The translations under genes and the position numbers were made by a program. From contig CAZOZW010000001.1 of NCBI GenBank assembly GCA_964584385.1, positions 1 to 62,475 on the forward strand: a stretch of DNA of 62,475 bases. Direction: 5' to 3'. The notes beneath the pieces were generated by a model. The model did no database searches. It saw only the letters and a list, made by a program, of their open reading frames with translations, and was not told the origin of the DNA. Numbering within the stretch: position 1 is the stretch's first letter; each line of letters begins with the position of its first letter. Shown here piece after piece: positions 1-62,475 of the stretch. Source of the DNA: an uncultured Candidatus Peribacteria bacterium (GTDB taxonomy: Bacteria > Patescibacteriota > Gracilibacteria > CAIRYL01 > GCA-016699755).

Positions 1-2
1 CC

Positions 3-119
3 AAGGTCTATCATTACGCGAGGTTTGTGGTAATAAACAAGCTCACAACAAGATTATTGAAGCGATTTATTTTGGATCACAAAGATGTAATCTTCTTTGA
101 AAAAGCAAAGATGTGCTAG
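3..119 (+). CDS. 3' end of a gene truncated by the window edge (unknown product)
   Basis: Frame 3 is open from the window edge to TAG at 117-119 (...FILDHKDVIFFEKAKMC*). No recognisable motif. Confidence 0.3.
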   Translation, partial: KVYHYARFVVINKLTTRLLKRFILDHKDVIFFEKAKMC

Positions 120-388
120 AATTTCATCCGATGTATGCAAACCTTATGAGATTATTCGCAGAGATTTTTGGCTGGTACGGCGCAGCGGCGATTGTGGGAG
201 CGTTTTTCTTGAATAGCTACAACATTGTTGAAACCACCGACCCGGTTTATTTCTTTTTAAATATCAGCGGTTCGGTCGGCATTATCATAGTTAGTATGAT
301 GAAACGCAATTATCAACCGGTTGCGCTAAATGCCGTGTGGCTGGTGATTAGCTTGGGGGCGATTTGGCAGTTGAATCAGGGATTGTAA
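113..388 (+). CDS. small 3-TM membrane protein (possibly PQ-loop/SemiSWEET-like; uncertain)
   Basis: 91-aa ORF with three hydrophobic segments (FGWYGAAAIVGAFFL, VYFFLNISGSVGIIIVSMM, ALNAVWLVISLGAIW). The ATG at 131 is an alternative start. Confidence 0.55.
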   Translation: MLEFHPMYANLMRLFAEIFGWYGAAAIVGAFFLNSYNIVETTDPVYFFLNISGSVGIIIVSMMKRNYQPVALNAVWLVISLGAIWQLNQGL

Positions 389-627
389 GCTGACAGAAGA
401 CCAAGACTCGGTGAAAAATAAGTTGACAAAATAGACGATTATTTTGTGTGTAAAATTGCTTCTAGTGAATAGTATATTTTCGGGCGCACAATTTATTAAT
501 GCGAATATTAAATGATTCTTCGCACCGCGACTGAGAATTGTTCTCATAAACTTCGATATGAACGCGGCGATTTTCAACTTGCCAAGATAATGATAGATGG
601 TAAAGTAGCCGCCTTTTTTCATTCACA

Positions 628-3600
628 ATGAATTTTCGTTCTTTTAGGTTCCGCAGAGCATCGGCGATTCTCTTCGTTCTCGGTTTAGTGCATATCGCTT
701 GCCCGGCGGATGCCGCCTCGTTAGAACCCCCCGAAGGTGTTATACAGATGCAGCTCAACGACACCGGTTACACGCGGTGCGCCGATAACAACAGCCCCTA
801 TCGCGCTTGTTCGGATGTGCGCAACCAATACCCCGGGCAAGATGCGGAATACGGACGCGATATCGACCCGCTTCGCAACAGTGATTTCGACGGTGCAGCG
901 GGATTCTCGTTCACCAAACTGGATGCCGAGGGCAAGGTACTTGCCGGTGATGCGGGTGAGTGGAGCTGTGTACGCGACAACGTAACAGGGTTGATCTGGG
1001 AACGCAAACGACGACGGACGAGTAATAATAACCGACACCAGGGTTTGCATGATGTCGCTAGTCGGTATGGTTGGGGGCAAACGGTAGACCCCGGTGGGAA
1101 CTGCCAAGCCGACGACGGCACCGAATATGAATGTTCGACGGCAAAATTTACCGAACTGGTAAACGAAGAGGCGTTATGCGGTATTACCGACTGGCGGTTG
1201 CCGGTGCGCCAAGAACTGCACTCATTGAGAAACTACAACACCGCCTACCCGGCGGTTGATACCCGGTTTTTCGGCGATATGGCGAGCGGCTCTTACATGT
1301 GGACGAGTAACCGCCTGCCGGTGGTCGACGCACTGGGGAATCTGGGTGTGGGGACGGCAACCGAGAGCTGGGGGGTGAACATCACCTCGGCGCAAGGAAC
1401 GATCTCTCCGTTCGAACACACCCGTGGCTTAGGGGTTATGCTGGTAAGCGGGCAAAAAGCATCGTGGACCCATCCCGAACGGTTCGAGATACTAGAGGAG
1501 ACCGACGAGGTGATCGACCATGTCACCGGTTTGGCATGGCAGCGGTTCGATAGTAGTAAACATACCTGGCAAGATACGCTTAATAACGAATACGAATGGG
1601 AGGATAAGACAGGCAAAGGACCGGATTACAAATGGCGCCTGCCGAACATCAAAGAGCTCGATTCGATCGTCAGCTTGGATATTATGCCGGGCGAGTATGA
1701 AGACGGTGCCCACAGCTGGCGATTCAAACCGCTCGGCAATATCGACCATGGCAAGTTCTGGACGAGCAGCTCGGAGGTAAAACGGGTGTATTCGGCATGG
1801 GTGGTCGATTTCAGTAGCGGGCGGGTGATCACCGGGCGAAAGGTACGGGTCAACTACACCCGAGCCTCAGAGTACGGTTCGATTCGGGTGCGTGATTACT
1901 ACACAATGCCGGTACGCTACCAACCCGATGAAGAGACCGATAACGATGATTTTACGGATGATAATGATGAAGACAACGAAGAGCCGATACCGATCAATAC
2001 AGAGCCATTACTCTTCTTAGAAGGTGAAGAAGAAATAACCCTTTACACCAGCGATACCTTCGAAGAACCGGGGTTCAACGCAACCGATGCCGAGGACGGG
2101 GAATTGACGTCGAACGTTGAAGTGCGGATGTACAATAGTGATAAACATACTGTTTTGAGCATCGATACCAGCTCGCCAAGTGAGTATGAGATCGAGTATC
2201 GAGTGAGTGACAGTAACGGTTCGGAGGCAGTGAAGACGAGAAAGGTTGTCGTTTTGCCGAAGCCGGAGTTATTGTTGCTGGATGAAGAGGGATTTGCCGA
2301 TACCGATGGAACAAAACGCGGGGTGGATAAGGTAAAGGCGACGGCGAATGAGGAGGAGGTGACGTTCAAGGTTTTGTATCGGGATGAGGCACAAGTGCAA
2401 GATATAAAAAATGTTCGGGTAGAAGCCCGAATAGTCGCGCATTTTGCCACGCTCTTCACCGAAGCGGGCAAGTTGATGAATCCGGCAGTTGAATATGGAA
2501 TTAGCACCAGAACAGCCCCTACCGGCAGCATGTTTATTGAGCTTGATAGCCCCCAAAGCGTGGTACAACTGAACATAGCGGGTACGGAATCGAGCAGCGA
2601 TTTCGAACTAAGGGTTTTTAGTAGTAACGACCAACTTCTTCAAACCGTTTCAGTTGCCGCCAGTGACCTCACCGGCGATAAAACCGAAAACATCATTATA
2701 TCGTCTGAGAACGATGATATTCAGAGCATCGAGATCGTCAATCTTATCAACAAGAATAACCCTTTTTCTATCACCAAGTGGTTCTTCGCCAAAGATCACG
2801 AAATGACCAGAGGAGATACAGAACAAGATGAAACCTCTTTCTCTCTTTCTGAAACATTATCGCAAGGCTCATACTCATACTCGTTTAAAGCGATTAATGG
2901 GATCAGACCACTGGAGCTTGTACAAGAGAATTTTGAATTTGAGACGGGGTATAGCAATGTGGTGTTTTTGCCGGGAATACAGTCGAGCAGACTCTATCTT
3001 CAAGAAGCCAAAGATGGAGTTTGTATTAATTGCGAGAATCAGTTGTGGGAGCCGATTTTTAGTGGCGATGCCATGAAGCTTAATATGAATGAAAACAGCA
3101 ATGGGCTTAGTGAGATTGATAATATTTATACGAAGGATGTTGTCGATGAGGTCTTTGGTGCTGCTTTCCTGCCGAATATTTACAAGACTTTCTTAATCGA
3201 GATGTCGAACTGGAAAGAAGATGGATTGGTAAACGAAGTGACTGCCATACCGTACGATTGGCGATATGATTTTGACCACATCTTAAGTCATGGGGTTAAA
3301 ATCGGTAATGAAATACACTTTTCTCAAGCATCGCGTGATCCATACATCATCAAAGAGATTGAAAGGATGATTGACACTTCGGCAAACGGACGCGTTACGA
3401 TTATTGCCCATAGTATGGGCGGCCTAGTTGCTAAGCGCATGTTTTCGAACCTGGCTAAAGAGGTAACACCCCGCAGTGAAAAGATATTGCACAACACAGA
3501 AAACTTAATACTTGTTGCATCACCACAGCTCGGTACTCCAAAAGCGATAGCTTCGCTATTGCATGGTTATAAGCAGGATGTATTACTTGTCGCCAAAAAA

Positions 3601-5313
3601 CCTGCTATCAGGCTTGGGCGATACATGCCATCTGCGTACAATCTCTTACCATCCAATAAATACATGAACTCCCTCATTCAGGGCTCAGATTACAGCAATG
3701 AAGATTACAACAACGTAAAGCCAATAACCTTTCATTATAATTTAAGGCACTTAGAGGATTCCGACCGTAAGCACCTGCTGAATTATCACGGTATTTATGG
3801 TGACGCAATTAATTCTTTAAATGAGTACTTTTCATTCTTGCGAGGCGATGAAGGACGTGAAGAGTTTGATCTTGAGATTCTTGGGCGCTTTCCTATTAAG
3901 CTATCTAACACTCTGCTGGAAAATAGTATTGAATTGCATGAGGATATCGACAACTGGACTCCGCCCGAAACGATGAGTGTAATACAAATCGCAGGCTGGG
4001 GAGTGAATACGATGCGAGGTATTGAGTACTATGCAAAATGTATAGACCCGAATAAAACCGAACTCGACCAATGCCCTCTTCAACAGCGTATACTTGGCTA
4101 TGACGCACTTTTTACCTTTGACGGCGATGAAACGGTGGTTTCGCCAAGTGCAATTGCCATGAAGGATGTAAACGAAGTTGATACGATTTATTTAGATTTA
4201 TACAGAAATAATGAAAACCAGTTTGTGAGCAATACGCACGCAAGTATTCTTGAAGCTGAGGATTTAGGTCGCTTTCTGCTGAATATTGTCAATCGAAACT
4301 TTAAAAAGAATAATAGCGACCTCGATTCATACAACTATTTAACGCGTACCAAACCAGAGCATGATGAATCATATATTCACTTAAAGCTCAACGCGAATGC
4401 CAATATCACCGTAACAGACAATACTGGGAACACCACAGGTGCTTATCATAAGGAATCGCAAGCAGAGGTGAAAGGATTTACCGAGAGTATACCGAACAGT
4501 TATTACACAGAGTTTGGCGATAAAAAGTACACCGGCGCTCCAAAAAAAGTAAATCCGGCAATCGAGATGACAGCAGCAGAAGACGGGCTCTTCACTTTAA
4601 AAATCAAAGAAGCCATTGGTGACACAACGGTGCATTCAGCAGAATTCACAAACATACCCTTAACCGCAATAAGTATTGCTACGGTCGATGTTACCGCAGG
4701 CGACAACCCGGTAATGTTAATAGATGGTGACGGCGATGGTGAGACCGATGCAACGATTGAATCTACCACAGAAAATGTTAAACAAAATCCTGTGCAAAAG
4801 CTGGAAGTGATCTCGGCTTTGCTTATCGGGACGAATATGGAAGGTGAGCTACAAGAAAAGCTTTTACGTAAGCTCATGGTCACCGAAACAAAGTTGCAAA
4901 AGGGCAAGCAGCAAAAAGCGGTAAAACGTATTCACCAGATTATTAAAAGATTAGAGCGCGAAATAAAACGCAACACCCGGTTCGCCGCTCGTAAAGAGCG
5001 TGTTACAGCCCGGGAAGCGAAGATACTGCAACGAATCGAAGATGCTCAAGAGCAGATCGGTGAAGAAGGGCGCACCGAAGTGCTCGAAGAGATTACCGAT
5101 AAAAAAGAGTTGAAAAAATTAAAGCGCCAAGCCAAAAAAGATGCCCGCTTGCAGGCGCGCATTCAGCGACTTGAAAATAAGCTCGCCGCCAAAAAAGAGC
5201 AGTGGGCAAAGTGGGAGCAAGAGCACCTTGGCATAAGAGTTAAAAGTGACGATGCCCAAACCTTAATCCTATTTCTTGAGAACCTTGTTACTCTAATAGA
5301 TTCTCAGAATTGA
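628..5313 (+). CDS. giant secreted multidomain protein: 2x DUF1566/Lcl-type, Ig-like (DUF5011-type), LCAT/PGAP1-like alpha/beta-hydrolase (lipase-like), C-terminal charged coiled coil
   Basis: Signal-peptide-like N-terminus (MNFRSFRFRRASAILFVLGLVHIACPADA). DUF1566 motifs: TGLIWERK...DWRLPVRQELHSL and TGLAWQRF...WRLPNIKELDSIV...FWTSS. Acidic linker DEETDNDDFTDDNDEDNEE. Ig-like module: EPGFNATDAEDGELTSNVEV...YEIEYRVSDSNGSEA. Hydrolase: VVFLPGIQSSRLY...VTIIAHSMGGLVAKR. K/E/R/Q-rich tail, TGA stop. Confidence 0.9.
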   Translation: MNFRSFRFRRASAILFVLGLVHIACPADAASLEPPEGVIQMQLNDTGYTRCADNNSPYRACSDVRNQYPGQDAEYGRDIDPLRNSDFDGAAGFSFTKLDAEGKVLAGDAGEWSCVRDNVTGLIWERKRRRTSNNNRHQGLHDVASRYGWGQTVDPGGNCQADDGTEYECSTAKFTELVNEEALCGITDWRLPVRQELHSLRNYNTAYPAVDTRFFGDMASGSYMWTSNRLPVVDALGNLGVGTATESWGVNITSAQGTISPFEHTRGLGVMLVSGQKASWTHPERFEILEETDEVIDHVTGLAWQRFDSSKHTWQDTLNNEYEWEDKTGKGPDYKWRLPNIKELDSIVSLDIMPGEYEDGAHSWRFKPLGNIDHGKFWTSSSEVKRVYSAWVVDFSSGRVITGRKVRVNYTRASEYGSIRVRDYYTMPVRYQPDEETDNDDFTDDNDEDNEEPIPINTEPLLFLEGEEEITLYTSDTFEEPGFNATDAEDGELTSNVEVRMYNSDKHTVLSIDTSSPSEYEIEYRVSDSNGSEAVKTRKVVVLPKPELLLLDEEGFADTDGTKRGVDKVKATANEEEVTFKVLYRDEAQVQDIKNVRVEARIVAHFATLFTEAGKLMNPAVEYGISTRTAPTGSMFIELDSPQSVVQLNIAGTESSSDFELRVFSSNDQLLQTVSVAASDLTGDKTENIIISSENDDIQSIEIVNLINKNNPFSITKWFFAKDHEMTRGDTEQDETSFSLSETLSQGSYSYSFKAINGIRPLELVQENFEFETGYSNVVFLPGIQSSRLYLQEAKDGVCINCENQLWEPIFSGDAMKLNMNENSNGLSEIDNIYTKDVVDEVFGAAFLPNIYKTFLIEMSNWKEDGLVNEVTAIPYDWRYDFDHILSHGVKIGNEIHFSQASRDPYIIKEIERMIDTSANGRVTIIAHSMGGLVAKRMFSNLAKEVTPRSEKILHNTENLILVASPQLGTPKAIASLLHGYKQDVLLVAKKPAIRLGRYMPSAYNLLPSNKYMNSLIQGSDYSNEDYNNVKPITFHYNLRHLEDSDRKHLLNYHGIYGDAINSLNEYFSFLRGDEGREEFDLEILGRFPIKLSNTLLENSIELHEDIDNWTPPETMSVIQIAGWGVNTMRGIEYYAKCIDPNKTELDQCPLQQRILGYDALFTFDGDETVVSPSAIAMKDVNEVDTIYLDLYRNNENQFVSNTHASILEAEDLGRFLLNIVNRNFKKNNSDLDSYNYLTRTKPEHDESYIHLKLNANANITVTDNTGNTTGAYHKESQAEVKGFTESIPNSYYTEFGDKKYTGAPKKVNPAIEMTAAEDGLFTLKIKEAIGDTTVHSAEFTNIPLTAISIATVDVTAGDNPVMLIDGDGDGETDATIESTTENVKQNPVQKLEVISALLIGTNMEGELQEKLLRKLMVTETKLQKGKQQKAVKRIHQIIKRLEREIKRNTRFAARKERVTAREAKILQRIEDAQEQIGEEGRTEVLEEITDKKELKKLKRQAKKDARLQARIQRLENKLAAKKEQWAKWEQEHLGIRVKSDDAQTLILFLENLVTLIDSQN
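3406..3423 (+). other. putative nucleophile elbow A-H-S-M-G-G of the lipase-like domain (Ser codon 3412-3414)
   Basis: gcc cat agt atg ggc ggc is in frame with the 628 ORF. AHSMGG is the variant GxSxG seen in Bacillus LipA, LCAT and PGAP1-type hydrolases. Confidence 0.7.
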
Positions 5314-5339
5314 AAAACAAATAATAAAGAAGTAGAATG

Positions 5340-5373
5340 AAGAGGTGTTTGATTATAAACACCTCTTTTCTTT
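5340..5373 (+). terminator. rho-independent terminator after the giant ORF
   Basis: 11-bp stem aagaggtgttt (5340-5350) / aaacacctctt (5357-5367), loop gattat, followed by a T-rich tract. Confidence 0.7.
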
Positions 5374-5386
5374 AATTTAAGTAGAA

Positions 5387-5863
5387 ATGAAGTTTAGAAA
5401 ATGGATTTTGATATTGTTAATTTTTGTAACCATATTTTTCTTAACCAGTATTATTCTTTACAACTCAAAAGAGCTTGGTTTTTGTCAAAAGAGTGTCTGT
5501 GATGTGAACTACATGTATGGCGGCATTGCTCCACCTCTTTTCTCTTTCTCGCTGGCTGCGTTCATACCCTTGTTCTTATTCTATTTCGTAAGCGACAAAG
5601 CCTTTTGGGATTGGCTCATGTTTTCTGTTGGGTTTATTGCTTTCGCCGGCTGGTGGATATATCGAGCACCGGTGGTACCACCGGGCTATTTGCCAATGCC
5701 ATTTACAGACAAAGGTACTTCAACGATTGGGTTTAGTGTGCTCTACCTGATTCTCTCTTTGGTTATTATCGGCGCTCACACTCTATTCGGTGGTGCAAAA
5801 AACAGCAGTGTTAATCATCATAAAACTAGCAATAATTCGCACACCAAAAATTTGAATGATTAG
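5387..5863 (+). CDS. polytopic (about 4 TM) small membrane protein, cassette copy 1
   Basis: 158-aa ORF with hydrophobic segments WILILLIFVTIFFLTSIILY, LFSFSLAAFIPLFLFYFV, WLMFSVGFIAFAGWWIY and IGFSVLYLILSLVIIGA. Two Cys in the first loop. Paralog of the 6290 ORF. Confidence 0.75.
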   Translation: MKFRKWILILLIFVTIFFLTSIILYNSKELGFCQKSVCDVNYMYGGIAPPLFSFSLAAFIPLFLFYFVSDKAFWDWLMFSVGFIAFAGWWIYRAPVVPPGYLPMPFTDKGTSTIGFSVLYLILSLVIIGAHTLFGGAKNSSVNHHKTSNNSHTKNLND

Positions 5864-6222
5864 ACCGTGAAATAAAACGTAATACGCGGCTTGCCGCCCG
5901 CAAAGAGCGCATTTCTGCCAGAGAAGCAAAAATACTGCAACGCATTGAAGATGCGCAGCAGCAAATAAGTGAAGAAGGTCGCACAGAGCTATTAGAAGAA
6001 ATCAACGATAAAAAAGAGTTGAAAAAACTAGAACGCCAAGCCAAAAAAGATGCCCGCTTGCAGGCGCGCATTCAGCGACTTGAAGGAAAGCTCGCCGCCA
6101 AAAAAGAGCAGTGGGCTAAGTGGGAGCAAGAGCACCCCGGCATAAGAATTAAAAGTGACGATGCCCAAACCTTAATCCTATTTCTTGAGAATCTTGTTGC
6201 ACTCGTAGATTCTCAGAATTGA
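5860..6222 (+). pseudogene. orphan copy 2 of the coiled-coil tail; only an internal TTG start (6019)
   Basis: The frame is open from the TGA at 5857-5859. It reads LDREIKRNTRLAARKERISAREAKILQRIEDAQQQISEEGRTELLEEINDKKELKKLERQAKKDARLQARIQRLEGKLAAKKEQWAKWEQEHPGIRIKSDDAQTLILFLENLVALVDSQN*. There is no ATG/GTG/TTG in frame before 6019. Confidence 0.7.
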
Positions 6223-6248
6223 AAAACAAATAATAAAGAAGTAGAATG

Positions 6249-6280
6249 AAGAGGTGTTTGCATATAACACCTCTTTGTTT
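6249..6280 (+). terminator. duplicated copy of the terminator hairpin
   Basis: Stem aagaggtgtt (6249-6258) / aacacctctt (6266-6275), then ctctttgttt. Confidence 0.65.
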
Positions 6281-6289
6281 AAGGTAATC

Positions 6290-6766
6290 ATGAAAAATCA
6301 AAAATACGTATTAATATTGTTGGGGTTAATACTTTTTTTATTAATAACTAGTTTAGTGATCAACTACTCACTTGGTAGTGGTGGCTGCAAAAAACACATC
6401 TGGGATGCCTACTATATGTGTGGCGGCATTGCTCCACCTCTTTTCTCTTTCTCGCTGGCTGCGTTCATACCATTGTTCTTATTCTATTTCGTAAGTGACA
6501 AAGCCTTTTGGGATTGGCTCATGTTTTCTGCTGGGTTTATTGCTTTCGCCGGCTGGTGGATATATCGAGCACCGGTGGTACCACCGGGCTATTTGCCAAT
6601 GCCATTTACAGACAAAGGTACTTCAACGATTGGGTTTAGTGTGCTCTACCTGATTCTCTCTTTGGTTATTATCGGCGCTCACACTCTATTCGGTGGTGCA
6701 AAAAACAGCAGTGTTAATCATCATAAAACTAGCAATAATTCGCACACCAAAAATTTGAATGATTAG
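6290..6766 (+). CDS. polytopic small membrane protein, cassette copy 2
   Basis: MKNQKYVLILLGLILFLLITSLV... From GGIAPPLFSFSLAAF to the stop it is near-identical to the 5387 ORF. The track start at 6254 lies inside the terminator hairpin, so the ATG at 6290 is preferred. Confidence 0.75.
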   Translation: MKNQKYVLILLGLILFLLITSLVINYSLGSGGCKKHIWDAYYMCGGIAPPLFSFSLAAFIPLFLFYFVSDKAFWDWLMFSAGFIAFAGWWIYRAPVVPPGYLPMPFTDKGTSTIGFSVLYLILSLVIIGAHTLFGGAKNSSVNHHKTSNNSHTKNLND

Positions 6767-7116
6767 ACCGTGAAATAAAACGTAATACGCGGCTTGCCGC
6801 CCGCAAAGAGCGCATTTCTGCCAGAGAAGCAAAAATACTGCAACGCATTGAAGATGCGCAGCAGCAAATAAGCGAAGAAGGTCGCACCGAACTATTAGAA
6901 GAAATCACCGATAAAAAAGAACTTAAAAAACTGCAAAAGCAGGCAAAAAAGGATGAACGACTCCAGCAACGAATCGAGAGGATCACCAAAAGACTTGAGA
7001 CCAAAAAAGAGAAGTGGCTCCAGTGGGAGCAAGATCACCCCGGGCAGCGGATTGCGAGTGATGATGCCGAAAAGTTAATAGCGTTTATTCAGGGAATCAT
7101 CAGCACTATGGAATAA
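6763..7116 (+). pseudogene. orphan copy 3 of the coiled-coil tail; no start codon in frame, diverged 3' half
   Basis: Open frame from the TGA at 6760-6762 to the TAA at 7114-7116. It reads REIKRNTRLAARKERISAREAKILQRIEDAQQQISEEGRTELLEEITDKKELKKLQKQAKKDERLQQRIERITKRLETKKEKWLQWEQDHPGQRIASDDAEKLIAFIQGIISTME*. No ATG/GTG/TTG occurs in frame until the penultimate codon, so it is absent from the ORF track. Confidence 0.7.
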
Positions 7117-7136
7117 CGAGAGTAATGATGGTACGA

Positions 7137-7165
7137 TTTAAAGGAGGCAATCAGCCTCCTTTAAA
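7137..7165 (+). terminator. 12-bp perfect hairpin after tail copy 3 (possible terminator; no clear T-tract)
   Basis: tttaaaggaggc (7137-7148), loop aatca, gcctcctttaaa (7154-7165). Confidence 0.4.
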
Positions 7166-7176
7166 CTGAATGAATA

Positions 7177-7800
7177 ATGACCGTGAAACTTCTGAATAAA
7201 CACGTGCTTTTAGCAGCAATTATATCTATTGGGATTATTGGTTTCCTTTTCCTATTCCATGATATTATATACAAGTTTTCGCCAATTACTGAGGAGCTTG
7301 TTTCAAACAAATTCTTCTTTGGTTCACTACTTGTTCTTACAACTTTTTTTCCATCAAGCCTCTTGCTGCTCTTCTGCAGTGAAAAAGTCACCGCTGCTTG
7401 GCTTAGATTTGCCGGTTTCACACTGCCTGCCTATGCATATTCACTCTACTTGGCAAGCGGGGTAAGGGCTACCGGTGGCATGACCGGTACAAGCATCACC
7501 GGTGGAACCGATAGCGAGGAAATGGTTTTTACCTATGTCATTTTTCATATCATTTTTTCGCTGCTGGTGATTATTTACCATGCGAAATATTACTACAAAC
7601 TCAAAAAAGCAAAAGAGACGCAGTCAAGAAAACCCGTACCGTTTTTAAACTTGTTCGAAAGAATTATCGTCGGTCTGATTCTTCTTTACTTTTTTTGGAT
7701 ATTCTTACAGGCACCTGATTTCTTTGTACAAGTGATCTTGCCATGGTTTGCGTCATACTACATCGGAAAATTGATCTATATGGTGATCAAGGGTGAATAA
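7177..7800 (+). CDS. polytopic membrane protein, distant paralog of the cassette membrane proteins (copy 3)
   Basis: 207-aa ORF with at least 5 hydrophobic segments. It shares a weak core with the 5387/6290 ORFs (FCSEKVTAAWLRFAGF versus FVSDKAFWDWLMFSVGF). Confidence 0.7.
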   Translation: MTVKLLNKHVLLAAIISIGIIGFLFLFHDIIYKFSPITEELVSNKFFFGSLLVLTTFFPSSLLLLFCSEKVTAAWLRFAGFTLPAYAYSLYLASGVRATGGMTGTSITGGTDSEEMVFTYVIFHIIFSLLVIIYHAKYYYKLKKAKETQSRKPVPFLNLFERIIVGLILLYFFWIFLQAPDFFVQVILPWFASYYIGKLIYMVIKGE

Positions 7801-7952
7801 TCACCAGTTCTACGCTTGGAGAGCGTGAAATAACGCAAGGGGGCAAGCTGGTATTCGAGCTTGCAACGAGGCTGTGGAAGAAATATACGGTTTCGAGCAA
7901 GATGAGCTGGCGAAAATGACACCACTCCCCCGCCCCGCTGATTTGAGATAAC

Positions 7953-7984
7953 AAAAAAAGACCATTTCTAAAAATGGTCTTTTA
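7953..7984. terminator. bidirectional terminator hairpin between the membrane-protein gene and the tRNAs
   Basis: agaccattt (7959-7967), loop ctaa, aaatggtct (7972-7980). Flanked by an A-run on the left and ttt on the right. Confidence 0.65.
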
Positions 7985-8002
7985 AATGCGTTCTAACAAG
8001 AA

Positions 8003-8079
8003 TGGCGCTCGCGGAGGGACTCGAACCCCCAACCTACTGGTTCGAAGCCAGGTACTCTATCCAATTGAGCTACGCGAGC
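8003..8079 (-). tRNA. tRNA-Arg (anticodon TCG), CCA encoded
   Basis: Reverse complement: GCTCGCG TA GCTC AATTGGATA GAGT A CCTGG CTTCGAA CCAGT AGGTT GGGGG TTCGAGT CCCTC CGCGAGC G CCA. It folds as a cloverleaf by hand, with one C27-U43 mismatch. Confidence 0.9.
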
Positions 8080-8100
8080 ACGGTGGTTTTTAAATAACTA

Positions 8101-8176
8101 TGGCGTTCCCGGCAGGAGTCGAACCTACGACCTTTTGGACCGCAACCAAACGCTCTATCCACTGAGCTACGGGAAC
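8101..8176 (-). tRNA. tRNA-Arg (anticodon GCG), CCA encoded
   Basis: Reverse complement: GTTCCCG TA GCTC AGTGGATA GAGC G TTTGG TTGCGGT CCAAA AGGTC GTAGG TTCGACT CCTGC CGGGAAC G CCA. Anticodon loop is U-U-GCG-G-U. Confidence 0.88.
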
Positions 8177-8302
8177 AAATTGCCAAAGGATTATGACAAG
8201 AAAAACATGGCAGAGCAAGCAAAAGGTTATGAAGCCGACTATTGCATCTGGTTATCGCGCTTGCCTGCCCCGCAAAGCTCTACCTCCAAGTGTCCGCGCC
8301 GT

Positions 8303-8338
8303 CCTCCCCCTTGATAAAGGGGGATTGAGGGGGATTTT
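8303..8338 (-). repeat. G5/C5 hairpin repeat, short form, inverted orientation
   Basis: cctcccccttgataaagggggattgagggggatttt. This approximates the reverse complement of the 8416 copy. Confidence 0.8.
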
Positions 8339-8415
8339 ACTACAGGAATGGATTGCGAAGATTAACTCTGGTACTAAGACATGTTTCGTTACCTTGTGAT
8401 TTGAAATAGTCGATG

Positions 8416-8467
8416 TTGAGTAAGCAGAAATCCCCCTTGTTTTCCCCCTTTACGAAAGGGGGAGGAG
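8416..8467 (+). repeat. G5/C5 hairpin repeat, short form
   Basis: ttgagtaagcagaaatcccccttgttttccccctttacgaaagggggaggag. Contains the hairpin ccccctt-tacg-aaggggg. Confidence 0.85.
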
Positions 8468-8592
8468 TCACGTTTTTTTGCTGATAATCTTATTACTCCG
8501 TTTACATAAAATGATCCTGTTGTATTTATTCTCATTGCTAGTATTCGCGATTGACCTAAAAACCCTACGGCACAATCTTTAACTACTAAGTT

Positions 8593-8638
8593 GCGGCGTT
8601 GCCCTCCCCCTTGATAAAGGGGGACTGAGGGGGATTTA
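8593..8638 (-). repeat. G5/C5 hairpin repeat, short form, inverted orientation; abuts the DUF559 stop codon
   Basis: gcggcgttgccctcccccttgataaagggggactgagggggattt. Confidence 0.8.
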
Positions 8639-8640
8639 TC

Positions 8641-9006
8641 TTACCTCAAAAGCTCTAATATCTTAGATCCAATTACTTGATGCACTCCTTCGCGATTCGT
8701 ATTCACGTCGGTATTGCTAAAGCGTAACACGGCAATCCCCTGCCCTTCGAGCAGCTCATCGCGAAGTTGATCATTTTTCTTGCCTTTGTTCCCGTAGTGC
8801 TGCCCACCATCAATCTCTATTGCGAGTCTGATTGAAGGTGCGTAAAAATCGAGGATGAAACTTAAGATGGGTTTTTGTCGATAAAAGCGAATTCCATGTA
8901 TCTGTTTCCGACGAATCATACTCCATACAATTACCTCTTGTGGAGTGGCATTTTTTCTTAAGTCTCGTGAAAATTGCTTGAGTTGGCTGTTGTATGGGGT
9001 GAACAT
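8641..9006 (-). CDS. DUF559 (Vsr-like) endonuclease domain protein
   Basis: MFTPYNSQLKQFSRDLRKNATPQEVIVWSMIRRKQIHGIRFYRQKPILSFILDFYAPSIRLAIEIDGGQHY...VLRFSNTDV matches the typical DUF559 pattern. Start moved to the ATG at 9006. Confidence 0.85.
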   Translation of the reverse strand: MFTPYNSQLKQFSRDLRKNATPQEVIVWSMIRRKQIHGIRFYRQKPILSFILDFYAPSIRLAIEIDGGQHYGNKGKKNDQLRDELLEGQGIAVLRFSNTDVNTNREGVHQVIGSKILELLR

Positions 9007-9162
9007 GTGGTTTGAGTAAGGCAGATAAAGTAGCAAAAGTTCACAAATAGAAAAAGAGGATTGTGCAAAAACCCCTTTTGAGTTTTCTTGCTATTTCGCC
9101 ATCATTTTCAGCACAGATAACTCGATTCGGCGCAAAAGATTGGCGAGAAGGCGTCTGGACAT

Positions 9163-9194
9163 TCACCTTGATAAAGGGGGTTGAGGAGGATTTT
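9163..9194 (-). repeat. degenerate copy of the hairpin repeat, inverted orientation
   Basis: tcaccttgataaagggggttgaggaggatttt. Confidence 0.55.
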
Positions 9195-9271
9195 GGTACC
9201 GCAAGGAATCGCGATAATCTACCTTGGTGCCAACAGATGCTTCGTTGCTTTGTGTCTTAATACTGAGTTAG

Positions 9272-9323
9272 TTGAGTAAGTAGAAATCCCCCTTGTTTTC
9301 CCCCTTTACGAAAGGGGGAGGAG
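9272..9323 (+). repeat. G5/C5 hairpin repeat, short form
   Basis: ttgagtaagtagaaatcccccttgttttccccctttacgaaagggggaggag. Almost identical to the 8416 copy, and the flanks (ttcgttgctttgtg, tttttttgctgat) are also shared. Confidence 0.85.
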
Positions 9324-9438
9324 TCAAGTTTTTTTGCTGATTTGCAAATTACTGGGTTTGTATTTGAATTACTCGTATTGCTACTATTCGCGAACGAGCT
9401 AAAAACCCATACGGCACAACGACCCATCTGCCACGAAT

Positions 9439-9514
9439 CGGCGTTGCCCTCCCCCTTTGCCTGCCCGCCGTAGCCTTGGCGGTGGTGGGATAAAGGGGGA
9501 TTGAGGGGGATTTT
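9439..9514 (-). repeat. hairpin repeat, medium form (internal GC hairpin insert), inverted orientation
   Basis: cggcgttgccctccccctttgcctgcccgccgtagccttggcggtggtgggataaagggggattgagggggatttt. Confidence 0.8.
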
Positions 9515-9521
9515 GCTCTGG

Positions 9522-9626
9522 TTGAGTGAGTAGAAATCCCCCTCTAACTCCCCCTTTTATGGGAGTGATGATGCAAGTTTGCTTGTTTGTGAGTTGTTGT
9601 GTTTGTTTAGGGTAAAGGGGGAGGAC
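9522..9626 (+). repeat. hairpin repeat, long form with embedded mini-ORF (9559-9615)
   Basis: ttgagtgagtagaaatccccctctaactccccctttt ATGGGAGTGATGATG...TAA agggggaggac. Confidence 0.85.
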
Positions 9627-9640
9627 AACTGCGTTGTAAC

Positions 9641-9672
9641 GCAAAAAGCCCAGCCTATTCAATAGGCTGGGC
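9641..9672 (-). terminator. rho-independent terminator of the S-layer gene
   Basis: Palindrome gcccagcctatt-c-aataggctgggc (9648-9672). On the minus strand it is followed by TTTTT (9643-9647). Confidence 0.8.
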
Positions 9673-9723
9673 AATTTGCAATTTTGAGAAGAAATCTTCT
9701 CTACTCTGAGCTAACCATGGTGA

Positions 9724-12700
9724 TTAGTTAGACTTTCGAGTATGTTCGATTTCGTTAATCGAGCTTGCAGAACCAAGGTCAATCCATTGTACTACGGCAC
9801 CATCGGCTCCAGTTGAACCACCGTCAATCCAAAAGATATCGTCTTGTCCTGTAGCAGGTGTTGAACCATTGATGCTGATCTTTGTTGTGATAGCGTCATC
9901 AGTATTACCAGCAGTATTTGTAGCAATATCTGCTCGGATGGTATATGTTTCTCCGTTTACACTAATAGGCTCCCCAGGTTGATTACCCGCAAGCAGTGTA
10001 GTTGCATCAGCAACAACATCTGGGCTCAATGGCAACGCTGAATCATTAGTACCAACTACTAGTGTGAAATCAGTTTGATCAAGAGCTGTTGCTTCAGTTG
10101 CTGCTATCAACTCATTATCTCCGTTATAAAGATAAACTATACCTGCTGTTCCGACAACAGGATCACAGTCAAAGGTTGTATCGCCATCAACACATGCGTT
10201 TGAACCCTCAAGAGTAACGTCAACTCGATGGATATATGGTTCATCCGATGTATCACCTGTAAAGTCTACGTCAAACTTAAGCATCTCCTGTCGTGTACCT
10301 GTAATAAGTACAGCAGTCGGTTGGTTCGCACTTTCTTCAGCAATAACCTTGTTATTAAAGACATAGATACTATCTGAAGCGTTTGTAGCAAGAATCTGAA
10401 CATTGTCATTATCTTCTACATCATCACCAGCAGCAGCTGCACCTACAGTGTTTGCAAGTGTTGCTGTAATAGTTGTTCCATCAGGAATTGCAGTAACTTG
10501 AGTCACCTGCTGTCGTGGAGTTCCACGCGCAATTACAATGTAGTCATTCACAGCAAATGCTGCGCTTGAATCTACGGTCATCGCTACAGCTGCTCCATCT
10601 GAATAGTTAGCAACATCATTGATCAATGTTGAACCTTGACCAGTTGGGATTACATCAGCTCCTGAGTCGACACCACGAATAGTGGTTTCTCCGGTTTCTG
10701 CAAGAATCAACTCTACGTTAAATGCATGACCTGATTCAGCAGTTGCGCTTGAACCACTATCATCCATTTCAGCAAGGTCTACACGTACTTCAACCAAAAG
10801 ATCTTCGCTGTCTTCAACAATAAGATCAAGGTCTTGGAAGAGGGCGATATCGTTGCCATCTACCGATGAAACACTAGCTGCTTGACCCGAAGTCTTCTTT
10901 ACAGCAGTACCGTCATCGTAGTAATAGAGAGAAACAGCGTCGATTGCATCTGAATCGTTTGCAGCGTCAGGATTCGTAATGCCATTTGCATAGAAACCTG
11001 CAGCACCCGTAACGATTTCGTTAACCTTAACGGCCAAGTCTTCAACCTCTACAGATTCGTTCACTGCTTCGAATTTGAAAACTCCAACAGGAATATCGGT
11101 CAAACCAGCAGGTACTAATTCAGTATCTGTTTTATTATTATCAACTGTTACAGTAATAGAACCGTTATCTTGAATGGTAAATATTGCACTATCAACAGGT
11201 ACCCCTGAGACTGTTGCATCGTCACCATCTTCGTCTTCAGCATCAGCTGCGGTCAGAGAAAGATCGATTGTTCTACCAGAAGTAGGATTAGAGGCAATGT
11301 TTGCGGTTACAACAATGGTGAATTCATCACCGGCAGGTACCAGCAGACCACTTGTTCCTCCGTCCTCATCCAAGCTACTAAAGGTTACACCGGCAGTAGC
11401 GGTTGGAGTCTTACCTGTTTCGACAGGAGTAAGAACATTTCCTTCTTTTTTGTAGATCGAGTAGTCGTCTACATCACTGTTAGTAGCAGTGGCGGCACCG
11501 TCATTCTCAAAGGTTAGGTCACGTATATATATATCTTCAACAGAGTTTGCACGTACCGTTGCTTCAAACACTACAACGTTCTCGGCATCTGCAACGTAAT
11601 CATCATCACCAAGTGACTTGGTTGTAAGAGTTACTGTTGGCTTAGCGACTGTGTATTGTTTTGTTGAAGGATCACCACTCGGGCGAATATCATGGTTTGT
11701 TCCACCAGGCCCCTTAGTAGTCTTGTTCGACTCTACACCCTCAACTTCAACAGTATCCATGTCGATTGCAAAGGCATATTCTTCACCTTCAGTTGCCGTA
11801 TTCTCTACGTCACCCTGAATTGAAAGAGTAATAGTTTCTCCAGTTTCTAGAATAGTTTCATCGTTAAACACAATGTTATCCTTATCATTCAAATCCTCAG
11901 GACCCATAAATGTGGCGCCTGTTTCAATGTTAACCAGTCGGATATCGGAGATATCAGTATTAGCATCATCGTCATCAGCATCTTCATCATCAACATCATC
12001 AAGTCCGATGAGAGTAAGACCTTCTTTCAACTCTACTGCTTCACCCATGTTCGTGATTGTAAGAACACCAAATTCTACGTTATCTGTATCAGGTGCAACG
12101 TCTCGTGAACTTGAGTCAATTGCGAAGGTAATGTCACCACCGTTAATGCCGATAAACGAACCGGTTGCAGGTGGCCCCGCATTTCCAAGTGGATCATTCG
12201 TTTCAGATAATCCAACACCAAAGCCGAAAGTCAAACCTTGAGCCAAGACATCGGAAGTAACCTCGTCAAATTCAACAACAAGATTTTCATTAACACCAGC
12301 GAGGATGTCTCCTTTGATACGGAAGGTCCGGTTATCTCCGTCTTCCAAAATCCAACCTTCGTCGTCAGTATCAGTAAGGTCGAAAGTTGCTTTTTCATCT
12401 TCTACCAATTCCACAATGTCTGAGACACGTTGACCTTGGTACTCAATGTACATGTTGCCAATATCGCCATCATCTGGTCCGTTAAACTCAAAGGTCATTG
12501 CTTGGAGCAATACATCTTCTGCAGAACCAGCTTCTACTTCAATTTTAGCTAGCTCAACATCTGTTTCGCCTACTTCAATTGTGTTGTCAGATACATTGTT
12601 GTAAGTAAATTCAAGACTACCAACTTCAACATTGGCAATAGTCATGGTTTCACCACTAGCCGGGAAGTCACCAACGATCTCTACATCGCCACCGGTTTCT

Positions 12701-13857
12701 GCACCAACAGCAGTAATATCTTCGCTAGAAGCAATACTGAAGTTGTGCTCACCACCAGAGGCAGACGCATTGATATCGCCAGCAATGATGATAGTTTTTG
12801 TTGCGTCAGCCGGAACGGTTACCGGGTCTGATGCTAAGTTCAATGGAGCGATTTCTTCGTCGTTTGTAAACGGACGATCTGTTCCACGTTGCTTGATGCC
12901 ATCGAAGACTTTAACGTCTTGAATCTCATCTTCATTACCAAGTCCACCGTGTGAAACGGTAACACCGGTAACCTCGATATCTTGATCACCATTATTGGTA
13001 AGGTCAAGTGCCAAGAATGGAACATTCGAACCATTTCGTGGAATTGAAGAACCTTCTGGGGTTTCGCTCGAAACGCTTACTTCGAGTGAACCAACCGGAG
13101 CAGGTGGATCCTCTGGATCATCTTCATCACCTGGATCTTCTGGATCCTCTGGGTCTTCTCCATCAACTGGATCTTCGGTATCGGTACAGATGTCTTCACC
13201 ATCGGCAACCTTCATCGAGTTCAAGAGAACTTTTGCTACTTCACCACGGGTAATGTTTCCGTTCGGTGAGAAAGTGGTTGCTGTGGTTCCGTTTACAATA
13301 CATTGATTGTAAGCGGTTGCTACATACTCGTAGAACCAGTCGCTTTCAGCCACATCGGTGAAAGGAGGCTCTGGCATGAGCATGGTTTCGATATCGCCGG
13401 TTAAGAGTAAAACCTTAAGCGCAGCCGATCGTGTGATCGGGCTGTTTGGGCCAAAGGTTCCGTCAGGGAATCCGTTTACGATATCGAGGCCTTTTGCTAC
13501 TTCGACATAGTCGAAGAACCAATCGTCGGCGCTAACATCGCTAAAGGTAGGATTCGCTCCGTCGGCGAATGCATCGGCGAGGTCTGATACGGTTTCACCG
13601 TAAAAGGCTTCGATCGCCAATTTCGTCAACTCGGCTCGTGTGAGTGAGTTGTTCGGAAAGTACATGGTTTTCGGAGTACCATCATCGTTATGTGTCGAGA
13701 TGATATCGTTTTCGGCGAGGTCAATGATAAACTCCTCGGCCCAATGGCCAGAAATATCAGTGAACTCAGGCACTGCTGCTGCCACAGGTGTTGCGGCGAC
13801 CGCGAATGCAACAGTCAAGCTTGCCACGCTTGCTGTGAGTTTCTTCAGAAGATTCAT
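9724..13857 (-). CDS. giant SLH-domain surface (S-layer-like) protein
   Basis: Signal peptide MNLLKKLTASVASLTVAFAVAATPVAAA. Three SLH repeats (FTDISGHWAEEFI..., FSDVSADDWFFDYVEVAKGLDIVNGFPDGTFGPNSPITRSAALKVL, FTDVAESDWFYEYVATAYNQCIVNGTTATTFSPNGNITRGEVAKVL). Acidic DPED linker, then about 1100 aa of T/D/E/G/V-rich beta-type sequence. Start moved to the ATG at 13857. Confidence 0.88.
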   Translation of the reverse strand: MNLLKKLTASVASLTVAFAVAATPVAAAVPEFTDISGHWAEEFIIDLAENDIISTHNDDGTPKTMYFPNNSLTRAELTKLAIEAFYGETVSDLADAFADGANPTFSDVSADDWFFDYVEVAKGLDIVNGFPDGTFGPNSPITRSAALKVLLLTGDIETMLMPEPPFTDVAESDWFYEYVATAYNQCIVNGTTATTFSPNGNITRGEVAKVLLNSMKVADGEDICTDTEDPVDGEDPEDPEDPGDEDDPEDPPAPVGSLEVSVSSETPEGSSIPRNGSNVPFLALDLTNNGDQDIEVTGVTVSHGGLGNEDEIQDVKVFDGIKQRGTDRPFTNDEEIAPLNLASDPVTVPADATKTIIIAGDINASASGGEHNFSIASSEDITAVGAETGGDVEIVGDFPASGETMTIANVEVGSLEFTYNNVSDNTIEVGETDVELAKIEVEAGSAEDVLLQAMTFEFNGPDDGDIGNMYIEYQGQRVSDIVELVEDEKATFDLTDTDDEGWILEDGDNRTFRIKGDILAGVNENLVVEFDEVTSDVLAQGLTFGFGVGLSETNDPLGNAGPPATGSFIGINGGDITFAIDSSSRDVAPDTDNVEFGVLTITNMGEAVELKEGLTLIGLDDVDDEDADDDDANTDISDIRLVNIETGATFMGPEDLNDKDNIVFNDETILETGETITLSIQGDVENTATEGEEYAFAIDMDTVEVEGVESNKTTKGPGGTNHDIRPSGDPSTKQYTVAKPTVTLTTKSLGDDDYVADAENVVVFEATVRANSVEDIYIRDLTFENDGAATATNSDVDDYSIYKKEGNVLTPVETGKTPTATAGVTFSSLDEDGGTSGLLVPAGDEFTIVVTANIASNPTSGRTIDLSLTAADAEDEDGDDATVSGVPVDSAIFTIQDNGSITVTVDNNKTDTELVPAGLTDIPVGVFKFEAVNESVEVEDLAVKVNEIVTGAAGFYANGITNPDAANDSDAIDAVSLYYYDDGTAVKKTSGQAASVSSVDGNDIALFQDLDLIVEDSEDLLVEVRVDLAEMDDSGSSATAESGHAFNVELILAETGETTIRGVDSGADVIPTGQGSTLINDVANYSDGAAVAMTVDSSAAFAVNDYIVIARGTPRQQVTQVTAIPDGTTITATLANTVGAAAAGDDVEDNDNVQILATNASDSIYVFNNKVIAEESANQPTAVLITGTRQEMLKFDVDFTGDTSDEPYIHRVDVTLEGSNACVDGDTTFDCDPVVGTAGIVYLYNGDNELIAATEATALDQTDFTLVVGTNDSALPLSPDVVADATTLLAGNQPGEPISVNGETYTIRADIATNTAGNTDDAITTKISINGSTPATGQDDIFWIDGGSTGADGAVVQWIDLGSASSINEIEHTRKSN
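13237..13767 (-). other. three tandem SLH (S-layer homology) modules
   Basis: See the SLH motifs above. This corresponds to residues about 31-207 counted from the 13857 start. Confidence 0.8.
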
Positions 13858-14556
13858 ATCTTCGTTATAAAAAAGAAAAATAAGAAACCTACCGCTATAC
13901 ATTATGTATTACGTAGGCGGAGTTTTCTTGGGTTTGGTTTGTGCTTCATAAAGGTTTCATTCCGATAGCCGCTGAAAGCACGCTCGGCTACGGATCTTGT
14001 GCATTGTTTTCTTCTCCGTGAATCTTTCGATACGTTTTGCCTGCAAAGAGCAAAACATATTTTGCAAACAACAATGTATTGTTTGCGGTTTCGTTGGTGT
14101 TAAGGGTCGAATCGTTTTTGGGGTTATCCCCGGAGTTGTCGTAGTTGTTTCGCGCTCCTTTGCCTCCTCGGAATTTTTTTACCCACACAGTATCTAGTAA
14201 TTCGTACCGAAAAGTCAATCGATCGATACGGATTTTGCTGTGCTTATATGCCGCAGAGTGTTGCGGCTCAAGTGGTGTGTGGGGGGTGAAAGAAAGTTCG
14301 CGACTGGTTTTCGCGACTCACACTAACTAACGCAGGGGGTGCAAAAATGTTTCAGTTTTTTTATTGATTGCTGAAGATATATGTTTTAAAGATACATTTT
14401 TGGTGTATGAAACAACCGAGACAGGCAGTTGTTCACGGCTTGGGGATTAGTGATTGTTGTGCGGTTGAAACAGGGATCGGTTTGAGCGCTTCAATTACTA
14501 TTCTAATTGATGATGGTGTATTTATGTATTGGTTTGGGTTGATTTATGGCGATGAA

Positions 14557-14659
14557 TGAGTGGGGAGAAATCACCCTCTCACACCCCCTTCTATGGGAGT
14601 GATGATGATGTTTTGCTTGATTGCAATTGAGTGTGTTTGTTGAGGCGAAAGGGGGAGGT
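14557..14659 (+). repeat. hairpin repeat, long form with mini-ORF (14593-14643)
   Basis: tgagtggggagaaatcaccctctcacacccccttct ATGGGAGTGATGATGATG...TGA ggcgaaagggggaggt. Confidence 0.85.
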
Positions 14660-14736
14660 ACGTTTCGTTGCTTTTTGGCTATTAACGGGATGAATGACCG
14701 AACAGATTGCTAACGTGAGAGTCTCGCTTTTGTAAA

Positions 14737-14787
14737 GAGCCTGTCCCGAGAGCAAAGCGGCTCGGGAGGGAATACAAGGGGGTTTTT
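14737..14787 (-). repeat. degenerate medium-form hairpin repeat, inverted orientation
   Basis: gagcctgtcccgagagcaaagcggctcgggagggaatacaagggggttttt. Confidence 0.5.
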
Positions 14788-14858
14788 GCGACAGTAAGTT
14801 GACGTGAAAGATATGTGAGAACAATGTTTCGTTGCTTTGTGATTATGTGTTGAATTAT

Positions 14859-14961
14859 TTGAGTGAAGAGAAAACCCCCTCAATCCCCCTTTAATGGGAG
14901 TGATGATGGTGATTGACTTAAGTGTGGATACTTGTGTTTGCTGAGGGCAAAGGGGGAGGAC
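14859..14961 (+). repeat. hairpin repeat, long form with mini-ORF (14894-14944)
   Basis: ttgagtgaagagaaaaccccctcaatccccctttа ATGGGAGTGATGATGGTG...TGA gggcaaagggggaggac. Confidence 0.85.
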
Positions 14962-14977
14962 GGGCGCAGCGGCGTTT

Positions 14978-15334
14978 TTATTGCCAACTGAACAGCTTTT
15001 GGAAGTTCTGCTTTAGACAGTTAATATCGTGCTGAGAAAGCCTGCCTACTGCCGCTTCGATCACGCGATCATCGATTGTAAACAGCTTCATGCGAACAAT
15101 GCATTGCCGGGGAAGACCAGCTGTTTCGTGGTCGGTGATCGGCGTATCGAGAGGAAAGCGTGAATGCTTTGCCGAAGTGATCATCGCCAATACGCTGTGC
15201 GAGATTTTTGCACCGAATTCGCTGTGCGATGAAACAACCAGCGCCGGTCTGTATTTGGTAACACTCGGAAGATCGCTGAACGGAAACGGTACGCGCACAA
15301 CTTGAAATTCGTGGTATTCATCAGGTTGGCTCAT
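14978..15334 (-). CDS. mazF: type II toxin, MazF/PemK family
   Basis: MSQPDEYHEFQVVRVPFPFSDLPSVTKYRPALVVSS...LAMITSAKHSRFPLDTPI...GLPRQCIVRMKLFTID fits the PemK-like pattern. Its start overlaps the antitoxin stop by ATGA. Confidence 0.8.
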   Translation of the reverse strand: MSQPDEYHEFQVVRVPFPFSDLPSVTKYRPALVVSSHSEFGAKISHSVLAMITSAKHSRFPLDTPITDHETAGLPRQCIVRMKLFTIDDRVIEAAVGRLSQHDINCLKQNFQKLFSWQ

Positions 15335-15564
15335 CTCCAATTTGCAAAGGTGTTGTCGTCTTCGGCAGAACCCCACTCACCGACCGTGGCATTTATCGCT
15401 GCCAGATGCTGCATGTCGATCGGTGTTGCTTTTTTAAGGGTGACGGTATCGCTCTGCCAAATAAAAATTACCGAGTCGCCTGCCTTGATGTGCAGGTTTT
15501 TTCTGATTTCGGCAGGAATCGTCGCCTGCCCCTTTTGCGTTACGCGTGAGATTTTTGAGTTCAT
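15331..15564 (-). CDS. mazE: type II antitoxin, AbrB/MazE/SpoVT fold
   Basis: MNSKISRVTQKGQATIPAEIRKNLHIKAGDSVIFIWQSDTVTLKK shows the swapped-hairpin AbrB-type motif. 77 aa, directly upstream of the toxin. Confidence 0.78.
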   Translation of the reverse strand: MNSKISRVTQKGQATIPAEIRKNLHIKAGDSVIFIWQSDTVTLKKATPIDMQHLAAINATVGEWGSAEDDNTFANWR

Positions 15565-15688
15565 GTATTACAGTAATACAGTAATAGTATAAGTGATTAC
15601 ACTTACGAATTCAATACCGTTGTATTGGCGGCTTTATAGCGCGGTTCTTAACGAAAACACGACGCCTTTTGTCAAGGACATGAATTTG

Positions 15689-15793
15689 TTGAGTGAGGAG
15701 AAACCCCTCTCTCACACCCCCCTTTTATGGGAGTGATGATGATGATTGGTTTATGTGGGAGTACTTGGGTTTGCTGAGGCGAAAGAGGGAGGA
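15689..15793 (+). repeat. hairpin repeat, long form with mini-ORF (15727-15777)
   Basis: ttgagtgaggagaaacccctctctcacacccccttt t ATGGGAGTGATGATGATG...TGA ggcgaaagagggaggat. Confidence 0.85.
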
Positions 15794-15874
15794 TGGGCGC
15801 CAAAATCACCATCGCTAAGAAGACACGAGCAGACAGACAAGGAGACAAAGAGCCTAACAGTGGAGCCGTAAGCG

Positions 15875-16780
15875 TTATTGTGGAAACCGAAACCGCGCCA
15901 GTTCGTTATTTATCACAAAAACCAACTCAGAACGGGCGGCGTAAAAGCGCACCGGTGAGAGAGCATCTTTTAAGAATAAAGGCTGTGGCGTGGCGGTTGG
16001 CATTGGTAAAAACCAGATCTCGCTTTGCAAAACGACGACATACGAATCGGAGTTGGGGAGGGGAATGATCGATTCGATCTCTTCGGGGAATGAGTAGAGA
16101 TCTTGAGTTATATTGCCAAGCGGTTTTTGCAAAAGCAGGTTATTGTTACTGGCATAGATGATATTGCCGCTTTTTGGCAGTGCCGGGGTAAACGGCGCCT
16201 GGCTTTCGGCAAAGACATCGCGGGTTTGTACGCCGGTGGGCGACACTAAAATCACCTGTCCGGTTTGGTTTAAAAATACTTCTGTTTCTGTGGTAATTGC
16301 TTCTATGCTGCGCGGCGCATCGGTAACGATTTGCACATATGCCAAGTTTTTATAATGGCGCAAATAGCCACGCCCAAGCGGGTCGAACAAGTATTCTTGC
16401 GCCGGCCCCAAAGTTTCGTACTGCAAGCGAGAGGGGAGCAGTTGAACATTATTGACATGCGTCACCGAATACGAATCGACTATTACCGAGTGACAGAACG
16501 AACGAAACTGATTCTGAAAGACACAAAAATTGTTCTTGCCAAGGGGGATGCCCAAAAAGACATCCGGTGTTTCACCGCGGTATGTATCGTTGATAAACAC
16601 GTTGCTTTCGGGCGGATTAGTAGAAACGGCGATGACCCCGGTTGAAACAATGCCGCCGCCATCGAGGGTGATACGAAAGCCTTGCGCCCACAAGATCAAG
16701 AGAACGCCACCGACCACAAAAACCACCGGCATGAGCAGGCGAATGAGGTATTGCGGTGGCTTACGGGTTTGTTGGGGCAC
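15875..16780 (-). CDS. membrane-anchored protein with PEGA-like domain
   Basis: N-terminal TM segment (LIRLLMPVVFVVGGVLLILW) and a PEGA-like segment (IAVSTNPPESNVFINDTYRGETPDVFLGIPLGKNNF). Lies 3 nt downstream of cysS. Confidence 0.55.
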   Translation of the reverse strand: MPQQTRKPPQYLIRLLMPVVFVVGGVLLILWAQGFRITLDGGGIVSTGVIAVSTNPPESNVFINDTYRGETPDVFLGIPLGKNNFCVFQNQFRSFCHSVIVDSYSVTHVNNVQLLPSRLQYETLGPAQEYLFDPLGRGYLRHYKNLAYVQIVTDAPRSIEAITTETEVFLNQTGQVILVSPTGVQTRDVFAESQAPFTPALPKSGNIIYASNNNLLLQKPLGNITQDLYSFPEEIESIIPLPNSDSYVVVLQSEIWFLPMPTATPQPLFLKDALSPVRFYAARSELVFVINNELARFRFPQ

Positions 16781-16783
16781 GGT

Positions 16784-18220
16784 TTACAAAGAGATGATTC
16801 GGTATTCATTATTCGCTTCGTCTCGCACGGCGTAACCAAGATTTGCGATTCGATCGCGCAATTCGTCGCTGAGTGCCCAATCTTTATTGATGCGGGCTTG
16901 TTTGCGCTCTTCTGCGAGATTGATGATTTCGCCGGGGATTTCGCTTTGCATAGGCAGCAAGCGTACGCCAAAGATATTTTCGAGATATTCAGCAAAATCT
17001 TGTAGCTGCGATCGGCTTTCTGAATCGAGTGTGAATGATTGTAGTTTCGAGAAGAATTCATGAAGCACTGCCATTGCCACCGGCGTGTTTACGTCGTCGT
17101 TCATCGCTTTTTCAAAACTCGACTTTGTGTCTTTTAAAAGGGATAAAAACTCATTTGAAAGACAACCTTCGCCATGCTTCGCCACCAGTGCCGTATCGAT
17201 GGCGTTACGGATTTTTTCAAGCGCTGTTGCCGCGCCGCTCAAGGCATTGAACGAAAGGTTGAGTTTTTTGCGATAATGGTTCTGCAATAAAAAGAACCGA
17301 AAAGTTTCGGGCGTAAAGCCATGTTCGGTCAGCTGCCGCAAGGTGTAAAAATTGCCAGCCGATTTGCTCATCTTTTTGCCATCGACGAGTAAGTGTTCGT
17401 TGTGCATAAAGTAATTCGTCGGTTCGCAGCCGTATCCGCACGCCGATTGGGCGATTTCATCCTCGTGATGAGGAAAGATGAGGTCGACCCCGCCGGAGTG
17501 GATATCGAATGGCAGATCGAAGATTTCTTTTTCCATTACCGAACACTCTATGTGCCAACCCGGCCTGCCCGAGAGAATCTGGTTATTGAGCTTTAAATCC
17601 CAACTCGGCTCACCCTGCTTAGCACTTTTCCAAAGCACAAAATCGGCGAGGTTGTCTTTATCGGTTTCGTCGGCGAGTGAACGGGTACCGGTTTTTAGTG
17701 CAGAAAGATCAAGATTCAACAACTTACCGTATTTGTTCGCCTTGTGCCATTTATGAACATCGAAAAACACCGAACCATCGATAATCTTGGCAAATCCTTT
17801 TAGATGGATCTTACCGATCAGATCCTGCATCCCATGAACATAATGGGTCGCCCGCGGGTTCGCACGAAACACACTCTCGGGAATATTGAGCGAATCGAGA
17901 TCCTCGAAAAAAGCCTGCGTGTAAAACTCGGTGAATTGTTTGAGCGCCTCTTTTGGCTCTAAGTCGGGGTATTTTACCTTTGAATCGCGAATGGTCTTGT
18001 CATCGATATCGGTGATATTCATCACCCATTTTACGCTATAATCGCAGCCGTATTGTAAATAGCGCCGTAGCAAATCGGCCGAGACATAAGCCCGCATATT
18101 GCCGATGTGCGCATAGTTATACACGGTTGGCCCGCAGGTATAAAAACCGACCTCACCCGGTTTTATTGAGGTAAATTCTTGTTTACTGCGCGTTAAAGTG
18201 TTGTAGAGAACAAACGGCAT
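16784..18220 (-). CDS. cysS: cysteine--tRNA ligase
   Basis: MPFVLYNTLTRSKQEF...FYTCGPTVYNYAHIGNMRAY carries the HIGH-type motif, and KMSKSAGNF is the KMSKS motif. The track ORF is extended 78 codons upstream with no homology-like sequence, so the start was moved to the ATG at 18220. Confidence 0.95.
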   Translation of the reverse strand: MPFVLYNTLTRSKQEFTSIKPGEVGFYTCGPTVYNYAHIGNMRAYVSADLLRRYLQYGCDYSVKWVMNITDIDDKTIRDSKVKYPDLEPKEALKQFTEFYTQAFFEDLDSLNIPESVFRANPRATHYVHGMQDLIGKIHLKGFAKIIDGSVFFDVHKWHKANKYGKLLNLDLSALKTGTRSLADETDKDNLADFVLWKSAKQGEPSWDLKLNNQILSGRPGWHIECSVMEKEIFDLPFDIHSGGVDLIFPHHEDEIAQSACGYGCEPTNYFMHNEHLLVDGKKMSKSAGNFYTLRQLTEHGFTPETFRFFLLQNHYRKKLNLSFNALSGAATALEKIRNAIDTALVAKHGEGCLSNEFLSLLKDTKSSFEKAMNDDVNTPVAMAVLHEFFSKLQSFTLDSESRSQLQDFAEYLENIFGVRLLPMQSEIPGEIINLAEERKQARINKDWALSDELRDRIANLGYAVRDEANNEYRIISL

Positions 18221-18486
18221 AGTACAATACGAGATTATCGTATTAATTCTGGCGTTTTTTTTGAATTGGTGCAAGTCGAGAGCCAACTCCAGCGCCAGAT
18301 GTGAGCTGCATTCGGGAATTGTGTTGGCACTTGTTTTCTGGTAAAATAAAGAGAAATAGAAATAATCAGATTTGCGAAAACACCCCATAAACAGACATGC
18401 TGTCTCGCTCGTAAACATCTCTATAAAAACAAATACATGAATATGTCTCTTCAAATGATAAAAGCTGTCTCTTTAACAAACGAAGC

Positions 18487-20037
18487 ATGAAACGCCTCGT
18501 TCTTTTACTGGCACCGTTTGCGTTTTTGGTTTTAATGACCTTGATCATGATTGTTGGCTGCGAAAAAAAATGCGTACGCGGTGGTGAGAACTGGCCCGAA
18601 TGCGCTTGTGAAGACCCGAATGATCCCCGATGCATGGCAGACCAAGAAGAGCGTGAAGCAGAACTGGTGATATGGAACTTATACGACGATGAGGATGTAT
18701 TTGAAGACCAAATTGCCGTTTTTAAAAGAGAAATACAGAAAGAAGCAGGATTAGAAGTTTCGATAGAGTATCGTAGCTTTGATGATGAAGAGGAGTTTGA
18801 AGAAGTACTGCTCGACAGCATGGCCGCCGGCAACGGACCGGATATATTCGGAATGCACTACAGCTGGTTGCCGCGCCACAAAGATAAGATCTCGCCATTA
18901 CCTATTGAGATGATGCTGCCGGATGAATACCGACAGACATTTTTTCGGGCAGCGGGCGAAACACTGATTGCAAAAGATGAAGAGGGAATTGAGCAGATTT
19001 ATGGATTGCCACTTTTTATCGATAGCCTGGCCCTGTTCTACAACAAAGCCTATTTCGAAGGTGCGTTTGGCATTTCGCCTTGGCCGGGCGAAACCTGGGG
19101 CGAGCTTGAGGAACAGGTCAGAGAGTTAAACTCGCAAACCGATTCACCAGAGCGCTTCAGCGTATCGGGGATTGCATTGGGGCGCACAGATAACATTTCG
19201 CTCGGGGTCGACGTGCTGAACATGCTCCTCGTTCAGTTTGGTGTAGATATGCTGCGCGATGACGAGATACGACTCACCGAAAAAGATGGCAACAACCCCG
19301 CAACAAATGAGCGCGTGGTTGCACTTGCAGAGGCATTACAAAAGTTCTCTCGGTTTGCCGATATCGATTCGAGTCTGTATTCATGGAATCGCCTCATGAC
19401 AAGTGATGATGTCGAGAATAAAGAACTGTCGGCATTTTTGCGTGGCAAAACAGCTATGATCTTCGGCTACCGCAGAACGTTTGACGAACTCAAAAGACTA
19501 AATGAAGCATTGAAGGATGACGGCGAAGATACAATTGTTGGCAGAAGAGGCACCATAGAACAAACAGTGGGCATAACAAAGGCCCCGCAACTAACAACAC
19601 CCGATAATATGATCGAGAACAAAAGAGGGCTATTCTTGGCAGATTTATATGCACTCACTGTTTCGGCACAAAGTAAAAACCCAGATATAGCCTGGGAGCT
19701 ACTGGCATACTTTGCAAACAAACAAGGAGCGATAAAATACACCACCGAAACCGATTTACCAGTAGCGCGTCGTGATATAACCACTGAAGATCTTGCGGGG
19801 AGAGCGGTGATAAATGAAGTATTCGATGAACAAACACCGTTTGCAAAAACAATACCAATGCTCAATAAACATGATTACCAAAGTATTATGAGTGATGCAG
19901 TACTTTCACTCGGCAGAGGAGACACTTCGGTGAACATGCAAGTGCGCCTTGCGGCGAGGCGAATGCAGTGTATTTACGACAGAATAAAAGACAAAACCAA
20001 GCAGCACGACGAAGATTGTACCGAAATTGGGCGATAA
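18487..20037 (+). CDS. extracellular solute-binding protein (ABC-type, family 1-like), lipoprotein-like
   Basis: Lipobox-like IMIVGC. LVIWNLYDDEDVF...GNGPDIFGMHYSWLPRH...YGLPLFIDSLALFYNK is typical of sugar-type SBPs. Paralog of the 22063 ORF. Confidence 0.8.
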   Translation: MKRLVLLLAPFAFLVLMTLIMIVGCEKKCVRGGENWPECACEDPNDPRCMADQEEREAELVIWNLYDDEDVFEDQIAVFKREIQKEAGLEVSIEYRSFDDEEEFEEVLLDSMAAGNGPDIFGMHYSWLPRHKDKISPLPIEMMLPDEYRQTFFRAAGETLIAKDEEGIEQIYGLPLFIDSLALFYNKAYFEGAFGISPWPGETWGELEEQVRELNSQTDSPERFSVSGIALGRTDNISLGVDVLNMLLVQFGVDMLRDDEIRLTEKDGNNPATNERVVALAEALQKFSRFADIDSSLYSWNRLMTSDDVENKELSAFLRGKTAMIFGYRRTFDELKRLNEALKDDGEDTIVGRRGTIEQTVGITKAPQLTTPDNMIENKRGLFLADLYALTVSAQSKNPDIAWELLAYFANKQGAIKYTTETDLPVARRDITTEDLAGRAVINEVFDEQTPFAKTIPMLNKHDYQSIMSDAVLSLGRGDTSVNMQVRLAARRMQCIYDRIKDKTKQHDEDCTEIGR

Positions 20038-20220
20038 CGTTTCTATAAATGGGTTTGCGCGCTATAAAGAGACAACCAAAAAGACATATTCGACAACCTG
20101 ATGGACGCATAGGTTATCGATCATAAGAACGTCTTTTCATTGTAAACATCAAAGATGGATTTTGCTGCGCGTTCGTTCATTTTTGTTAATCTCATATCAA
20201 TCATCGATATAAATTCGACT

Positions 20221-20290
20221 CGGTGTTTTCCCCCTGCATGCCCTGCGTAGCCTTGGCGAAGAAGGGGTAGGGGCTTAAGGGGTTTTGAGG
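20221..20290 (-). repeat. hairpin repeat, medium form, inverted orientation (solo copy)
   Basis: cggtgttttccccctgcatgccctgcgtagccttggcgaagaaggggtaggggcttaaggggttttgagg. It shares cgtagccttggcg with the 9439 copy. Confidence 0.65.
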
Positions 20291-20639
20291 AAAGTTTATT
20301 AGGAATTGGTATCAAACAACTGCTCGCGGCAGCTTTATAATATGTGGGATACTAAAGATACGAGATGAATATGAATTGTGCTGCAGATGATTGTGTGACA
20401 TGAGTATGAAGATTGATAAACGCTTCAGTACAATGTCTTTTTTAGCTTTGAACAGAAGATTCCCGGCTCTGAATCGTTATTGATGCGATTCGGTTCTTCT
20501 ACCAAGAATGAAGTGATTTTAGAAGTGCTCCTGTCGCATTTAAAATCGTGCCGCAAAATCGTTATCGAGAACGGATATGTGACAGGAATCTCTAAAAAAC
20601 AATACCACCATTGTTAACCAATGCGCTACAATAGCATCG

Positions 20640-21995
20640 ATGAAAAAACCCAAACGGATTTTACTGGTAGGAAGCGGACCGCTGCCGCTACAAAAACAAG
20701 GCATGGCGAATGCCGGCGGGTTGCGCACCGAGCAATTTTTGTATGGGCTTGAAAAAGAGCATGTTACTTTATTTGTATTCGAGAACCGCAACTACAAAGG
20801 CATGCAAACGATTAGTGAGACCAAAAATCTATGTCATATGGCTGTTTCTCGCCATTGGGGAGGAGCGGTAAAAACACTGCGCACAATACTAAAAGAGAAT
20901 ATATTCGATTGTGCGGTAGGCATTAATGCCTGGCCGGCTTCGGTATTGGCGGGAGTAATACCTAATAATCTGCCATTTTGGGCGGATATCAATGGTTGGC
21001 CGATTGCCGAAGTGCAAGCTCAAGCGCATTCGCAAAATAACGATTCACCGATGTGGCATGGCATACAGATCGAACAAAAGATCATTGCACGAGCAGACAG
21101 AATATCGACAGTGTCGCAAAACCAAAAATATGCTTGCTACGGCGAAATGGGGATAACTGGCAGACTGAATAAAGACAACCTTGGTGACGAGATTGTCTCG
21201 GTTATTTCAAACGCTTGTCGCCCGCTTTTGGGGTCTGAAAAACCAAAACGGAATCACGAATATAGGGGTAGGATTTTTCCGAAAACCGCGAAGGCGATTC
21301 TTTGGGTTGGTGGGTTTAATGCCTGGGCAGATGACGAGGCACTGTTTGCCGCTATGAACAAAATAATGAGACAAGAAGCAGACACACATTTTTTGTTTAC
21401 AGGAAAAGCATTAAAAGGAATTGAAGAGACAAAATATTTGCGGTTTTTGTCGCGTGTCGAACAAAAAAAATGGGGGAACAGAGTACACTTTTTAGGCTGG
21501 GTTGATGTCGAAAAAATGCCAATGCTGTTTACCGAATGCAATGCGGGATTGAACGTTGATCTACCATGCCTAGAAACCTTTACCGGCGCCCGAAATCGGA
21601 TAAATGAAATGATGCGGTATAACTTACCGGTAGTTACCACAGAAGGGAGCGAGATTGCGGAGCAGCTAAAAAAGCACGAGGCGGCAGTGGTGGTGCCGCA
21701 TAACAACGCTGATGAACTTGCCGATGCAATAGAAAAAATCTGCAATGACGCATCACTTCGAAAACAGGTTCTAAAAAACGCGGATATATTGAAAAATACA
21801 CACTTTTCTGCTAAAATTGCTCAGAAGTGCTTCCTTAATTGGGCGGAGTCTCCGACGAGAGCTGCCAGAAGCCGAAAAACCGCAATACAAAAAGCCCTGC
21901 GCGGCCCCTTGGCCGCCTACCACTACGCGAAGCACCGGGGAACCCGTGCCTTTCTCAGCAAATGTCGACAACTCATCTCTTCAAAATTTGGCTAA
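20640..21995 (+). CDS. glycosyltransferase (GT-B fold, GT4-like)
   Basis: KRILLVGSGPLPLQKQGMANAGGLRTEQF at the N-terminus. The C-terminal half (VHFLGWVD...MLFTECNAGLNVD...NRINEMMRYNLPVVTTEGSE) fits the Glycos_transf_1 pattern. Confidence 0.78.
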   Translation: MKKPKRILLVGSGPLPLQKQGMANAGGLRTEQFLYGLEKEHVTLFVFENRNYKGMQTISETKNLCHMAVSRHWGGAVKTLRTILKENIFDCAVGINAWPASVLAGVIPNNLPFWADINGWPIAEVQAQAHSQNNDSPMWHGIQIEQKIIARADRISTVSQNQKYACYGEMGITGRLNKDNLGDEIVSVISNACRPLLGSEKPKRNHEYRGRIFPKTAKAILWVGGFNAWADDEALFAAMNKIMRQEADTHFLFTGKALKGIEETKYLRFLSRVEQKKWGNRVHFLGWVDVEKMPMLFTECNAGLNVDLPCLETFTGARNRINEMMRYNLPVVTTEGSEIAEQLKKHEAAVVVPHNNADELADAIEKICNDASLRKQVLKNADILKNTHFSAKIAQKCFLNWAESPTRAARSRKTAIQKALRGPLAAYHYAKHRGTRAFLSKCRQLISSKFG

Positions 21996-22062
21996 ATAAA
22001 AACAAAAAAACATTTCTTGTCGCCAATTTTCAGCATCTCTTTCGTTGTAGCCTCATTACGCG

Positions 22063-23622
22063 ATGAAGCGATTGATGCTTATTGTGGGCCCGATAATCGG
22101 CATAATCGTGATTTGGATTGTGCTGGCGATTGTGCTACCAGGGCCGTGTAAACCCGGCGGCGACAATTATCCTGCATGTCTTTGTGACGATGATGACGAA
22201 GCCTGCCTAAATCCACCTGAGGCTACTGTAATCGATCTTGAATTTTGGAACTTGTACGATGATAGAGATGCGTTTAGCGGGCAATTTCAGGCGTATCAAC
22301 AGCAGTTTCGCAGCGAGAACAACGGCTCGACCCTACGCATAAACTATCGCCAATTCAACAATGAAGAGCAGTATGAAAAATTACTTTTAAACCATATCGC
22401 AGAAGGTGGCGGACCCGACATATTTGCGATGCACCACAGCTGGCTGCCACGACACAAGAAAAAAATCGCACCACTGCCCGAATCGAAAATGTTGATCGAA
22501 GACTTTAAAACAACATTCTTCAAGGCAGCCGAGCAGGCGCTTATCCATCCTGACGAAGAGGGCATTGAACAGATCTACGGCTTGCCGATGTTCATCGACA
22601 GCTTGGCGCTGTTTTATAATCAAAAGATATTTGACGGAATTTTTCGTACAACACCGTGGCCGGGCGAAACATGGGAAGAGATTGAAGTACAAGTTCGTAC
22701 ACTAAGCGCGCAAGATAACTCACCCGAACGCTTTGAACTTTCGGGTATAGCAATGGGGCGCACCGATAACATTTCGCTCGGGGTAGATATAATCAATTTG
22801 ATAATGGTGCAGTACGGAATTGATATATTAAACGATGACACAATCGCTTTCTCGCAAGATCAGGGAACCGAACCCGATACCGGCAAAAAAGTGGTGCCTG
22901 CCGAACGTGCCTTTGAACGGTTTTATCAGTTTACGAGGTCGAACTCGATTTTATACTCATGGAACCGATTGTTGACGGGGATGGATGTGGAGAACAAAGA
23001 GCTCACAACATTTCTTCGCGGCAAAACCGCAATGATATTTGGATACTCTTCTACTTATTCACGGCTGCAAGAGCTGAACGAAGAACTTTTAAAAGCCGGG
23101 GTTGACGATTTAATAACGGGCGGCAGAAATGCCACGCTTGATAACTCTGTGGGCATAGCCAAAGCGCCTCAGCTGCTTGCCAAAGAAGACAGAGGCCAAG
23201 ACGAAAAGAATGGAGTGTACCTAGCAGAGATGTACCCGTTAACGGTTTCAAAAAACAGCATCTTTCCCGATGAATCGTGGGATTTGCTGATGTACTTAAC
23301 CCAAACCGAAAGCATGATGAAATACAACGAAGTTACGAACAAACCAATTTCTCGCCGCGACATAGGTGACGAAAATTCTGCAATGGGCACAAATGAACTC
23401 TACAGCATGTTCGCGCAACAAACGCCGTACGCGGTTATTCTGCCAATGTTCCACAAGCACGATTATCGTGCGATTATAAATGATGCCATTCTTTCTCTCA
23501 ACAAAAAGAAAGTTGAAAATGCGGTAAAGCAAGCAGAAAGCCGGCTACAGTGCGTGTTCGACAAAATAAAAGACAACGCCGAACTCAGTGACGCCGATTG
23601 TACTAAGATTGGCGGTAGGTAG
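22063..23622 (+). CDS. extracellular solute-binding protein, paralog of 18487-20037
   Basis: Collinear similarity throughout (FWNLYDDRDAF, GGGPDIFAMHHSWLPRHKKKIAPLP, YGLPMFIDSLALFYNQ, and a shared C-terminal Cys pair). Confidence 0.8.
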   Translation: MKRLMLIVGPIIGIIVIWIVLAIVLPGPCKPGGDNYPACLCDDDDEACLNPPEATVIDLEFWNLYDDRDAFSGQFQAYQQQFRSENNGSTLRINYRQFNNEEQYEKLLLNHIAEGGGPDIFAMHHSWLPRHKKKIAPLPESKMLIEDFKTTFFKAAEQALIHPDEEGIEQIYGLPMFIDSLALFYNQKIFDGIFRTTPWPGETWEEIEVQVRTLSAQDNSPERFELSGIAMGRTDNISLGVDIINLIMVQYGIDILNDDTIAFSQDQGTEPDTGKKVVPAERAFERFYQFTRSNSILYSWNRLLTGMDVENKELTTFLRGKTAMIFGYSSTYSRLQELNEELLKAGVDDLITGGRNATLDNSVGIAKAPQLLAKEDRGQDEKNGVYLAEMYPLTVSKNSIFPDESWDLLMYLTQTESMMKYNEVTNKPISRRDIGDENSAMGTNELYSMFAQQTPYAVILPMFHKHDYRAIINDAILSLNKKKVENAVKQAESRLQCVFDKIKDNAELSDADCTKIGGR

Positions 23623-23704
23623 CTTATTTACAATGCGAATCTCTAATTAACCGACACTACGCGACAGACCTGTTGTCTTGCTTATAAAAGAATTCTTTCT
23701 GTTT

Positions 23705-24982
23705 TTATAGTGGGCGAATCTGCCCATCGCCTTTAATAACCCATTTATAAGTGGTAAGCCCTTCTAGCGCAAAAGGACCGCGAGCATGCAGCTTTTGTGT
23801 CGAAATACCGATCTCGGCACCAAGACCGAATTCGGCCCCGTCTGAGAAGGCGGTGGATGAATTAACATATAAACAAGCCGCATCGATGGTATTGAGGAAC
23901 TGTTCGATGACTTTAGAGTCTGTTGCGCAAACACATTCAGAATGACCAAGGCTGTATTGACGAATATGATCGAATGCAGATTGTGGATTTTCGACACTTT
24001 TGACATTTAAAGTGTAATCAAGCCATTCGGTTGAATAATCGCTTTCAGAAGCAATTTCTAATGGTTTGTACGACAACTTCGACAAGACACTGTGACTTGC
24101 TTTGTCGGCATGAATCGTCACCTCGGGCACACCACTCTTACAAGCTTCGGTTAGTTTGGAATTGAGCTTTGTGAGAAAGTCATCAAGGACATCTTGATGA
24201 ACTAAAAGCGTATCGAGTGCATTGCAGACAGACACTCGCCTTGTTTTGGCGTTGATGGCGATGTTCGTCGCCTGGTCGAGATCTGCCGAAGGATCGACGT
24301 AGATATGCACAACACTAGCACCGGTCTCGATCACCGGTACCGTAGAATTGCTGACCACAAGATCGATCAGGTTTTTACCACCGCGTGGAATAACGACATC
24401 CACTAATCCCCGAGCTTGGAGCAAAGCCGAAGCCGCCTTGCGATCGGTAGTGTTAAAAAAGCAAAGGGCATCTTTGGTTACATTGTGCTGAGTGAGCGTG
24501 TTTTGAATAACCGCAACTAACGCGGCGTTACTATTAATCGCATCACTACCACCTTTAAGTGCCACGGCGTTGCCCGCCTTAAACGCCAAAACAAAAGCAT
24601 CTACGGTAACATTCGGGCGCGATTCGTAAATTATACCTACCAACCCGAGCGGCGAGCGAACCCGCGAAATATGGAGTTGATTGGGGCGAAGCGTACTTTC
24701 TAATACCTCCCCAACGGGGTCGGGTAAGGTGATCACGTTTTGAATATCGGCGGCAATCGCTGTAATACGCTCTTCGGTTAATCGCAAGCGATCGATCTTT
24801 GGTCCTAGCCCTCGGCGCTTTGCTTCTGCAATATCTTTTTCATTGGCTACCAAAATGGTGTCTGTATTTTTTACAAGATTCTTTGCCAGCGAACGCAAGA
24901 CATTGTTTTTTTGCTCGGTTGAGAGCGCACCAATATCTACGGTTGCGTTTTTGGCTTGCAGAAGCATTTGCTGGTATTTCAT
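23705..24982 (-). CDS. proA: glutamate-5-semialdehyde dehydrogenase (gamma-glutamyl phosphate reductase)
   Basis: LAKNLVKNTDTILVANEKDIAEAKRRGL...PLGLVGIIYESRPNVTVDA...RVSVCNALDTLLVH...STAFSDGAEFGLGAEIGIST. Start moved to the ATG at 24982. Confidence 0.92.
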   Translation of the reverse strand: MKYQQMLLQAKNATVDIGALSTEQKNNVLRSLAKNLVKNTDTILVANEKDIAEAKRRGLGPKIDRLRLTEERITAIAADIQNVITLPDPVGEVLESTLRPNQLHISRVRSPLGLVGIIYESRPNVTVDAFVLAFKAGNAVALKGGSDAINSNAALVAVIQNTLTQHNVTKDALCFFNTTDRKAASALLQARGLVDVVIPRGGKNLIDLVVSNSTVPVIETGASVVHIYVDPSADLDQATNIAINAKTRRVSVCNALDTLLVHQDVLDDFLTKLNSKLTEACKSGVPEVTIHADKASHSVLSKLSYKPLEIASESDYSTEWLDYTLNVKSVENPQSAFDHIRQYSLGHSECVCATDSKVIEQFLNTIDAACLYVNSSTAFSDGAEFGLGAEIGISTQKLHARGPFALEGLTTYKWVIKGDGQIRPL

Positions 24983-25054
24983 ACATTTGTAAAAGAGGAT
25001 TGCCGAGGCAGCGCACGGTTGCATTTTATCAAGAAAAAAGGAACACTGCCATTC

Positions 25055-25348
25055 GTGGAAACGAAGAAAAAGAAGCAGCGGCTCAAAAAGTTTCGCAAAA
25101 AAGTCGATAAACTTTTGCTCGGAGCTGTGGTCGGCGGAGCGGTTGGTTCTATTTTAGGAGTAACCTTGGCACCGAAATCGGGCAGAGAGACGCGAAAGTT
25201 AATTGGTGAAAAAGGGAAAGAGGCGTGGAAACGGGTGGCAGAGAAAGCCGAAAAAAAATCTGAACAAAATGAGAGCAAAAAGACCGAACCAGAAAAGAAA
25301 GGGTTTTGGTTTACTTTGAATCGACTTCTTATTAAAAAGAAGAAATGA
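25055..25348 (+). CDS. YtxH-like small membrane/stress protein
   Basis: LLLGAVVGGAVGSILGVTLAPKSGRETRKLIGEKGKE is the YtxH signature. A GTG at 25055 is preferred, because the track ORF start at 24956 would overlap proA. Confidence 0.65.
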   Translation: METKKKKQRLKKFRKKVDKLLLGAVVGGAVGSILGVTLAPKSGRETRKLIGEKGKEAWKRVAEKAEKKSEQNESKKTEPEKKGFWFTLNRLLIKKKK

Positions 25349-26637
25349 CATTGAGCATCCGGACTCTTAGCACCTATCAGAACGGCGCCTCGGGCGTTGT
25401 TTCGATTCCCGGCAGTAAGTCGATCACCAATCGTGTTTTATTGCTTGCAGCTTTGTCGGATGGCGAAACACGAATCGATAATTCGCTCGAATCGGAAGAT
25501 GCCCAGCTCATGCGTGAAGCCTTGCAGCAGTTGGGGGTTCATATCGATAAACAAGGCAACACACTTACGGTAGATGGTGCAGGCGGCCTTTTTAAAACGG
25601 GGAACTACGAATTATATTTGGGGAATGCCGGTACTGCGATGCGGTTTTTAACCGCTGCAATGAGCTTTGTCGAAGGCGAGGTAAAACTCTATGGCAAAGA
25701 GCGTATGCACCAGCGTCCGATCGGTAACCTTGTGCAAGCCCTGAGCAAGTTGGGCGCAGAAATCACAGCGGCGGAAAAAAATAAATACCCGCCGGTGTTC
25801 GTTGCTGGAAAAGGCACCATTCCCGGAGGAGCATGTAAGGTTTCGGGGAAGATTTCGAGCCAGTTTCTTTCGGCGATTTTGCACATTGCCCCGCTGACGA
25901 ATAGGGGAGTGCATTTAAACATTGAACCGCCACTGGTTTCGAAACCGTATTTAGAAATGACAATTAAGTTGATCGAGCATTTTGGAGTGTTTATAAAACG
26001 CCTGAACGACCTTGAGTTTGAAATAGAGCCTCAGCGCTACAGCGGAACCGACATAACCGTTGAGGGTGATGCCAGCTCGGCAGCTCATATTATGGCGTTG
26101 GTACTTGCCGCAGGTGGCGAAGCAGAGCTTGTAAATTACCCGCTCAAAAGTATTCAGGGCGATGCGCGCTTTGTTGAAGTGGCACGTAAAATGGGAGCGG
26201 TGGTGCGCGAAACCGAAAACGGGATAAAAATTGTAATGCAAGAAGAGCTGCAGCCTTTGGGTGAGTACGACTTTTCGAACATGCCTGATGTTGCCTTGCC
26301 CGCAGCCACCGTTTGCGCTTTGGCGAACGGTAAGAGTGTGTTGACCGGGCTTTCGACACTGCGCGACAAAGAATGCGATCGCATAGAAGCCCTACGCCTA
26401 AACCTAGAGCGAATGGGGGCAAGTGTAAAAGCCACCGCCGATACCCTAGAGATCGACGGCGACAAAACCGCGCTCCACGGGGCGATGATCGATACTTATG
26501 ATGATCACCGCGTGGCAATGAGTTTTGCGGCACTTGGTACGGTGATTGAGGGAGTACAGATCGAAAATCCCGATTGCGTCCAAAAAACTTACCCCGAGTT
26601 TTGGCAGGCATACGAAACCCTTGCGAAAACCGATTAA
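25345..26637 (+). CDS. aroA: 3-phosphoshikimate 1-carboxyvinyltransferase (EPSP synthase)
   Basis: SIPGSKSITNRVLLLAALSDGETRIDNSLESEDAQLM...LGNAGTAMRFL...DHRVAMSFA. Confidence 0.95.
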   Translation: MTLSIRTLSTYQNGASGVVSIPGSKSITNRVLLLAALSDGETRIDNSLESEDAQLMREALQQLGVHIDKQGNTLTVDGAGGLFKTGNYELYLGNAGTAMRFLTAAMSFVEGEVKLYGKERMHQRPIGNLVQALSKLGAEITAAEKNKYPPVFVAGKGTIPGGACKVSGKISSQFLSAILHIAPLTNRGVHLNIEPPLVSKPYLEMTIKLIEHFGVFIKRLNDLEFEIEPQRYSGTDITVEGDASSAAHIMALVLAAGGEAELVNYPLKSIQGDARFVEVARKMGAVVRETENGIKIVMQEELQPLGEYDFSNMPDVALPAATVCALANGKSVLTGLSTLRDKECDRIEALRLNLERMGASVKATADTLEIDGDKTALHGAMIDTYDDHRVAMSFAALGTVIEGVQIENPDCVQKTYPEFWQAYETLAKTD

Positions 26638-26638
26638 G

Positions 26639-27202
26639 ATGAAGAATGTCGTTTTGATCGGCATGCGCGCTTCGGGTAAATCGGTGATAGGCAAACTACT
26701 CGCCAAAAGATTCAAGGTACCGCACTTCGACACCGACAAGGTGATTGTCGAACAAGCAGGCACGAAAATCGCAAATATTGTTTCTGATAAGGGCTGGGAG
26801 TATTTTCGCCAACAAGAGACAGAAGCCTGTCGCAAGGTGTCGCAAAAGCAAGGAGTGATAATTTCTACCGGCGGAGGTGTAGTGTTACGCGAAGAGAATA
26901 TGCAATTGCTACAGCAAAATGGCTTTGTCTTTTTTTTAGATGTGCCGATCGAGGTTTTAGTGGCAAGACTCAATAAGTCGAAGCAGAACAAAAACAGGCC
27001 CAGTCTTACCGGCCAATCGATAGCCGAAGAACTGGAAGAAGTTTGGCAAGAACGTGAGGAATTATACCGGGACTATGCCGATGCCACGTTTTATCTTACC
27101 GGCGGATCGCATGGCAAATTGCTACAAGAAGCACGAACAATCGAAAAGAGCATTCGGCGCAACAAATTACTGGGGTTGGCAGATAAGCGCAGTGGCCAAT
27201 AG
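26639..27202 (+). CDS. aroK: shikimate kinase
   Basis: MKNVVLIGMRASGKSVIGKLLAKRFKVPHFDTDKVI...ISTGGGVVLREEN contains a P-loop. The ATG at 26639 lies 2 nt after the aroA stop. Confidence 0.9.
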   Translation: MKNVVLIGMRASGKSVIGKLLAKRFKVPHFDTDKVIVEQAGTKIANIVSDKGWEYFRQQETEACRKVSQKQGVIISTGGGVVLREENMQLLQQNGFVFFLDVPIEVLVARLNKSKQNKNRPSLTGQSIAEELEEVWQEREELYRDYADATFYLTGGSHGKLLQEARTIEKSIRRNKLLGLADKRSGQ

Positions 27203-27806
27203 ATCACTCTGAGAAACATATAGAGCAGGGAGTCTGCTCACATCTTGCGAATGCGTTAGGTATACTTTTTAACAATCCAGGTGTCGAATGCAGACATCCC
27301 AGCTCTGGCGGGAACGAGAATTCTCCATAATAAACGAATGCAAAAAGTGTGCTTCCCCGGTTTTTTATCTGGTGGGGTTTTGGCGGGGGATAAAAATACC
27401 GGGGTCTCTTAAATGTCTCGGCAAAAGATAATAGTTGATTCCAGTATGTTAAAGCACAGATTCGCGCTATAACCTACTAGAAATTGCCAGAATCTACGCC
27501 GAAGCAAGTGAAGATATTATCAAACTAACTGGTGAGGCGTATTATAAAGAGTAGATCGTTCCAAGATCTAGAATTACTACACCAATGCGGCTAAGCACGT
27601 TTACATGTAGTATTTTTGTATGTGATTATTGAAAATGTAATAACCATCAAGTTTCTCAAAAACAAAAGATAATCCCCATAGCTGGAGTTCATATTAAGCC
27701 AAATCAGCAAAACGATGCTGCTGAAGTTGATAATCAGACTCAATGGCAGAAAAACAGCTGGCTGTTAAATGATATTTATGGCATATTTATAACAACTAAT
27801 CAATAG

Positions 27807-28796
27807 ATGCAACGATATACATTCTTTCTGATTTGCTCGGCATTTTGTCTGCTGCTAAACCCTTCTTCTGTAAGGGCAGATGGCATTGATGAAAATATCG
27901 ACAGCTGGGGGATTCAGCTCAGTAGAATAGATGTTGAGAAAATCGCGGATTCGACCCACGACCTAGTGGTGATCGATTACGCAGAGGATGGCGGATTGCA
28001 AGGGGGCATTAGCAAAGAAGAAGTATTACAGATGAAGCAAAACGGAAAAAAGGTGATTGCATACTTGCCGCTCGGCTTTGCCGAAATGAAGCGCTTTTAC
28101 TGGAACAGTCAGTGGCAGCAACCAAAACAAGAAGATTGCTATGAGCTCAGCTACAACACAAAAAAACGTACGTTCGAACAAATAAATACCTGCCCGAGTG
28201 GCAATGCTGCATTAGTCGGCGAAAAAACACCGGGGTGGAATGGCAGATTCGAGGCGAAATATTACAAGCGCGACTGGTGGGATCTGGCGATTGAGCCCAT
28301 GCTCAACCGCATAATCGAACTGGAATTCGACGGGGTGTATTTGGCGGGGATTGATGCTTTTTACACAAATACATTCAGTGGCACGCGGCAAAAAGCCGCC
28401 AACGAAATGGCGACACTGGTCGCCAAAACCGCATACTACGCACGTCGCAAAGCTGGGCAGAATTATATCATCATTGCCGAAAACGGCTCGGGCATTTTAA
28501 TCGATGCCTCCGCAAAATGGCGCAAACGCTTTACCGATATTATCGATGCCTTAGCGATTGAAAGCTTCGTATTCGATACAAGCACGGCAACATATCAGCG
28601 CCGCATCAGGGCTTTGAAAAAGTTCAAACTTTTGAAAAAACCGGTGCTTACGTACGAATATACGAATTCGAGCAACCTACCCCGATTACAAACTTTTTTA
28701 CAGAAGCTCACTGCCCGCTACGGCATTACAACAATTTTGTATCGCACGAACAACGACAAAGCTTTAGATGTTTTGCACCTCCCGAACACGCCATAA
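27807..28796 (+). CDS. secreted GH114/TM1410-family putative glycoside hydrolase (endo-alpha-1,4-polygalactosaminidase-like)
   Basis: Signal peptide present. DLVVIDYAEDG...KKVIAYLPLGFAEMKRFYW...WWDLAIEPMLNRIIELEFDGVYLAGIDAF resembles Glyco_hydro_114. Confidence 0.65.
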   Translation: MQRYTFFLICSAFCLLLNPSSVRADGIDENIDSWGIQLSRIDVEKIADSTHDLVVIDYAEDGGLQGGISKEEVLQMKQNGKKVIAYLPLGFAEMKRFYWNSQWQQPKQEDCYELSYNTKKRTFEQINTCPSGNAALVGEKTPGWNGRFEAKYYKRDWWDLAIEPMLNRIIELEFDGVYLAGIDAFYTNTFSGTRQKAANEMATLVAKTAYYARRKAGQNYIIIAENGSGILIDASAKWRKRFTDIIDALAIESFVFDTSTATYQRRIRALKKFKLLKKPVLTYEYTNSSNLPRLQTFLQKLTARYGITTILYRTNNDKALDVLHLPNTP

Positions 28797-28812
28797 TCAA
28801 CTACATTTTTAA

Positions 28813-31800
28813 ATGAGATTTCTGTCATTAATTATGACTTTCACAGTCGCGTTTTTCGCGATTTTTCCGTGTGCCGCCATACCGGAGCTAAAAGCAGAAG
28901 ATACAAACAAAGACACCGAACCGACAGCAGAAACACCGCTTGATGAAGATATAATTCAAGATACGACAGACAACGATGTCTCGCCAGAAAAACCGCCCGA
29001 TCCTACCGATGAGACAAAAGAACCACCTGCAGATGAGCAGGTCGAACCAGAGGAAGATGAACCAGATTCGAATCAGACAGATAATACAACGGAAGAAGGA
29101 ATCGATTCACCACAATTCGCCCAGCCGGGCGAAATCACGATATTTCAACTCGTTAGCAATCCGCTTGCCGGCGAGCAGGAATCGATCACTATTCAATCGA
29201 CAGTAGATTATATAACGCTGCTCACCGGTTTTACCGTGCATGACGAGGTCGGAGTGATTTTTTCATTCACCACCGAAACCACTCTGCCACCGCACGGCAA
29301 ACTCACGATTAGCGGCTGGGGGAACAAACTCAACAACAGTGGCGATTCAGTATTCATCGAAAATCCGAACGACGAGATTGTTGCCGAGGTGATTGAGTTT
29401 GGTGTTTTAGAGAAGGGTGAAGTTTTGTATCCCGAGAATAATGATGCCGAGCCGAATCCGCCGAGCGAAGAACCTGAAGATGAGCCGATCGGCGAAGATG
29501 ATCCACCCGAAACCGATGATGAGGATATGCAATTGCAACCGATTGCACCCGGAGAATTAGTATTAAGCGAAGCGGTCGCCAATCCTGTTGCCGGTGAGGA
29601 AGAGTGGATTGAAATACAGTCAATTGCCGTCGAAGAGAGGACATTAAAAGATGTGACCGTGTTCGATGCAGTGGGCGAGATCTTTCGTTTTGCCGATAAT
29701 GCAACGATTCTACCAAACCAATTCGTGGTGATATCGGGCTGGGGCAGCAAGCTTAATAATAGTGGCGACACCGTTCGCATAATGGCGAATGATGTCGCTC
29801 TGGTTGCAGCAAATGAGTTGCCAGCCACCAAAAAAGGTGATTCATGGTTGTTCGTTGAGCAAACAATAGGAATACCAACACCCGGCGCAGTGAATGTAAT
29901 CAAACCGGGCGAAGAAGTTGTGGAAGATTTTTTATATGAAGGAAGCGAACCCTTGCCACAAAAAGGTGAGATTATTGTAAGTGAAGTGTATTCAAACCCA
30001 ATAGAGGGAGAGGTGGAATGGATCGAGATTTTAAGTAACAGCGACAAAAACCTGCACCTGGGCGGCTTACGTCTTTACGATAACACCGGCGAGTTTTTTA
30101 CGATTGCACAGGGTACATTGATCGCGCCGAATCAATATCTGCAGATTTTGGGCTGGAAGACAAAACTCAACAACAGCGGCGACTCGGTAAAAGTGGTATT
30201 ACCCGATGAGCGGATTATCGCTAAGGTAAATGATTTTCCGAAATTGGATAAAGGTATAGCCTACGCCGTTTTCGATGATGGCTACAAAAAAACCGCGACG
30301 GCAACCCCGGGCAAACCGAACATGTTCACCGACCCCAAACCGCAAGAAAAAGAAGAACGAAAAAGTGTGCCACCGGTGCAAACCAAGGCACTCAATACCT
30401 CGGTAAAAGCGGAGGAGGTTGAGATGGTGATCAGCGAAGTGCATTTTAAGGGCCAACCGGATTTTATCGAGTTGGAATGTAAAAAGTGCGATACCGATCT
30501 GATCGGTATTCGAATAGCCGATGATGATGTGGTTTATGAGTTTGGCAAAGACAGTTTTGTCGCCAGTGGCGAGCGTGTCGTATTACGGTTCGATTCGCCT
30601 GATACAAAGCCATATTTTAAGGATGGCACTCATTATTTCGACACTGCTAAAAAAGGGCTGACCAGCACCGATGAAACCGTATTTTTGTTAGATTCGCGCG
30701 ATAAGGTGATTGATGCGGTTTGTATCGCAAACCGCAACGATAGCTTTTCGCCAGGTGAAAGAGATGACTTGGTATTCTTAATCCGTTCGAAGAAGATTAC
30801 TGGCGTGCATCCGTTTAGTGAAAATATTTGTGCCGATTCAAATCTGCTCGATGAAAACACATCATTAAGTGCAACCGGCAAAAACACAGGGCTGATGGAA
30901 TACGATTACTTTGCCGCACCCGTAACACTCGCTGCACCGAATCCGGCGCCGCCAATACACATTGAAAACACCGAACTGACGATTAATAAGGTATACCAAA
31001 TAACAGAAACCCATTTCTTAATCGTCATTATAAATGAAGGTAAAAGCGTGCCAATGAGCGGGTTTCGCGTAGTGGTGGATGATGAAGAATATGCACCGAA
31101 CGAAACGATGCTTGAATCTCAGGCGGCAAGCGGTGTACTTGTAAAAAGCGTGGGAATCAAACAGATCACATTAGTAGACGCGTGGAACCGCACCGGCACA
31201 TCAGTGAAAGACCCGCAATACGAAGAATTTACGTCGGGTGATTTAGATTTGGTGGTAAATGAAATACTGGCAAACCCAAAAGGCACAGATAACGGCAACG
31301 AGTTTTTCGAACTCACCTGTACAAAAGAGAACTGCCCTAAACAGCAGTTTATGGTTGCGGTCAACGACGAAATCAGCCCCTTGGTAAATGATATCAAAGA
31401 TGGGGAATTTACGGCAGTGTACGACATGCCGCTAAGGAATAGTGATCTGACTATTACTGTATTCGACATTATTAATGGCGTGCAACAATCACTTCGACTT
31501 AAAAAAGCCGAAGATGGCATTGCATTTGCCAGAAATGTGACAGGGGAGTATGAGCCGACCCCGTACCCAACGCCGAATGCCAAAAATATCATCGCCAGTA
31601 GCGACCCTGCCGCCGATAGTGATTTTGACGGTATTCCGGATTCGGTAGAAGTTGTATTAGGGCTCGACCCGCAAGTTTCGAATAAAAATGATGTTGTGGC
31701 GCAAAACTTTTACAAAACCTACCTGCGTCGCAACACAGAAGTGGCGATCCACGAGGTTGAACGGAGTTTGCAGATTCAAGGCAAAACAATCCCGTTTGCC

Positions 31801-32745
31801 GAAATCAAACTCGTACTTCACTCAACAAAGCAAGTAGTAAGCGGCATGGCAGATGATGCAGGCAACTTTTCGATCGAGGCGATTCCACGAATCGAAAACG
31901 GTACCCACAATGCCGATGCGGTAATCATCCCGCCGGGCGGCAATGCGCAGGTTTTTTTGCAGATCACCGATTTTACGATAAGTGAGAATTACCGCGACCT
32001 ATGGCTCGATTCGATAGAAATTATAGCGGTACTGCCGAACCCAAGCGGCAACGATAAAAACCGCGAGTTGGTGATAATAAAAAATACCGGTACGAGAGAC
32101 GGCATTGCAAAAGGGATGCAACTGAAGACCGAAAAAGAGACGGTTGAACTGCCCGAAATGACGTTTAAAGTCGGACAGCGCAAGGTGCTCAGCAGTGAGA
32201 TGATCCCCGCCTTGCGCAACACAACAGAATTGCTTCAACTGCTCGATAGCGAAGGAAAAGTTCTTTCGACAATCGATTGGCAAAAAGCGAAATCGGGAGC
32301 GTGGTATGGCGGCGAAGCACCTGCAATACCCGAAAAAACGAAGAAGGGGAGTTCGCGTAAACGAAAATATCGTCCGCCCTATATCCCACCAAGTTTGGAA
32401 GAAGCAGAGCTCCGCATCATCAATGGCGTTTTTGTAGGGTTTGCCGATGCCGGAATACAGATCGAGACAAAAGCGGGCACCGAAACCTTTTTCTTAAGCG
32501 AAGATTTTGATGAGCAGACTCTGCGGCGCTTCTTGGCTATTGGGCAAGAAGTTGAAGCCTATGTCGATGACAACACCCTGATTCATATCCGTGTGCCAGT
32601 GGCACCGTTAAGTACCCCCGAACAATCACCGTTTAATGCTATGTGGTTGATCTTGTCGCTGGTGGCGATTTCGGGGGGCACAGCAGGCATAACCCAATTG
32701 CTTGCACAAAGGGGTGAGTATGAATTCCTTTTTCGCAAAGCATGA
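28813..32745 (+). CDS. giant surface protein with about 6 lamin-tail-domain (LTD) repeats, acidic linkers, Ca-binding-like DxDxDG motif, C-terminal TM anchor
   Basis: Signal peptide present. Repeated LTD-like units include ITIFQLVSNPLAGEQESITIQ...ISGWGNKLNNSGDSVFI, LVLSEAVANPVAGEEEWIEIQ...NNSGDTVRI, IIVSEVYSNPIEGEVEWIEIL...NNSGDSVKV, VVNEILANPKGTDNGNEFFEL and IIAVLPNPSGNDKNRELVIIKN. Also DSDFDGIPD. C-terminal TM segment MWLILSLVAISGGTAGI. Confidence 0.8.
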   Translation: MRFLSLIMTFTVAFFAIFPCAAIPELKAEDTNKDTEPTAETPLDEDIIQDTTDNDVSPEKPPDPTDETKEPPADEQVEPEEDEPDSNQTDNTTEEGIDSPQFAQPGEITIFQLVSNPLAGEQESITIQSTVDYITLLTGFTVHDEVGVIFSFTTETTLPPHGKLTISGWGNKLNNSGDSVFIENPNDEIVAEVIEFGVLEKGEVLYPENNDAEPNPPSEEPEDEPIGEDDPPETDDEDMQLQPIAPGELVLSEAVANPVAGEEEWIEIQSIAVEERTLKDVTVFDAVGEIFRFADNATILPNQFVVISGWGSKLNNSGDTVRIMANDVALVAANELPATKKGDSWLFVEQTIGIPTPGAVNVIKPGEEVVEDFLYEGSEPLPQKGEIIVSEVYSNPIEGEVEWIEILSNSDKNLHLGGLRLYDNTGEFFTIAQGTLIAPNQYLQILGWKTKLNNSGDSVKVVLPDERIIAKVNDFPKLDKGIAYAVFDDGYKKTATATPGKPNMFTDPKPQEKEERKSVPPVQTKALNTSVKAEEVEMVISEVHFKGQPDFIELECKKCDTDLIGIRIADDDVVYEFGKDSFVASGERVVLRFDSPDTKPYFKDGTHYFDTAKKGLTSTDETVFLLDSRDKVIDAVCIANRNDSFSPGERDDLVFLIRSKKITGVHPFSENICADSNLLDENTSLSATGKNTGLMEYDYFAAPVTLAAPNPAPPIHIENTELTINKVYQITETHFLIVIINEGKSVPMSGFRVVVDDEEYAPNETMLESQAASGVLVKSVGIKQITLVDAWNRTGTSVKDPQYEEFTSGDLDLVVNEILANPKGTDNGNEFFELTCTKENCPKQQFMVAVNDEISPLVNDIKDGEFTAVYDMPLRNSDLTITVFDIINGVQQSLRLKKAEDGIAFARNVTGEYEPTPYPTPNAKNIIASSDPAADSDFDGIPDSVEVVLGLDPQVSNKNDVVAQNFYKTYLRRNTEVAIHEVERSLQIQGKTIPFAEIKLVLHSTKQVVSGMADDAGNFSIEAIPRIENGTHNADAVIIPPGGNAQVFLQITDFTISENYRDLWLDSIEIIAVLPNPSGNDKNRELVIIKNTGTRDGIAKGMQLKTEKETVELPEMTFKVGQRKVLSSEMIPALRNTTELLQLLDSEGKVLSTIDWQKAKSGAWYGGEAPAIPEKTKKGSSRKRKYRPPYIPPSLEEAELRIINGVFVGFADAGIQIETKAGTETFFLSEDFDEQTLRRFLAIGQEVEAYVDDNTLIHIRVPVAPLSTPEQSPFNAMWLILSLVAISGGTAGITQLLAQRGEYEFLFRKA

Positions 32746-34211
32746 CACGCAGGATTTGTTTGCGGCTGATCTACTTGAGCTTTTTAGCGGGCGTATTTGC
32801 CGCAACAACCTTTGGGTTTTTGGGAGTTGTGTTTGCATCGTTTGTGAGTGGGAGCATTGGCATTTATTACGCAAAAGACAAAAGGCTGTTGTATGCGGTC
32901 TTAATGATGCTGATTACGCTGCTGGGTGGCTTACGGCTGGGCACTGTGCATGAATCGGCCCCGATAGATGATATTGGCACCCTCGCCACCGAAGATGGCA
33001 CCGAAGTCACCTTTATCGGTTATATAGAGCATTTTCCCGATAAACGCTATAACACCACAAAATGGATTGTGAGCGTAACGGATATGATTGATGAACAAGG
33101 CCTAGCAGAAGTGACAGGAAAGGTGCTCGTAACCCTCTCTGAACGCACCGAAGTAGCGTATGGTGACGAGCTGAGGATTACCGGCAGATTGATCAAACCA
33201 TTTGAAAGTGATGAGTTTTCGTATCAAAAATACTTAGCGCGTGAGCAGATCTTTTCGGTGATGAATTTTCCTAGAATCGAAAAAACAGGAAGACAAAAAC
33301 ACCACCTGCTCTATTCACCGCTCTACGATTTACGGGTGAGGTTCGATCTGTCACTCAAAAAATACATCCCCGCGCCGGCTTCGGCTTTTGCCGCCGGTAT
33401 TTTGGTGGGAGACCGCAGCGGTTTTTCGCAAAAATGGGAAGATGCCTTTCGCATAACCGGTCTTTCGCACATGCTGGCGCTTTCGGGCTACAACATCACC
33501 ATTGTGATCTTGGCGATCTTTTTTGCTTTTTCGTGGCTACCGCTTCGGGTACGACTCGGCTTTACCCTGCTGATGCTCTTCTTCTTTGTGATTTTTGTCG
33601 GCAGTGGCGCCAGTATTATTCGCGCCGCCATAATGGGTGCGCTTGGTATGTTCGTGATCCATAGTGGCCGACAAGCGGTTGGCGGCGATCTACTGCTGAT
33701 CACCATCTTCATCATGGTACTATGGAAGCCGTTGATCTTGTTGTACGACCCCTCGTTCCAGCTTTCGGTCGGTGGCGTTTTGGGCATGCTCGCCTTTGCC
33801 ACGCCTATCTCGGACTATATAGAAGAGAAGCTCGGCAGCCGCTTTTGGGCCGAGCTCCTCGCCGCTACAATCGGGGCGCAGCTTGGTGTTTTACCACTAT
33901 TGATGTATCTTTTCGGCGAAGTATCGGTGATTTCACCCCTTGCCAATGCCATTGTGGCGCCATTTATCCCCCCGGCGATGTTGGTTGCGTTTTTATCGGG
34001 CTTTCTGGGGTTGTTCTCGGAAATGCTCGGGCACCTGTTCGGCTTTTTTAGTTGGAATATTCTACAATTAAGCTTGGTTTTAATAAAAACGCTAGCGAAG
34101 ATTCCGCATGCCGCAATTGCCGTTGAAGTGAGTACATTTGGCTTTTTTACTGTAACTGGCGGATTATTGACATTTTACCTGATTATGTTTCGAGCTAGGC
34201 GGGGGGCTTGA
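32742..34211 (+). CDS. comEC: ComEC/Rec2 family competence channel protein (DUF4131 + competence domain only)
   Basis: N-terminal TMs plus an OB-like segment (KWIVSVTDM...GDELRITGRLIKP). FRITGLSHMLALSGYNITIV is the competence-domain signature. Polytopic to the end. ATGA overlap with the LTD gene. Confidence 0.85.
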   Translation: MTRRICLRLIYLSFLAGVFAATTFGFLGVVFASFVSGSIGIYYAKDKRLLYAVLMMLITLLGGLRLGTVHESAPIDDIGTLATEDGTEVTFIGYIEHFPDKRYNTTKWIVSVTDMIDEQGLAEVTGKVLVTLSERTEVAYGDELRITGRLIKPFESDEFSYQKYLAREQIFSVMNFPRIEKTGRQKHHLLYSPLYDLRVRFDLSLKKYIPAPASAFAAGILVGDRSGFSQKWEDAFRITGLSHMLALSGYNITIVILAIFFAFSWLPLRVRLGFTLLMLFFFVIFVGSGASIIRAAIMGALGMFVIHSGRQAVGGDLLLITIFIMVLWKPLILLYDPSFQLSVGGVLGMLAFATPISDYIEEKLGSRFWAELLAATIGAQLGVLPLLMYLFGEVSVISPLANAIVAPFIPPAMLVAFLSGFLGLFSEMLGHLFGFFSWNILQLSLVLIKTLAKIPHAAIAVEVSTFGFFTVTGGLLTFYLIMFRARRGA

Positions 34212-34281
34212 TTTTTAATAAACAATTTCATACAATCATCTAGAATGGTGAAAATAGGAGAGGCAACATGTAGCATAATGA

Positions 34282-35394
34282 ATGAAATTTTTCCTCGATT
34301 TGTTCCATAACATCAGAATCAGGAAAGCTCGTAAACAACGACACGAACGAACCTTTTATGTTCCACAGAGTGTCTTTCTGCGCCAAAGCGTTAAGCAGGT
34401 AGAACGTGTCTTTTTCTGGCGAGTTATAACCCTTTCTACTCTTGGGTTATTCTTCTTTTCGATTATCCCGCGCTTTGCCGTTTCGAGCCCGCTCTACATG
34501 GCCGATGCCGCAATGCTCAATAATTTTCCGACAGAACAAATCATTTTTAGCGATGATGGCTTTATGCTCAAGCCCGAAGTATGGACCGAAGTCGGTGACC
34601 GCAGCGACGTTGGGGGAGCAATAGAATACACCGTTCAACCAAACGATACGATCGGCGGCATTGCACAAAAGTTCGGTGTTACCCAAAGCACCATTCAGCA
34701 GAACAATGATTTTCCTGATCCAAAACGCCTAAGACCCGGTAGCACTTTGATGATTCCGGCAACCGACGGACTGATTCATAACGTTGAAGCAGGCGAGACG
34801 TTAAGCGAGATCGCCGCCGAATACGATGTTGAGATCGAGAAGATAAAGCAGCAAAACGAACTTATTGCCGACGCGGTAATTCGTAGCGGTCAAAGTTTGA
34901 TTATTCCCGGAGCCGAAAAAGCGCCACCGGCGCCCGCACTGCCAACACCTGTAAAAGCAACGGGCGGCGGCGGAAACAATACCGTATTCGTGCAAAATGC
35001 TGGCGTACCCGCTGCAAAAGAAACCTTTGGTCAGCTTTTGTTCCCAACCCAAGGCAAATACACTCAGTTCTACCATTATGGTCATTACGCGGTCGATATC
35101 GCCCAAGGCGGCGGTGCACCGATCTGGGCAGCCGAAGGTGGCACAGTAATCAAGGCTGCATCGGGCTGGAACGGTGGCTACGGAAATGTAGTAATCATCG
35201 ACCATGGCAACGGAATGCGCACACTGTACGCTCATTTACGTGAGATGTATGTGAACGTAAACGACCAAGTCGGCCGCGGTACGGCAATCGGTTATATGGG
35301 GAATACCGGGCGTGTGTACGGAAGAACCGGAATCCATTTGCATTTCGAGGTGATTGTAAACGGCACTAAAAAGAATCCACTCGCGTATTTCTAG
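34282..35394 (+). CDS. LysM (x2) + M23 family metallopeptidase
   Basis: LysM motifs: YTVQPNDTIGGIAQKFGV and HNVEAGETLSEIAAEYDV. M23 motifs: HYAVDIA...GYGNVVIIDHGNGMRTLYAHL...GNTGRVYGRTGIHLHFEV. Confidence 0.9.
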   Translation: MKFFLDLFHNIRIRKARKQRHERTFYVPQSVFLRQSVKQVERVFFWRVITLSTLGLFFFSIIPRFAVSSPLYMADAAMLNNFPTEQIIFSDDGFMLKPEVWTEVGDRSDVGGAIEYTVQPNDTIGGIAQKFGVTQSTIQQNNDFPDPKRLRPGSTLMIPATDGLIHNVEAGETLSEIAAEYDVEIEKIKQQNELIADAVIRSGQSLIIPGAEKAPPAPALPTPVKATGGGGNNTVFVQNAGVPAAKETFGQLLFPTQGKYTQFYHYGHYAVDIAQGGGAPIWAAEGGTVIKAASGWNGGYGNVVIIDHGNGMRTLYAHLREMYVNVNDQVGRGTAIGYMGNTGRVYGRTGIHLHFEVIVNGTKKNPLAYF

Positions 35395-35423
35395 GGGTTA
35401 TCTATGATCGCAACAAATTTAAG

Positions 35424-35452
35424 AGGTCGATTCGCCGACCTGTCTCTTTTTG
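35424..35452 (+). terminator. putative terminator after the M23 gene
   Basis: Stem aggtcg / cgacct (35424-35429 / 35436-35441), followed by gtctcttttt. Confidence 0.5.
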
Positions 35453-35577
35453 TTATGCTTGAATCGCTCACTGAAAAATGACATGATCCATGTAAGAAAT
35501 GACCCCTCGGGGTGCGCATTGTAAAGAGGCGTGAGGGGTGCTAACTTCTACATCTATTATATTTTTAAAATCAGTCA

Positions 35578-36489
35578 ATGTCAAGTGATCGCAATAGCAG
35601 CCCGACTGGTAAATACGATAAAACCGCATTATCTACTATTGAGCAAATACAGCTTTTGAAAAGCCGGGGGCTGATTATCAACAACATGGATTATGCCATA
35701 AATAAGCTCCAATTCATCGGCTATTATCATCTCTCAGCTTATTTTAAAACCTTTCAAAATCTACAAAACAATCATTTTCACTAAAACATCACCATAGAAG
35801 AAATAATCAAGCTCTATTCCTTAGATAGGAAATTACGAGCAATCTGTTTCGATGCCATCGAAAGAATCGAACTATCACTAAAAACACTTGTTACCGACCA
35901 CATGTCGAACGAGTGCAGTCCTTTTTGGTACACCAACCCGAGTTGTTTCCGAGAGAACTTTGTACACACTGCAGAATTAAATCGATTGCAAAAAGATGTG
36001 AACAGGCACAAGTACAAGAGCGGTATGATAGAATATTATTATCGAAAATACGATGAAGAACATGTGCCGAGCTGGATGCTGATGGAAGTGGTTCCATTTG
36101 GGTGTGTGATAAAACTCTTCAAAAACTTGAAACGTCATCATCAAAAGGCTGTAGCAAAACATTACGGGTTTAACGAAGTAATAATCATATCTTGGGTAAT
36201 TCTCCTGCTCGATATCCGAAACATCTGCGCGCATCACGAACGACTATGGAATCGGAATCTCAAAAGAATCAAAATCCCACGTGGCAACTCTTGCTTCTCG
36301 CATCATGGTAGGTTATTCAACGGTTTTCTTGTTATATCACATTTGCTGAATGTGATAAGTCCTGGGCCTACACTCATCGAAGATCTAATCAAACTATTAA
36401 GAAAATCTCATATCGATCTCACCCAAATGGGCTTTAGCGAAAACTGGGAAAATTGCCTCTTGGTAAAAAAAAATAAACAAGTGCGTTGA
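35578..36489 (+). pseudogene. Abi_2 family (AbiD/AbiF-like) abortive-infection protein interrupted by one in-frame TAA (35782-35784)
   Basis: Track ORFs 35578-35784 and 35902-36489 are in the same frame. The intervening codons read NITIEEIIKLYSLDRKLRAICFDAIERIELSLKTLVTDH without further stops. Abi_2 motifs: QIQLLKSRGL, YYHLSAYFK, LYSLDRKLR, PSWMLMEVVPFG, IRNICAHHERLWNR. Confidence 0.8.
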
Positions 36490-36520
36490 TTTTTGCCATA
36501 AAAATACCGATAATCTACTC

Positions 36521-37780
36521 ATGAAAAATATCAATGTTTTAGCGTTCCCCGGAACCAACTGCCAAACCGAAACCGCTCGTGCCTTGCGCGAGGCGGGTTT
36601 TGCTTCTAGGATTATGAAATGGAATGATGATCCTCAAGAAATTTACGAAAGCGATGGAATAGTTATCGCCGGTGGTTTTTCGTTCGAAGACCGCGGTCGA
36701 AGTGGGGTTATTGCTGCCGCCGACCCTGTGGCAGAAGTCTTAAAAAAGATGGCAGCAGAGGGGAAGCCGCTATTGGGGATTTGTAATGGCGCACAGGTTC
36801 TGGTAGAAATCGGCTTGGTGCCGGGCATAAATGGCGTAAGGCTCGATTCGGCTTTGGCTCGCAATCGCCGACAAGACGAAACAGGGATTTTAGGCAGCGG
36901 TTATTTTCATGATTTCGTACATGTAAAACCGACTGGGATTAAAGGGGCTTGGGCGAGCTTTGACGGTGTTTTGAAAATGCCGATCGCCCATGGTGAAGGC
37001 AGATTCACCGTAACAGATGAGGTTTTAGAGCAGATAAAAGAAAAAAAACTTAACTGCCTCACCTATTGTGATGCCGAGGGAAATATTGATGAGCACTTTC
37101 CAATAAACCCGAATGGTTCGGTGCTGGGCATGGCGGCGCTGTGCAACGAGCAAGGAAATGTAATGGCAATGATGCCGCACCCCGAACGAAGTAAAGATAG
37201 CCCTTCTTTTTTTAGTGCTTTACATGGCTTTTTTGAGCGAAAAACTGAGTCAACCACAACCAGTAATTGCGATGACACAACTGTGGCTGAAGGTGCCGAA
37301 AAAACTGACTACGACATTGAGCTCTTTGTGCAGTTGAAAATTACCGATAACGCCGAAAAAACCATTGAAAAAACGGCAAAGCGTATTTTTAAAGATGATC
37401 GAATATCGCTTGAGCGTCGCCTATTCTGGGGGATTATGACGACCGGGGATACGATGGAACTCGCAAAAAAACTGGTCGCGGCCGACGAATTTCACAACCC
37501 GAATAAAGAGACGCTACATGCGAAGATCAATGGCAATTTCTACAAAGCAAACGGTAAAAATCTCGAAGAAACCAGCAATCCTTTGCTCCAAAATACGTTT
37601 TACGCTTTTGAGCGAGATGACATTGTTGGTGAAGAGAAGACCGAACTCTTACAAAAGCACTTGGGCATACACGCCAAAGTTCGCTTTGGCGTTGCTTGGA
37701 GCGTGGCAGAAGGACCGATTGAAACGCTAGAAAAAAGCAACTTGTTTGCGAACCCGGTAAGCTGGGAAGTTGCCGTTTAA
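36521..37780 (+). CDS. purQ: phosphoribosylformylglycinamidine synthase glutaminase subunit PurQ fused to a PurS-like C-terminal region
   Basis: PurQ motifs: NVLAFPGTNCQTE...GIVIAGGFSFEDR...LLGICNGAQVL...AHGEGRF...MPHPER. The C-terminal 155 aa or so (from nt 37313) carries two PurS-like units ending ...DEFHNPNKE and ...NLFANPVSWE. Confidence 0.8.
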   Translation: MKNINVLAFPGTNCQTETARALREAGFASRIMKWNDDPQEIYESDGIVIAGGFSFEDRGRSGVIAAADPVAEVLKKMAAEGKPLLGICNGAQVLVEIGLVPGINGVRLDSALARNRRQDETGILGSGYFHDFVHVKPTGIKGAWASFDGVLKMPIAHGEGRFTVTDEVLEQIKEKKLNCLTYCDAEGNIDEHFPINPNGSVLGMAALCNEQGNVMAMMPHPERSKDSPSFFSALHGFFERKTESTTTSNCDDTTVAEGAEKTDYDIELFVQLKITDNAEKTIEKTAKRIFKDDRISLERRLFWGIMTTGDTMELAKKLVAADEFHNPNKETLHAKINGNFYKANGKNLEETSNPLLQNTFYAFERDDIVGEEKTELLQKHLGIHAKVRFGVAWSVAEGPIETLEKSNLFANPVSWEVAV

Positions 37781-37784
37781 TCAT

Positions 37785-38708
37785 ATGAATCTTGCAAGAA
37801 AGGAGCATGACCAGCAACAAGCATATGAGCAACGAATAACGCGAGAATTTCCTGAAATAATCATCAATTCATCTATTATGAACGATGAAGGCTGGGACCA
37901 TGTCGTTCTTTTCATTAACGATGAAATCGTGTTTCGTTTTCCGCGAAACAGAGAATATGAAAGTCTACTAAAAAAAGAAATCGAGCTCCTACAAATCCTT
38001 AAGCCAAACCTTCCCCTGAAAATACCCGAATATCATTATTTTGCCAAAAAAGATTCATTCGCCGGCTACAGAATGCTTGAAGGAGAACAGCTCAATACTC
38101 AACTCTTCAGCGATATCTCGCCTAAAAAAAGCCAAACTATCGCACAACAACTCGCAGACTTTTTAACAGCGATCCATAAAACCTCTCAAAAAAGCCTTCA
38201 AGGTTGTGCCCCGGACACAGAAGCAGAAACTCCCCATTGGGAATACCTTGAGATCCTGCATCAAAAGCTATCTTCACACCTAAACCATGAGGAGGTCTCT
38301 CTCGTTGAACAATTTTTAGAGCGATACGCTAACATCTTAGAAAAAAGCAATCACACCCATGTTCTCATCCATAATGATTTTGGACCAGATCATCTCCTAT
38401 GGAATCAGGTTGATTCCAGCATTGCTGTTATAGATTTTAGCGATCGAAAGATAGGTGATCCTGCTTGTGATTTTGCACTCCTCTGGCATTACGGCGAGGC
38501 ATTTGTAAAACAAGTCTATCAGAATTACCAGGGCGAAAAAGATGATTGGATGCCCCATCGCTCAAGACTGTATTTCGAAAGACTTGCCTTGCATCGCATG
38601 CAAGATGCACTCGAAGGATACCCTTGTACATTCGCAGAAGGCAGGGCGCACCTCAAACACATGCGGAACCACTGCCAAAGCGAATGGGCCACATTGAAAA
38701 CTAAATAA
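37785..38708 (+). CDS. aminoglycoside/choline-kinase-type phosphotransferase (APH family)
   Basis: VLIHNDFGPDHLLWN...IAVIDFSDRKIGDPACDFALLW shows the catalytic HxDxxxxN and DFS/D motifs. Confidence 0.75.
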   Translation: MNLARKEHDQQQAYEQRITREFPEIIINSSIMNDEGWDHVVLFINDEIVFRFPRNREYESLLKKEIELLQILKPNLPLKIPEYHYFAKKDSFAGYRMLEGEQLNTQLFSDISPKKSQTIAQQLADFLTAIHKTSQKSLQGCAPDTEAETPHWEYLEILHQKLSSHLNHEEVSLVEQFLERYANILEKSNHTHVLIHNDFGPDHLLWNQVDSSIAVIDFSDRKIGDPACDFALLWHYGEAFVKQVYQNYQGEKDDWMPHRSRLYFERLALHRMQDALEGYPCTFAEGRAHLKHMRNHCQSEWATLKTK

Positions 38709-38755
38709 ACCACCTCTTGAGCAAGGGTGCTCTAAAAACTAGATAGCATTCTCTC

Positions 38756-39136
38756 TTACGAATCGGGCATCAGCTCTTCATCGAGCAAAGCAACCGCGGT
38801 ATCGTAGCGAATGTATTTCGGACGCTCGGCCTTAACCATGGTTTTAATCGTTTCATCATTATCCATGGCGGCCAATGTTTGTAAATCGGCGATCTGCATC
38901 GAGAGTATCTCGTTCTGGCGCATCAGCTCTTTTCGTTCTACCTCAAGCCCTTTGAGTTCGTACCCTACAGTGGCGTTGCGATTAACGTGCGAAAGAAACA
39001 AAAGTGAGAACAAACCAATCACCGCAATGCTAATAAACAAAAAGGCACCTACGCTCATTTCAAGCCGCTGAGATAACGGGCGCTTGCGAACTGAGACGCG
39101 AGTGGGGTTTTCGGCATTGGGTGCAAGGTTGATCAC
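38756..39136 (-). CDS. FtsL-like single-pass coiled-coil division protein (by position and topology)
   Basis: One TM segment (VGAFLFISIAVIGLFSLLFL) followed by a leucine-zipper-like helix (LKGLEVERKELMRQNEILSMQIADLQTL). 4-bp overlap with the rsmH stop. Confidence 0.5.
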   Translation of the reverse strand: MINLAPNAENPTRVSVRKRPLSQRLEMSVGAFLFISIAVIGLFSLLFLSHVNRNATVGYELKGLEVERKELMRQNEILSMQIADLQTLAAMDNDETIKTMVKAERPKYIRYDTAVALLDEELMPDS

Positions 39137-40080
39137 GGAGTGGGAGAGAAAGGAAACGCTTCTAGAGCGCGGAGTTTTGCACTACGAGCACGAGGATTAT
39201 CCTGTTGCTCGGCATATGTTGGGATGATGACTTTTTTATTGATTCGTTGCCAGCTGCATTGCTGTTCGACTGATTGCTCCTTTGCACGGAAGAATTGCTT
39301 TACCATGCGGTCTTCGAGCGAGTGAAAGGTGATAGTGGCGATGCGTCCTTGGGGTTTAACCAATGAGCATGCCAATGGCAATGCGGTTTCAAGCTGTTCA
39401 AGCTCACCATTTACGGCGATTCTCAATGCTTGAAACACTCTAGAAGCTGCTTTTTTCGGTGAACGATACACGGTCTTTTCGATCACTTCCATCAGCTCTC
39501 CGGTTGTAGAAACAGGATGCTGCTCTCGACGGGCGACCAGTTCGGCGGCGATTTGGCGCGAGAATCGCTCTTGTCCGTAGACATAGATGATTCTTGCCAA
39601 CTCTTGTTGAGAAGTATCTGCTAAAAGATCGGCGGCCGTTGTTTGGAGTTTTGAATTCATCCGCATATCGAGCGGAGCATCGAATCGGTATGAAAAACCG
39701 CGTTCGGCATCATCAAGATGAGCCGAGGAGATACCAAGGTCGAAAAAGATTGCGTCGACATGGCCGACGTTTCTCATATTGCATTCATGCACAATCGAGC
39801 TGAATTCGGCTTGAATGAACTCAATATTATCAAACGAAGCAAGATTCTGCTTGGCGATGGCAATATTGCGGGCATCCCAGTCGAACGCGTAAACCTTACC
39901 GGTTTTACCAACGACATTGGCAAAAGCTTTACTGTGCCCACCAAGACCAAGCGTGGCGTCGATGACGACCATACCGGGTTTTATGTCGAGAACCTGTAAG
40001 ACTTCATTCAGTAAAATCGGCTGATGAGTAAGTGTATTCACCTGAGGCAACGAATATGTAAAAGGGCAGAATGTAGGCAT
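39133..40080 (-). CDS. rsmH: 16S rRNA (cytosine1402-N4)-methyltransferase
   Basis: HQPILLNEVLQVLDIKPGMVVIDATLGLGGHSKAF...FDLGISSAHLDDAERGFSYRFDAPLDMRM...FHSLEDR. Confidence 0.93.
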   Translation of the reverse strand: MPTFCPFTYSLPQVNTLTHQPILLNEVLQVLDIKPGMVVIDATLGLGGHSKAFANVVGKTGKVYAFDWDARNIAIAKQNLASFDNIEFIQAEFSSIVHECNMRNVGHVDAIFFDLGISSAHLDDAERGFSYRFDAPLDMRMNSKLQTTAADLLADTSQQELARIIYVYGQERFSRQIAAELVARREQHPVSTTGELMEVIEKTVYRSPKKAASRVFQALRIAVNGELEQLETALPLACSLVKPQGRIATITFHSLEDRMVKQFFRAKEQSVEQQCSWQRINKKVIIPTYAEQQDNPRARSAKLRALEAFPFSPTP

Positions 40081-40265
40081 CGCTTTTTCGTTTGAACAGT
40101 ATTTTTATTCAATAGCGACACAAAATTATCATCTTTCAGCTTAGTTCACGTGTTTTACGCCGTCAAGGATAATGATTTTTTCACTTTGAACAACGCAGCC
40201 AAAAAAGCAAGAAAAGTGTAGAGATTCGCTTTATGAAAGGCAAAAAACAGAATTACACCTGCGTT

Positions 40266-40898
40266 TCAAATTTTTAGTTGCGCATCTTTAATTTTATTTT
40301 CTGGTATACATCCTTGTCGTACGAGCCCCCAACTGTCGCCATTGACTCTCACAATGGTGCTCGCCATGTCTTCAATAGTTTGATTTGTCGCTTCATCTTG
40401 CGAAAATACGGCGATGTCTTCTTGTCGGTATCTGTCGAAGATGGCTGCAAAATCGGTTAATGGTGATTCGCCAGAAAAATTGACACTGGTAGAAGTAAGC
40501 GGGTGTTGATAAAGCTGTAAGAATTGTAATAATGAACTATTACCCGGGACCCGAAACGCGAACTCCGGCGCATTTGGGAAAAAATCCGGGAGTGTGTTTT
40601 CTTTTCGTGGAAGCAGCATGGTAAGTGGACCTGGCCAAAAGATTTTCGCAAAATGCTTTGCCAAACGAGAGCACTCTGCAAAAGACTCGACCATATTCAT
40701 ATTTTCGGCAAGAAGGACGAATGGCTTTTCTGGTGGTCGACGTTTTAGACGAGTAATTTCTGCAAGTGCATTGCCAAATCGTGCATCAACCGTAAAACCG
40801 GGAATAGTGTCGGTAGGAGTAACGGCGACTTTTTGCATTTGAAGATGCTTTGCAAGGGTATCAAAGTTCTTTGTATTGAATGTACTTTTTGTAGCCAT
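40266..40898 (-). CDS. tsaC: L-threonylcarbamoyladenylate synthase (YrdC/Sua5 domain)
   Basis: VAVTPTDTIPGFTVDA...ITRLKRRPPEKPFVLL...FWPGPLTMLL...FRVP...PLTSTSVNFSGESP. Confidence 0.85.
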   Translation of the reverse strand: MATKSTFNTKNFDTLAKHLQMQKVAVTPTDTIPGFTVDARFGNALAEITRLKRRPPEKPFVLLAENMNMVESFAECSRLAKHFAKIFWPGPLTMLLPRKENTLPDFFPNAPEFAFRVPGNSSLLQFLQLYQHPLTSTSVNFSGESPLTDFAAIFDRYRQEDIAVFSQDEATNQTIEDMASTIVRVNGDSWGLVRQGCIPENKIKDAQLKI

Positions 40899-40900
40899 TT

Positions 40901-41446
40901 TTATTCAGATATTTTAGAAATCGCCGTATCGCCGATATTCGCCAGGCGCTTAGCAGCAGCATTTGTTATGAGCCATTCTTTAGCAGGCAGAGGCACCATT
41001 CGCTGCCATAGATCATCCTGATCGAGGATTGATTGACGAACTAATGTGGCGGAAATACCGGTGGTATCGTTAAGTGCAACCACCTGCTTATTCGAGTACT
41101 GCTCAAAAAGATGACGAACCAATGGGGAGCCAGAGTAAACCCTACTGAACTCAGGTACAAGCAGCTCGGTGTGCCGTGGCCATAGGGCATAGTTGTTGAT
41201 ATTGCGCACCGGTACAATCGTAAATAATGCCGGATCAATACCAGCTGCAATTAGTGATTGGCGGATAATCGTAAAACGTTCACCGGCGGTAAATGGGTTA
41301 TCGGGAGTAAGATTTTGTTCGGCGGAACCAATGCCGATGATCAGAAATTCAATATTGTCGGCAAATATCTGGCGCACAGCATCTAAGTGACCCAAATGAA
41401 ACGGCTGAAACCGACCGATGAATAGTGCTGTTTCTGTGCTTTGCAC
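40901..41446 (-). CDS. nicotinamide-nucleotide adenylyltransferase, archaeal-type (cytidylyltransferase fold)
   Basis: ALFIGRFQPFHLGHLDAVRQI...IIGIGSAEQNLTPDNPFTAGERFTIIRQSL. Confidence 0.82.
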   Translation of the reverse strand: MQSTETALFIGRFQPFHLGHLDAVRQIFADNIEFLIIGIGSAEQNLTPDNPFTAGERFTIIRQSLIAAGIDPALFTIVPVRNINNYALWPRHTELLVPEFSRVYSGSPLVRHLFEQYSNKQVVALNDTTGISATLVRQSILDQDDLWQRMVPLPAKEWLITNAAAKRLANIGDTAISKISE

Positions 41447-41572
41447 GAGAGTTGTAGAAAAATCGGATGCAGTTTTTCATATTTTATAGCTTCTGACAAA
41501 TCGCCGCTTCTGACGAAGACAGAAGATGGATATTGAAAAAATCAACGAAAAAAGGTAAAATACAAAGAAAAT

Positions 41573-42184
41573 ATGCGACAAAAATCTCTTTTTAGCATCT
41601 CCGGCTTTACCCTAATAGAGCTCTTGGTTGTAATCACAGTTATTGGGATTATGGTAACCGGTGCGACTGCCACCTATCGATCTTCGCAACAAAAAGCTCG
41701 CGATTCGATTCGTGAGCAAGATGTAATGGCGCTCAAGTTTGCCTCAGAGCAGTATTATACCGATCTCAGTTATTATGCGCGGGCAGACGAAGTAGAAGCC
41801 CTGCTGGTTTCGCAAAAATATTTAGTAAGCATTCCAAAAGACCCAAAAGCAGGGCAAAGCGATTCACAAACCCAATTCAACTACACATATGGCGTCGCAC
41901 AAGACCCCAAAACCTCTATTAAAGGGCAGTACTACGAAATAAGCGCTAATTTCGAGAATAAAGGAAACAGCAGCTCAAAAGAAGGCTGCGATGATTTTGA
42001 GTGTAGTGGCAGACCGGGAGTGGTAAACGCCGATAGTGGCAATGATGGCACCAGGTGGGAGGTTGGCAGCGGCATGGATAATGTAGATAGCTCGCTCAAC
42101 ACCGACGGCTCGGTTTTAGGTTCGAACACGTTTGGTGGCGGCGAGCCGGCCGAAAGCGGTGATGCGCTGATTTTAGGTGACTAG
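41573..42184 (+). CDS. type IV pilin / pseudopilin with prepilin N-terminal methylation motif
   Basis: SGFTLIELLVVITVIGIMVTGA matches the class III signal peptide G|FTLIE. The C-terminal part is G/S/D-rich. Confidence 0.82.
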   Translation: MRQKSLFSISGFTLIELLVVITVIGIMVTGATATYRSSQQKARDSIREQDVMALKFASEQYYTDLSYYARADEVEALLVSQKYLVSIPKDPKAGQSDSQTQFNYTYGVAQDPKTSIKGQYYEISANFENKGNSSSKEGCDDFECSGRPGVVNADSGNDGTRWEVGSGMDNVDSSLNTDGSVLGSNTFGGGEPAESGDALILGD

Positions 42185-42251
42185 CAAAACCGGCAAATGA
42201 CATCAAAAAGTGAGAGTCGCCTGTTTGGCTTGCGAAAATCGGCCGGAAAAC

Positions 42252-44591
42252 CTACGACTTACGCCGTCGAAACTTACGCACCGGGGCTTCGGCGAGGAGC
42301 TTTTGGCAGTCGGCTTTTTTGAGGGTTTTCGGATCTACGTCTTTGGGGATTTTTGCGTTCTTTTTACCATCGGTGATGTAGGGGCCGTATTGCCCGTTGA
42401 GGACTTGAATCTTTACATCGGGGAATTCGTTGATAATACGGTTTTTTTGCTGCTCGGCTTTCTCTTTGATCTTGCCCAAGGCTTCTTCGAAAGTAATAGT
42501 GAAAAGGTCGTCTTCGGAGATCGAGACAAACGTTGTATCGTGTTTGATGTAAGGACCATAGCGCCCAACACTTACGATGATGTCTTCACCGTCTTTGGCG
42601 GCGCCAAGGTTGCGGGGAAGCTGAAAGTTATGCAGTGCTTCTTCAAACGTGATCGACTCGAGCATCTGATGGCTGAGAAGTGGCGCGAAATCGGGTTTTT
42701 CTTCGCTCTCGGTTTCGCCTCGTTGTAGCATAGCACCGTATTTACCAAGCTTTGCGAAAATCGGCTTGCCGGTATCGGGGCAGGTACCGAGCTTACGAGT
42801 TTGATTCGCTTCTCCTCGCGGAATATCTTCACCCGCCTCAACGGTTCGCATGAATGGCTTATAAAAAGCATCTAAAAAATGCACCCAGTCTTCTTTCTTT
42901 TCAGCAATGCCGTCGAGTTTTTCTTCCATGTGGGCGGTGAATTTTAAGTCGACGATGTCTTTAAAATGCTTAGCAAGCAGATCGGTAACCACAAACGCCG
43001 TATCGGTAGGAGCAAGCTGGCGCCCTTCTTTGCGCACGTATCCGCGCGAGATGATTGTGGTGATGGTCGGAGCATACGTCGATGGTCGACCGATACCTTC
43101 GGTTTCCATTTTTTTAACAAGACTCGCCTCGGTATAACGTGGGGGCGGCTTGGTAAAATGCTGCTTTTGATCGATTTTTTGGGGCCTGATATCTTCACCT
43201 TGTTTTATCTCCGGCAAAATCGCTTCTTCGTTTTCGTTGATCTCATCGTCGCGTCCTTCGGCGTAGACTTTTAAAAAACCAGGGAAGATAATCTTTTGCC
43301 CGGTAGAGCGGAAAATGTGCGACTTTTTTGCGCCGCTTTTTCCAATAACCTCGAAATCGATTCCGGTTTGCGCCAATTTGGCAGCTGCCATTTGGCTGGC
43401 AATGGTGCGTTGCCAAATCAGTTCGTAGAGCTTACGTGCATCGGGGTCGAGCTTGGTTTTTGGCAGATCGAATACCTGTTCGGGTGTACGACTCAGTTCG
43501 GTTGGACGGATTGCCTCATGGGCTTCTTGGGCACCTTTTGCCTTTTTTGCAAAGACCCGGGTCTCGGTGTATTCTTTTCCATAACGCTTCTTAATGACAG
43601 ATGCCGCATCGCCCAACGCTTTTTTTGAAAGATTGGTCGAATCGGTACGCATGTAAGTAATAAGCCCACCCGCTTCGCCTTTGCCAAGGTCGATTCCTTC
43701 GTAGAGCTTTTGCGCCAGTGTCATCGTCTTTTTAACCGAAAAGCCGAGTTTACGTGCCGCCTCTTGCTGCAAAGTAGAAGTAATGAACGGTGGCGATGGC
43801 TTCCGTTGAACCTCTTTTTCGGTGATATCTTTGGCATTAAAATCTTGCCCTTTTATCGCGGTATAGATTGCTTCGGATTCTTCTTTCGTTTTCGGAACGA
43901 ACTTTTTGCCATCGAGTTTTTGAAACTGTGCCAAAAACTTTTTCCCGTCTTTTTCTAAATGCGCCGTAAGGGTCCAATATTCTTCGGGGTTGAACGCCAT
44001 GATCTCGCGTTCGCGGTCGACGATCAATTTTACCGCCACACTTTGTACGCGCCCGGCAGAAAGACCGAAGCGGATTTTTTTCCAGAGCAAGGGAGAGAGT
44101 TTATAGCCGACGAGTCGGTCGAGTACGCGCCGCGCCTGCTGAGCATGAACAAGATCGGTATCGACCTCACGTGGATTTTTAACGGCGTCCAAAATCGCGT
44201 TTTTAGTGATTTCGTGAAATACGATCCGTTTAACCGGATTCGTTTTTTTTGGCTTGAGCACCTCTAATAAATGCCAGGCTATGGCTTCTCCTTCGCGGTC
44301 TTCATCGCTTGCCAGCCAGATTACGGTATTCGGTTCGAGTTCTTTTTTGAGCTTGGCGACATGTTTTTTAGAGTTCGGCGGCACCACATATAAAGGTGCG
44401 AAATTATTATCGACATCTATACCGAGTGAGGCATAGGGCAATTTTTGCTGTGATGGCGGCAGATCGGCCTTTTTATTCGGCAGATCGCGGATATGCCCGT
44501 ACGAGCTTTCAACGGTATAATCGTTACCCAAAAAGCGCGTGAGCATACGCGCTTTTGTAGGGGATTCGACGATGACAAGATTTTTAGCCAT
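42252..44591 (-). CDS. topA: DNA topoisomerase I
   Basis: MAKNLVIVESPTKARMLTRFLG...SYGHIRDLP is the Toprim region. Also DEDREGEAIAWH and GLITYMRTDS (active-site Tyr region). The C-terminal repeats are of the GRYGPYI type. Start moved to the ATG at 44591. Confidence 0.97.
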   Translation of the reverse strand: MAKNLVIVESPTKARMLTRFLGNDYTVESSYGHIRDLPNKKADLPPSQQKLPYASLGIDVDNNFAPLYVVPPNSKKHVAKLKKELEPNTVIWLASDEDREGEAIAWHLLEVLKPKKTNPVKRIVFHEITKNAILDAVKNPREVDTDLVHAQQARRVLDRLVGYKLSPLLWKKIRFGLSAGRVQSVAVKLIVDREREIMAFNPEEYWTLTAHLEKDGKKFLAQFQKLDGKKFVPKTKEESEAIYTAIKGQDFNAKDITEKEVQRKPSPPFITSTLQQEAARKLGFSVKKTMTLAQKLYEGIDLGKGEAGGLITYMRTDSTNLSKKALGDAASVIKKRYGKEYTETRVFAKKAKGAQEAHEAIRPTELSRTPEQVFDLPKTKLDPDARKLYELIWQRTIASQMAAAKLAQTGIDFEVIGKSGAKKSHIFRSTGQKIIFPGFLKVYAEGRDDEINENEEAILPEIKQGEDIRPQKIDQKQHFTKPPPRYTEASLVKKMETEGIGRPSTYAPTITTIISRGYVRKEGRQLAPTDTAFVVTDLLAKHFKDIVDLKFTAHMEEKLDGIAEKKEDWVHFLDAFYKPFMRTVEAGEDIPRGEANQTRKLGTCPDTGKPIFAKLGKYGAMLQRGETESEEKPDFAPLLSHQMLESITFEEALHNFQLPRNLGAAKDGEDIIVSVGRYGPYIKHDTTFVSISEDDLFTITFEEALGKIKEKAEQQKNRIINEFPDVKIQVLNGQYGPYITDGKKNAKIPKDVDPKTLKKADCQKLLAEAPVRKFRRRKS

Positions 44592-44809
44592 ATCAACAAT
44601 TTTATACATTTTTCTCACCCAGAGCCCCTGCGTTACGGGCGCGCCAGAGTGTTTCACACAATAACCGAGTGTGTCAAAGCGTTTTATTGTGCAATACTAA
44701 CAGGCTGTTGCAAAAATATCAAAGTGAGTTCAGTTCATTGATGCAAAAACCATTTGTCAAAAACAAGTTTTCATGGAAAAATACGTTTGATTTTTTTGAC
44801 ATACTCGAA

Positions 44810-45445
44810 ATGGCCGTTCTAAAAGTAAACCCAACACGCGTTAACCTGCTTTCACTCCGTAAAAGAGTAAAAACCGCCCAGCGTGGTCATAAATTATTAA
44901 AAGATAAGCGCGATGGTTTAATGAAGCAATTCATGGAGATTATTCGCGAAACCCGCACCTTGCGCCAAGAAGTGGAGGCGGAGATCGGCGATGTATTTCG
45001 TTATTTTTTGCAAGCCGGTGCGGTAATGAGCCCGGGAGCGCTCGAAGCGGCTTTTCTTTCGAGTACGGCAAAACTGGAGCTAGATGTAAAAACCAAGAAT
45101 GTGATGAGTGTGCGGATTCCTCAATTCGATGCCGAATTCAGTGGCAAGACGATCGGCTTTACTACGGTTGGCACCGCCAGCTCGCTTGAGGTAGCGCTAG
45201 AAAAACTGCAAGAGCTTTTTCCAAAGCTACTCCGATTAGCCGAAATGGAAAAAGCTGCCGAGGCACTTGCCGATGAGATCGAAAAAACACGTCGTCGCGT
45301 AAACACCCTCGAACACCGTATGATACCAGATTTAAAAGACACCGTGCGCTTTATCACGATGAAACTCGAAGAATCGGCCCGCGACAGCTTGGTATCGGTA
45401 ATGCGCATCAAGTCGATGATCGAGGCGAAAGAAGCTGCAGCATAA
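44810..45445 (+). CDS. V/A-type ATP synthase subunit D homolog (orphan)
   Basis: MAVLKVNPTRVNLLSLRKRVKTAQRGHKLLKDKRDGLMKQF...ADEIEKTRRRVNTLEHRMIPDL is collinear with NtpD/AtpD. Start moved to the ATG at 44810. Confidence 0.85.
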   Translation: MAVLKVNPTRVNLLSLRKRVKTAQRGHKLLKDKRDGLMKQFMEIIRETRTLRQEVEAEIGDVFRYFLQAGAVMSPGALEAAFLSSTAKLELDVKTKNVMSVRIPQFDAEFSGKTIGFTTVGTASSLEVALEKLQELFPKLLRLAEMEKAAEALADEIEKTRRRVNTLEHRMIPDLKDTVRFITMKLEESARDSLVSVMRIKSMIEAKEAAA

Positions 45446-45449
45446 TCTT

Positions 45450-45809
45450 TTGTTGAACATGAAGCTCCAAGAAATCCTGCCGCCACATGTATCGGCACTT
45501 GTCGCAGAGTTTGATGTGTTTTCAACCGAGTTTCAACTTACCCCCGAAGAAAAATCAAACCGAGAAAGACTTGCTTTGTTACATCATGATCTGGAAAAAG
45601 TGGGCTTTACTATTCATCAGTTGATGCGCGAGCAAATGTTTGGTGATTCTTATAGTATCTGTAATCAACACAATCCACAAAGCCCGGATTATCTGCAAGA
45701 AAAGAAGGCCACTTTAGAACAAGAGATCGCCGAAAGCAAGCCGCCCGATGTTCTCAAAAGGGTTCGTCGTGGGCTTAAGGCGGTGAGAGAATCGATGATG
45801 GTAGCTTGA
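45450..45809 (+). CDS. small helical hypothetical protein (paralog of the next ORF)
   Basis: 119 aa. N-terminal LQEILPP and a C-terminal LKAVRESMMVA motif are shared with the 45824 ORF (LYEILPP ... TKAAKESFLSA). Confidence 0.55.
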   Translation: MLNMKLQEILPPHVSALVAEFDVFSTEFQLTPEEKSNRERLALLHHDLEKVGFTIHQLMREQMFGDSYSICNQHNPQSPDYLQEKKATLEQEIAESKPPDVLKRVRRGLKAVRESMMVA

Positions 45810-45823
45810 TTATTTGATTTCAG

Positions 45824-46219
45824 ATGAATTTGTACGAAATTCTTCCACCAGCACTGTCTTCTGCATCAGAAAGAGTGGCAGCATTTCGCGATGCCTACAA
45901 TATGGCTGATAACGAACGTGGGTCTCAGGGTTGCAACAAGCCACAAATAACACCGGAACTTGCAAGACGACTTGTTGCGGAGCTAGAGAGCATCAATAAT
46001 GCTATTTACGATGCAATCGACATGGAGGTTGCAAGAGATGCGGGAGATTACTCTCGCGTCTTCTCTTTAAAAAGTGACACGGCAGAGATTGATAGGTTAA
46101 AATCTGAAAAAGAGGATGTCGAAAGATTAATCGCTCAGTTTCAACAAGACGACCAAAGTAAGCTTCAACGGATTATTCATGCCACAAAAGCAGCGAAAGA
46201 GTCGTTTTTATCCGCCTGA
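45824..46219 (+). CDS. small helical hypothetical protein
   Basis: 131 aa. See the previous entry. Confidence 0.55.
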   Translation: MNLYEILPPALSSASERVAAFRDAYNMADNERGSQGCNKPQITPELARRLVAELESINNAIYDAIDMEVARDAGDYSRVFSLKSDTAEIDRLKSEKEDVERLIAQFQQDDQSKLQRIIHATKAAKESFLSA

Positions 46220-46244
46220 TTTTACATATTTATACTCGCGCCAC

Positions 46245-47000
46245 ATGCTGCTTTTTAAAATTGGTCTTACACTTACCGTCGTGCTCTCGATTCTATGGCT
46301 AACCCAGCGGTTTGGCGAACGAGCAGGGGCGCTTGCTAGCGGGTTTCCGAATAGTGCGTCGCTCATCTTACTGTTTTATGGCTTAAGCTATGGCACCGGA
46401 TTTGTGGAACAAACCTTACCGTATGCGTTTTTGGGCACGGCGATTGTGATTGTAGCGATGAGTAGCTGGTACGCCGTTTCGCACCTTATTTCAAATCCGT
46501 GGTTGGGTGCGCTGGCGGCAACCATCAGCTTTATTGCGCTTTCGTATTTTGCGCAGTTCATACCGCTTTCGGCAGAGCTTGGTTTTATTGCAGCTCTGTT
46601 GGCGATTGCCACCGGGCATTTGTTAATGCGACCACAACCATCGATAGATATGACAATGCACAAAGCCACACGATTCGAACTTAACTTTCGGGTTATGTTC
46701 ATTGTTGGTTTAGTGCTTGTAATAAGCGAAACAGCGCAATACTTGCCAATTGCGATGGCGGGCTTTTTTGTGCTGTATCCGGTTAATCTGACACCGCTAC
46801 TGTTCTTTTTACAGCGCGCACACGGCGCGGCACCGGTGCAAAATATACTCGCACACTGGCCTATTAAAGCACTGTCGGCACTAAGCTTTTTTTCAGTCAT
46901 CACGGTTCTTATTCCACAAGTGCCGTTTTTAGCCGCGTGGACACTGGCGATTGTGGTAGCGATTGGGGTTACCGCCATCATCATTCGCTTTAAGTTGTAA
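46245..47000 (+). CDS. polytopic membrane protein, unknown family
   Basis: About 8 hydrophobic segments. Start moved to the ATG at 46245 (MLLFKIGLTLTVVLSILWL). Confidence 0.65.
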   Translation: MLLFKIGLTLTVVLSILWLTQRFGERAGALASGFPNSASLILLFYGLSYGTGFVEQTLPYAFLGTAIVIVAMSSWYAVSHLISNPWLGALAATISFIALSYFAQFIPLSAELGFIAALLAIATGHLLMRPQPSIDMTMHKATRFELNFRVMFIVGLVLVISETAQYLPIAMAGFFVLYPVNLTPLLFFLQRAHGAAPVQNILAHWPIKALSALSFFSVITVLIPQVPFLAAWTLAIVVAIGVTAIIIRFKL

Positions 47001-47373
47001 TATTGGCGTCTTGCTCCTCTGCATGAGGCTTTAGCAGGTGTTCTTCGCCCACTTCTATGGGCAGCGGATCACCCATAAAAACGTCACTTTCCGATTTGCC
47101 ATAGTCGGCTTTTTGCAGCCGATACGCCAAAGCAACGATAATTGCGCAACAGACGAAATTCAATCCGGTGATCAATTTTAGTAAAAAATCATCGACAACC
47201 AAACTGGCATAGGCAAACGCTATTGCCTGGCTGAAGGTCCAAATAAGATATGTGTAGATGTTGGCACTGGCGATTTTTCTACGCAAATCGCGCATGGTTG
47301 GTACATAACCAAGAGTGTTGATAATGCCGCTTGCCGCATACAAGAGGGCAATCGTGAATAAAACTACTTTCAT
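46990..47373 (-). CDS. small 3-TM membrane protein (possibly PQ-loop-like)
   Basis: 127 aa with three hydrophobic segments and an acidic C-terminal tail. Confidence 0.55.
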   Translation of the reverse strand: MKVVLFTIALLYAASGIINTLGYVPTMRDLRRKIASANIYTYLIWTFSQAIAFAYASLVVDDFLLKLITGLNFVCCAIIVALAYRLQKADYGKSESDVFMGDPLPIEVGEEHLLKPHAEEQDANITT

Positions 47374-47582
47374 AACAACGCAACAGAAAGCGAAAAGAAA
47401 GCAACTTCACCCGCACAAATCGACAAACTTTTTAACTGAAAACAGGTGTGAGATGACCAGAATTATATTGATAAAATAATTTATGTCAATAAAATTCTTG
47501 TGCTTTTCATAATGCGGCTTTGCGGCGGTTTACCATTTTTTTTGCGATGCACTTGTAGCGAGTTTTAGGCGAAAAAAACAAA

Positions 47583-47611
47583 TTGACCAAAATCGCATAT
47601 GTCGTTATAAA
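47583..47611 (+). promoter_or_regulatory. sigma70-like promoter (TTGACC - 17 nt - TATAAA) upstream of 47635
   Basis: ttgacc at 47583-47588, a 17-nt spacer, tataaa at 47606-47611. An alternative -10 box, tataat, lies at 47619-47624. Confidence 0.45.
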
Positions 47612-47634
47612 GATGTTATATAATTCTATTTCAA

Positions 47635-47910
47635 ATGAGACTTGGTATTCCCAATATTTTTAAAGGACTTGATGAGGCGCTGGCTAAATCGCGTAATGCG
47701 GCTTTATTGGCAAAACAGCAGCGGATTAATACCGGCGTCGGACAAATACGCACCGAGATGGAGCGTCAAATAGCATTGATCAGGGTTTTGCAAGAAAGTG
47801 GCGGATCTGAGATGAAGATCAGACGAGCGGCAATAGAGGTATCGCACAAGAATCAACTCCTAAAAGCAATCGAAGAGATGAATCGAACAGCAGAGTCAGT
47901 AGAGACGTAG
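47635..47910 (+). CDS. small helical hypothetical protein
   Basis: 91-aa ORF, charged and helical in composition, with a good promoter-like sequence upstream. Confidence 0.5.
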   Translation: MRLGIPNIFKGLDEALAKSRNAALLAKQQRINTGVGQIRTEMERQIALIRVLQESGGSEMKIRRAAIEVSHKNQLLKAIEEMNRTAESVET

Positions 47911-48191
47911 CACGCTACGTCTCATTGGTTTCGAGATACACGTTTATGTCTTAAAATCTGTAGAAACATTTTGCCATAACCTCTTGCGTCGCTCTTGGTC
48001 TTAGTGGAATGATTCAGCTCAAAATGAAAACGAACGATTACAAGTTACAGATTGATTTTGACGAATTGAAATACCGGTCAATTTTTCTTGTACACAACAG
48101 CGATATTTGACGCTATAGTGTACAATAGTATTATGTATAATCGAAAATAGACGATTCTGCGCGCATCAAGAATCAGTATGATTTTATGGGC

Positions 48192-48946
48192 TCAGAACTG
48201 AAAGAACCGCTTGGCGTTGTTGGTGGTCTGTTCACAAAAAACGTCGAGCTCTTCGCCACGATGATTCGTCAAAAACTCTGCTGTGTGGCGTACATATGCC
48301 GGTTCGTTGCGTTTGCCGCGCTTGGGCACCGGGGCTAAAAACGGTGCATCGGTTTCAACCATGATTCTATCGAGCGGGGCTTTTTTTGCCACTTCGAGGA
48401 GTTGTGGTGCGGCGTTTTTAAACGTAACAATACCGGTGAACGAGATGAAGCCGCCATAATCGAACATTTTTTGGGCGAACTGCCAATCGCTAGAAAAGCA
48501 GTGAATCAGTCGTGATGCTGCGCAAAAAACTCCAGTGCTTGCTCGTCGGCGCTGCGCAAATGAACGATAACCGGTTTGTTGAGCTTTTTGGCGAGCTCGG
48601 TGTGTCGCAAAAAGGAATCGTATTGCATTTTGTATGAGGGGTTTTCTTCGCGATAAAAATCGAAGCCAGTTTCGCCGAGCGCTACCACTTTGGGATATTG
48701 GGCAAGTTCTTCGAGCAGTAAAAAATCTTGATCGAACGACTCAGAAACCTCATCCGGGTGAACGCCGAGTGAGGCATACACCGCTTCAAACTTTTGAGTC
48801 ATTTCGATTGTTTTCTCAAACACATCCGCCGTGCAACCAATCGAGACCATTTTCTCAACATCGTTTTCAATGGCGGATTCGATCACTGATTCACGGTCAT
48901 CATCAAACGCGTTAAAATCAAGGTGGCAATGAGTATCGATTAGCAT
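48192..48946 (-). pseudogene. TatD-family metal-dependent hydrolase split by a frameshift near 48490-48520
   Basis: N-terminal half: MLIDTHCHLDF...ALGETGFDFYRE...PVIVHLRSADE (48506-48946). C-terminal half: FISFTGIVTFKNA...MVETDAPFLAPVPKRGKRNEPAYV (48192-48467). The connecting LIHCFSSDWQFAQKMFDYGG is in the second frame upstream of its Met. Confidence 0.8.
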
Positions 48947-48994
48947 AGAATAAGATTAAGAAAGATTCGGTTCTCTTTTTCGTATTAGAGCAAA

Positions 48995-49300
48995 ATGGAA
49001 GCATCTGCGCCAGTATCGAAATCAATGAAAGTGCAACAGGTGGCATCGAAATTCGAGTGGGCGGGAAAAGAAATCGCATCACAGATGAATCCATCGCCGT
49101 ACGAACATTGCAACCCCGAAATAATACAACTCGCTCAATCGGCAATCATCAAGCGTGCAGAAGCTTGCAGAGACGAGATCATCAATCTCTATGCATCAGA
49201 TGATGCGATTATTGATTACAGAGGACGAACGGAATTTTATAACGTCTTTCAGATTGGTATTTTTGAGGTACTAAAGCCATATCAGAAGAGGCTCGATTAA
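48995..49300 (+). CDS. hypothetical protein
   Basis: 101-aa ORF with no recognisable motif. Confidence 0.4.
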   Translation: MEASAPVSKSMKVQQVASKFEWAGKEIASQMNPSPYEHCNPEIIQLAQSAIIKRAEACRDEIINLYASDDAIIDYRGRTEFYNVFQIGIFEVLKPYQKRLD

Positions 49301-49377
49301 ATTTTAAAAGCACCGATCAACAAATCGAGCTGGATATCGATCGCTTTTTTCAGGAAGGGAATCGTATTGGCTTAAGA

Positions 49378-49881
49378 GTGGCTTTTATTCTCTCGCACCT
49401 AGATGAATTACTCACAAGTGAGAATGATGATTATGCCGCTTACGAATACCAAATACCCTTACCGGAAGATCTTCACTGGCTTTGCGATGAGCTTGCTGAA
49501 TTGTTGCAGCAATATCCGTTTGAGAACGAAGAGGATTACAACATACCGATGGCGATTTCTGAAATGGAACGCACCACGCAAATGGTGATCAATCAAATAC
49601 AACAAATATCACATCTGCCAGATGAACTGATGAGAGATACTTCAACGCATCTCGTTCTCGAACAGTACAAACAAACGATCTACGCCATTTCGAGTAATCG
49701 AATCAATCGCCACTTGCAAGATAATGACTTAAACCCACTTCAAAAAACGAAACTCATAAACCAAATCGCAGACATCAACACGAAGCTGAAGTTTATCGTC
49801 GACAGCATGAATGATATTCAATGCGAAACAATCCCGTTCGTCGATGAGATTGAATCACAAACAGAAAAGGTTCTTCGCTAG
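49378..49881 (+). CDS. hypothetical acidic helical protein
   Basis: 167-aa ORF with no recognisable motif. Confidence 0.45.
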   Translation: MAFILSHLDELLTSENDDYAAYEYQIPLPEDLHWLCDELAELLQQYPFENEEDYNIPMAISEMERTTQMVINQIQQISHLPDELMRDTSTHLVLEQYKQTIYAISSNRINRHLQDNDLNPLQKTKLINQIADINTKLKFIVDSMNDIQCETIPFVDEIESQTEKVLR

Positions 49882-49963
49882 ATGTTGACGACTGTTGAAC
49901 AAAACAAATCCTTGCGCCAAAACCCAATTGTGAGATGATAGAGAATGAACATTTTTCAATTGT

Positions 49964-51175
49964 ATGGATATCAAAACCGCCAAAATCTGTTTGCTCGATG
50001 GTGTTGCCCAAACCGGGATCGATGTATTTACCGAAGCAGGATTTAAGAACGTAAAGCTGTTTCCCGATTCGTTACCCGCAGAAGAGTTAAAAAAAGAGTT
50101 GTCCGATGCGGTTGCGGTCGGCATCCGCAGTAAAACAAAACTCACAAAAGAGATTTTAGCCGCTGCACCGCAACTCGTGTGTATTGGTCGCTATGGAATC
50201 GGGGTGAATAATGTCGATTTAAAAACCGCGGGAGCAATGGGAATACCGGTTTTTAACGGACCGTTTTCGAGCACGCGTTCGGTAGCAGAATTAGTTATTG
50301 GTGGGATTTTTGGGCTGATGCGGCAAATACCGCAAAAATCTATGGAGATGCATAACGGTGGCTGGCCCAAAGCGGCAAAGGGCTGCTTTGAAGTACGTGG
50401 TAAAACACTGGGATTGGTGGGCTACGGCAACATCGCCACGCAGATATCGGTAATGGCAGAGGCACTGGGAATGAATGTGATCTACAGCGATGTACGAACG
50501 ATTCTGCCATTGGGGAATGCGCAGCAAGTAACGTTCGATGAGGTATTGGGGCAAAGCGATGTGATCTCGTTGCATGTACCGGGCATCCCCTCGACCGAGA
50601 ACATGATCAATGCCCAAACGATCGGCAAGATGAAAGAGGGGAGCTATTTGATCAACTTTGCTCGTGGCTCGGTGGTGAACATCGAAGATTTAAAAACAGC
50701 ATTGCAGAGCGGACATATCGCCGGAGCGGCCTTGGACGTGTTCCCCAAGGAGCCGAAATCGAAAACTGAACCGTTTGAAAGCGAGATAAAAGGGGTGCCG
50801 AATGTGATTTTAACCCCACATGTCGGCGGCGCCACCGAAGAAGCGCAAGCTGCTCTTGGAACCGAGGTGTCGCAGAAGATGAAAAATGCGATTCTTAACG
50901 GCGATAGTGCAATGGCATTGAACTTTCCGCAGATCAATGCAAGCGCGCCAGACACATTGCATCGCCTGCAATTGATTCATCAGAACCACCCGGGCGTAAT
51001 GGCGGAGATTAATGAGATGATTGCCGCAGCCAGCATTAATATTGCTGCGCAAACCCTTAAAACCCAAGGCGATATCGGTGTTGCGGTGATAGATACCGAA
51101 ACCGAATTGCCGCCTGAACTCCAAGAAAAAATCAACTTTTTACCGTTTACCATAAAATGTCGCATTCTTTCGTAA
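49964..51175 (+). CDS. serA: D-3-phosphoglycerate dehydrogenase (E. coli-type with C-terminal ACT domain)
   Basis: IGRYGIGVNNVDLKTAGAMGIPVFNGPFSSTRSVAELVIG...GKTLGLVGYGNIATQ...LTPHVGGATEEAQ. Confidence 0.93.
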   Translation: MDIKTAKICLLDGVAQTGIDVFTEAGFKNVKLFPDSLPAEELKKELSDAVAVGIRSKTKLTKEILAAAPQLVCIGRYGIGVNNVDLKTAGAMGIPVFNGPFSSTRSVAELVIGGIFGLMRQIPQKSMEMHNGGWPKAAKGCFEVRGKTLGLVGYGNIATQISVMAEALGMNVIYSDVRTILPLGNAQQVTFDEVLGQSDVISLHVPGIPSTENMINAQTIGKMKEGSYLINFARGSVVNIEDLKTALQSGHIAGAALDVFPKEPKSKTEPFESEIKGVPNVILTPHVGGATEEAQAALGTEVSQKMKNAILNGDSAMALNFPQINASAPDTLHRLQLIHQNHPGVMAEINEMIAAASINIAAQTLKTQGDIGVAVIDTETELPPELQEKINFLPFTIKCRILS

Positions 51176-52254
51176 CCAATTTTACCGTCGGCCCTGCTAA
51201 ACTCTACCACGGTGTGGCAGATTTTTATGCCGAGCAGATTCATGCGGGCCTGGGCGAGATCAGCCACCGCAGCCCCGAATTCAGTGAGGTATCAAAAAAA
51301 GCGATGCTCGCCTTGCGTGATTTTTTTGAGATTCCCGATGATTACCGCGTGTTTTACACCTCGTCGGCAACCGAAGCGATGGAGATTTTAACCCGCTCAT
51401 GCGTGAATGATATTTCGTGCCACGTGAGTAACGGCAACTTCGGCAATGTCTGGAAAAAAACCGCCGAGCGTGCCCAAAAACAAGTCCAACTAATCAGCCA
51501 TAGCGGCGAGCGACGCGTGGAGCTAGGTGAAATACAGCCCGATCCGGCAGCGGAGATGCTGGCGATAACGGCGAACGAGACGAGCACCGGAATCGGCTAC
51601 AGTAAAGAAGAGCTGGTCGATATTCGCAATTGTTTTCCGGAGGTGCTTTTATGTGTTGATATCACCAGTGCAATGGGTGCGGTTACGTACGACATCAACC
51701 AAGCTGATGCCTGGTTTTTTTCGGTGCAAAAAGCGATGGGCTTGCCCGCCGGCTTGGGCGTGGTGATTGTGAGCCCACGAGTATGGGAAAAGGCAATCCG
51801 CCGCGAAGCCGCCGGTGAAGATGTTGGTTGTCATCATCGCTTGGTCGATCTAGAAAAAAAGATGGATGGCAAGTACCAAACGCCGACCACTCCGAATGTG
51901 ATGAACATCGGCGGACTCGGTTTTGTCTGCCAAGCGTTTCAAAAAGATTTTGGTAGCAAGGCAAACCTGTTTGCAAAAACTCATCAAAAAGCAGAGCGGT
52001 TGTATAATTTTTTCGACCATCATCCGGTATTGAACCCGGCTGTTGCGAAGGGAAAAGGTCGCTCAGAAAGCGTGATTGTAGTCGATGGACCTGAGGAGTA
52101 TTTTGCCGATATGCACCAACGACTTGCCAAGGAGGGGATTCAGGTCGGCAAAGGCTATGGCGGCGCTAAAACACGCCAAATTCGAATTGGGAATTTTCCG
52201 GTTCATACGATTTCAGATGTAGAGAATTTGCTGGGGAAGATTGAGAAGAAGTAG
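51157..52254 (+). CDS. serC: phosphoserine aminotransferase
   Basis: NFTVGPAKLYHGV...HRSPEF...NETSTGI...FFSVQKAMGLPAGLG is the class V aminotransferase / SerC pattern, adjacent to serA. Confidence 0.88.
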   Translation: MSHSFVTNFTVGPAKLYHGVADFYAEQIHAGLGEISHRSPEFSEVSKKAMLALRDFFEIPDDYRVFYTSSATEAMEILTRSCVNDISCHVSNGNFGNVWKKTAERAQKQVQLISHSGERRVELGEIQPDPAAEMLAITANETSTGIGYSKEELVDIRNCFPEVLLCVDITSAMGAVTYDINQADAWFFSVQKAMGLPAGLGVVIVSPRVWEKAIRREAAGEDVGCHHRLVDLEKKMDGKYQTPTTPNVMNIGGLGFVCQAFQKDFGSKANLFAKTHQKAERLYNFFDHHPVLNPAVAKGKGRSESVIVVDGPEEYFADMHQRLAKEGIQVGKGYGGAKTRQIRIGNFPVHTISDVENLLGKIEKK

Positions 52255-52281
52255 TCATCGCACAAAAAATCTACCTCTCTC

Positions 52282-52614
52282 TCACGGTTCAGGATTATGC
52301 ACGATATACTCGCCGATCTGCTCAAGTGCACTGTCGTTGCGGATGATGTGTTCATGGTAGCTTTGTTGCCAACCGTTTTTAATATCGGTGTTTTGTCGAT
52401 ACCATTTTGTAATCCTGCATCATTGCGTTGAATATGCAAGACACCATTAACGTAGTTCGGCATTTCACCATATGCCCCTACCGGTTATACTACCGAATAT
52501 CGCTTTTCTAATTTTTGTGCAGATCGTAATGAAATAGGCACCACTGGGCAAATAATCATAATCTTTCAGGCGGACCGAACGGCGCTTATGGAGCTTGGGG
52601 TCGAATTCCATCAT
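52282..52614 (-). pseudogene. decayed RAYT / IS200-like Y1 (HUH) transposase remnant
   Basis: Three minus-strand fragments in different frames. (1) MMEFDPKLHKRRSVRLKDYDYLPSGAYFITICTKIRKAIFGSITG...* at 52465-52614. (2) MPNYVNGVLHI from 52463. (3) GWQQSYHEHIIRNDSALEQIGEYIVHNPEP*, ending at 52282. These match the conserved blocks of REP-associated tyrosine transposases, with the middle deleted. Confidence 0.75.
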
Positions 52615-52735
52615 CAAAAGAACAAAGGAGGAGATTATTCAGCTGATGAATCGGACTTGCAAATACTTTCCTGTCTTTGTGGTGAAGAATTCCAATTCTG
52701 AAGGACGAGTAAATCACAAGTGATTTATGAAAAAT

Positions 52736-53419
52736 TCATTCCTTACGAAACCCCGTACCACTCACCAGCACACAAAACTCTCCTTTTTGTTTTATCGGAT
52801 TCTCACTTAAGACCTGTAAAACCTCAGACGCGCTGCCACGGATGAATTCTTCGTGCATCTTGGTCAGCTCCCGTGCAAAAACGACATAGCGCTCGGGCAT
52901 AAAATCGGCGAGTTGGCGGGCGCATTTTTCAATACGATGGGTCGATTCGTAAAACACGGCGGTGTGTTTCATCTCGACCAAGTTCTTTAAAAACGTCTCA
53001 CGGCCTTTTTTCTGCGGGATAAAACCGAAGAATGTAAAACGATCGAGGGGTAGTCCACTGCCACTCAATGCCGTTAAAAATGCTCCAGGGCCGGGAATCG
53101 GCACAACGGTAAATCCTTGTGTAACCACCTCACCGATCAGCGCTGCGCCGGGGTCTGAAATGCCGGGGGTGCCGGCGTCGCTCACCAGTGCGATTGAATC
53201 TCCCGCCTCTAGTTTTTGCAATACCTTGGCAGAGTTCGAATGCTGATGATACGAGACGAGTGGTGTTTCAATATCGTATTTTTTCAAGAGACGTTTGGTG
53301 TGGCGGGTATCTTCGGCGGCAATCACATCGGCTTCGCGCAACACCTCAACCGCACGATAGGTAATGTCACCCAGATTTCCGATTGGTGTGCCGACGATAA
53401 AGAGGGTTCCGGAGCTCAT
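52736..53419 (-). CDS. rsmI: 16S rRNA (cytidine1402-2'-O)-methyltransferase
   Basis: LFIVGTPIGNLGDITYRAVEVLREADVIAAEDTRHTKRLLKKYDI...SDAGTPGISDPG. Confidence 0.93.
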   Translation of the reverse strand: MSSGTLFIVGTPIGNLGDITYRAVEVLREADVIAAEDTRHTKRLLKKYDIETPLVSYHQHSNSAKVLQKLEAGDSIALVSDAGTPGISDPGAALIGEVVTQGFTVVPIPGPGAFLTALSGSGLPLDRFTFFGFIPQKKGRETFLKNLVEMKHTAVFYESTHRIEKCARQLADFMPERYVVFARELTKMHEEFIRGSASEVLQVLSENPIKQKGEFCVLVSGTGFRKE

Positions 53420-53679
53420 TTTTGCTTTTTACGATTATGTTCTGCTTTTTTTTCTATAACCTTTTCTTTCGTGTTTTTGTAATACTTCTTAAAACGGTTG
53501 GCGATTTTTTTGCCATGATAAGGCGATATTAGCATAATCCCTAAAAAGATAAACAAGAATCCCTGCAAAAATGGCAGCACCAAACCTGCGATACCAAGAA
53601 GCACCAGAAAAACGCCAAAGGTTATCTCGAGCCAGCGCGGGATGTATTTTTGAATCCGTTTATAAGAAAATTTCGCCAT
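53416..53679 (-). CDS. small 2-TM membrane protein (PGPGW/DUF454-like)
   Basis: WLEITFGVFLVLLGIAGLVLPFLQGFLFIFLGIMLI followed by a basic tail. Start moved to the ATG at 53679 to avoid overlap with nadB. Confidence 0.55.
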   Translation of the reverse strand: MAKFSYKRIQKYIPRWLEITFGVFLVLLGIAGLVLPFLQGFLFIFLGIMLISPYHGKKIANRFKKYYKNTKEKVIEKKAEHNRKKQK

Positions 53680-53714
53680 ATGATAACTGATTGAGAACTG
53701 ATTATACCTTGTTC

Positions 53715-55133
53715 CTATTGCGCAATAAAGTGGCAACCGGCGGATACTGTACGCTTTTTTGCCGCTTGCACCAAGAGCTTCGCCACGGTGAGCATGTGTT
53801 TGGTTTCGCTACCGGTTGCGGTTAGCTCTTGCAGTTCGTCGGCTGCACTCTCAAGTTCAGCCAAGGTGCGGATAATGCCGATCTTACTCCAACAGATATT
53901 CTGGATTCGCTCGCGTACTTCGGTGTCACCCGGTTGTTCTTCGACAAATGGAACGGTGTCAAAATGTCCGCCGCTAATCGGCTCTTGAATTTTATCTTTA
54001 CGGATTTGCTCCAAATAGTCGCGATAGATCTGTTCAGAGAACACCACGCCCTCGAGCAATGAGTTACTCGCTAAGCGATTGGCGCCATGAACGCCGGTGC
54101 GCGCCACTTCGCCCACTGCCGCAAGGTGCTTGAGCGATGTTCGCCCTCGCAGGTCGGTTGCTATGCCGCCGCAAAAAAAGTGTGCCGCCGGAATAATCGG
54201 GATGAGATCTTTCTGCGGTGAAAGCCCATATTCTTGAAGCGTTTTGAAGATTGTCTCGAATTCACTCGCCCAGTATTCATCTGGCCTATGACGAAGGTCT
54301 AAGAAAATCGCCTGCCCGTTTTGCTCTGCCAAATAGATGTTCCTGCTCAGTTGATCACGCGGGAGTAAAGGATTGAAGAGCCGATCCCCTTCTTTATCGA
54401 CGATCAATGCGCCTTCGCCACGTAATGTCTCTGACAGTAAGAATAATGGTTTGTCGTTCGTGGCAAGGGCGGTTGGATGAAACTGCACAAACTCTAAATC
54501 GGCGATATCTGCCCCGGCACGCGCGGCGATCGCAATACCATCGCCGGTGGTTTCGGGTGGGGTGGTGTGTTCTTCATAAACATTGGCAGCTCCACCACTG
54601 GCAAGAATCGTGCGCGATGCAAATGCCCGCATGTTGCCGTTTAAAGTTTGCATTTCGGCGCCATGCACAGTGTTTTCACGCACGAGCAAATCGTTTACAA
54701 ACGCCTCTTCAATAACAGTGATTACTTCGGTGTTGCGAACCGATTCGGCAAGCGCATTGGCGATTGAAAGCCCGGTAGTATCGCCCGAATGCCAAATCCG
54801 CGCCATGCTGTGCCCTGCCTCGCGATGCGGATCGGCACCGAACGAAACCCCGTTCTTCGCTAAAAAATCAATCGCATCCTGTGCGCCGTTCACAAGTACA
54901 TTCACGGCATCTTCATCGCATAGGCCACCGCCCACTTTTAGAGTATCGGCTTTGTGGAGTTGTAATGAATCATCTGTCAATTTTGGCGAGGCAATACCAC
55001 CTTGCGCCCACGGGGTAGAGCCCGAAACCAGTTGCGATTTGGTAACGATGATCACACTGCCGAGCTTACTCAAACGTAATGCGGCACTCATGCCGGCAAT
55101 ACCGGAGCCGATGACCAAAAAATCTGCAATCAT
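53715..55133 (-). CDS. nadB: L-aspartate oxidase
   Basis: DFLVIGSGIAGMSAA...PWAQGGIA...HSGDTTG...FVQFHPTAL...GLSETLRGEGA-like segment...GANRLASNSLLEG. Confidence 0.94.
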   Translation of the reverse strand: MIADFLVIGSGIAGMSAALRLSKLGSVIIVTKSQLVSGSTPWAQGGIASPKLTDDSLQLHKADTLKVGGGLCDEDAVNVLVNGAQDAIDFLAKNGVSFGADPHREAGHSMARIWHSGDTTGLSIANALAESVRNTEVITVIEEAFVNDLLVRENTVHGAEMQTLNGNMRAFASRTILASGGAANVYEEHTTPPETTGDGIAIAARAGADIADLEFVQFHPTALATNDKPLFLLSETLRGEGALIVDKEGDRLFNPLLPRDQLSRNIYLAEQNGQAIFLDLRHRPDEYWASEFETIFKTLQEYGLSPQKDLIPIIPAAHFFCGGIATDLRGRTSLKHLAAVGEVARTGVHGANRLASNSLLEGVVFSEQIYRDYLEQIRKDKIQEPISGGHFDTVPFVEEQPGDTEVRERIQNICWSKIGIIRTLAELESAADELQELTATGSETKHMLTVAKLLVQAAKKRTVSAGCHFIAQ

Positions 55134-55134
55134 G

Positions 55135-56124
55135 TTAGGGGGTTACTAAGACATCACTTGTTACGGCGGTCGGTTTTATTGCTTCTTCTTTTTTTACCAT
55201 CTCGAACTTTGGTTCCTCGCCCGAAAATACTAGAAACGCCACTGTCCACACCACTTCGGTAAACACGAATAATATTCCCGTTAAATAGGCGGCGGTCAAC
55301 ACCAACACAAAAAACAAACAGATTGCCAGCAGCATACCGATCTGCTCCGAGAAAAAACTCGCAAAAAGCCCGGTCGCCGCAGCAATTACAAACGGTAAAG
55401 CAAGTACCAGTAAAACATTGAGCACCACGCGTAATTCCACCAGAATAAAGATCAACATAATTTTAATAGTGCGCCCGGGGTTTTCGACCACTAACTTGAA
55501 CGAATCGGTGATGGCGGTAATAAACTTGCGGTCTTTTAGCATAATCGCTTGAGTGGCGAACGGCAAGAAAAACAGAGTGATCAACCCGACACTGCCCAAA
55601 AACAATAGTGGGGGTAAAATAAGCGAAGCCGCTTGCGGAATATGTCGCACCAAAAACGAGAACTCGGTATAAAAGGTCGTTGGCTGCAATGAACCGGTAA
55701 AAGCGTTCATCGTGAACATTGGAAAAAAGTGGAAGACACCACTCGAAACCCCTTTTTCCATCGGTTCACCACGCCAGTACTTACCGGTAAGATCGATGAT
55801 CGCCGCGCGACAGATCATCGGCACAAAAAACCAGCCGAGGAGTACGATGATCAAAAACAGCGCGCTACCGATCAAAAGCGAAATATTACTGCTGACAACG
55901 CTCCAAACATCGAGCAGAAATCCGAGTAAAAACTCATTTTCACTATCGTCGGAAAACCACGGCGAATGGCGCCACGATTGTATTTGGTAAAAAATGTACC
56001 ACGCCGTTACCAAAATCGAAAAAAATGATGGTATAAAGCCAAGCTTGAACAGTATGGCACGATTTTGCACGGTAATGTTCCATGCCAGGGCGACGATATG
56101 CTTGGGACGACGTAAGTTTTCCAT
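55135..56124 (-). CDS. polytopic membrane protein, unknown family
   Basis: 329-aa ORF with about 7 hydrophobic segments, tightly packed between nadB and the 56265 ORF. Confidence 0.6.
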   Translation of the reverse strand: MENLRRPKHIVALAWNITVQNRAILFKLGFIPSFFSILVTAWYIFYQIQSWRHSPWFSDDSENEFLLGFLLDVWSVVSSNISLLIGSALFLIIVLLGWFFVPMICRAAIIDLTGKYWRGEPMEKGVSSGVFHFFPMFTMNAFTGSLQPTTFYTEFSFLVRHIPQAASLILPPLLFLGSVGLITLFFLPFATQAIMLKDRKFITAITDSFKLVVENPGRTIKIMLIFILVELRVVLNVLLVLALPFVIAAATGLFASFFSEQIGMLLAICLFFVLVLTAAYLTGILFVFTEVVWTVAFLVFSGEEPKFEMVKKEEAIKPTAVTSDVLVTP

Positions 56125-56264
56125 TGATTAATAATCCTTGCTATTTTGCGGTATTCAGGGCTTTTTTGTCAATTTGCCTGCTGCATCCGAATATCATTGA
56201 GGAGCGAGTAGGTATAAAAACCAATATTTTAATTGCATAATACACATCATTCTCAACTACCGGT

Positions 56265-57830
56265 TTATTCCTGTGAATAGCGAATGTCGGTTAACATCGG
56301 TGCTAAAAAGTAGTCGTGATTCCAGTAATCGGGAATTTTCTCTTGATCGATATTGACGCGAGTGATTTGCACGTTGTTAATATTGAGCGATTGGATATAT
56401 TTCTGAAATGTGTTTCCCAGACCATCTACCGAATCGAGAAAAAAGGTGAAAACACCGGTTTTTTCGGCAACGGCTTTGAGTTTTACCGTCGCATACAAAA
56501 ATTGGATCACATCGCGGCATACTTCGTCGATTTCAAGTGGATAGGCGTCGTAGACGATGCCGTCGAACACGTGCCCTTGTTTTACCAACTCGGGGAGAAC
56601 GGTTTCCCAGCCACCTTCGTGCAAAAAGATCTTGTCTTTATGGGGCTGGCTTTCGCGCCAGGCTTTGGCGTGTTCGAATACTTCGTGATTAAGCTCGATG
56701 ATGTGATGCTCGGTTATTTCACGTGTTGCACGTTTATCTTCGATAAAACTATCGACCAAACCAAGACCAAACCCAACATTGAGGATTTTGCCGCCATGCA
56801 TAGTGGCGTTTTTTGCCAATGCTTTCATGTATGGCTCAGACCAGCCAGATGTTACCACCAGGTCAAAAATCACTTGTTGCAGCTCACCAGTAGATGCTGT
56901 CTCTACTTTTGAATGTGCAGTCGACCATGCTTTTTTTAAATCGGGAATGTACTTTTGTTGACGATAGTCGATTTTATTCAGGATAAATTCAATATCGTCG
57001 GTTAAGTATACATGATTCCATGAGCTGATCTCATCGTGTGGGATCTCACTTGGCAGACGCGATACATTTGTCTTGCTCGCTCGCCATGCGAGTGCAAAGA
57101 GGGCTTTTTGTAGTGCGATCATATTCTTATCTTCGATGATTACAGCAAAGCCTCCGTTTTCATCAAAAACCATGCAGTGCATAAAATCACCATAAAGATT
57201 GATCTCAGAATTGACGAGTGGGAACAATCCTTGTTCCACCATTCGTATCTCCATATTAAACCCCTTTTCATTGAGTGTCGTATAGATTGTTTGTGGGGTT
57301 TTCGGAGTAATGTTTTTCGAAAACACCCCTCTTCTTGCGCGTTCGGGTGTGTACTCGTTCTCAAAAAAGAGCTGTAAACTTGGTTGAATCGATTCTAATA
57401 CCGAAAAGTAACTAAGAAGCTCGCTGTGTGCATTATCCAGAATATGTCGATACGAATCCTTAATCCCATCGATTCCTTCAAAAAAAGTAATCTTTGATTT
57501 TACCGTGTTTCCCAAGGTTAAGCGAAGATGTTCTAAAAAGGTACTGGTTTCTTCTTCGATGAGTTTGATTTTGGTGCTGGAGCGATTACGGATCCAGGCG
57601 AAAAAACTTTCAATCGAGTCGAGACTGTAAAGAGTGGTTTGACCCGACTTTCTTTTGGCAAGGATTCCTTTATCGGTGAGGATTTCAGCAGTTTTATTAT
57701 CGCCAATCTCATCGCCGGAAACTATTTTATCCTCAAAAAATCGCAGTAACATCGCAATCTCGTTCTGCGTAAAATGCTCTTTTTCAAGATATGCAACGAA
57801 CTTGCGGCGAATACCTTTAGCCGAATCCAT
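56265..57830 (-). CDS. fusion protein: N-terminal wHTH-like region, middle domain of unknown function, C-terminal class I SAM-dependent methyltransferase-like domain
   Basis: N-terminus: FVAYLEKEHFTQNEIAMLLRF...GILAKRKSGQTTLYSL. C-terminus: GGKILNVGFGLGLVD (motif I-like) ...FDGIVYDAYP (post-II/III-like). Confidence 0.6.
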   Translation of the reverse strand: MDSAKGIRRKFVAYLEKEHFTQNEIAMLLRFFEDKIVSGDEIGDNKTAEILTDKGILAKRKSGQTTLYSLDSIESFFAWIRNRSSTKIKLIEEETSTFLEHLRLTLGNTVKSKITFFEGIDGIKDSYRHILDNAHSELLSYFSVLESIQPSLQLFFENEYTPERARRGVFSKNITPKTPQTIYTTLNEKGFNMEIRMVEQGLFPLVNSEINLYGDFMHCMVFDENGGFAVIIEDKNMIALQKALFALAWRASKTNVSRLPSEIPHDEISSWNHVYLTDDIEFILNKIDYRQQKYIPDLKKAWSTAHSKVETASTGELQQVIFDLVVTSGWSEPYMKALAKNATMHGGKILNVGFGLGLVDSFIEDKRATREITEHHIIELNHEVFEHAKAWRESQPHKDKIFLHEGGWETVLPELVKQGHVFDGIVYDAYPLEIDEVCRDVIQFLYATVKLKAVAEKTGVFTFFLDSVDGLGNTFQKYIQSLNINNVQITRVNIDQEKIPDYWNHDYFLAPMLTDIRYSQE

Positions 57831-57907
57831 ACAATTAACAACGGTTTACATTTTCATCGTAGCACATCAAAGTGAGGTTGCCGAAGAAAATTGGTTATAT
57901 TTGCCTT

Positions 57908-58474
57908 ATGAGTTCAACCACCTTTAAATCGCAGACGTTACAAGCTCTGATGCTTGAGCTGAGTGAGCTTTCAGTTACTGAGCAAGCACTTGAGCAAATT
58001 CAAGACGCCGTGAGCTTTTTAGAGCAGTTGCATAGCGGGCAGATCCGTCGTTCGGGTGAGGCGTATATCGAGCATCCGATCCGTGTGGCGACAGCCTTAG
58101 CCCAATGGAAATATGCGCCGGAAGTGATTATCGCCGGTTTGCTGCACGACACCATCGAAGATTCGGAAGCCACTCTGAAAGACTTAGAACAAAGATTCGG
58201 CTTCGAAGTGGCACTTTTAGTCGACACCGTAACCAAACAATCGACTGATAATCTGATTGAAAAAACCCTGAAAATCCTCGAAGTCTCGCCAACTGGCCTG
58301 GTAATAAAACTTGCCGACCGATTAGATAACATGCGCACCCTAAGGCATGTTCCCGCTGAGCAGCAGTTGCGAAAATCACGCGAAACATTGAGTGTTTATG
58401 TGCCGATCGCACGACACCTTAAAATGTACGCAGTCGCCGAAGAACTAAAAACGCTGGCGAAAGAGTACTACTGA
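57908..58474 (+). CDS. HD-domain (p)ppGpp hydrolase-like protein (SpoT/RelA HD domain only)
   Basis: HSGQIRRSGEAYIEHPIRVA...IIAGLLHDTIEDSEATLKDLEQRFG...LVDTVTK...KLADRLDNMRTL. Confidence 0.8.
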   Translation: MSSTTFKSQTLQALMLELSELSVTEQALEQIQDAVSFLEQLHSGQIRRSGEAYIEHPIRVATALAQWKYAPEVIIAGLLHDTIEDSEATLKDLEQRFGFEVALLVDTVTKQSTDNLIEKTLKILEVSPTGLVIKLADRLDNMRTLRHVPAEQQLRKSRETLSVYVPIARHLKMYAVAEELKTLAKEYY

Positions 58475-58552
58475 TGATAATGAGAGCACCTTTTTTCTTT
58501 ACTTGGGCGATTCGATTATTCCATAATCGAAATACACTTTTTAAATAGAGAA

Positions 58553-59599
58553 ATGTCGCAGATGTACAAAGAATCGGGGGTAGATATCGCCGCCGGCAAT
58601 AAAGCGAGCAGCTTGGCAGCAGCCGCAGCAAAAGCAACGTTCGCATCGCGCAATGGAAAAATCGGCATGCCGGTAGATTTACCGGGCGGCTTTGCCGGAT
58701 TACTCGATTTTGGCGAATTTTACTTGGTGCAATGCTGCGACACCGTAGGGACGAAAATCGACCTCGCCGAACAAGAAGATTCGTTTGAAGGACTTGGTGA
58801 TGACTTATTAGCGATGGTCGCCGATGATGCGATTTGCGTTGGCGCCGAAGTTGTTTCGATTACGAATACATTCGAGACGAAATCGATCATTCCCGAGCAG
58901 ATCGGCGTGATGATGGAAAGCTTGAAAAATGCCTGCATCAAACAAAAAATCGTGATTGCCGGTGGCGAGATCGCCGAAGTGGGACCAAAAGTCAGCGGCA
59001 CCAGTTGGGGCGCCGATGCGGTTGGCATCGTCGCAAAAGACAGGGTTTTGACCGGGGCAAAAGTGCAAGCAGGGGATGCAATCATCGCCCTAAAAGAACA
59101 CGGCTTTCGCTGTAACGGGTTTTCGTTGGTGCGCAAAGTACTTGCCGATCATCCTCATCTTTCTGAATCGATCGCTCAGGCGGCATTGCGTCCATCGATC
59201 CTCTACCACAATGCGGTGCTTGCGGTGATGGGACGCTACGGCGAAACCAAGCAAAACCCGCTAACCGGCGTTGCCCACATTACTGGTGGCGGCATTCCCG
59301 GCAACATCAGGCGCATTTTAAAGCACAACAAACTCGGAGCAAAACTAACGAATCTGTTTACTCCTTGCGCCGAAATGTTGCAGATCCAACAAGCGGCGAA
59401 TATTCCTCAAAAAGAATTGTACGAAGTATTCAACTGTGGCAATGGCATGCTGCTTACCTGTAATCCTGAGGATGCAAACGGGGTTATCGAAACCTTGCAG
59501 CAAAATGGAGTAGAGGCGCAAATCGCCGGTGAAGTCGTGGCAGAAAAAATGATTACGATTGAATCCTCTGATCACGCAACGATTAGCTACGAATACTAA
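58553..59599 (+). CDS. purM: phosphoribosylformylglycinamidine cyclo-ligase (AIR synthetase)
   Basis: YKESGVDIAAGN...GGFAGL...CDTVGTK...DDLLAMVADDAICVGAE...AHITGGGIPGNI. Confidence 0.94.
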   Translation: MSQMYKESGVDIAAGNKASSLAAAAAKATFASRNGKIGMPVDLPGGFAGLLDFGEFYLVQCCDTVGTKIDLAEQEDSFEGLGDDLLAMVADDAICVGAEVVSITNTFETKSIIPEQIGVMMESLKNACIKQKIVIAGGEIAEVGPKVSGTSWGADAVGIVAKDRVLTGAKVQAGDAIIALKEHGFRCNGFSLVRKVLADHPHLSESIAQAALRPSILYHNAVLAVMGRYGETKQNPLTGVAHITGGGIPGNIRRILKHNKLGAKLTNLFTPCAEMLQIQQAANIPQKELYEVFNCGNGMLLTCNPEDANGVIETLQQNGVEAQIAGEVVAEKMITIESSDHATISYEY

Positions 59600-59682
59600 A
59601 TTCTGTTGATATAAGTATTCAATTGGTGATTATTTTGAGATGACAATATTTTATATCTATGTCATAGTAGGCGAGATTTTTT

Positions 59683-60774
59683 TTGGTTCTGAACGAAACC
59701 CACGCCCTGATCGGATTCGCCGCAGCTGACTTTCTCAGTGTTCCGCGTGTGCGCCTGCTGCGCGAATACTTTGGCAGCCTGCTTGCCGCTTGGGAATCGG
59801 CGGATGAATTGGCATTCGCTGCCGCCGGCATCCCACAAAAGTCGGCTGCGAATTTTATGATCAAGCGTGCCACGATCAACCCCGATCAAATTCTCGAGAA
59901 AATTAAGAAGGTGAGCGCCAAGATCATTACGTTTGAAGATGATAACTATCCGCGCAAATTACTTCAGATCAGCTCGCCACCACCGGTATTATTCATACGT
60001 GGCGATGTGTCGCAAATAGCACATTCGTTTGCCGTGGTGGGTTCGCGTAGGGTTTCGGTTGGTGGTGAGCAAATCACCAAAAAGCTGGTACCAAATTTAG
60101 TGCAAGCCGGCTTGGCGATTGTTTCGGGCTTGGCACGCGGCGTTGACGCCATTGCCCACAAGGCCACGCTCGATTGTGGTGGGCAAACCGTTGCCGTACT
60201 CGGTAACGGGATTGATGCCATCTATCCATCCTCACACTCGGCTCTTGCCGCACGCATCATCGAACAAAATGGAGCGGTTGTCTCTGAATTCGTACCGGGT
60301 ACCAAGCCGTTTGCTTATAACTTTCCGCGGCGCAATCGTATTGTTGCCGGCATGAGCATGGGCACGCTTGTTATTGAAGGTGCCGAAAAAAGCGGTTCAC
60401 TGATCACCGCTAAGTTTGCGCTTGAAGAAGGACGCGAGGTGTTTGCTGTTCCCGGGGGTCCGCTTGCTCCACTTTCTGCCGGCCCCAATCGCCTGATTCA
60501 ACGTGGTGAGGCAAAGCTGGTACTTTCAGCTGATGATATTTTGAGCGAGTTGCCGATTGCCAATCTAAAATCTGAATCGGTTATGCAGCAGCTTTTACCA
60601 ACCGACCCTATAGAGCAAACGGTATTCGAGCTATTAGAAAGTGAGCCGTTGCTATTCGATGATTTGGTCCAAAAAAGCGCCATGCCTGCATCGCAGTTTT
60701 CGGCAACGCTAACCCTGCTCGAAATGAAGGGTTTTGCGCACAGTTTCGGTGGCAATCGCTGGGCAAGAAAATAA
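59683..60774 (+). CDS. dprA: DNA-processing protein DprA (Smf)
   Basis: AVVGSRRVS...IVSGLARGVDAIAHKATLDCGGQTVAVLGNGID...FPRRNRIVAGMSMGTLVIEGAEKSGSLITAKFALEEGREVFAVPG. TTG start. Confidence 0.93.
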   Translation: MVLNETHALIGFAAADFLSVPRVRLLREYFGSLLAAWESADELAFAAAGIPQKSAANFMIKRATINPDQILEKIKKVSAKIITFEDDNYPRKLLQISSPPPVLFIRGDVSQIAHSFAVVGSRRVSVGGEQITKKLVPNLVQAGLAIVSGLARGVDAIAHKATLDCGGQTVAVLGNGIDAIYPSSHSALAARIIEQNGAVVSEFVPGTKPFAYNFPRRNRIVAGMSMGTLVIEGAEKSGSLITAKFALEEGREVFAVPGGPLAPLSAGPNRLIQRGEAKLVLSADDILSELPIANLKSESVMQQLLPTDPIEQTVFELLESEPLLFDDLVQKSAMPASQFSATLTLLEMKGFAHSFGGNRWARK

Positions 60775-60823
60775 TAGACAATACTGATTAATTATTGTAA
60801 AATATAATGAAGTATCAAATTCT

Positions 60824-61522
60824 ATGAACCCCAAAGTTATTACCGAACCGGCTCTTATTTGCGACGGTCAGCCGCTCACTTTCGAAGATGAAGTCTTGCG
60901 TGATCGCTTTCGCGTTGTGGTCTTTGGATCGGCGCGCATAAAAAAAGGACAAGAGCGGTACGAAGAAATCTTCGAGCTCGCAAAAAAAATCGCCGAAAAC
61001 GAGATGGATATCGTTACCGGTGGCGGCCCCGGAATCATGGAAGCGGCGAATGCCGGGCACCATGCCGGACGCAAAGATTGCAACTCGCACTCGATCGGCT
61101 TTACGGTAAAACTCCCATTCGAAGAAAACTTCAACGAGTATCTTGATGTACGCAAGCATTTCGATCGTTTTTCAGGTAGGCTCGATCACTTTATGGCGCT
61201 TGCCAATGTGGTTGTCGTTATGCCCGGCGGAGTTGGCACCTGTCTTGAATTCTTTTATACTTGGCAATTAATACAGGTAAAACACATGCATCGCATCCCC
61301 ATTATTCTAATTGGTGAGATGTGGGAAGGGCTTATTCAATGGGCAGCCGAACAACCCGTAAAAAAAGGTTTTATCAGCCCCGAAGACTTGAACAATCTTT
61401 ACATCGTTCACAGCAACGAAGAAGCACTCGGGATTATTCGCAACACTCGCCGCGATTATGATTTGATGAGCGAAGACGAAACTATTGAGTTTAAGCGCTA
61501 TGTTTTAGAGCAACAAAAATAG
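60824..61522 (+). CDS. LOG family / TIGR00730 Rossmann-fold nucleotide-binding protein
   Basis: VVVFGSARIKKG...IVTGGGPGIMEAANAG...VVVMPGGVGTCLEFFYTWQL contains the PGGxGTxxE motif. Confidence 0.85.
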   Translation: MNPKVITEPALICDGQPLTFEDEVLRDRFRVVVFGSARIKKGQERYEEIFELAKKIAENEMDIVTGGGPGIMEAANAGHHAGRKDCNSHSIGFTVKLPFEENFNEYLDVRKHFDRFSGRLDHFMALANVVVVMPGGVGTCLEFFYTWQLIQVKHMHRIPIILIGEMWEGLIQWAAEQPVKKGFISPEDLNNLYIVHSNEEALGIIRNTRRDYDLMSEDETIEFKRYVLEQQK

Positions 61523-61591
61523 TTGCACCGATTCACTTTAAAAAAGTAAGATTTTTGGGCACTCTTTTCAGTGCTTCATTCTTATTCTTAC

Positions 61592-62475
61592 GTGGCGTTT
61601 CAGAAGAAATCATTAAAAGCGCGGCAACGCAAAAAAAAGGTACTCTCAGCGCATAAGCATTTTGGTAAGCATGGTAAAACCCTCGCGGTTTTTGGCTTGG
61701 GGGCACTGCTGTTTCTGCCCAAATTAATGATATCGCCTTTTCGCCGCAAAAAAGCGAGTAGCGGGGTTTTTCGATTATTTCGCATCACCTTTAGTACCGT
61801 GTTTGTTCTGGTGCTGGTGCTGTTTGGCGTATTATGGACAGAGCAAGGGCGAGATGCCGGGCAATCACTTGCGAAAATAACGATTTTTACGCTTGGTGCC
61901 GAATTGCCCGAGGATGAACATGGCTACACTAATTTTCTGCTGTTAGGCAATGGTGGCAGCGCACACGAGAGTAAGGGGGCAAAACTCACCGATTCAATGA
62001 TGATCGCCAGTGTCGATGCCGGTGGACGCAGCGTGGTAATGCTCTCGATACCGCGTGATTTTTACGTCGAAACCGATCGCATCCGCGGTCGCATCAACGA
62101 GGTGATTCGCGATGAATCTGCTCTGTTTATGCGTGAGTTGCGACAGATTCCAGAAAACAACCAGCGTTTACAAACATTAACCGGCGACGAGCGACAAGCT
62201 TTTTTATGGGAGCTAGATGAGCAGGCGGGTGATATGGCACTCGAGATTCTCAAAGATAAAATCGAAGAGATCTTCACTATAAAAATCCATCGTACAGCTC
62301 GCATCGATTTTCGCGGCTTTGAAAAAGCGATCGACGCGATTGGCGGTATTGATGTCGTTGTCGATAAGCCGATCAACGACCGCACCTACCCCGATTACAA
62401 CTGGGGATACAGCCCGTTCCGCTTAGCTGCCGGGCCGCAAACCCTCGATGGTGAGAACGCGCTTAAATTCGCTCG
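61592..62475 (+). CDS. LytR-CpsA-Psr (LCP) family protein, 3'-truncated by the window edge
   Basis: Absent from the ORF track because there is no stop. GTG at 61592, basic N-terminus plus a TM segment (FRITFSTVFVLVLVLFGVLW). LCP motifs: FLLLGNGG...LTDSMMIASVD...MLSIPRDFYV...IDFRGFEKAIDAIGGIDV...LDGENALKFAR. Confidence 0.82.
   Translation, partial: MAFQKKSLKARQRKKKVLSAHKHFGKHGKTLAVFGLGALLFLPKLMISPFRRKKASSGVFRLFRITFSTVFVLVLVLFGVLWTEQGRDAGQSLAKITIFTLGAELPEDEHGYTNFLLLGNGGSAHESKGAKLTDSMMIASVDAGGRSVVMLSIPRDFYVETDRIRGRINEVIRDESALFMRELRQIPENNQRLQTLTGDERQAFLWELDEQAGDMALEILKDKIEEIFTIKIHRTARIDFRGFEKAIDAIGGIDVVVDKPINDRTYPDYNWGYSPFRLAAGPQTLDGENALKFA

Follow-up and report, generated by a model that had tools for sequence, protein, structure and literature searches.

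In CdiA-CT/CdiI and Rhs-CT/RhsI loci, the gene for a large exported protein precedes a small cognate gene, and further downstream lie startless 3′ fragments that are each paired with a small gene of their own (PMC9086364). One genome's orphan is another's resident module, the old module stays downstream after a replacement, and the N-terminal parts vary or are shared independently of the 3′ module. The same traits are found in the gene family described here, in which a secreted lipase precedes a small protein with four transmembrane (4-TM) helices. The lipase/4-TM locus follows the logic of the CdiA-CT and Rhs orphan modules, and by this analogy we infer an effector/immunity function.

Unlike CdiA-CT and Rhs, the lipase family is found without a two-partner, T6 or T7 secretion context, and its members share no demarcation motif comparable to VENN or PxxxxDPxGL. 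The extent of the exchange varies, from the whole lipase body down to the coiled-coil tail alone, and the modules all belong to one enzyme family rather than to unrelated toxin folds. The product of the small gene is a 4-TM membrane protein, a putative immunity protein, and the host lineage is Patescibacteria.

The S. aureus T7SS reverse lipase toxin TslA and its TilA partners share with this family an antibacterial-type lipase, an enzyme domain N-terminal to a helical C-terminal domain, and adjoining protective genes in tandem copies (PMC10730906). TslA has no Sec signal; its helical domain serves as an LXG-like T7SS targeting signal and has small helical partner proteins, while the TilA proteins are DUF576 lipoproteins (PMC10730906). 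TslA differs in using T7SS instead of Sec, and TilA proteins are lipoproteins whereas the partner of our family is a 4-TM protein; no sequence relationship was found here.

Membrane-acting toxins have polytopic membrane immunity proteins, often in tandem, such as those of colicin A/E1 and TspA/TsaI. These share with the 4-TM protein a small integral membrane architecture with 3-4 or more TM helices and a gene placed directly after the toxin, and TsaI occurs in tandem arrays. However, colicin A/E1 and TspA are pore-formers or depolarisers with hydrophobic helical domains, whereas the window encodes a lipase with a highly charged tail, and we found no sequence or fold similarity.

Finally, the silent cassettes of pilE/pilS and vlsE are also promoterless, startless partial 3′ copies near an expression locus, and their mosaic copies are likewise consistent with gene conversion. 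They differ in having no partner gene, many more copies and known recombination-initiating elements. Unlike at those loci, switching was not observed at the window array, where no recombinant junctions were seen.

Structure of the cassette array

The window, the whole stretch of 62,475 nt analysed, contains at 4957-7833 a well-supported array of three cassettes, each a gene 3′ end plus a partner gene, from a conserved two-gene module widespread in Patescibacteria (CPR). In each tandem unit, about 0.9 kb long, the final 119 codons of a 1561-aa ORF are followed by a hairpin and then by the gene for a small polytopic membrane protein.

628-5313, + strand: resident gene for a 1561-aa secreted multidomain protein, from the ORF list
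4957-5865, + strand: cassette 1, the resident gene's last 119 codons, hairpin and membrane-protein gene 1
5866-6768, + strand: cassette 2, orphan tail lacking a start codon, its hairpin, then membrane-protein gene 2
6769-7819, + strand: cassette 3, orphan tail lacking a start codon and diverged in its 3′ half, its hairpin, then membrane-protein gene 3, also diverged
5339-5368, + strand: hairpin with a T-run after it, separating tail 1 from membrane gene 1
5387-5863, + strand: membrane protein 1, 158 aa, 4 TM helices, Cys in the first outer loop
5860-6222, + strand: orphan tail 2, 120-codon open frame directly after an in-frame TGA
6290-6766, + strand: membrane protein 2, 158 aa, residues 46-158 practically identical to protein 1 and 1-45 strongly diverged
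6763-7116, + strand: orphan tail 3, 117 codons plus stop, without a start codon
7177-7800, + strand: membrane protein 3, 207 aa, diverged member of the partner family
4953-4966, + strand: boundary motif AGAGCGCGAAATAA, copy 1, within the resident ORF, codons ..L-E-R-E-I-K..
5862-5875, + strand: boundary motif, copy 2, overlapping the membrane gene 1 stop codon
6765-6778, + strand: boundary motif, copy 3, overlapping the membrane gene 2 stop codon
7820-7833, + strand: boundary motif, copy 4, 20 nt past the membrane gene 3 stop

The sequence-only reading had listed the ORFs of 1561, 158 and 207 aa correctly, and had described three tandem units with mosaic similarity and a recurring terminator hairpin. 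Direct copies and a full alignment of the units bear out the tandem repeat: one repeat family lies at 4933-5232, 5842-6141 (83%) and 6745-7044 (71%), the copies lying 909 and 903 nt apart, and a second at 5369-5668 and 6272-6571 (78%). The hairpin indeed recurs at 6249-6275, and a further one at 7140-7162 has a different sequence.

Difference counts taken half by half agree with the mosaic. In the tail 5′ half (4957-5109), units 1 and 2 differ at 34 of 153 positions and units 2 and 3 at 5 of 153. Over the tail 3′ half and hairpin (5110-5349) it is units 1 and 2 that are close (15/240 differences), with unit 3 about 57-63% identical. Membrane genes 1 and 2 differ strongly in codons 1-45 (pS 0.66, pN 0.36) and at only 3 of 346 nt in codons 46-158. 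The silent tails have identical runs of 51-104 nt, and at least 59 nt are the same at the 1/2 and 2/3 junctions.

Each unit start is marked by a 14-nt motif, AGMGCGYGAAATAA, whose only occurrences in the window are at 4953, 5862, 6765 and 7820 (four copies compared with 0.22 expected by chance). A fourth, truncated copy of the unit's first bases closes the array at 7820; this is either what remains of a fourth unit or the direct repeat that originally flanked the array.

It is well supported that cassette 1 comprises the end of the expressed gene, in frame, and its partner gene, and that cassettes 2 and 3 hold silent, startless orphan tails, each followed by a partner gene that is intact and has a start codon. 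No start codon precedes TTG 6019 in orphan tail 2, which is 88% identical to tail 1 in amino acids (pS 0.43 and pN 0.06 overall; pS 0.72 and pN 0.067 in the 5′ half). Orphan tail 3 is near-identical to tail 2 in its 5′ half, and its diverged 3′ half (pS 0.78 and pN 0.32 against tail 2) retains W..W.Q.H.G.R..SDDA..LI.F. Neither contains a frameshift or an internal stop codon. Because the differences from the expressed tail are mostly synonymous (omega ~0.03-0.3 for resident versus orphan tails), the orphan tails diverged while selected as coding sequence.

Protein, genome and metagenome searches returned no relatives of the tails. Against the loci that we fetched, orphan tails 2 and 3 match the window alone, and a longer tail-1 query gives weak partial matches in three loci only (L013, L007 and L032).

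The start of membrane gene 2 is most likely ATG 6290, not the GTG at 6254 of the longest ORF; from this ATG the protein is 82% identical to protein 1 (E 6e-91). Protein 3, for which a weak shared core had been noted, is not significantly similar to 1 or 2 in pairwise comparison (BLASTP E 0.011; no tblastn match) and finds only itself in the protein database. A family HMM built without protein 3 nevertheless matches it with E 4e-7 over profile positions 38-134, and protein 3 is accordingly a diverged homologue.

The lipase and its membrane partner in Patescibacteria

The resident protein consists of a signal-peptide-like N-terminus, two Lcl_C (DUF1566) domains, an Ig-like domain, an LCAT-like alpha/beta-hydrolase lipase, a beta-sandwich and a helical tail (Pfam matches: Lcl_C 7.1e-34, Bact_surface_Ig-like 8.9e-13, LCAT 4.6e-16). 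Among 5.8 billion proteins, its only full-length match is itself. The conserved part lies toward the C-terminus:

2941-4734, + strand: lipase and beta-sandwich module (alignment, HMM match, tblastn against 86 loci)
4729-5310, + strand: C-terminal helical tail with FIMAH-like helices, coiled-coil hairpin and terminal helix (profile search and AF2)

The module is 35-38% identical to the Patescibacteria family, with a GHSMGG serine motif and conserved DGD..V and H..ILE; the lipase motifs are conserved family-wide in the alignment. The tail had been described as a coiled coil. Profile scores and AF2 modelling point not to a free-standing tail but to a long antiparallel hairpin, of about 52 + 42 residues, that interrupts the FIMAH-like helices of a terminal helical domain and is followed by a terminal helix (..SDDAQTLILFLENLV..). 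The FIMAH score of the window tail, 15.2 bits, is below threshold, and that of a family member (L013), 25.2 bits, is above Pfam's cut-off. In the AF2 single-sequence model, helices span residues 60-111 and 123-164 (pLDDT 75-89) and form a stalk predicted to be about 7 nm long.

By exhaustive HMMER search, membrane protein 1 belongs to a family of ~140-aa proteins. Its AF2 model from a 21-sequence alignment (pLDDT 83, pTM 0.73) has four long helices, so that the partner is confidently predicted to be a 4-TM bundle, with two short outer loops carrying a conserved Cys pair. Neither a Pfam family nor a PDB fold match was found for it.

A scan gave 175 lipase/partner loci, of which 80, nearly all from Patescibacteria MAGs, were examined. 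The conserved pair of a secreted LCAT-like lipase with a FIMAH-like tail followed by a ~140-aa 4-TM protein is well supported: in 53 of 70 complete lipase genes an HMM-detected partner gene starts less than 700 nt downstream, and in 11 further loci an ORF of 92-133 aa, with 3-4 TM helices, begins 4-45 nt past the lipase stop. A small polytopic ORF therefore follows the lipase in ~64 of the 70. In the reverse search, from the membrane protein, the lipase or its tail lies upstream in all loci where the contig allows. The N-terminal modules vary (Lcl_C and Ig in the window, beta-helix elsewhere) while the C-terminal enzyme is constant, and lipase, beta-sandwich and FIMAH-like helical tail are well supported as the constant core of a Sec-type secreted surface protein.

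Specific matching of tail and partner, as the earlier reading had it, is not supported. Across 48 pairs, partner distance tracks the tail (r 0.25) less closely than the catalytic domain (r 0.48) or the beta-sandwich (r 0.47), and in the window the N-termini of membrane proteins 1 and 2 diverge while their tails remain alike. That fragment and partner travel together is explained by linkage alone.

About a dozen independent loci contain startless 3′ fragments, every one accompanied by its own partner gene (arrays in L004, L009, L014, L034, L049, L074, L080 and L083; fragments in L021, L022 and L027), and the formal analogy to orphan C-terminal/partner modules holds. The fragments have arbitrary beginnings, from mid lipase fold to the last helix, and none has a start codon or signal peptide. 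Some orphan frames stay open for 350 and 429 codons, only 33-35% identical to the resident gene. There are also partner-only tandem arrays (three copies in L077, four in L083), and truncated partner genes resembling decay products in the arrays of L024 and L052.

Several orphans have their best match in the resident gene of another genome: those of L034, L080 and L074 match L026, L049 and L033/L048, respectively, and their partner genes find their best matches in the same loci. In L007 the order is lipase, tail A, mem A, rpiB; the syntenic L014 has a different lipase body, then tail B and mem B, then a tail A fragment, mem A and rpiB. This comparison shows a direct replacement, with the old tail fragment and its partner remaining downstream. 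L009 has the order tail A, mem A, orphan tail B, mem B.

No demarcation motif is conserved across the family and breakpoints differ between loci. As fragment starts vary and the entire lipase body was swapped in L014, the coiled coil is not the swapped part as such, and the tail-only unit of the window is one outcome of variable breakpoints. The polymorphic-toxin-like interpretation is supported by the recurrent orphan loci, cross-genome orphan matches, L014/L007 pair and coding constraint, but not in its coiled-coil-specific exchange and tail/partner match.

Possible origin and function of the cassettes

On balance, we consider a Patescibacteria lipase/4-TM module with recombination-built cassettes and an effector/immunity-like function the probable explanation. 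Sequence patterns suggest that the gene 3′ end is a site of repeated recombination. The short boundary repeat AGAGCGYGAAATAA would be the site of duplication or unequal crossing-over, and later patchy gene conversion or allelic replacement would have produced the mosaic. In relatives, a divergent 3′ region with its partner would come in and replace the resident one, shifting the old fragment and partner downstream. Such displacement is the mechanism proposed for CdiA-CT/CdiI and Rhs-CT/RhsI orphans. Since the window orphans have no closer relatives elsewhere, displacement by foreign DNA is shown in other loci only; for the window array, in-situ duplication and conversion suffice.

As to function, we tentatively propose, again by analogy, that the lipase is an effector attacking membrane lipids, shown on the cell surface through its variable adhesin-like N-terminal module, and that the 4-TM protein is its cognate, membrane-embedded protective partner. 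Orphan partner genes might then widen protection against variants in neighbours, and the silent tails and the near-identical 346-nt partner stretch could be substrates for deletion or conversion, changing the tail variant and partner after the resident gene. Variable N-termini, partner-only arrays, conserved lipase motifs and the 4-TM bundle are consistent with this. It counts against the proposal that an immunity protein acting on the enzyme gives no need for tail-only orphans to remain open. Also against it, dedicated secretion or delivery genes, a recombinase and mobile-element genes are all absent from the window, and the family has variable breakpoints without a shared demarcation motif.

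The 4-TM protein could instead be a docking, anchoring or lipid-handling receptor for the lipase C-terminal region at the producer membrane, with fast-co-evolving pairs and arrays of spare pairs. CPR bacteria are thought to depend on host lipids. We hold this to be unlikely. In its favour, the operon is tight (the gap is often 4-45 nt), the stalk of the modelled tail could reach a membrane protein whose short outer loops carry the Cys pair, tail and partner are the fastest-evolving parts (mean p-distance 0.75 each), and the window repeat unit is exactly tail plus partner. Nonetheless, such a receptor sits badly with the missing tail-partner co-variation and with membrane proteins 1 and 2 differing strongly where their tails do not, and an anchor is hard to reconcile with partner-only arrays and partners left after enzyme replacement. 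FIMAH-type tails are, moreover, found on many secreted enzymes without such a neighbour.

Ordinary tandem duplications ending inside the upstream gene, with gene conversion, could also have left non-functional orphan tails as a neutral by-product, with selection at most on membrane-gene dosage or diversification. The short direct repeat bounding every unit, as in unequal crossing-over, fits this, as do the identical junctions, the breakpoints differing among loci, the decay-like partner genes and the lack of start codons and signal peptides in all orphans. Saturated synonymous sites with low amino-acid change between resident and orphan tails, the intact window orphans, the long open orphan frames elsewhere and the recurrence in about a dozen lineages make it quite improbable. 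Several orphans are also nearer to other genomes' resident genes than to their own, and these cannot be obtained by in-situ duplication.

Unit order and copy number in the window rest on a single assembly. Positions 1-5745 and 6756-17800 of the window are matched at 100% identity by JGI contigs, which end ~100-125 nt beyond the last distinguishing base, as expected at repeat branches. That two co-existing two-cassette strains, with different alleles of the tail 5′ half and membrane N-terminus, were joined in tandem is very improbable: the array does lie in a MAG contig, shared sequence flanks cassette 2 on both sides, membrane protein 2 is recorded from the NCBI assembly only and the JGI contigs break within the repeat, but JGI contig L003 crosses the tail-1 region unbroken, the branch at 6756 is seen in two different samples, similar three- or four-unit arrays occur in many unrelated assemblies, and even such a joining would leave the locus polymorphic for exactly these cassette segments.

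A tandem array of three cassettes

The array lies behind a resident gene for a secreted lipase-like protein of 1561 aa, whose last 119 codons form tail 1. It consists of three cassettes, each made up of a tail, a hairpin and a membrane-protein gene:

628-5313, forward strand: resident lipase gene
4957-5865, forward strand: cassette 1
5866-6768, forward strand: cassette 2
6769-7819, forward strand: cassette 3

Repeat finding recovers three in-register copies at 4933-5232, 5842-6141 (83%) and 6745-7044 (71%), spaced by 909 and 903 nt, together with a second repeat family at 5369-5668 and 6272-6571. The mosaic array that had been claimed from the sequence alone is borne out by a three-way alignment and a sliding comparison of the units.

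Segments of the array (unit 1 coordinates) and differences between units; pS and pN, proportions of synonymous and nonsynonymous differences
4957-5109, tail 5′ half: unit 1 versus 2, 34/153 differences; unit 2 versus 3, 5/153
5110-5349, tail 3′ half and hairpin: unit 1 versus 2, 15/240 differences; unit 2 versus 3, about 57-63% identical
From 5387, membrane gene codons 1-45: unit 1 versus 2, pS 0.66 and pN 0.36; unit 2 versus 3, not alignable
5520-5865, membrane gene codons 46-158: unit 1 versus 2, 3/346 differences; unit 2 versus 3, not alignable

Units 2 and 3 join through the same sequence as units 1 and 2, identical over at least 59 nt, and the gap from the resident gene to membrane gene 1, on the same strand, is 73 nt. 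Tail 2 has an open frame of 120 codons and tail 3 one of 117; each opens directly after an in-frame stop and lacks a usable start codon. Exactly four copies of the 14-nt motif AGMGCGYGAAATAA are found in the 62-kb window (4953, 5862, 6765 and 7820; 0.22 expected by chance), at the start of each unit and at a point 20 nt past the last membrane gene. Given these positions, the three cassettes are bounded by a short direct repeat, the copy at the array end being either that repeat or the stub of a fourth unit.

Two details need correcting. For membrane gene 2, ATG 6290 is the most likely start, rather than the GTG of the longest ORF (6254), and gives a protein of 158 aa that is 82% identical to protein 1. 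Membrane protein 3 shows no detectable pairwise similarity to the other two; it is nevertheless matched by a family profile built without it (E 4e-7).

A promoter-like site (TTGAAA-17-TAGAAT) overlaps the stop codon of tails 1 and 2 (5310-5368 and 6219-6275), and right behind it, just 5′ of the membrane gene, stands a strong hairpin with a T-run, in the same way in units 1 and 2, although statistically this arrangement does not stand out from chance. In shuffled sequence, promoter-like hexamers are at least as common as 5′ of membrane genes 1 and 2, and an Rfam search of the window gave no match within the array.

Window positions 1-5745 and 6756-17800 are each matched at 100% identity by a JGI metagenome contig, and a third contig, from a different sample, likewise begins at 6756. 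These contigs stop about 100-125 nt past the last base that distinguishes the units, which would fit the behaviour of a de Bruijn assembler at a repeat branch. Since they end at such branches, the branches are present in independent assemblies; unit order and copy number come from the window's single assembly. That the array is a chimera of two strains is very improbable, and a chimera would still make the locus polymorphic for exactly these segments.

The lipase and its membrane partner in related loci

The following features were recognised in the 1561-aa resident protein:

N-terminus: signal-peptide-like
Two Lcl_C (DUF1566) domains
Ig-like domain
LCAT-like alpha/beta-hydrolase, with GHSMGG and conserved Asp and His motifs
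Beta-sandwich, ending in D-x-D-G-D-G
C-terminal end: helical tail

The hydrolase scores 59.5 bits against LCAT (Pfam PF02450; curated cut-off 21). Its GHSMGG has the G-H-S-x-G-G form of the nucleophile elbow, and DGD..V and H..ILE are conserved in the family alignment. Against FIMAH (Pfam PF22888; curated cut-off 24.8 bits) the window tail scores 15.2, with a match confined to the helices that precede the coiled-coil insertion; among related loci, L007 reaches 21.4, L025 16.4 and L013 25.2 bits, the last of these above the cut-off. In a single-sequence AF2 model of the tail, two long helices (60-111 and 123-164, pLDDT 75-89) form an antiparallel coiled-coil hairpin, which is predicted to separate the FIMAH-like helices from the last helix. 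The boundary of the repeat lies within the first of these two, 15 residues from its start. Searched alone against a set of 5.8 billion proteins, the tail matched nothing, itself included, the word index being evidently insensitive to this query; a tail alignment run against genome and metagenome contigs gave no confirmed locus.

The 158-aa membrane protein 1 belongs to no Pfam or NCBIfam family. An exhaustive HMMER search found 19 relatives of about 140 aa, with E down to 1.4e-9, which have in common a G-L-C..C loop, W-K-K-F-A and I-S-L-x-I-I-x-K-S. With the family alignment, AF2 predicts a confident four-helix membrane bundle (pLDDT 83, pTM 0.73); a PDB fold search with this model gave no match (best E 0.48). 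Membrane protein 3 finds only itself in the protein set, and an exact look-up of proteins 1 and 2 returned no record. We count proteins 1 and 3 as members of the family on the basis of a significant profile relationship and their place directly behind a lipase tail.

The best family match is P0123, encoded on a 1.4-kb contig that belongs to an unrelated metagenome. Upstream of it is a protein end, ..LDSLIKKLEREIKRNERI..(charged coil)..KISTEDAQLIIFYLEEIK*, and downstream a second, startless ..ITLDSLIKKLEREIKRNERI... This contig thus has tail, membrane gene and tail as in the window, with the same L-E-R-E-I-K-R-N peptide as at the window junction. A metagenome scan with a 5-sequence subset of the membrane-family alignment, the full 21-sequence alignment being too diverse for a locus scan, found 7 loci, and an LCAT-like lipase with a tail is directly upstream wherever there is enough upstream sequence. 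Further look-ups of membrane-family loci agree.

Starting from the lipase alignment, a genome scan found 175 loci. We fetched 80 of them, and in nearly every case the record title names a Patescibacteria, Parcubacteria or Paceibacterota MAG. Lipase, tail and membrane-protein profiles were run on the stop-to-stop ORFs of all loci, and we counted the 70 loci in which the lipase gene is complete and is followed by 700 nt or more of sequence. In 53 of these 70, the HMMs place lipase, tail and membrane gene in that order on a single strand. A further 11 have an ORF of 92-133 aa with 3-4 TM helices that starts 4-45 nt past the lipase stop; with these small polytopic ORFs included, the partner position is filled in about 64 of the 70. 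Across loci the core of lipase, sandwich and tail is constant and the N-terminal modules vary: most loci have a right-handed beta-helix (NosD-like), the window Lcl_C and Ig. The lipase alignment found nothing among viral contigs, and there is accordingly no sign of a phage origin.

Some Patescibacteria genomes have two or three separate lipase-plus-partner loci: L033 and L038 come from one MAG, and L022 and L080 from another. The lipase-plus-partner loci of L022 are:

1574-3280 of L022: first locus
6091-7749 of L022: second locus

Orphan cassettes and their exchange between genomes

We found startless 3′ fragments with their own membrane gene in the window and in L004, L009, L014, L034, L049, L074, L080 (two) and L083, and additional fragments in L021, L022 and L027. 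Arrays of membrane genes only occur in L005, L008, L045, L077 (three copies) and L083 (four copies). The point at which fragments start varies from lipase-profile position 315, in the middle of the lipase fold, to tail-profile position 52, in the last third of the tail; no orphan fragment has a start codon with a signal peptide. The long orphan frames are 33-35% identical to the resident lipase of their own locus:

8826-10112 of L049: orphan frame of 429 codons
8353-9402 of L074: orphan frame of 350 codons

The startless tails of the window have evolved as coding sequence. Between tails 1 and 2, synonymous sites of the 5′ half are saturated (pS 0.72) at a pN of 0.067, and the 3′ halves of tails 2 and 3 give pS 0.78 and pN 0.32. 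Tail 3 retains the heptad pattern and the motif W..W.Q.H.G.R..SDDA..LI.F, and neither tail 2 nor tail 3 contains an indel or a stop codon. Long drift as non-coding DNA would look different. Judged by these substitution patterns, the tail copies would either have been part of an expressed gene until recently or still be under selection.

In several relatives the orphans point to other genomes. For example, L007 and L014 are syntenic, with rpiB and rpe 3′ of both. L007 has a lipase, tail A and mem A; L014 has a different (L005-like) lipase body, then tail B, mem B, a tail A fragment and mem A. DNA similarity between the two ends at the start of the lipase domain and resumes within the tail fragment. 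In L009 the arrangement is reciprocal, tail A and mem A coming first and orphan tail B and mem B after them. For the orphans of L034, L080 and L074, the closest resident genes are those of L026 (66%), L049 (62.5%) and L033/L048 (50-52%), respectively, and the membrane genes of these orphans find their best matches in the same loci. As judged from these comparisons, the 3′ module and its small gene have been exchanged between genomes, with the 5′ part and the flanks kept, in L014 (versus L007 and L009) and in L034, L080 and L074; the window itself has no close relative. The window orphans, the L083 orphan and the second L080 orphan have their own resident gene as nearest relative and are therefore in-situ paralogues.

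The window's array carries the marks of both recent and old events. A recent duplication takes in the 3′ half of the membrane gene, the junction and the 5′ half of the tail. Divergence that is old and constrained marks the tail 5′ half (unit 1 versus 2 and 3), the membrane-gene 5′ part (unit 1 versus 2) and, in unit 3, everything past the tail 5′ half. The array would have arisen by unequal crossing-over at the boundary repeat, with patchy gene conversion or allelic replacement probably acting in addition; replacement by foreign modules belongs to the family's repertoire, as the relatives show. Resident tail and tail 2 have a 51-nt identical run in common and membrane genes 1 and 2 a stretch of 346 nt with three differences, so that a homologous deletion or conversion altering the partner or tail variant would be mechanistically easy. 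No recombinant between resident and orphan cassettes was observed.

Other mechanisms were considered and rejected. A diversity-generating retroelement would need a reverse transcriptase, of which there is none among the window ORFs, and there is no adenine-specific pattern: the copy differences involve all four bases and mostly third codon positions. For an integron or site-specific inversion there is neither a recombinase nor any significant inverted repeat. More generally, no recombinase, reverse transcriptase or secretion genes were found among the window ORFs, and the neighbours are housekeeping genes. Fusion of membrane protein 1 with tail 2 by a programmed -1 frameshift was also dismissed; although the frames differ by -1, there is no slippery sequence at AAT-GAT-TAG.

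Three independent pairs of related partner genes are strongly diverged towards the N-terminus, over TM1 and the Cys loop and in some cases through TM2 as well, with a C-terminal half that is identical or nearly so. This pattern points to diversifying change in an outer loop or to a recombination breakpoint within the gene:

5387-5521 versus 6290-6424: window membrane genes 1 and 2
5347-5787 versus 7354-7743 of L080: its membrane genes 1 and 3
5720-6076 of L014 versus 1515-1919 of L009: L014 orphan partner and L009 partner

Possible function and genomic surroundings

We favour, at close to an even chance, a reading in which the lipase is an effector and the 4-TM protein its membrane-embedded protective partner. 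This reading is preferred because modules are exchanged between genomes, because partner genes remain after replacement and occur in partner-only tandem arrays, and because adhesin-like N-termini vary on a constant enzyme. It also has precedent, since toxins acting on membranes have polytopic membrane immunity proteins.

The main rival, that the 4-TM protein is a docking or lipid-handling partner of the C-terminal region, is rather unlikely. The tail/partner pairing proposed earlier from the sequence belongs with this rival and has been weakened: with physical linkage confounding all such correlations, partner distance correlates at r 0.48 with the catalytic domain and at r 0.47 with the sandwich, and more weakly with the tail (r 0.25), for which the partial coefficient is negative. 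In addition, window membrane proteins 1 and 2 are strongly different where the tails barely differ.

What speaks against the effector and protective-partner reading is that neither a delivery system nor a demarcation motif was found. The likeness to polymorphic toxin loci, noted from the layout alone, accordingly holds in part. Orphan CdiA-CT/CdiI and Rhs-CT/RhsI modules have the same layout and replacement behaviour as the lipase/4-TM loci (PMC9086364), with orphan 3′ fragments and small genes in both and exchange seen in relatives. In contrast, the delivery systems of the CDI/Rhs type (TPS, T6SS, T7SS or similar) have no counterpart among the window ORFs, the large exported proteins beginning with signal-peptide-like sequences, and no conserved demarcating motif runs across the lipase family, the window having only its local boundary repeat. 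A functional analogue is TslA/TilA of S. aureus, in which the lipase ends in a helical domain and the immunity genes stand in tandem; it differs from the window pair in secretion signal and immunity family (PMC10730906). No Pfam match to an LXG-like domain, T7SS genes or a DUF576 lipoprotein was found in the resident protein or its neighbours, and the resident protein has a signal-peptide-like N-terminus instead. Silent pilS and vls cassettes are likewise startless copies, but without a partner gene. We found no description of the module of lipase and 4-TM protein in the literature that could be searched, on FIMAH and on lipases or polymorphic toxins of Patescibacteria, the coverage of which is incomplete.

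A wider proposal is that Patescibacteria have, across the phylum, a polymorphic effector/immunity system that is so far undescribed. Its LCAT-like phospholipase, exported by Sec and mounted on an adhesin, would act against host or rival membranes, with a hypervariable 4-TM protein as immunity and recombination swapping silent cassettes of 3′ end plus immunity gene; the three-cassette window would be an example caught mid-exchange. We hold this tentatively, as a possibility more apt to fail than to stand.

How ultra-small episymbiotic CPR bacteria attack, feed or compete at the membranes of others is largely unknown, and few candidate effectors have been named. The module offers a concrete, widespread and easily recognised gene pair, a surface lipase and a 4-TM partner, with population-genetic marks of conflict: inter-genome module exchange, orphan cassettes and a hypervariable outer half of the partner. 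It opens toxicity and protection, lipid scavenging and cassette switching to direct test. The logic of orphan modules, known from polymorphic toxin loci, is extended to a monoderm candidate phylum and to an enzyme family that depends on Sec. Should the partner instead be an anchor or lipid acceptor, the pair would still define a new surface-enzyme docking system.

The window's relatives are almost all from Patescibacteria, and the neighbouring SLH, PEGA, LTD and ComEC genes are compatible with that lineage. Other features of the surroundings are:

8003-8079 and 8101-8176, reverse strand: two adjoining tRNA-Arg genes, anticodons TCG and GCG, directly past the cassette array
8641-9036, reverse strand: DUF559 endonuclease-like gene
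8288-8337, 8588-8637 and 8445-8466: G/C-tract repeats near the DUF559 gene
8309-8485 and 9166-9341: two copies, 82% identical, of a stretch of about 180 nt, one to either side of the DUF559 gene
9724-13902, reverse strand: 1392-aa SLH-domain protein, a candidate S-layer protein
14978-15564, reverse strand: MazE/PemK toxin-antitoxin pair
28813-32745: gene for a 1310-aa lamin-tail-domain protein
32742-34211: ComEC-type competence channel gene
35502-35538, reverse strand: Rfam abiF RNA motif

The GCG anticodon suggests CGN decoding without reliance on an inosine tRNA. The DUF559 gene stands between direct and inverted G/C-tract repeats (CCCCCTTGATAAAGGGGGA.TGAGGGGGATTT), and gene and repeats together look like a small repeat element. 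The toxin-antitoxin pair adjoins the SLH gene and is annotated on the identical JGI contig (L001). The lamin-tail gene is immediately upstream of the ComEC gene, which it overlaps by 4 nt, and the two may encode a DNA-binding and DNA-uptake pair. The abiF motif scores 47.4 bits against a gathering score of 37.

Follow-up and report, generated by a model that had tools for sequence, protein, structure and literature searches.

What are the GC-rich hairpins, built on runs of five C or five G, that crowd positions 8290-9630 beside tRNA-Arg genes, and which gene, if any, do they belong with? The original prediction, made from the window (the whole stretch of 62,475 nucleotides analysed here), described them as a REP/BIME- or MITE-like family with modular inserts and pointed to a RAYT-type transposase as a partner. 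The copies and their immediate neighbours are as follows.

8290-8345, minus strand: short copy, core 8303-8337, loop GAT; outermost, beside the tRNA-Arg genes (nhmmer E 1e-12)
8288-8650, unstranded: composite unit A, made of reverse copy, spacer, forward copy, spacer and reverse copy (alignment with unit B)
8381-8398, plus strand: conserved spacer motif ATGTTTCGTTACCTTGTG inside an inverted pair
8405-8475, plus strand: short copy, core 8430-8466, loop ACG; inverted pair with 8290-8345 (nhmmer E 2e-16)
8590-8660, minus strand: short copy abutting the DUF559 stop codon; 'forward' end TTGAGGTAAGATAAATCCCCCTCAGTCCCCCTTTATCAAGGGGGAGGGC in gene orientation (nhmmer E 6e-17)
8641-9006, minus strand: intact gene for DUF559, a predicted Vsr-like PD-(D/E)XK nuclease, 121 aa from ATG 9006 (Pfam PF04480)
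9006-9030, plus strand: TTGAGTAAGGCAGATAAAG, a probable remnant of a copy's inner flank, given its resemblance to TTGAGTAAGCAGAAATCCCCC flanks; just upstream of the DUF559 start, on the opposite strand to the gene
9145-9515, unstranded: composite unit B, a direct repeat of unit A lying across the DUF559 gene from it (alignment with unit A)
9150-9210, minus strand: degenerate short copy upstream of DUF559 (nhmmer E 2e-10)
9237-9254, plus strand: spacer motif ATGCTTCGTTGCTTTGTG
9261-9331, plus strand: short copy, paralogue of 8405-8475 (alignment, nhmmer)
9440-9520, minus strand: medium copy, a short-type hairpin with a loop insert (alignment)
9458-9488, unstranded: 31-nt loop insert TGCCTGCCCGCCGTAGCCTTGGCGGTGGTGG (alignment of units A and B)
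9522-9632, plus strand: long copy, ~56 nt between CCCCCTTT and AAAGGGGG; inverted pair with 9440-9520, 8 nt apart (nhmmer E 5e-34)
14546-14672, plus strand: long copy, followed by spacer motif GTTTCGTTGCTTTTTG at 14662-14677 (nhmmer E 6e-34)
14722-14792, minus strand: degenerate copy with a different 28-nt hairpin insert (CCCGAGCCGCTTTGCTCTCGGG) and a decayed G-arm (alignment)
14824-14841, plus strand: spacer motif ATGTTTCGTTGCTTTGTG
14847-14972, plus strand: long copy abutting the 3' end of a PemK/MazF-like toxin gene (nhmmer E 2e-33)
15678-15806, plus strand: long copy upstream of an antitoxin-toxin pair; direct repeat (81%) of 14847-14972 (alignment, nhmmer)
20195-20330, minus strand: member of a ~135-bp subfamily, with a central medium-type hairpin and its own terminal inverted repeats (GATACCAATT..ATCAAT)

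These G5/C5 hairpins make up a genuine family of small non-coding repeats of selfish type, spread through the genome. Twelve homologous copies lie in the window, in both orientations and in three lengths (short, medium and long), with AAAGGGGGA occurring 13 times (0.38 expected) and the double G-box 10 times (0.78 expected). As had been supposed, homology among the 12 listed copies extends far past the G5/C5 runs when they are aligned with MAFFT. Their common layout is (TTGAGTRAG)-AGAAATCCCCCT-N3-6-TCCCCCTTT-loop-AAAGGGGGAGGAC-(GCGCCGAYAC), in a unit of ~45 nt; each copy runs C-box, C-box, loop, G-box, which on the opposite strand reads C-box, loop, G-box, G-box. Nor is the family restricted to the window: the suggested profile scan, run with nhmmer over the genome, gave 34 significant copies on 21 contigs, and a fuzzy pattern found ~66, spread over at least 40 contigs of a genome of 1.9 Mb. 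Identity among copies of the genome is 60-90%, local duplication aside, with no sign of recent movement seen in this genome. The predicted list of 12 copies stands with three amendments: 14737 is degenerate, carries a different 28-nt hairpin insert and lacks CGTAGCCTTGGCG; 9163 is degenerate; and 20221 belongs to a distinct subfamily of ~135 bp with its own terminal inverted repeats.

The three length classes described earlier were recovered. Short forms have loops of 2-4 nt and the blocks TCCCCCT - 3-6 nt - TCCCCCTT - 2-4 nt - AAGGGGGA; the medium forms at 9440-9520 and 20215-20305 have CGCCAAGGCTACG in common; and the long forms at 9522, 14557, 14858 and 15689 have inserts of ~56 nt. Paralogous units A and B align with 82% identity over ~360 bp, and their sole large difference is an exact 31-nt insert in a hairpin loop, which accounts for the 'modular' forms. 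The same 31-nt module (as in 9458-9488) recurs at ~20 other places in the genome. All three classes probably reflect hairpin loops that accept inserts, a 31-nt GC hairpin module giving the medium form and ~56 nt of AT-rich sequence giving the long form. In relatives the core alone is common and the long-form insert is specific to this genome, while long forms C23, C26 and C15 have unrelated sequence in its place. A GIY-YIG nuclease was considered as partner of the medium module and rejected, the module being near only 1 of 7 GIY-YIG genes.

Inverted pairing and a common spacer motif, ATGYTTCGTTRCYTTGTG, were both confirmed. The pair 9440-9520/9522-9632 folds as a single long hairpin (z -6.3), as does 8290-8345/8405-8475 (z -4.6). 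Such pairs are ORF-less cassettes with centres of 8-80 nt, and a tblastn search of their spacers with 18 DUF559 proteins for decayed DUF559 returned noise only. Copies are mostly extragenic: ORF calls cover 84% of the genome yet hold only 16 of 66 copies (P 9e-27), and the majority of the ORFs holding those 16 are short and created by the repeats themselves. The proposed bias towards gene ends takes the form of a position mostly downstream of genes, with 3 of 42 intergenic copies between divergent genes where 24% were expected. Dispersed, mostly extragenic and with inverted pairs folding into long structures, the family is fairly called REP/BIME- or MITE-like with modular inserts. Some copies are intragenic. 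An in-frame insert of 15 codons in valS is absent in five related genomes, and the same site, which has a possible AAAAA duplication, has different hairpin content in relatives G000, G006 and G007; leuS has three units and a DUF559 domain within one frame of 1026 aa. Copies probably persist where they are least harmful, downstream of genes or in frame in tolerant protein loops.

In the middle of the cluster lies an intact DUF559 nuclease gene (8641-9006, minus strand) that the original prediction had overlooked. Its product matches Pfam PF04480 (E 1.3e-30), and the longest ORF begins at TTG 9036. The closest solved structure is 3HRL (E 4e-10) and the invariant columns D53/E64/D66/H70 (D, E-x-D, H) are kept, which points to a Vsr-like nuclease domain with its catalytic residues.

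DUF559 domains and hairpins adjoin one another well beyond this cluster. Each of the two intact DUF559 domains in the genome has a core copy 33-45 bp away, against a probability of ~0.017 that a random 350-bp segment falls within 100 bp of one. Of 19 DUF559 loci in relatives from the same class, 12 lie no more than 160 nt from a strict double-box hairpin that points the expected way, compared with a control rate of ~1% per 160 nt, and strict copies of the repeat itself stand beside 4 of 31 DUF559 matches in relatives. One of these relatives, G023, has a single DUF559 gene, and the unit upstream of it matches 10 dispersed copies perfectly over 27 nt. Over 80 DUF559 loci from many phyla, three-block motifs concentrate close to the domain, at distances of up to 100 nt: on the downstream side there are 35 forward motifs in the first 100 nt and 7, 3, 2 and 1 in later bins, and on the upstream side 24 reverse motifs in the nearest bin and 7, 4 and 0 thereafter. 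The units flank DUF559 in the opposite arrangement at some loci (L031 among them), and TMECO-like stems flank it in other phyla (for example, L110, L154 and L159). In Escherichia coli K-12, TMECO no. 9 lies 168 nt downstream of ycjD, a DUF559 gene, on the same strand (P ~0.004).

At the level of whole genomes, strict copies are extremely patchy, from 0 to 25 per related genome, and DUF559 occurs in 10 of 12 genomes with the strict pattern versus 10 of 29 without; in G004 and G009, with 6 and 13 strict copies, DUF559 was not detected. Co-divergence of DUF559 clades with repeat types was dropped as an argument, the DUF559 tree leaving it unresolved and the repeat labels being scattered over it. 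Genes predicted as targets of programmed inversion are enriched for DUF559 (odds ratio 14; PMC9881135).

On this sequence evidence, the partner gene of the repeats is probably the DUF559 (Vsr-like) nuclease, with the copies forming a genome-wide, selfish-type family of three-block repeats. The canonical element would be a cassette of reverse unit, DUF559 and forward unit, and the cluster at 8290-9630 would be one DUF559 gene set among full units and ORF-less cassettes in an array that has been duplicated, the cassettes being inverted pairs that fold as long hairpins in the manner of MITEs or REPINs. Here and in relatives, ORF-less pairs and the DUF559 cassette bear end units of identical type. 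How such a cassette might move is a more tentative matter; DUF559 is not, to our knowledge, among the known transposases. The nuclease may nick or cut at the hairpins and so spread or maintain the cassette and its ORF-less derivatives, a mechanism that we infer and to which we give somewhat less than even chances.

An alternative that we consider unlikely is that the repeats form a dispersed family of their own, with DUF559 as a homing-type passenger that targets the hairpin or the centre of an inverted pair, the repeats serving as its landing pad and being spread by something else or no longer at all. ORF-less inverted pairs with centres of 8-80 nt do exist, DUF559 is always located between units, and solo copies far exceed DUF559 genes in number (~30:1 in this genome). 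Repeats without detected DUF559 in G004 and G009 point the same way, and a role as homing endonucleases is established for Vsr-like nucleases (PMC2677866, PMC3239194). Yet in G023 the unit adjacent to DUF559 is identical to what are currently the most uniform solo copies, which fits joint activity, and the same three-block build stands beside very divergent DUF559 across phyla, so that a landing pad would need to have been present beforehand in all of those lineages.

Less probable still is a host-serving role, in which the units would be structural elements (terminators or insulators, mRNA stabilisers, protein-binding sites, or hotspots of recombination or instability) and DUF559 a co-localising repair or guardian nuclease. 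The scarcity of copies between divergent genes and their position downstream of genes would suit such a role, as would the terminator-like score of the reverse orientation, a hairpin followed by GGGGGATTTT, and the association of TMECO loci in E. coli with rearrangement (PMC4666352). It fits poorly with in-frame copies within essential genes, with the patchiness of the family among related genomes, and with the finding that PIT/TMECO elements have neither promoter nor terminator activity (PMC4666352). As terminators of the neighbouring gene the repeats were rejected, since the gene beside the cluster has its own canonical terminator at 9648-9672.

The partner originally favoured fares slightly worse. 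Mobilisation in trans of REP/REPIN-type elements by a Y1 (HUH) transposase, whether RAYT or another, would agree with the palindromic build, inverted doublets and mostly extragenic location of the repeats, with a decayed RAYT-like ORF at 52203-52617, and with Y1_Tnp matches in 12 of 12 genomes with the strict pattern versus 10 of 29 without. This genome-level co-occurrence is strong, at least as good as that of DUF559, yet it does not discriminate. Adjacency does not support a RAYT: no copy lies within 1 kb of any of the 12 Y1-transposase or RAYT-like loci of this genome, and strict copies adjoin none of ~95 Y1 matches in relatives, against the 4 of 31 for DUF559. Each of four RAYT-like genes examined has its own, different flanking palindromes, one set belonging to a GTAG-tagged REP family of 31 copies, and a search for repeats flanking the decayed remnant at 52203-52617 found none. 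An unpaired GTAG (or CGTC) tag ending a 20-40 bp palindrome defines REP/REPIN elements (PMC3733652), and the repeats lack it: of the 12 window copies, just two (9272 and 9522) contain GTAG, 4 nt before the first C-box and not abutting the stem. On adjacency and separate cognate palindromes, we rejected a RAYT as partner and regard such mobilisation as very unlikely.

Finally, we rejected as highly improbable the idea that long copies encode a Cys-rich hydrophobic peptide of 16-18 codons (MGVMM...CVC*) or a structured small RNA. An ATG-started frame of that length, ending near the G-box, is kept in 4 of 4 long copies of the window, but it has no ribosome-binding site and is not conserved beyond them: it is lost in C99 copies, and in the long forms of C23, C26 and C15 the insert gives way to unrelated sequence. 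The long form folds no better than shuffles (z -0.2 to -0.9), shows little covariation and has no Rfam match.

The closest known counterparts of the repeats are BoxC, PIT and TMECO elements. By sequence, the repeats share the three-block architecture of these elements, three consecutive blocks arranged as C-stem, short loop, G-stem, 3-nt loop and G-stem (PMC4666352). They also have in common tens of dispersed, mostly intergenic copies, frequent close inverted pairs and a very patchy distribution among related genomes, and one of the 23 TMECOs of MG1655 is the element 168 nt from ycjD. The stems differ, being TCCCCCT/AGGGGGA with C5/G5 runs here and CCCTCNCCC/GGGNGAGGG in TMECOs, and window copies do not fit the TMECO consensus, CCCTCNCCC N3-6 GGGNGAGGG N3 GGGNGAGGG. 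A further difference is the presence here of in-frame copies in genes. G/C-rich intrastrand triplex motifs were described by Holder et al. 2015, citing earlier work by Hoyne and Maher (2000), with no associated mobility gene and no mention of DUF559 or an endonuclease (PMC4666352). The short form agrees with the ITxF definition in having three triplex-compatible blocks, stems of 6-15 nt and loops of 1-6 nt, whereas medium and long loops, at 31-57 nt, exceed that loop limit.

REP/REPIN systems (Di Nocera et al. 2013, PMC3733652) offer a parallel in organization: short GC-rich palindromes, inverted doublets that form longer hairpins, positions downstream of genes and between tandem or convergent ORFs with some copies intragenic, and a low-copy gene (one or a few per genome) flanked by an abundant repeat family. 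The repeats here likewise form long-hairpin inverted doublets, mainly extragenic and downstream of genes, but no RAYT is flanked by family members; the flanked gene encodes a PD-(D/E)XK (DUF559) nuclease, in REP/REPIN systems an HUH tyrosine transposase. Like MITEs, the family has non-autonomous-looking units with terminal inverted repeats, and ORF-less derivatives beside a gene-bearing form. Rickettsia palindromic elements are palindromic elements read in frame, as are the copies in valS and leuS; the valS insert is RPE-like in being an in-gene element that keeps the frame and is absent from orthologues. MITEs and palindromic elements (reviewed in PMC10969869) differ from the present family, which has no transposase of a known IS family, no clear target-site duplication and much shorter units (~45 nt).

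Vsr-like homing endonucleases are similar in that a small Vsr-fold nuclease gene behaves like a selfish element placed within genes or between them (Dassa et al. 2009, PMC2677866), and hairpins have been noted upstream of free-standing Vsr-like endonuclease ORFs (PMC2677866; I-Bth0305I, PMC3239194). Those genes lie in group I introns or between split-intein halves, without dispersed ORF-less repeats, whereas the DUF559 gene here is bracketed by a dispersed repeat family and, by eye, bears no sign of an intron or intein. ERIC (IRU) elements are imperfect palindromic repeats whose length classes arise from extra blocks at fixed internal sites, a feature also seen here. They are enterobacterial, ~127 bp long and unrelated in sequence to the present repeats, and we know of no nuclease gene associated with them.

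A still more tentative possibility is that DUF559 and three-block G/C hairpins form a widespread partnership of nuclease and miniature repeat, built on a Vsr-fold enzyme and analogous to RAYT-REP, that extends from CPR bacteria to E. coli and explains the origin of the orphan BoxC/PIT/TMECO repeats, with hairpin loops carrying further modules, including the nuclease gene. For annotation, the repeats account for spurious Pro/Gly-rich 'PLDKGGLRGI' ORFs and for odd insertions in aminoacyl-tRNA synthetases of uncultivated bacteria, and they flag sites of assembly breaks. BoxC/PIT/TMECO-type repeats have been catalogued since the 1990s in hundreds of genomes without a partner gene or mechanism; a reproducible link to DUF559 would give them a testable origin and would place a second nuclease-repeat system beside RAYT-REP.

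The hairpin cluster in the window contains a nuclease gene that the original prediction missed. The ORF at 8641-9036 on the minus strand encodes a DUF559 (Vsr-like PD-(D/E)XK) nuclease (PF04480, E 1e-30; nearest solved structure 3HRL) that retains the invariant D, ExD and H, and its stop codon continues directly into the repeat copy at 8590-8660. In the nuclease orientation (minus strand), the cluster comprises a long reverse copy, unit B, 108 nt, DUF559, unit A and tRNA-Arg genes, the two composite units reading as follows.

Unit B: medium forward, spacer 1, short reverse, spacer 2, degenerate forward.
Unit A: short forward, spacer 1, short reverse, spacer 2, short forward.

Units A and B are 82% identical over about 360 bp and differ substantially at one point only, where an exact insert of 31 nt (9458-9488) separates CCCCCTT from GATAAAGGGGG. 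Given this single exact difference, either the medium form is the short form plus a loop module, or the short form arose by precise loss of that module, which occurs at about 20 places in the genome, a few of them outside G5 hairpins. Reverse-plus-forward pairs each fold into a single long hairpin (z -6.3 and -4.6), bearing out the inverted pairs and MITE-like composites described originally; the window pairs are ORF-less versions of the DUF559 cassette (reverse unit, DUF559, forward unit), like MITEs or REPINs. The inner flank of forward copies, TTGAGTAAG, is also present immediately upstream of where DUF559 begins, on the other strand.

When the 12 listed copies were aligned, similarity extended beyond the C5/G5 runs, confirming a homologous family; AAAGGGGGA occurs 13 times in the window (0.38 expected) and the double G-box 10 times (0.78 expected). 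The alignment gave this unit layout.

Part 1: left flank TTGAGTRAG-AGAAAT, then C-box 1 (TCCCCCT), then 3-6 nt.
Part 2: C-box 2 with TTT, loop, AAAGGGGGAGGAC, often the tail GCGCCGAYAC.

Short forms have loops of 2-4 nt and fold into a clean 8-9 bp hairpin, two medium forms have CGCCAAGGCTACG in common, and the four long forms of the window share an insert of ~56 nt. All long forms have the ends ...TCCCCCTTTAATGGGAG and GGC.AAAGGGGGAGGAC in common, and their interiors form two unrelated classes, the window's class not being found in relatives. The three proposed length classes are real, but the 'medium' copy at 14737 is degenerate with a different insert, the copy at 9163 is degenerate and that at 20221 is a member of a subfamily of ~135 bp bounded by terminal inverted repeats of its own. 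This MITE-like subfamily (window 20195-20330 and about 10 other sites, for example C7:24437, C19:23523 and C70:9034) has terminal inverted repeats GATACCAATT..ATCAAT around a central medium-type G5 hairpin. In the related genome G023, some units (loci L072, L073 and L077) are followed by three tandem copies of the G-arm plus 17-19 nt (TTTATCAAGGGGG and spacer), a pattern suggestive of slippage at the hairpin or of several rounds of partial copying there.

The genome containing the window is a 1.9-Mb assembly of 101 contigs, 90% complete. Scanning it with nhmmer profiles returned 34 significant copies on 21 contigs, and a fuzzy three-block pattern about 66; the family is therefore not restricted to the window. 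Six copies lie at contig edges, so further copies are probably unassembled. With gene positions approximated by ORFs, copies are strongly extragenic: the ORF calls span 84% of the genome and yet contain only 16/66 copies (P about 1e-26), the majority of these 16 ORFs being short and made by the repeats themselves, and only 3/42 intergenic copies fall between divergent genes (24% expected). Copies at different loci are 60-90% alike, with no sign of recent movement among those of this genome.

Several other features were recorded. Two long copies in direct orientation (14847-14972 and 15678-15806, 81% alike) bracket a PemK/MazF-like toxin gene (14978-15376) and the AbrB/MazE-like antitoxin ORF upstream of it (together 14978-15560, minus strand), just as direct repeats bracket the DUF559 gene. 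On contig C99 (965-1795), a GIY-YIG gene (1255-1656, minus strand) is bracketed by two long copies, with a CGCTAAAGCTACGC module just past its 3' end. Small GIY-YIG nuclease genes (C16:31333-31542, C44:214-420 and C75:7964-8173) lie between duplicated tRNA gene segments, the same tRNA-like sequence occurring on both sides. A 9-nt periodic repeat in six overlapping copies (window 13092-13172) lies inside a gene for a 1392-aa SLH-domain protein.

Copies also occur within genes. In valS of this genome (C30:11633-11679, L051), one forward unit contributes 15 codons (NPPQSPFQKGEGSAP); across loci L052-L059, the site is empty in five same-family genomes and has different hairpin content in G006 and G007, and is thus an insertion hot spot. 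In the neighbouring family f2 (G008-G016, L060-L064), valS matches are interrupted at a different site (query residues ~184-193) by an additional 0.5-1.2 kb that stays in frame, giving ORFs of 1094-1433 aa. The leuS gene (C38:2395-5463, L001) is a single open frame of 1026 aa that has a complete DUF559 domain at CP1. Its three hairpin units are read as Pro/Gly-rich linkers, of which one is close to the N-terminus and the other two follow the nuclease domain.

This in-frame leuS domain is the second and last full DUF559 domain of the genome, and units follow it at a distance of 45 nt. The chance that a copy falls within 100 bp of a random segment is about 0.017, so a nearby copy at two of two DUF559 domains has a probability of about 3e-4. 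Among 19 DUF559 loci from 40 genomes of the same class, which are non-independent samples, a strict regex found a reverse unit upstream in 9/19, a forward unit downstream in 9/19, at least one in 12/19 and both in 6/19, against a control rate elsewhere in the same loci of about 1% per 160 nt; degenerate units were visible by eye in most remaining loci. In G023, 10 dispersed copies match the unit upstream of the only DUF559 gene exactly over 27 nt, and many of them are in ORF-less pairs laid out as in the window. Across 80 loci of the best-scoring DUF559 relatives, a non-random sample that includes Acinetobacter, Nitrospirota, Chloroflexota, Bacteroidota, Planctomycetota, Rickettsiales and Patescibacteria, three-block motifs concentrate within the first 100 nt on both sides of the domain. 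In Escherichia coli K-12, a TMECO triplex motif (number 9 in Table 1 of Holder et al. 2015, PMC4666352) lies 168 nt downstream of the DUF559 gene ycjD on the same strand (chance expectation about 0.004). Between the two (NC_000913 1351204-1351420, L166), the final ~14 codons of ycjD recur as a partial duplicate (…ETVLENI…LN…), and the ycjD stop codon is inside a degenerate CCCTCTCCC..GAGGGGG hairpin. DUF559 genes are reported to be enriched (odds ratio 14) among predicted programmed-inversion targets (PMC9881135). The main rival reading, in which DUF559 merely homes into pre-existing repeats, is kept alive by two relatives that have repeats and no detected DUF559, and by solo units that exceed DUF559 genes 30:1.

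A RAYT-type partner, suspected originally, is rejected, as none of 12 Y1/RAYT-like loci in the genome has a G5/C5 copy within 1 kb and each of the four RAYT-like genes examined has palindromes of its own on both sides. The gene on C26 (22722-25069, L011) is flanked by GTAGAGACGCATTGCAATGCGTCTCTAC, a classical GTAG-tagged REP family separate from G5/C5 (31 copies, 18 contigs), and distinct inverted repeats of 35-45 nt flank each of those on C21, C40 and C67. The decayed RAYT-like gene in the window comprises two ORFs (52203-52617, minus strand; N-terminal KRRSVRLKDYDY...FITICT) with YVN at the HUH position and paralogues on other contigs; neither piece was scored by Pfam, and no palindromes were found flanking it. 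At the genome level, Y1 genes do co-occur with the strict pattern (12/12 genomes with it vs 10/29 without), even better than DUF559 (10/12 vs 10/29), and both are probably markers of genomes with abundant mobile DNA. Adjacency, not co-occurrence, tells the two apart: 0 of about 95 Y1 matches adjoin a strict copy, vs 4/31 DUF559 matches.

The unit shares its build (C-stem, loop, G-stem, N3, G-stem) with the G/C-rich intrastrand triplex motifs named BoxC, then PIT, then TMECO (PMC4666352). The short form falls within the ITxF definition of a triplex motif, whereas medium and long forms exceed its loop limits and the unit departs from the TMECO consensus. In MG1655, 23 TMECO copies, five in inverted pairs, were described, with a patchy distribution tied to rearrangement, and the authors were explicit that no mobility gene was found (PMC4666352). 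Our literature search, which had little cover of subscription journals, found no paper linking DUF559 to triplex motif repeats.

Physical coupling of the repeat family to DUF559 extends from this genome and its relatives to many phyla and E. coli, and the family displays ORF-less pairs, a loop insert and site-specific presence or absence. We propose that the target recognised by the Vsr-fold nuclease is the three-block hairpin, perhaps in extruded or single-stranded form, and that by nicking or cutting the enzyme would cause the cassette and its derivatives to be copied.
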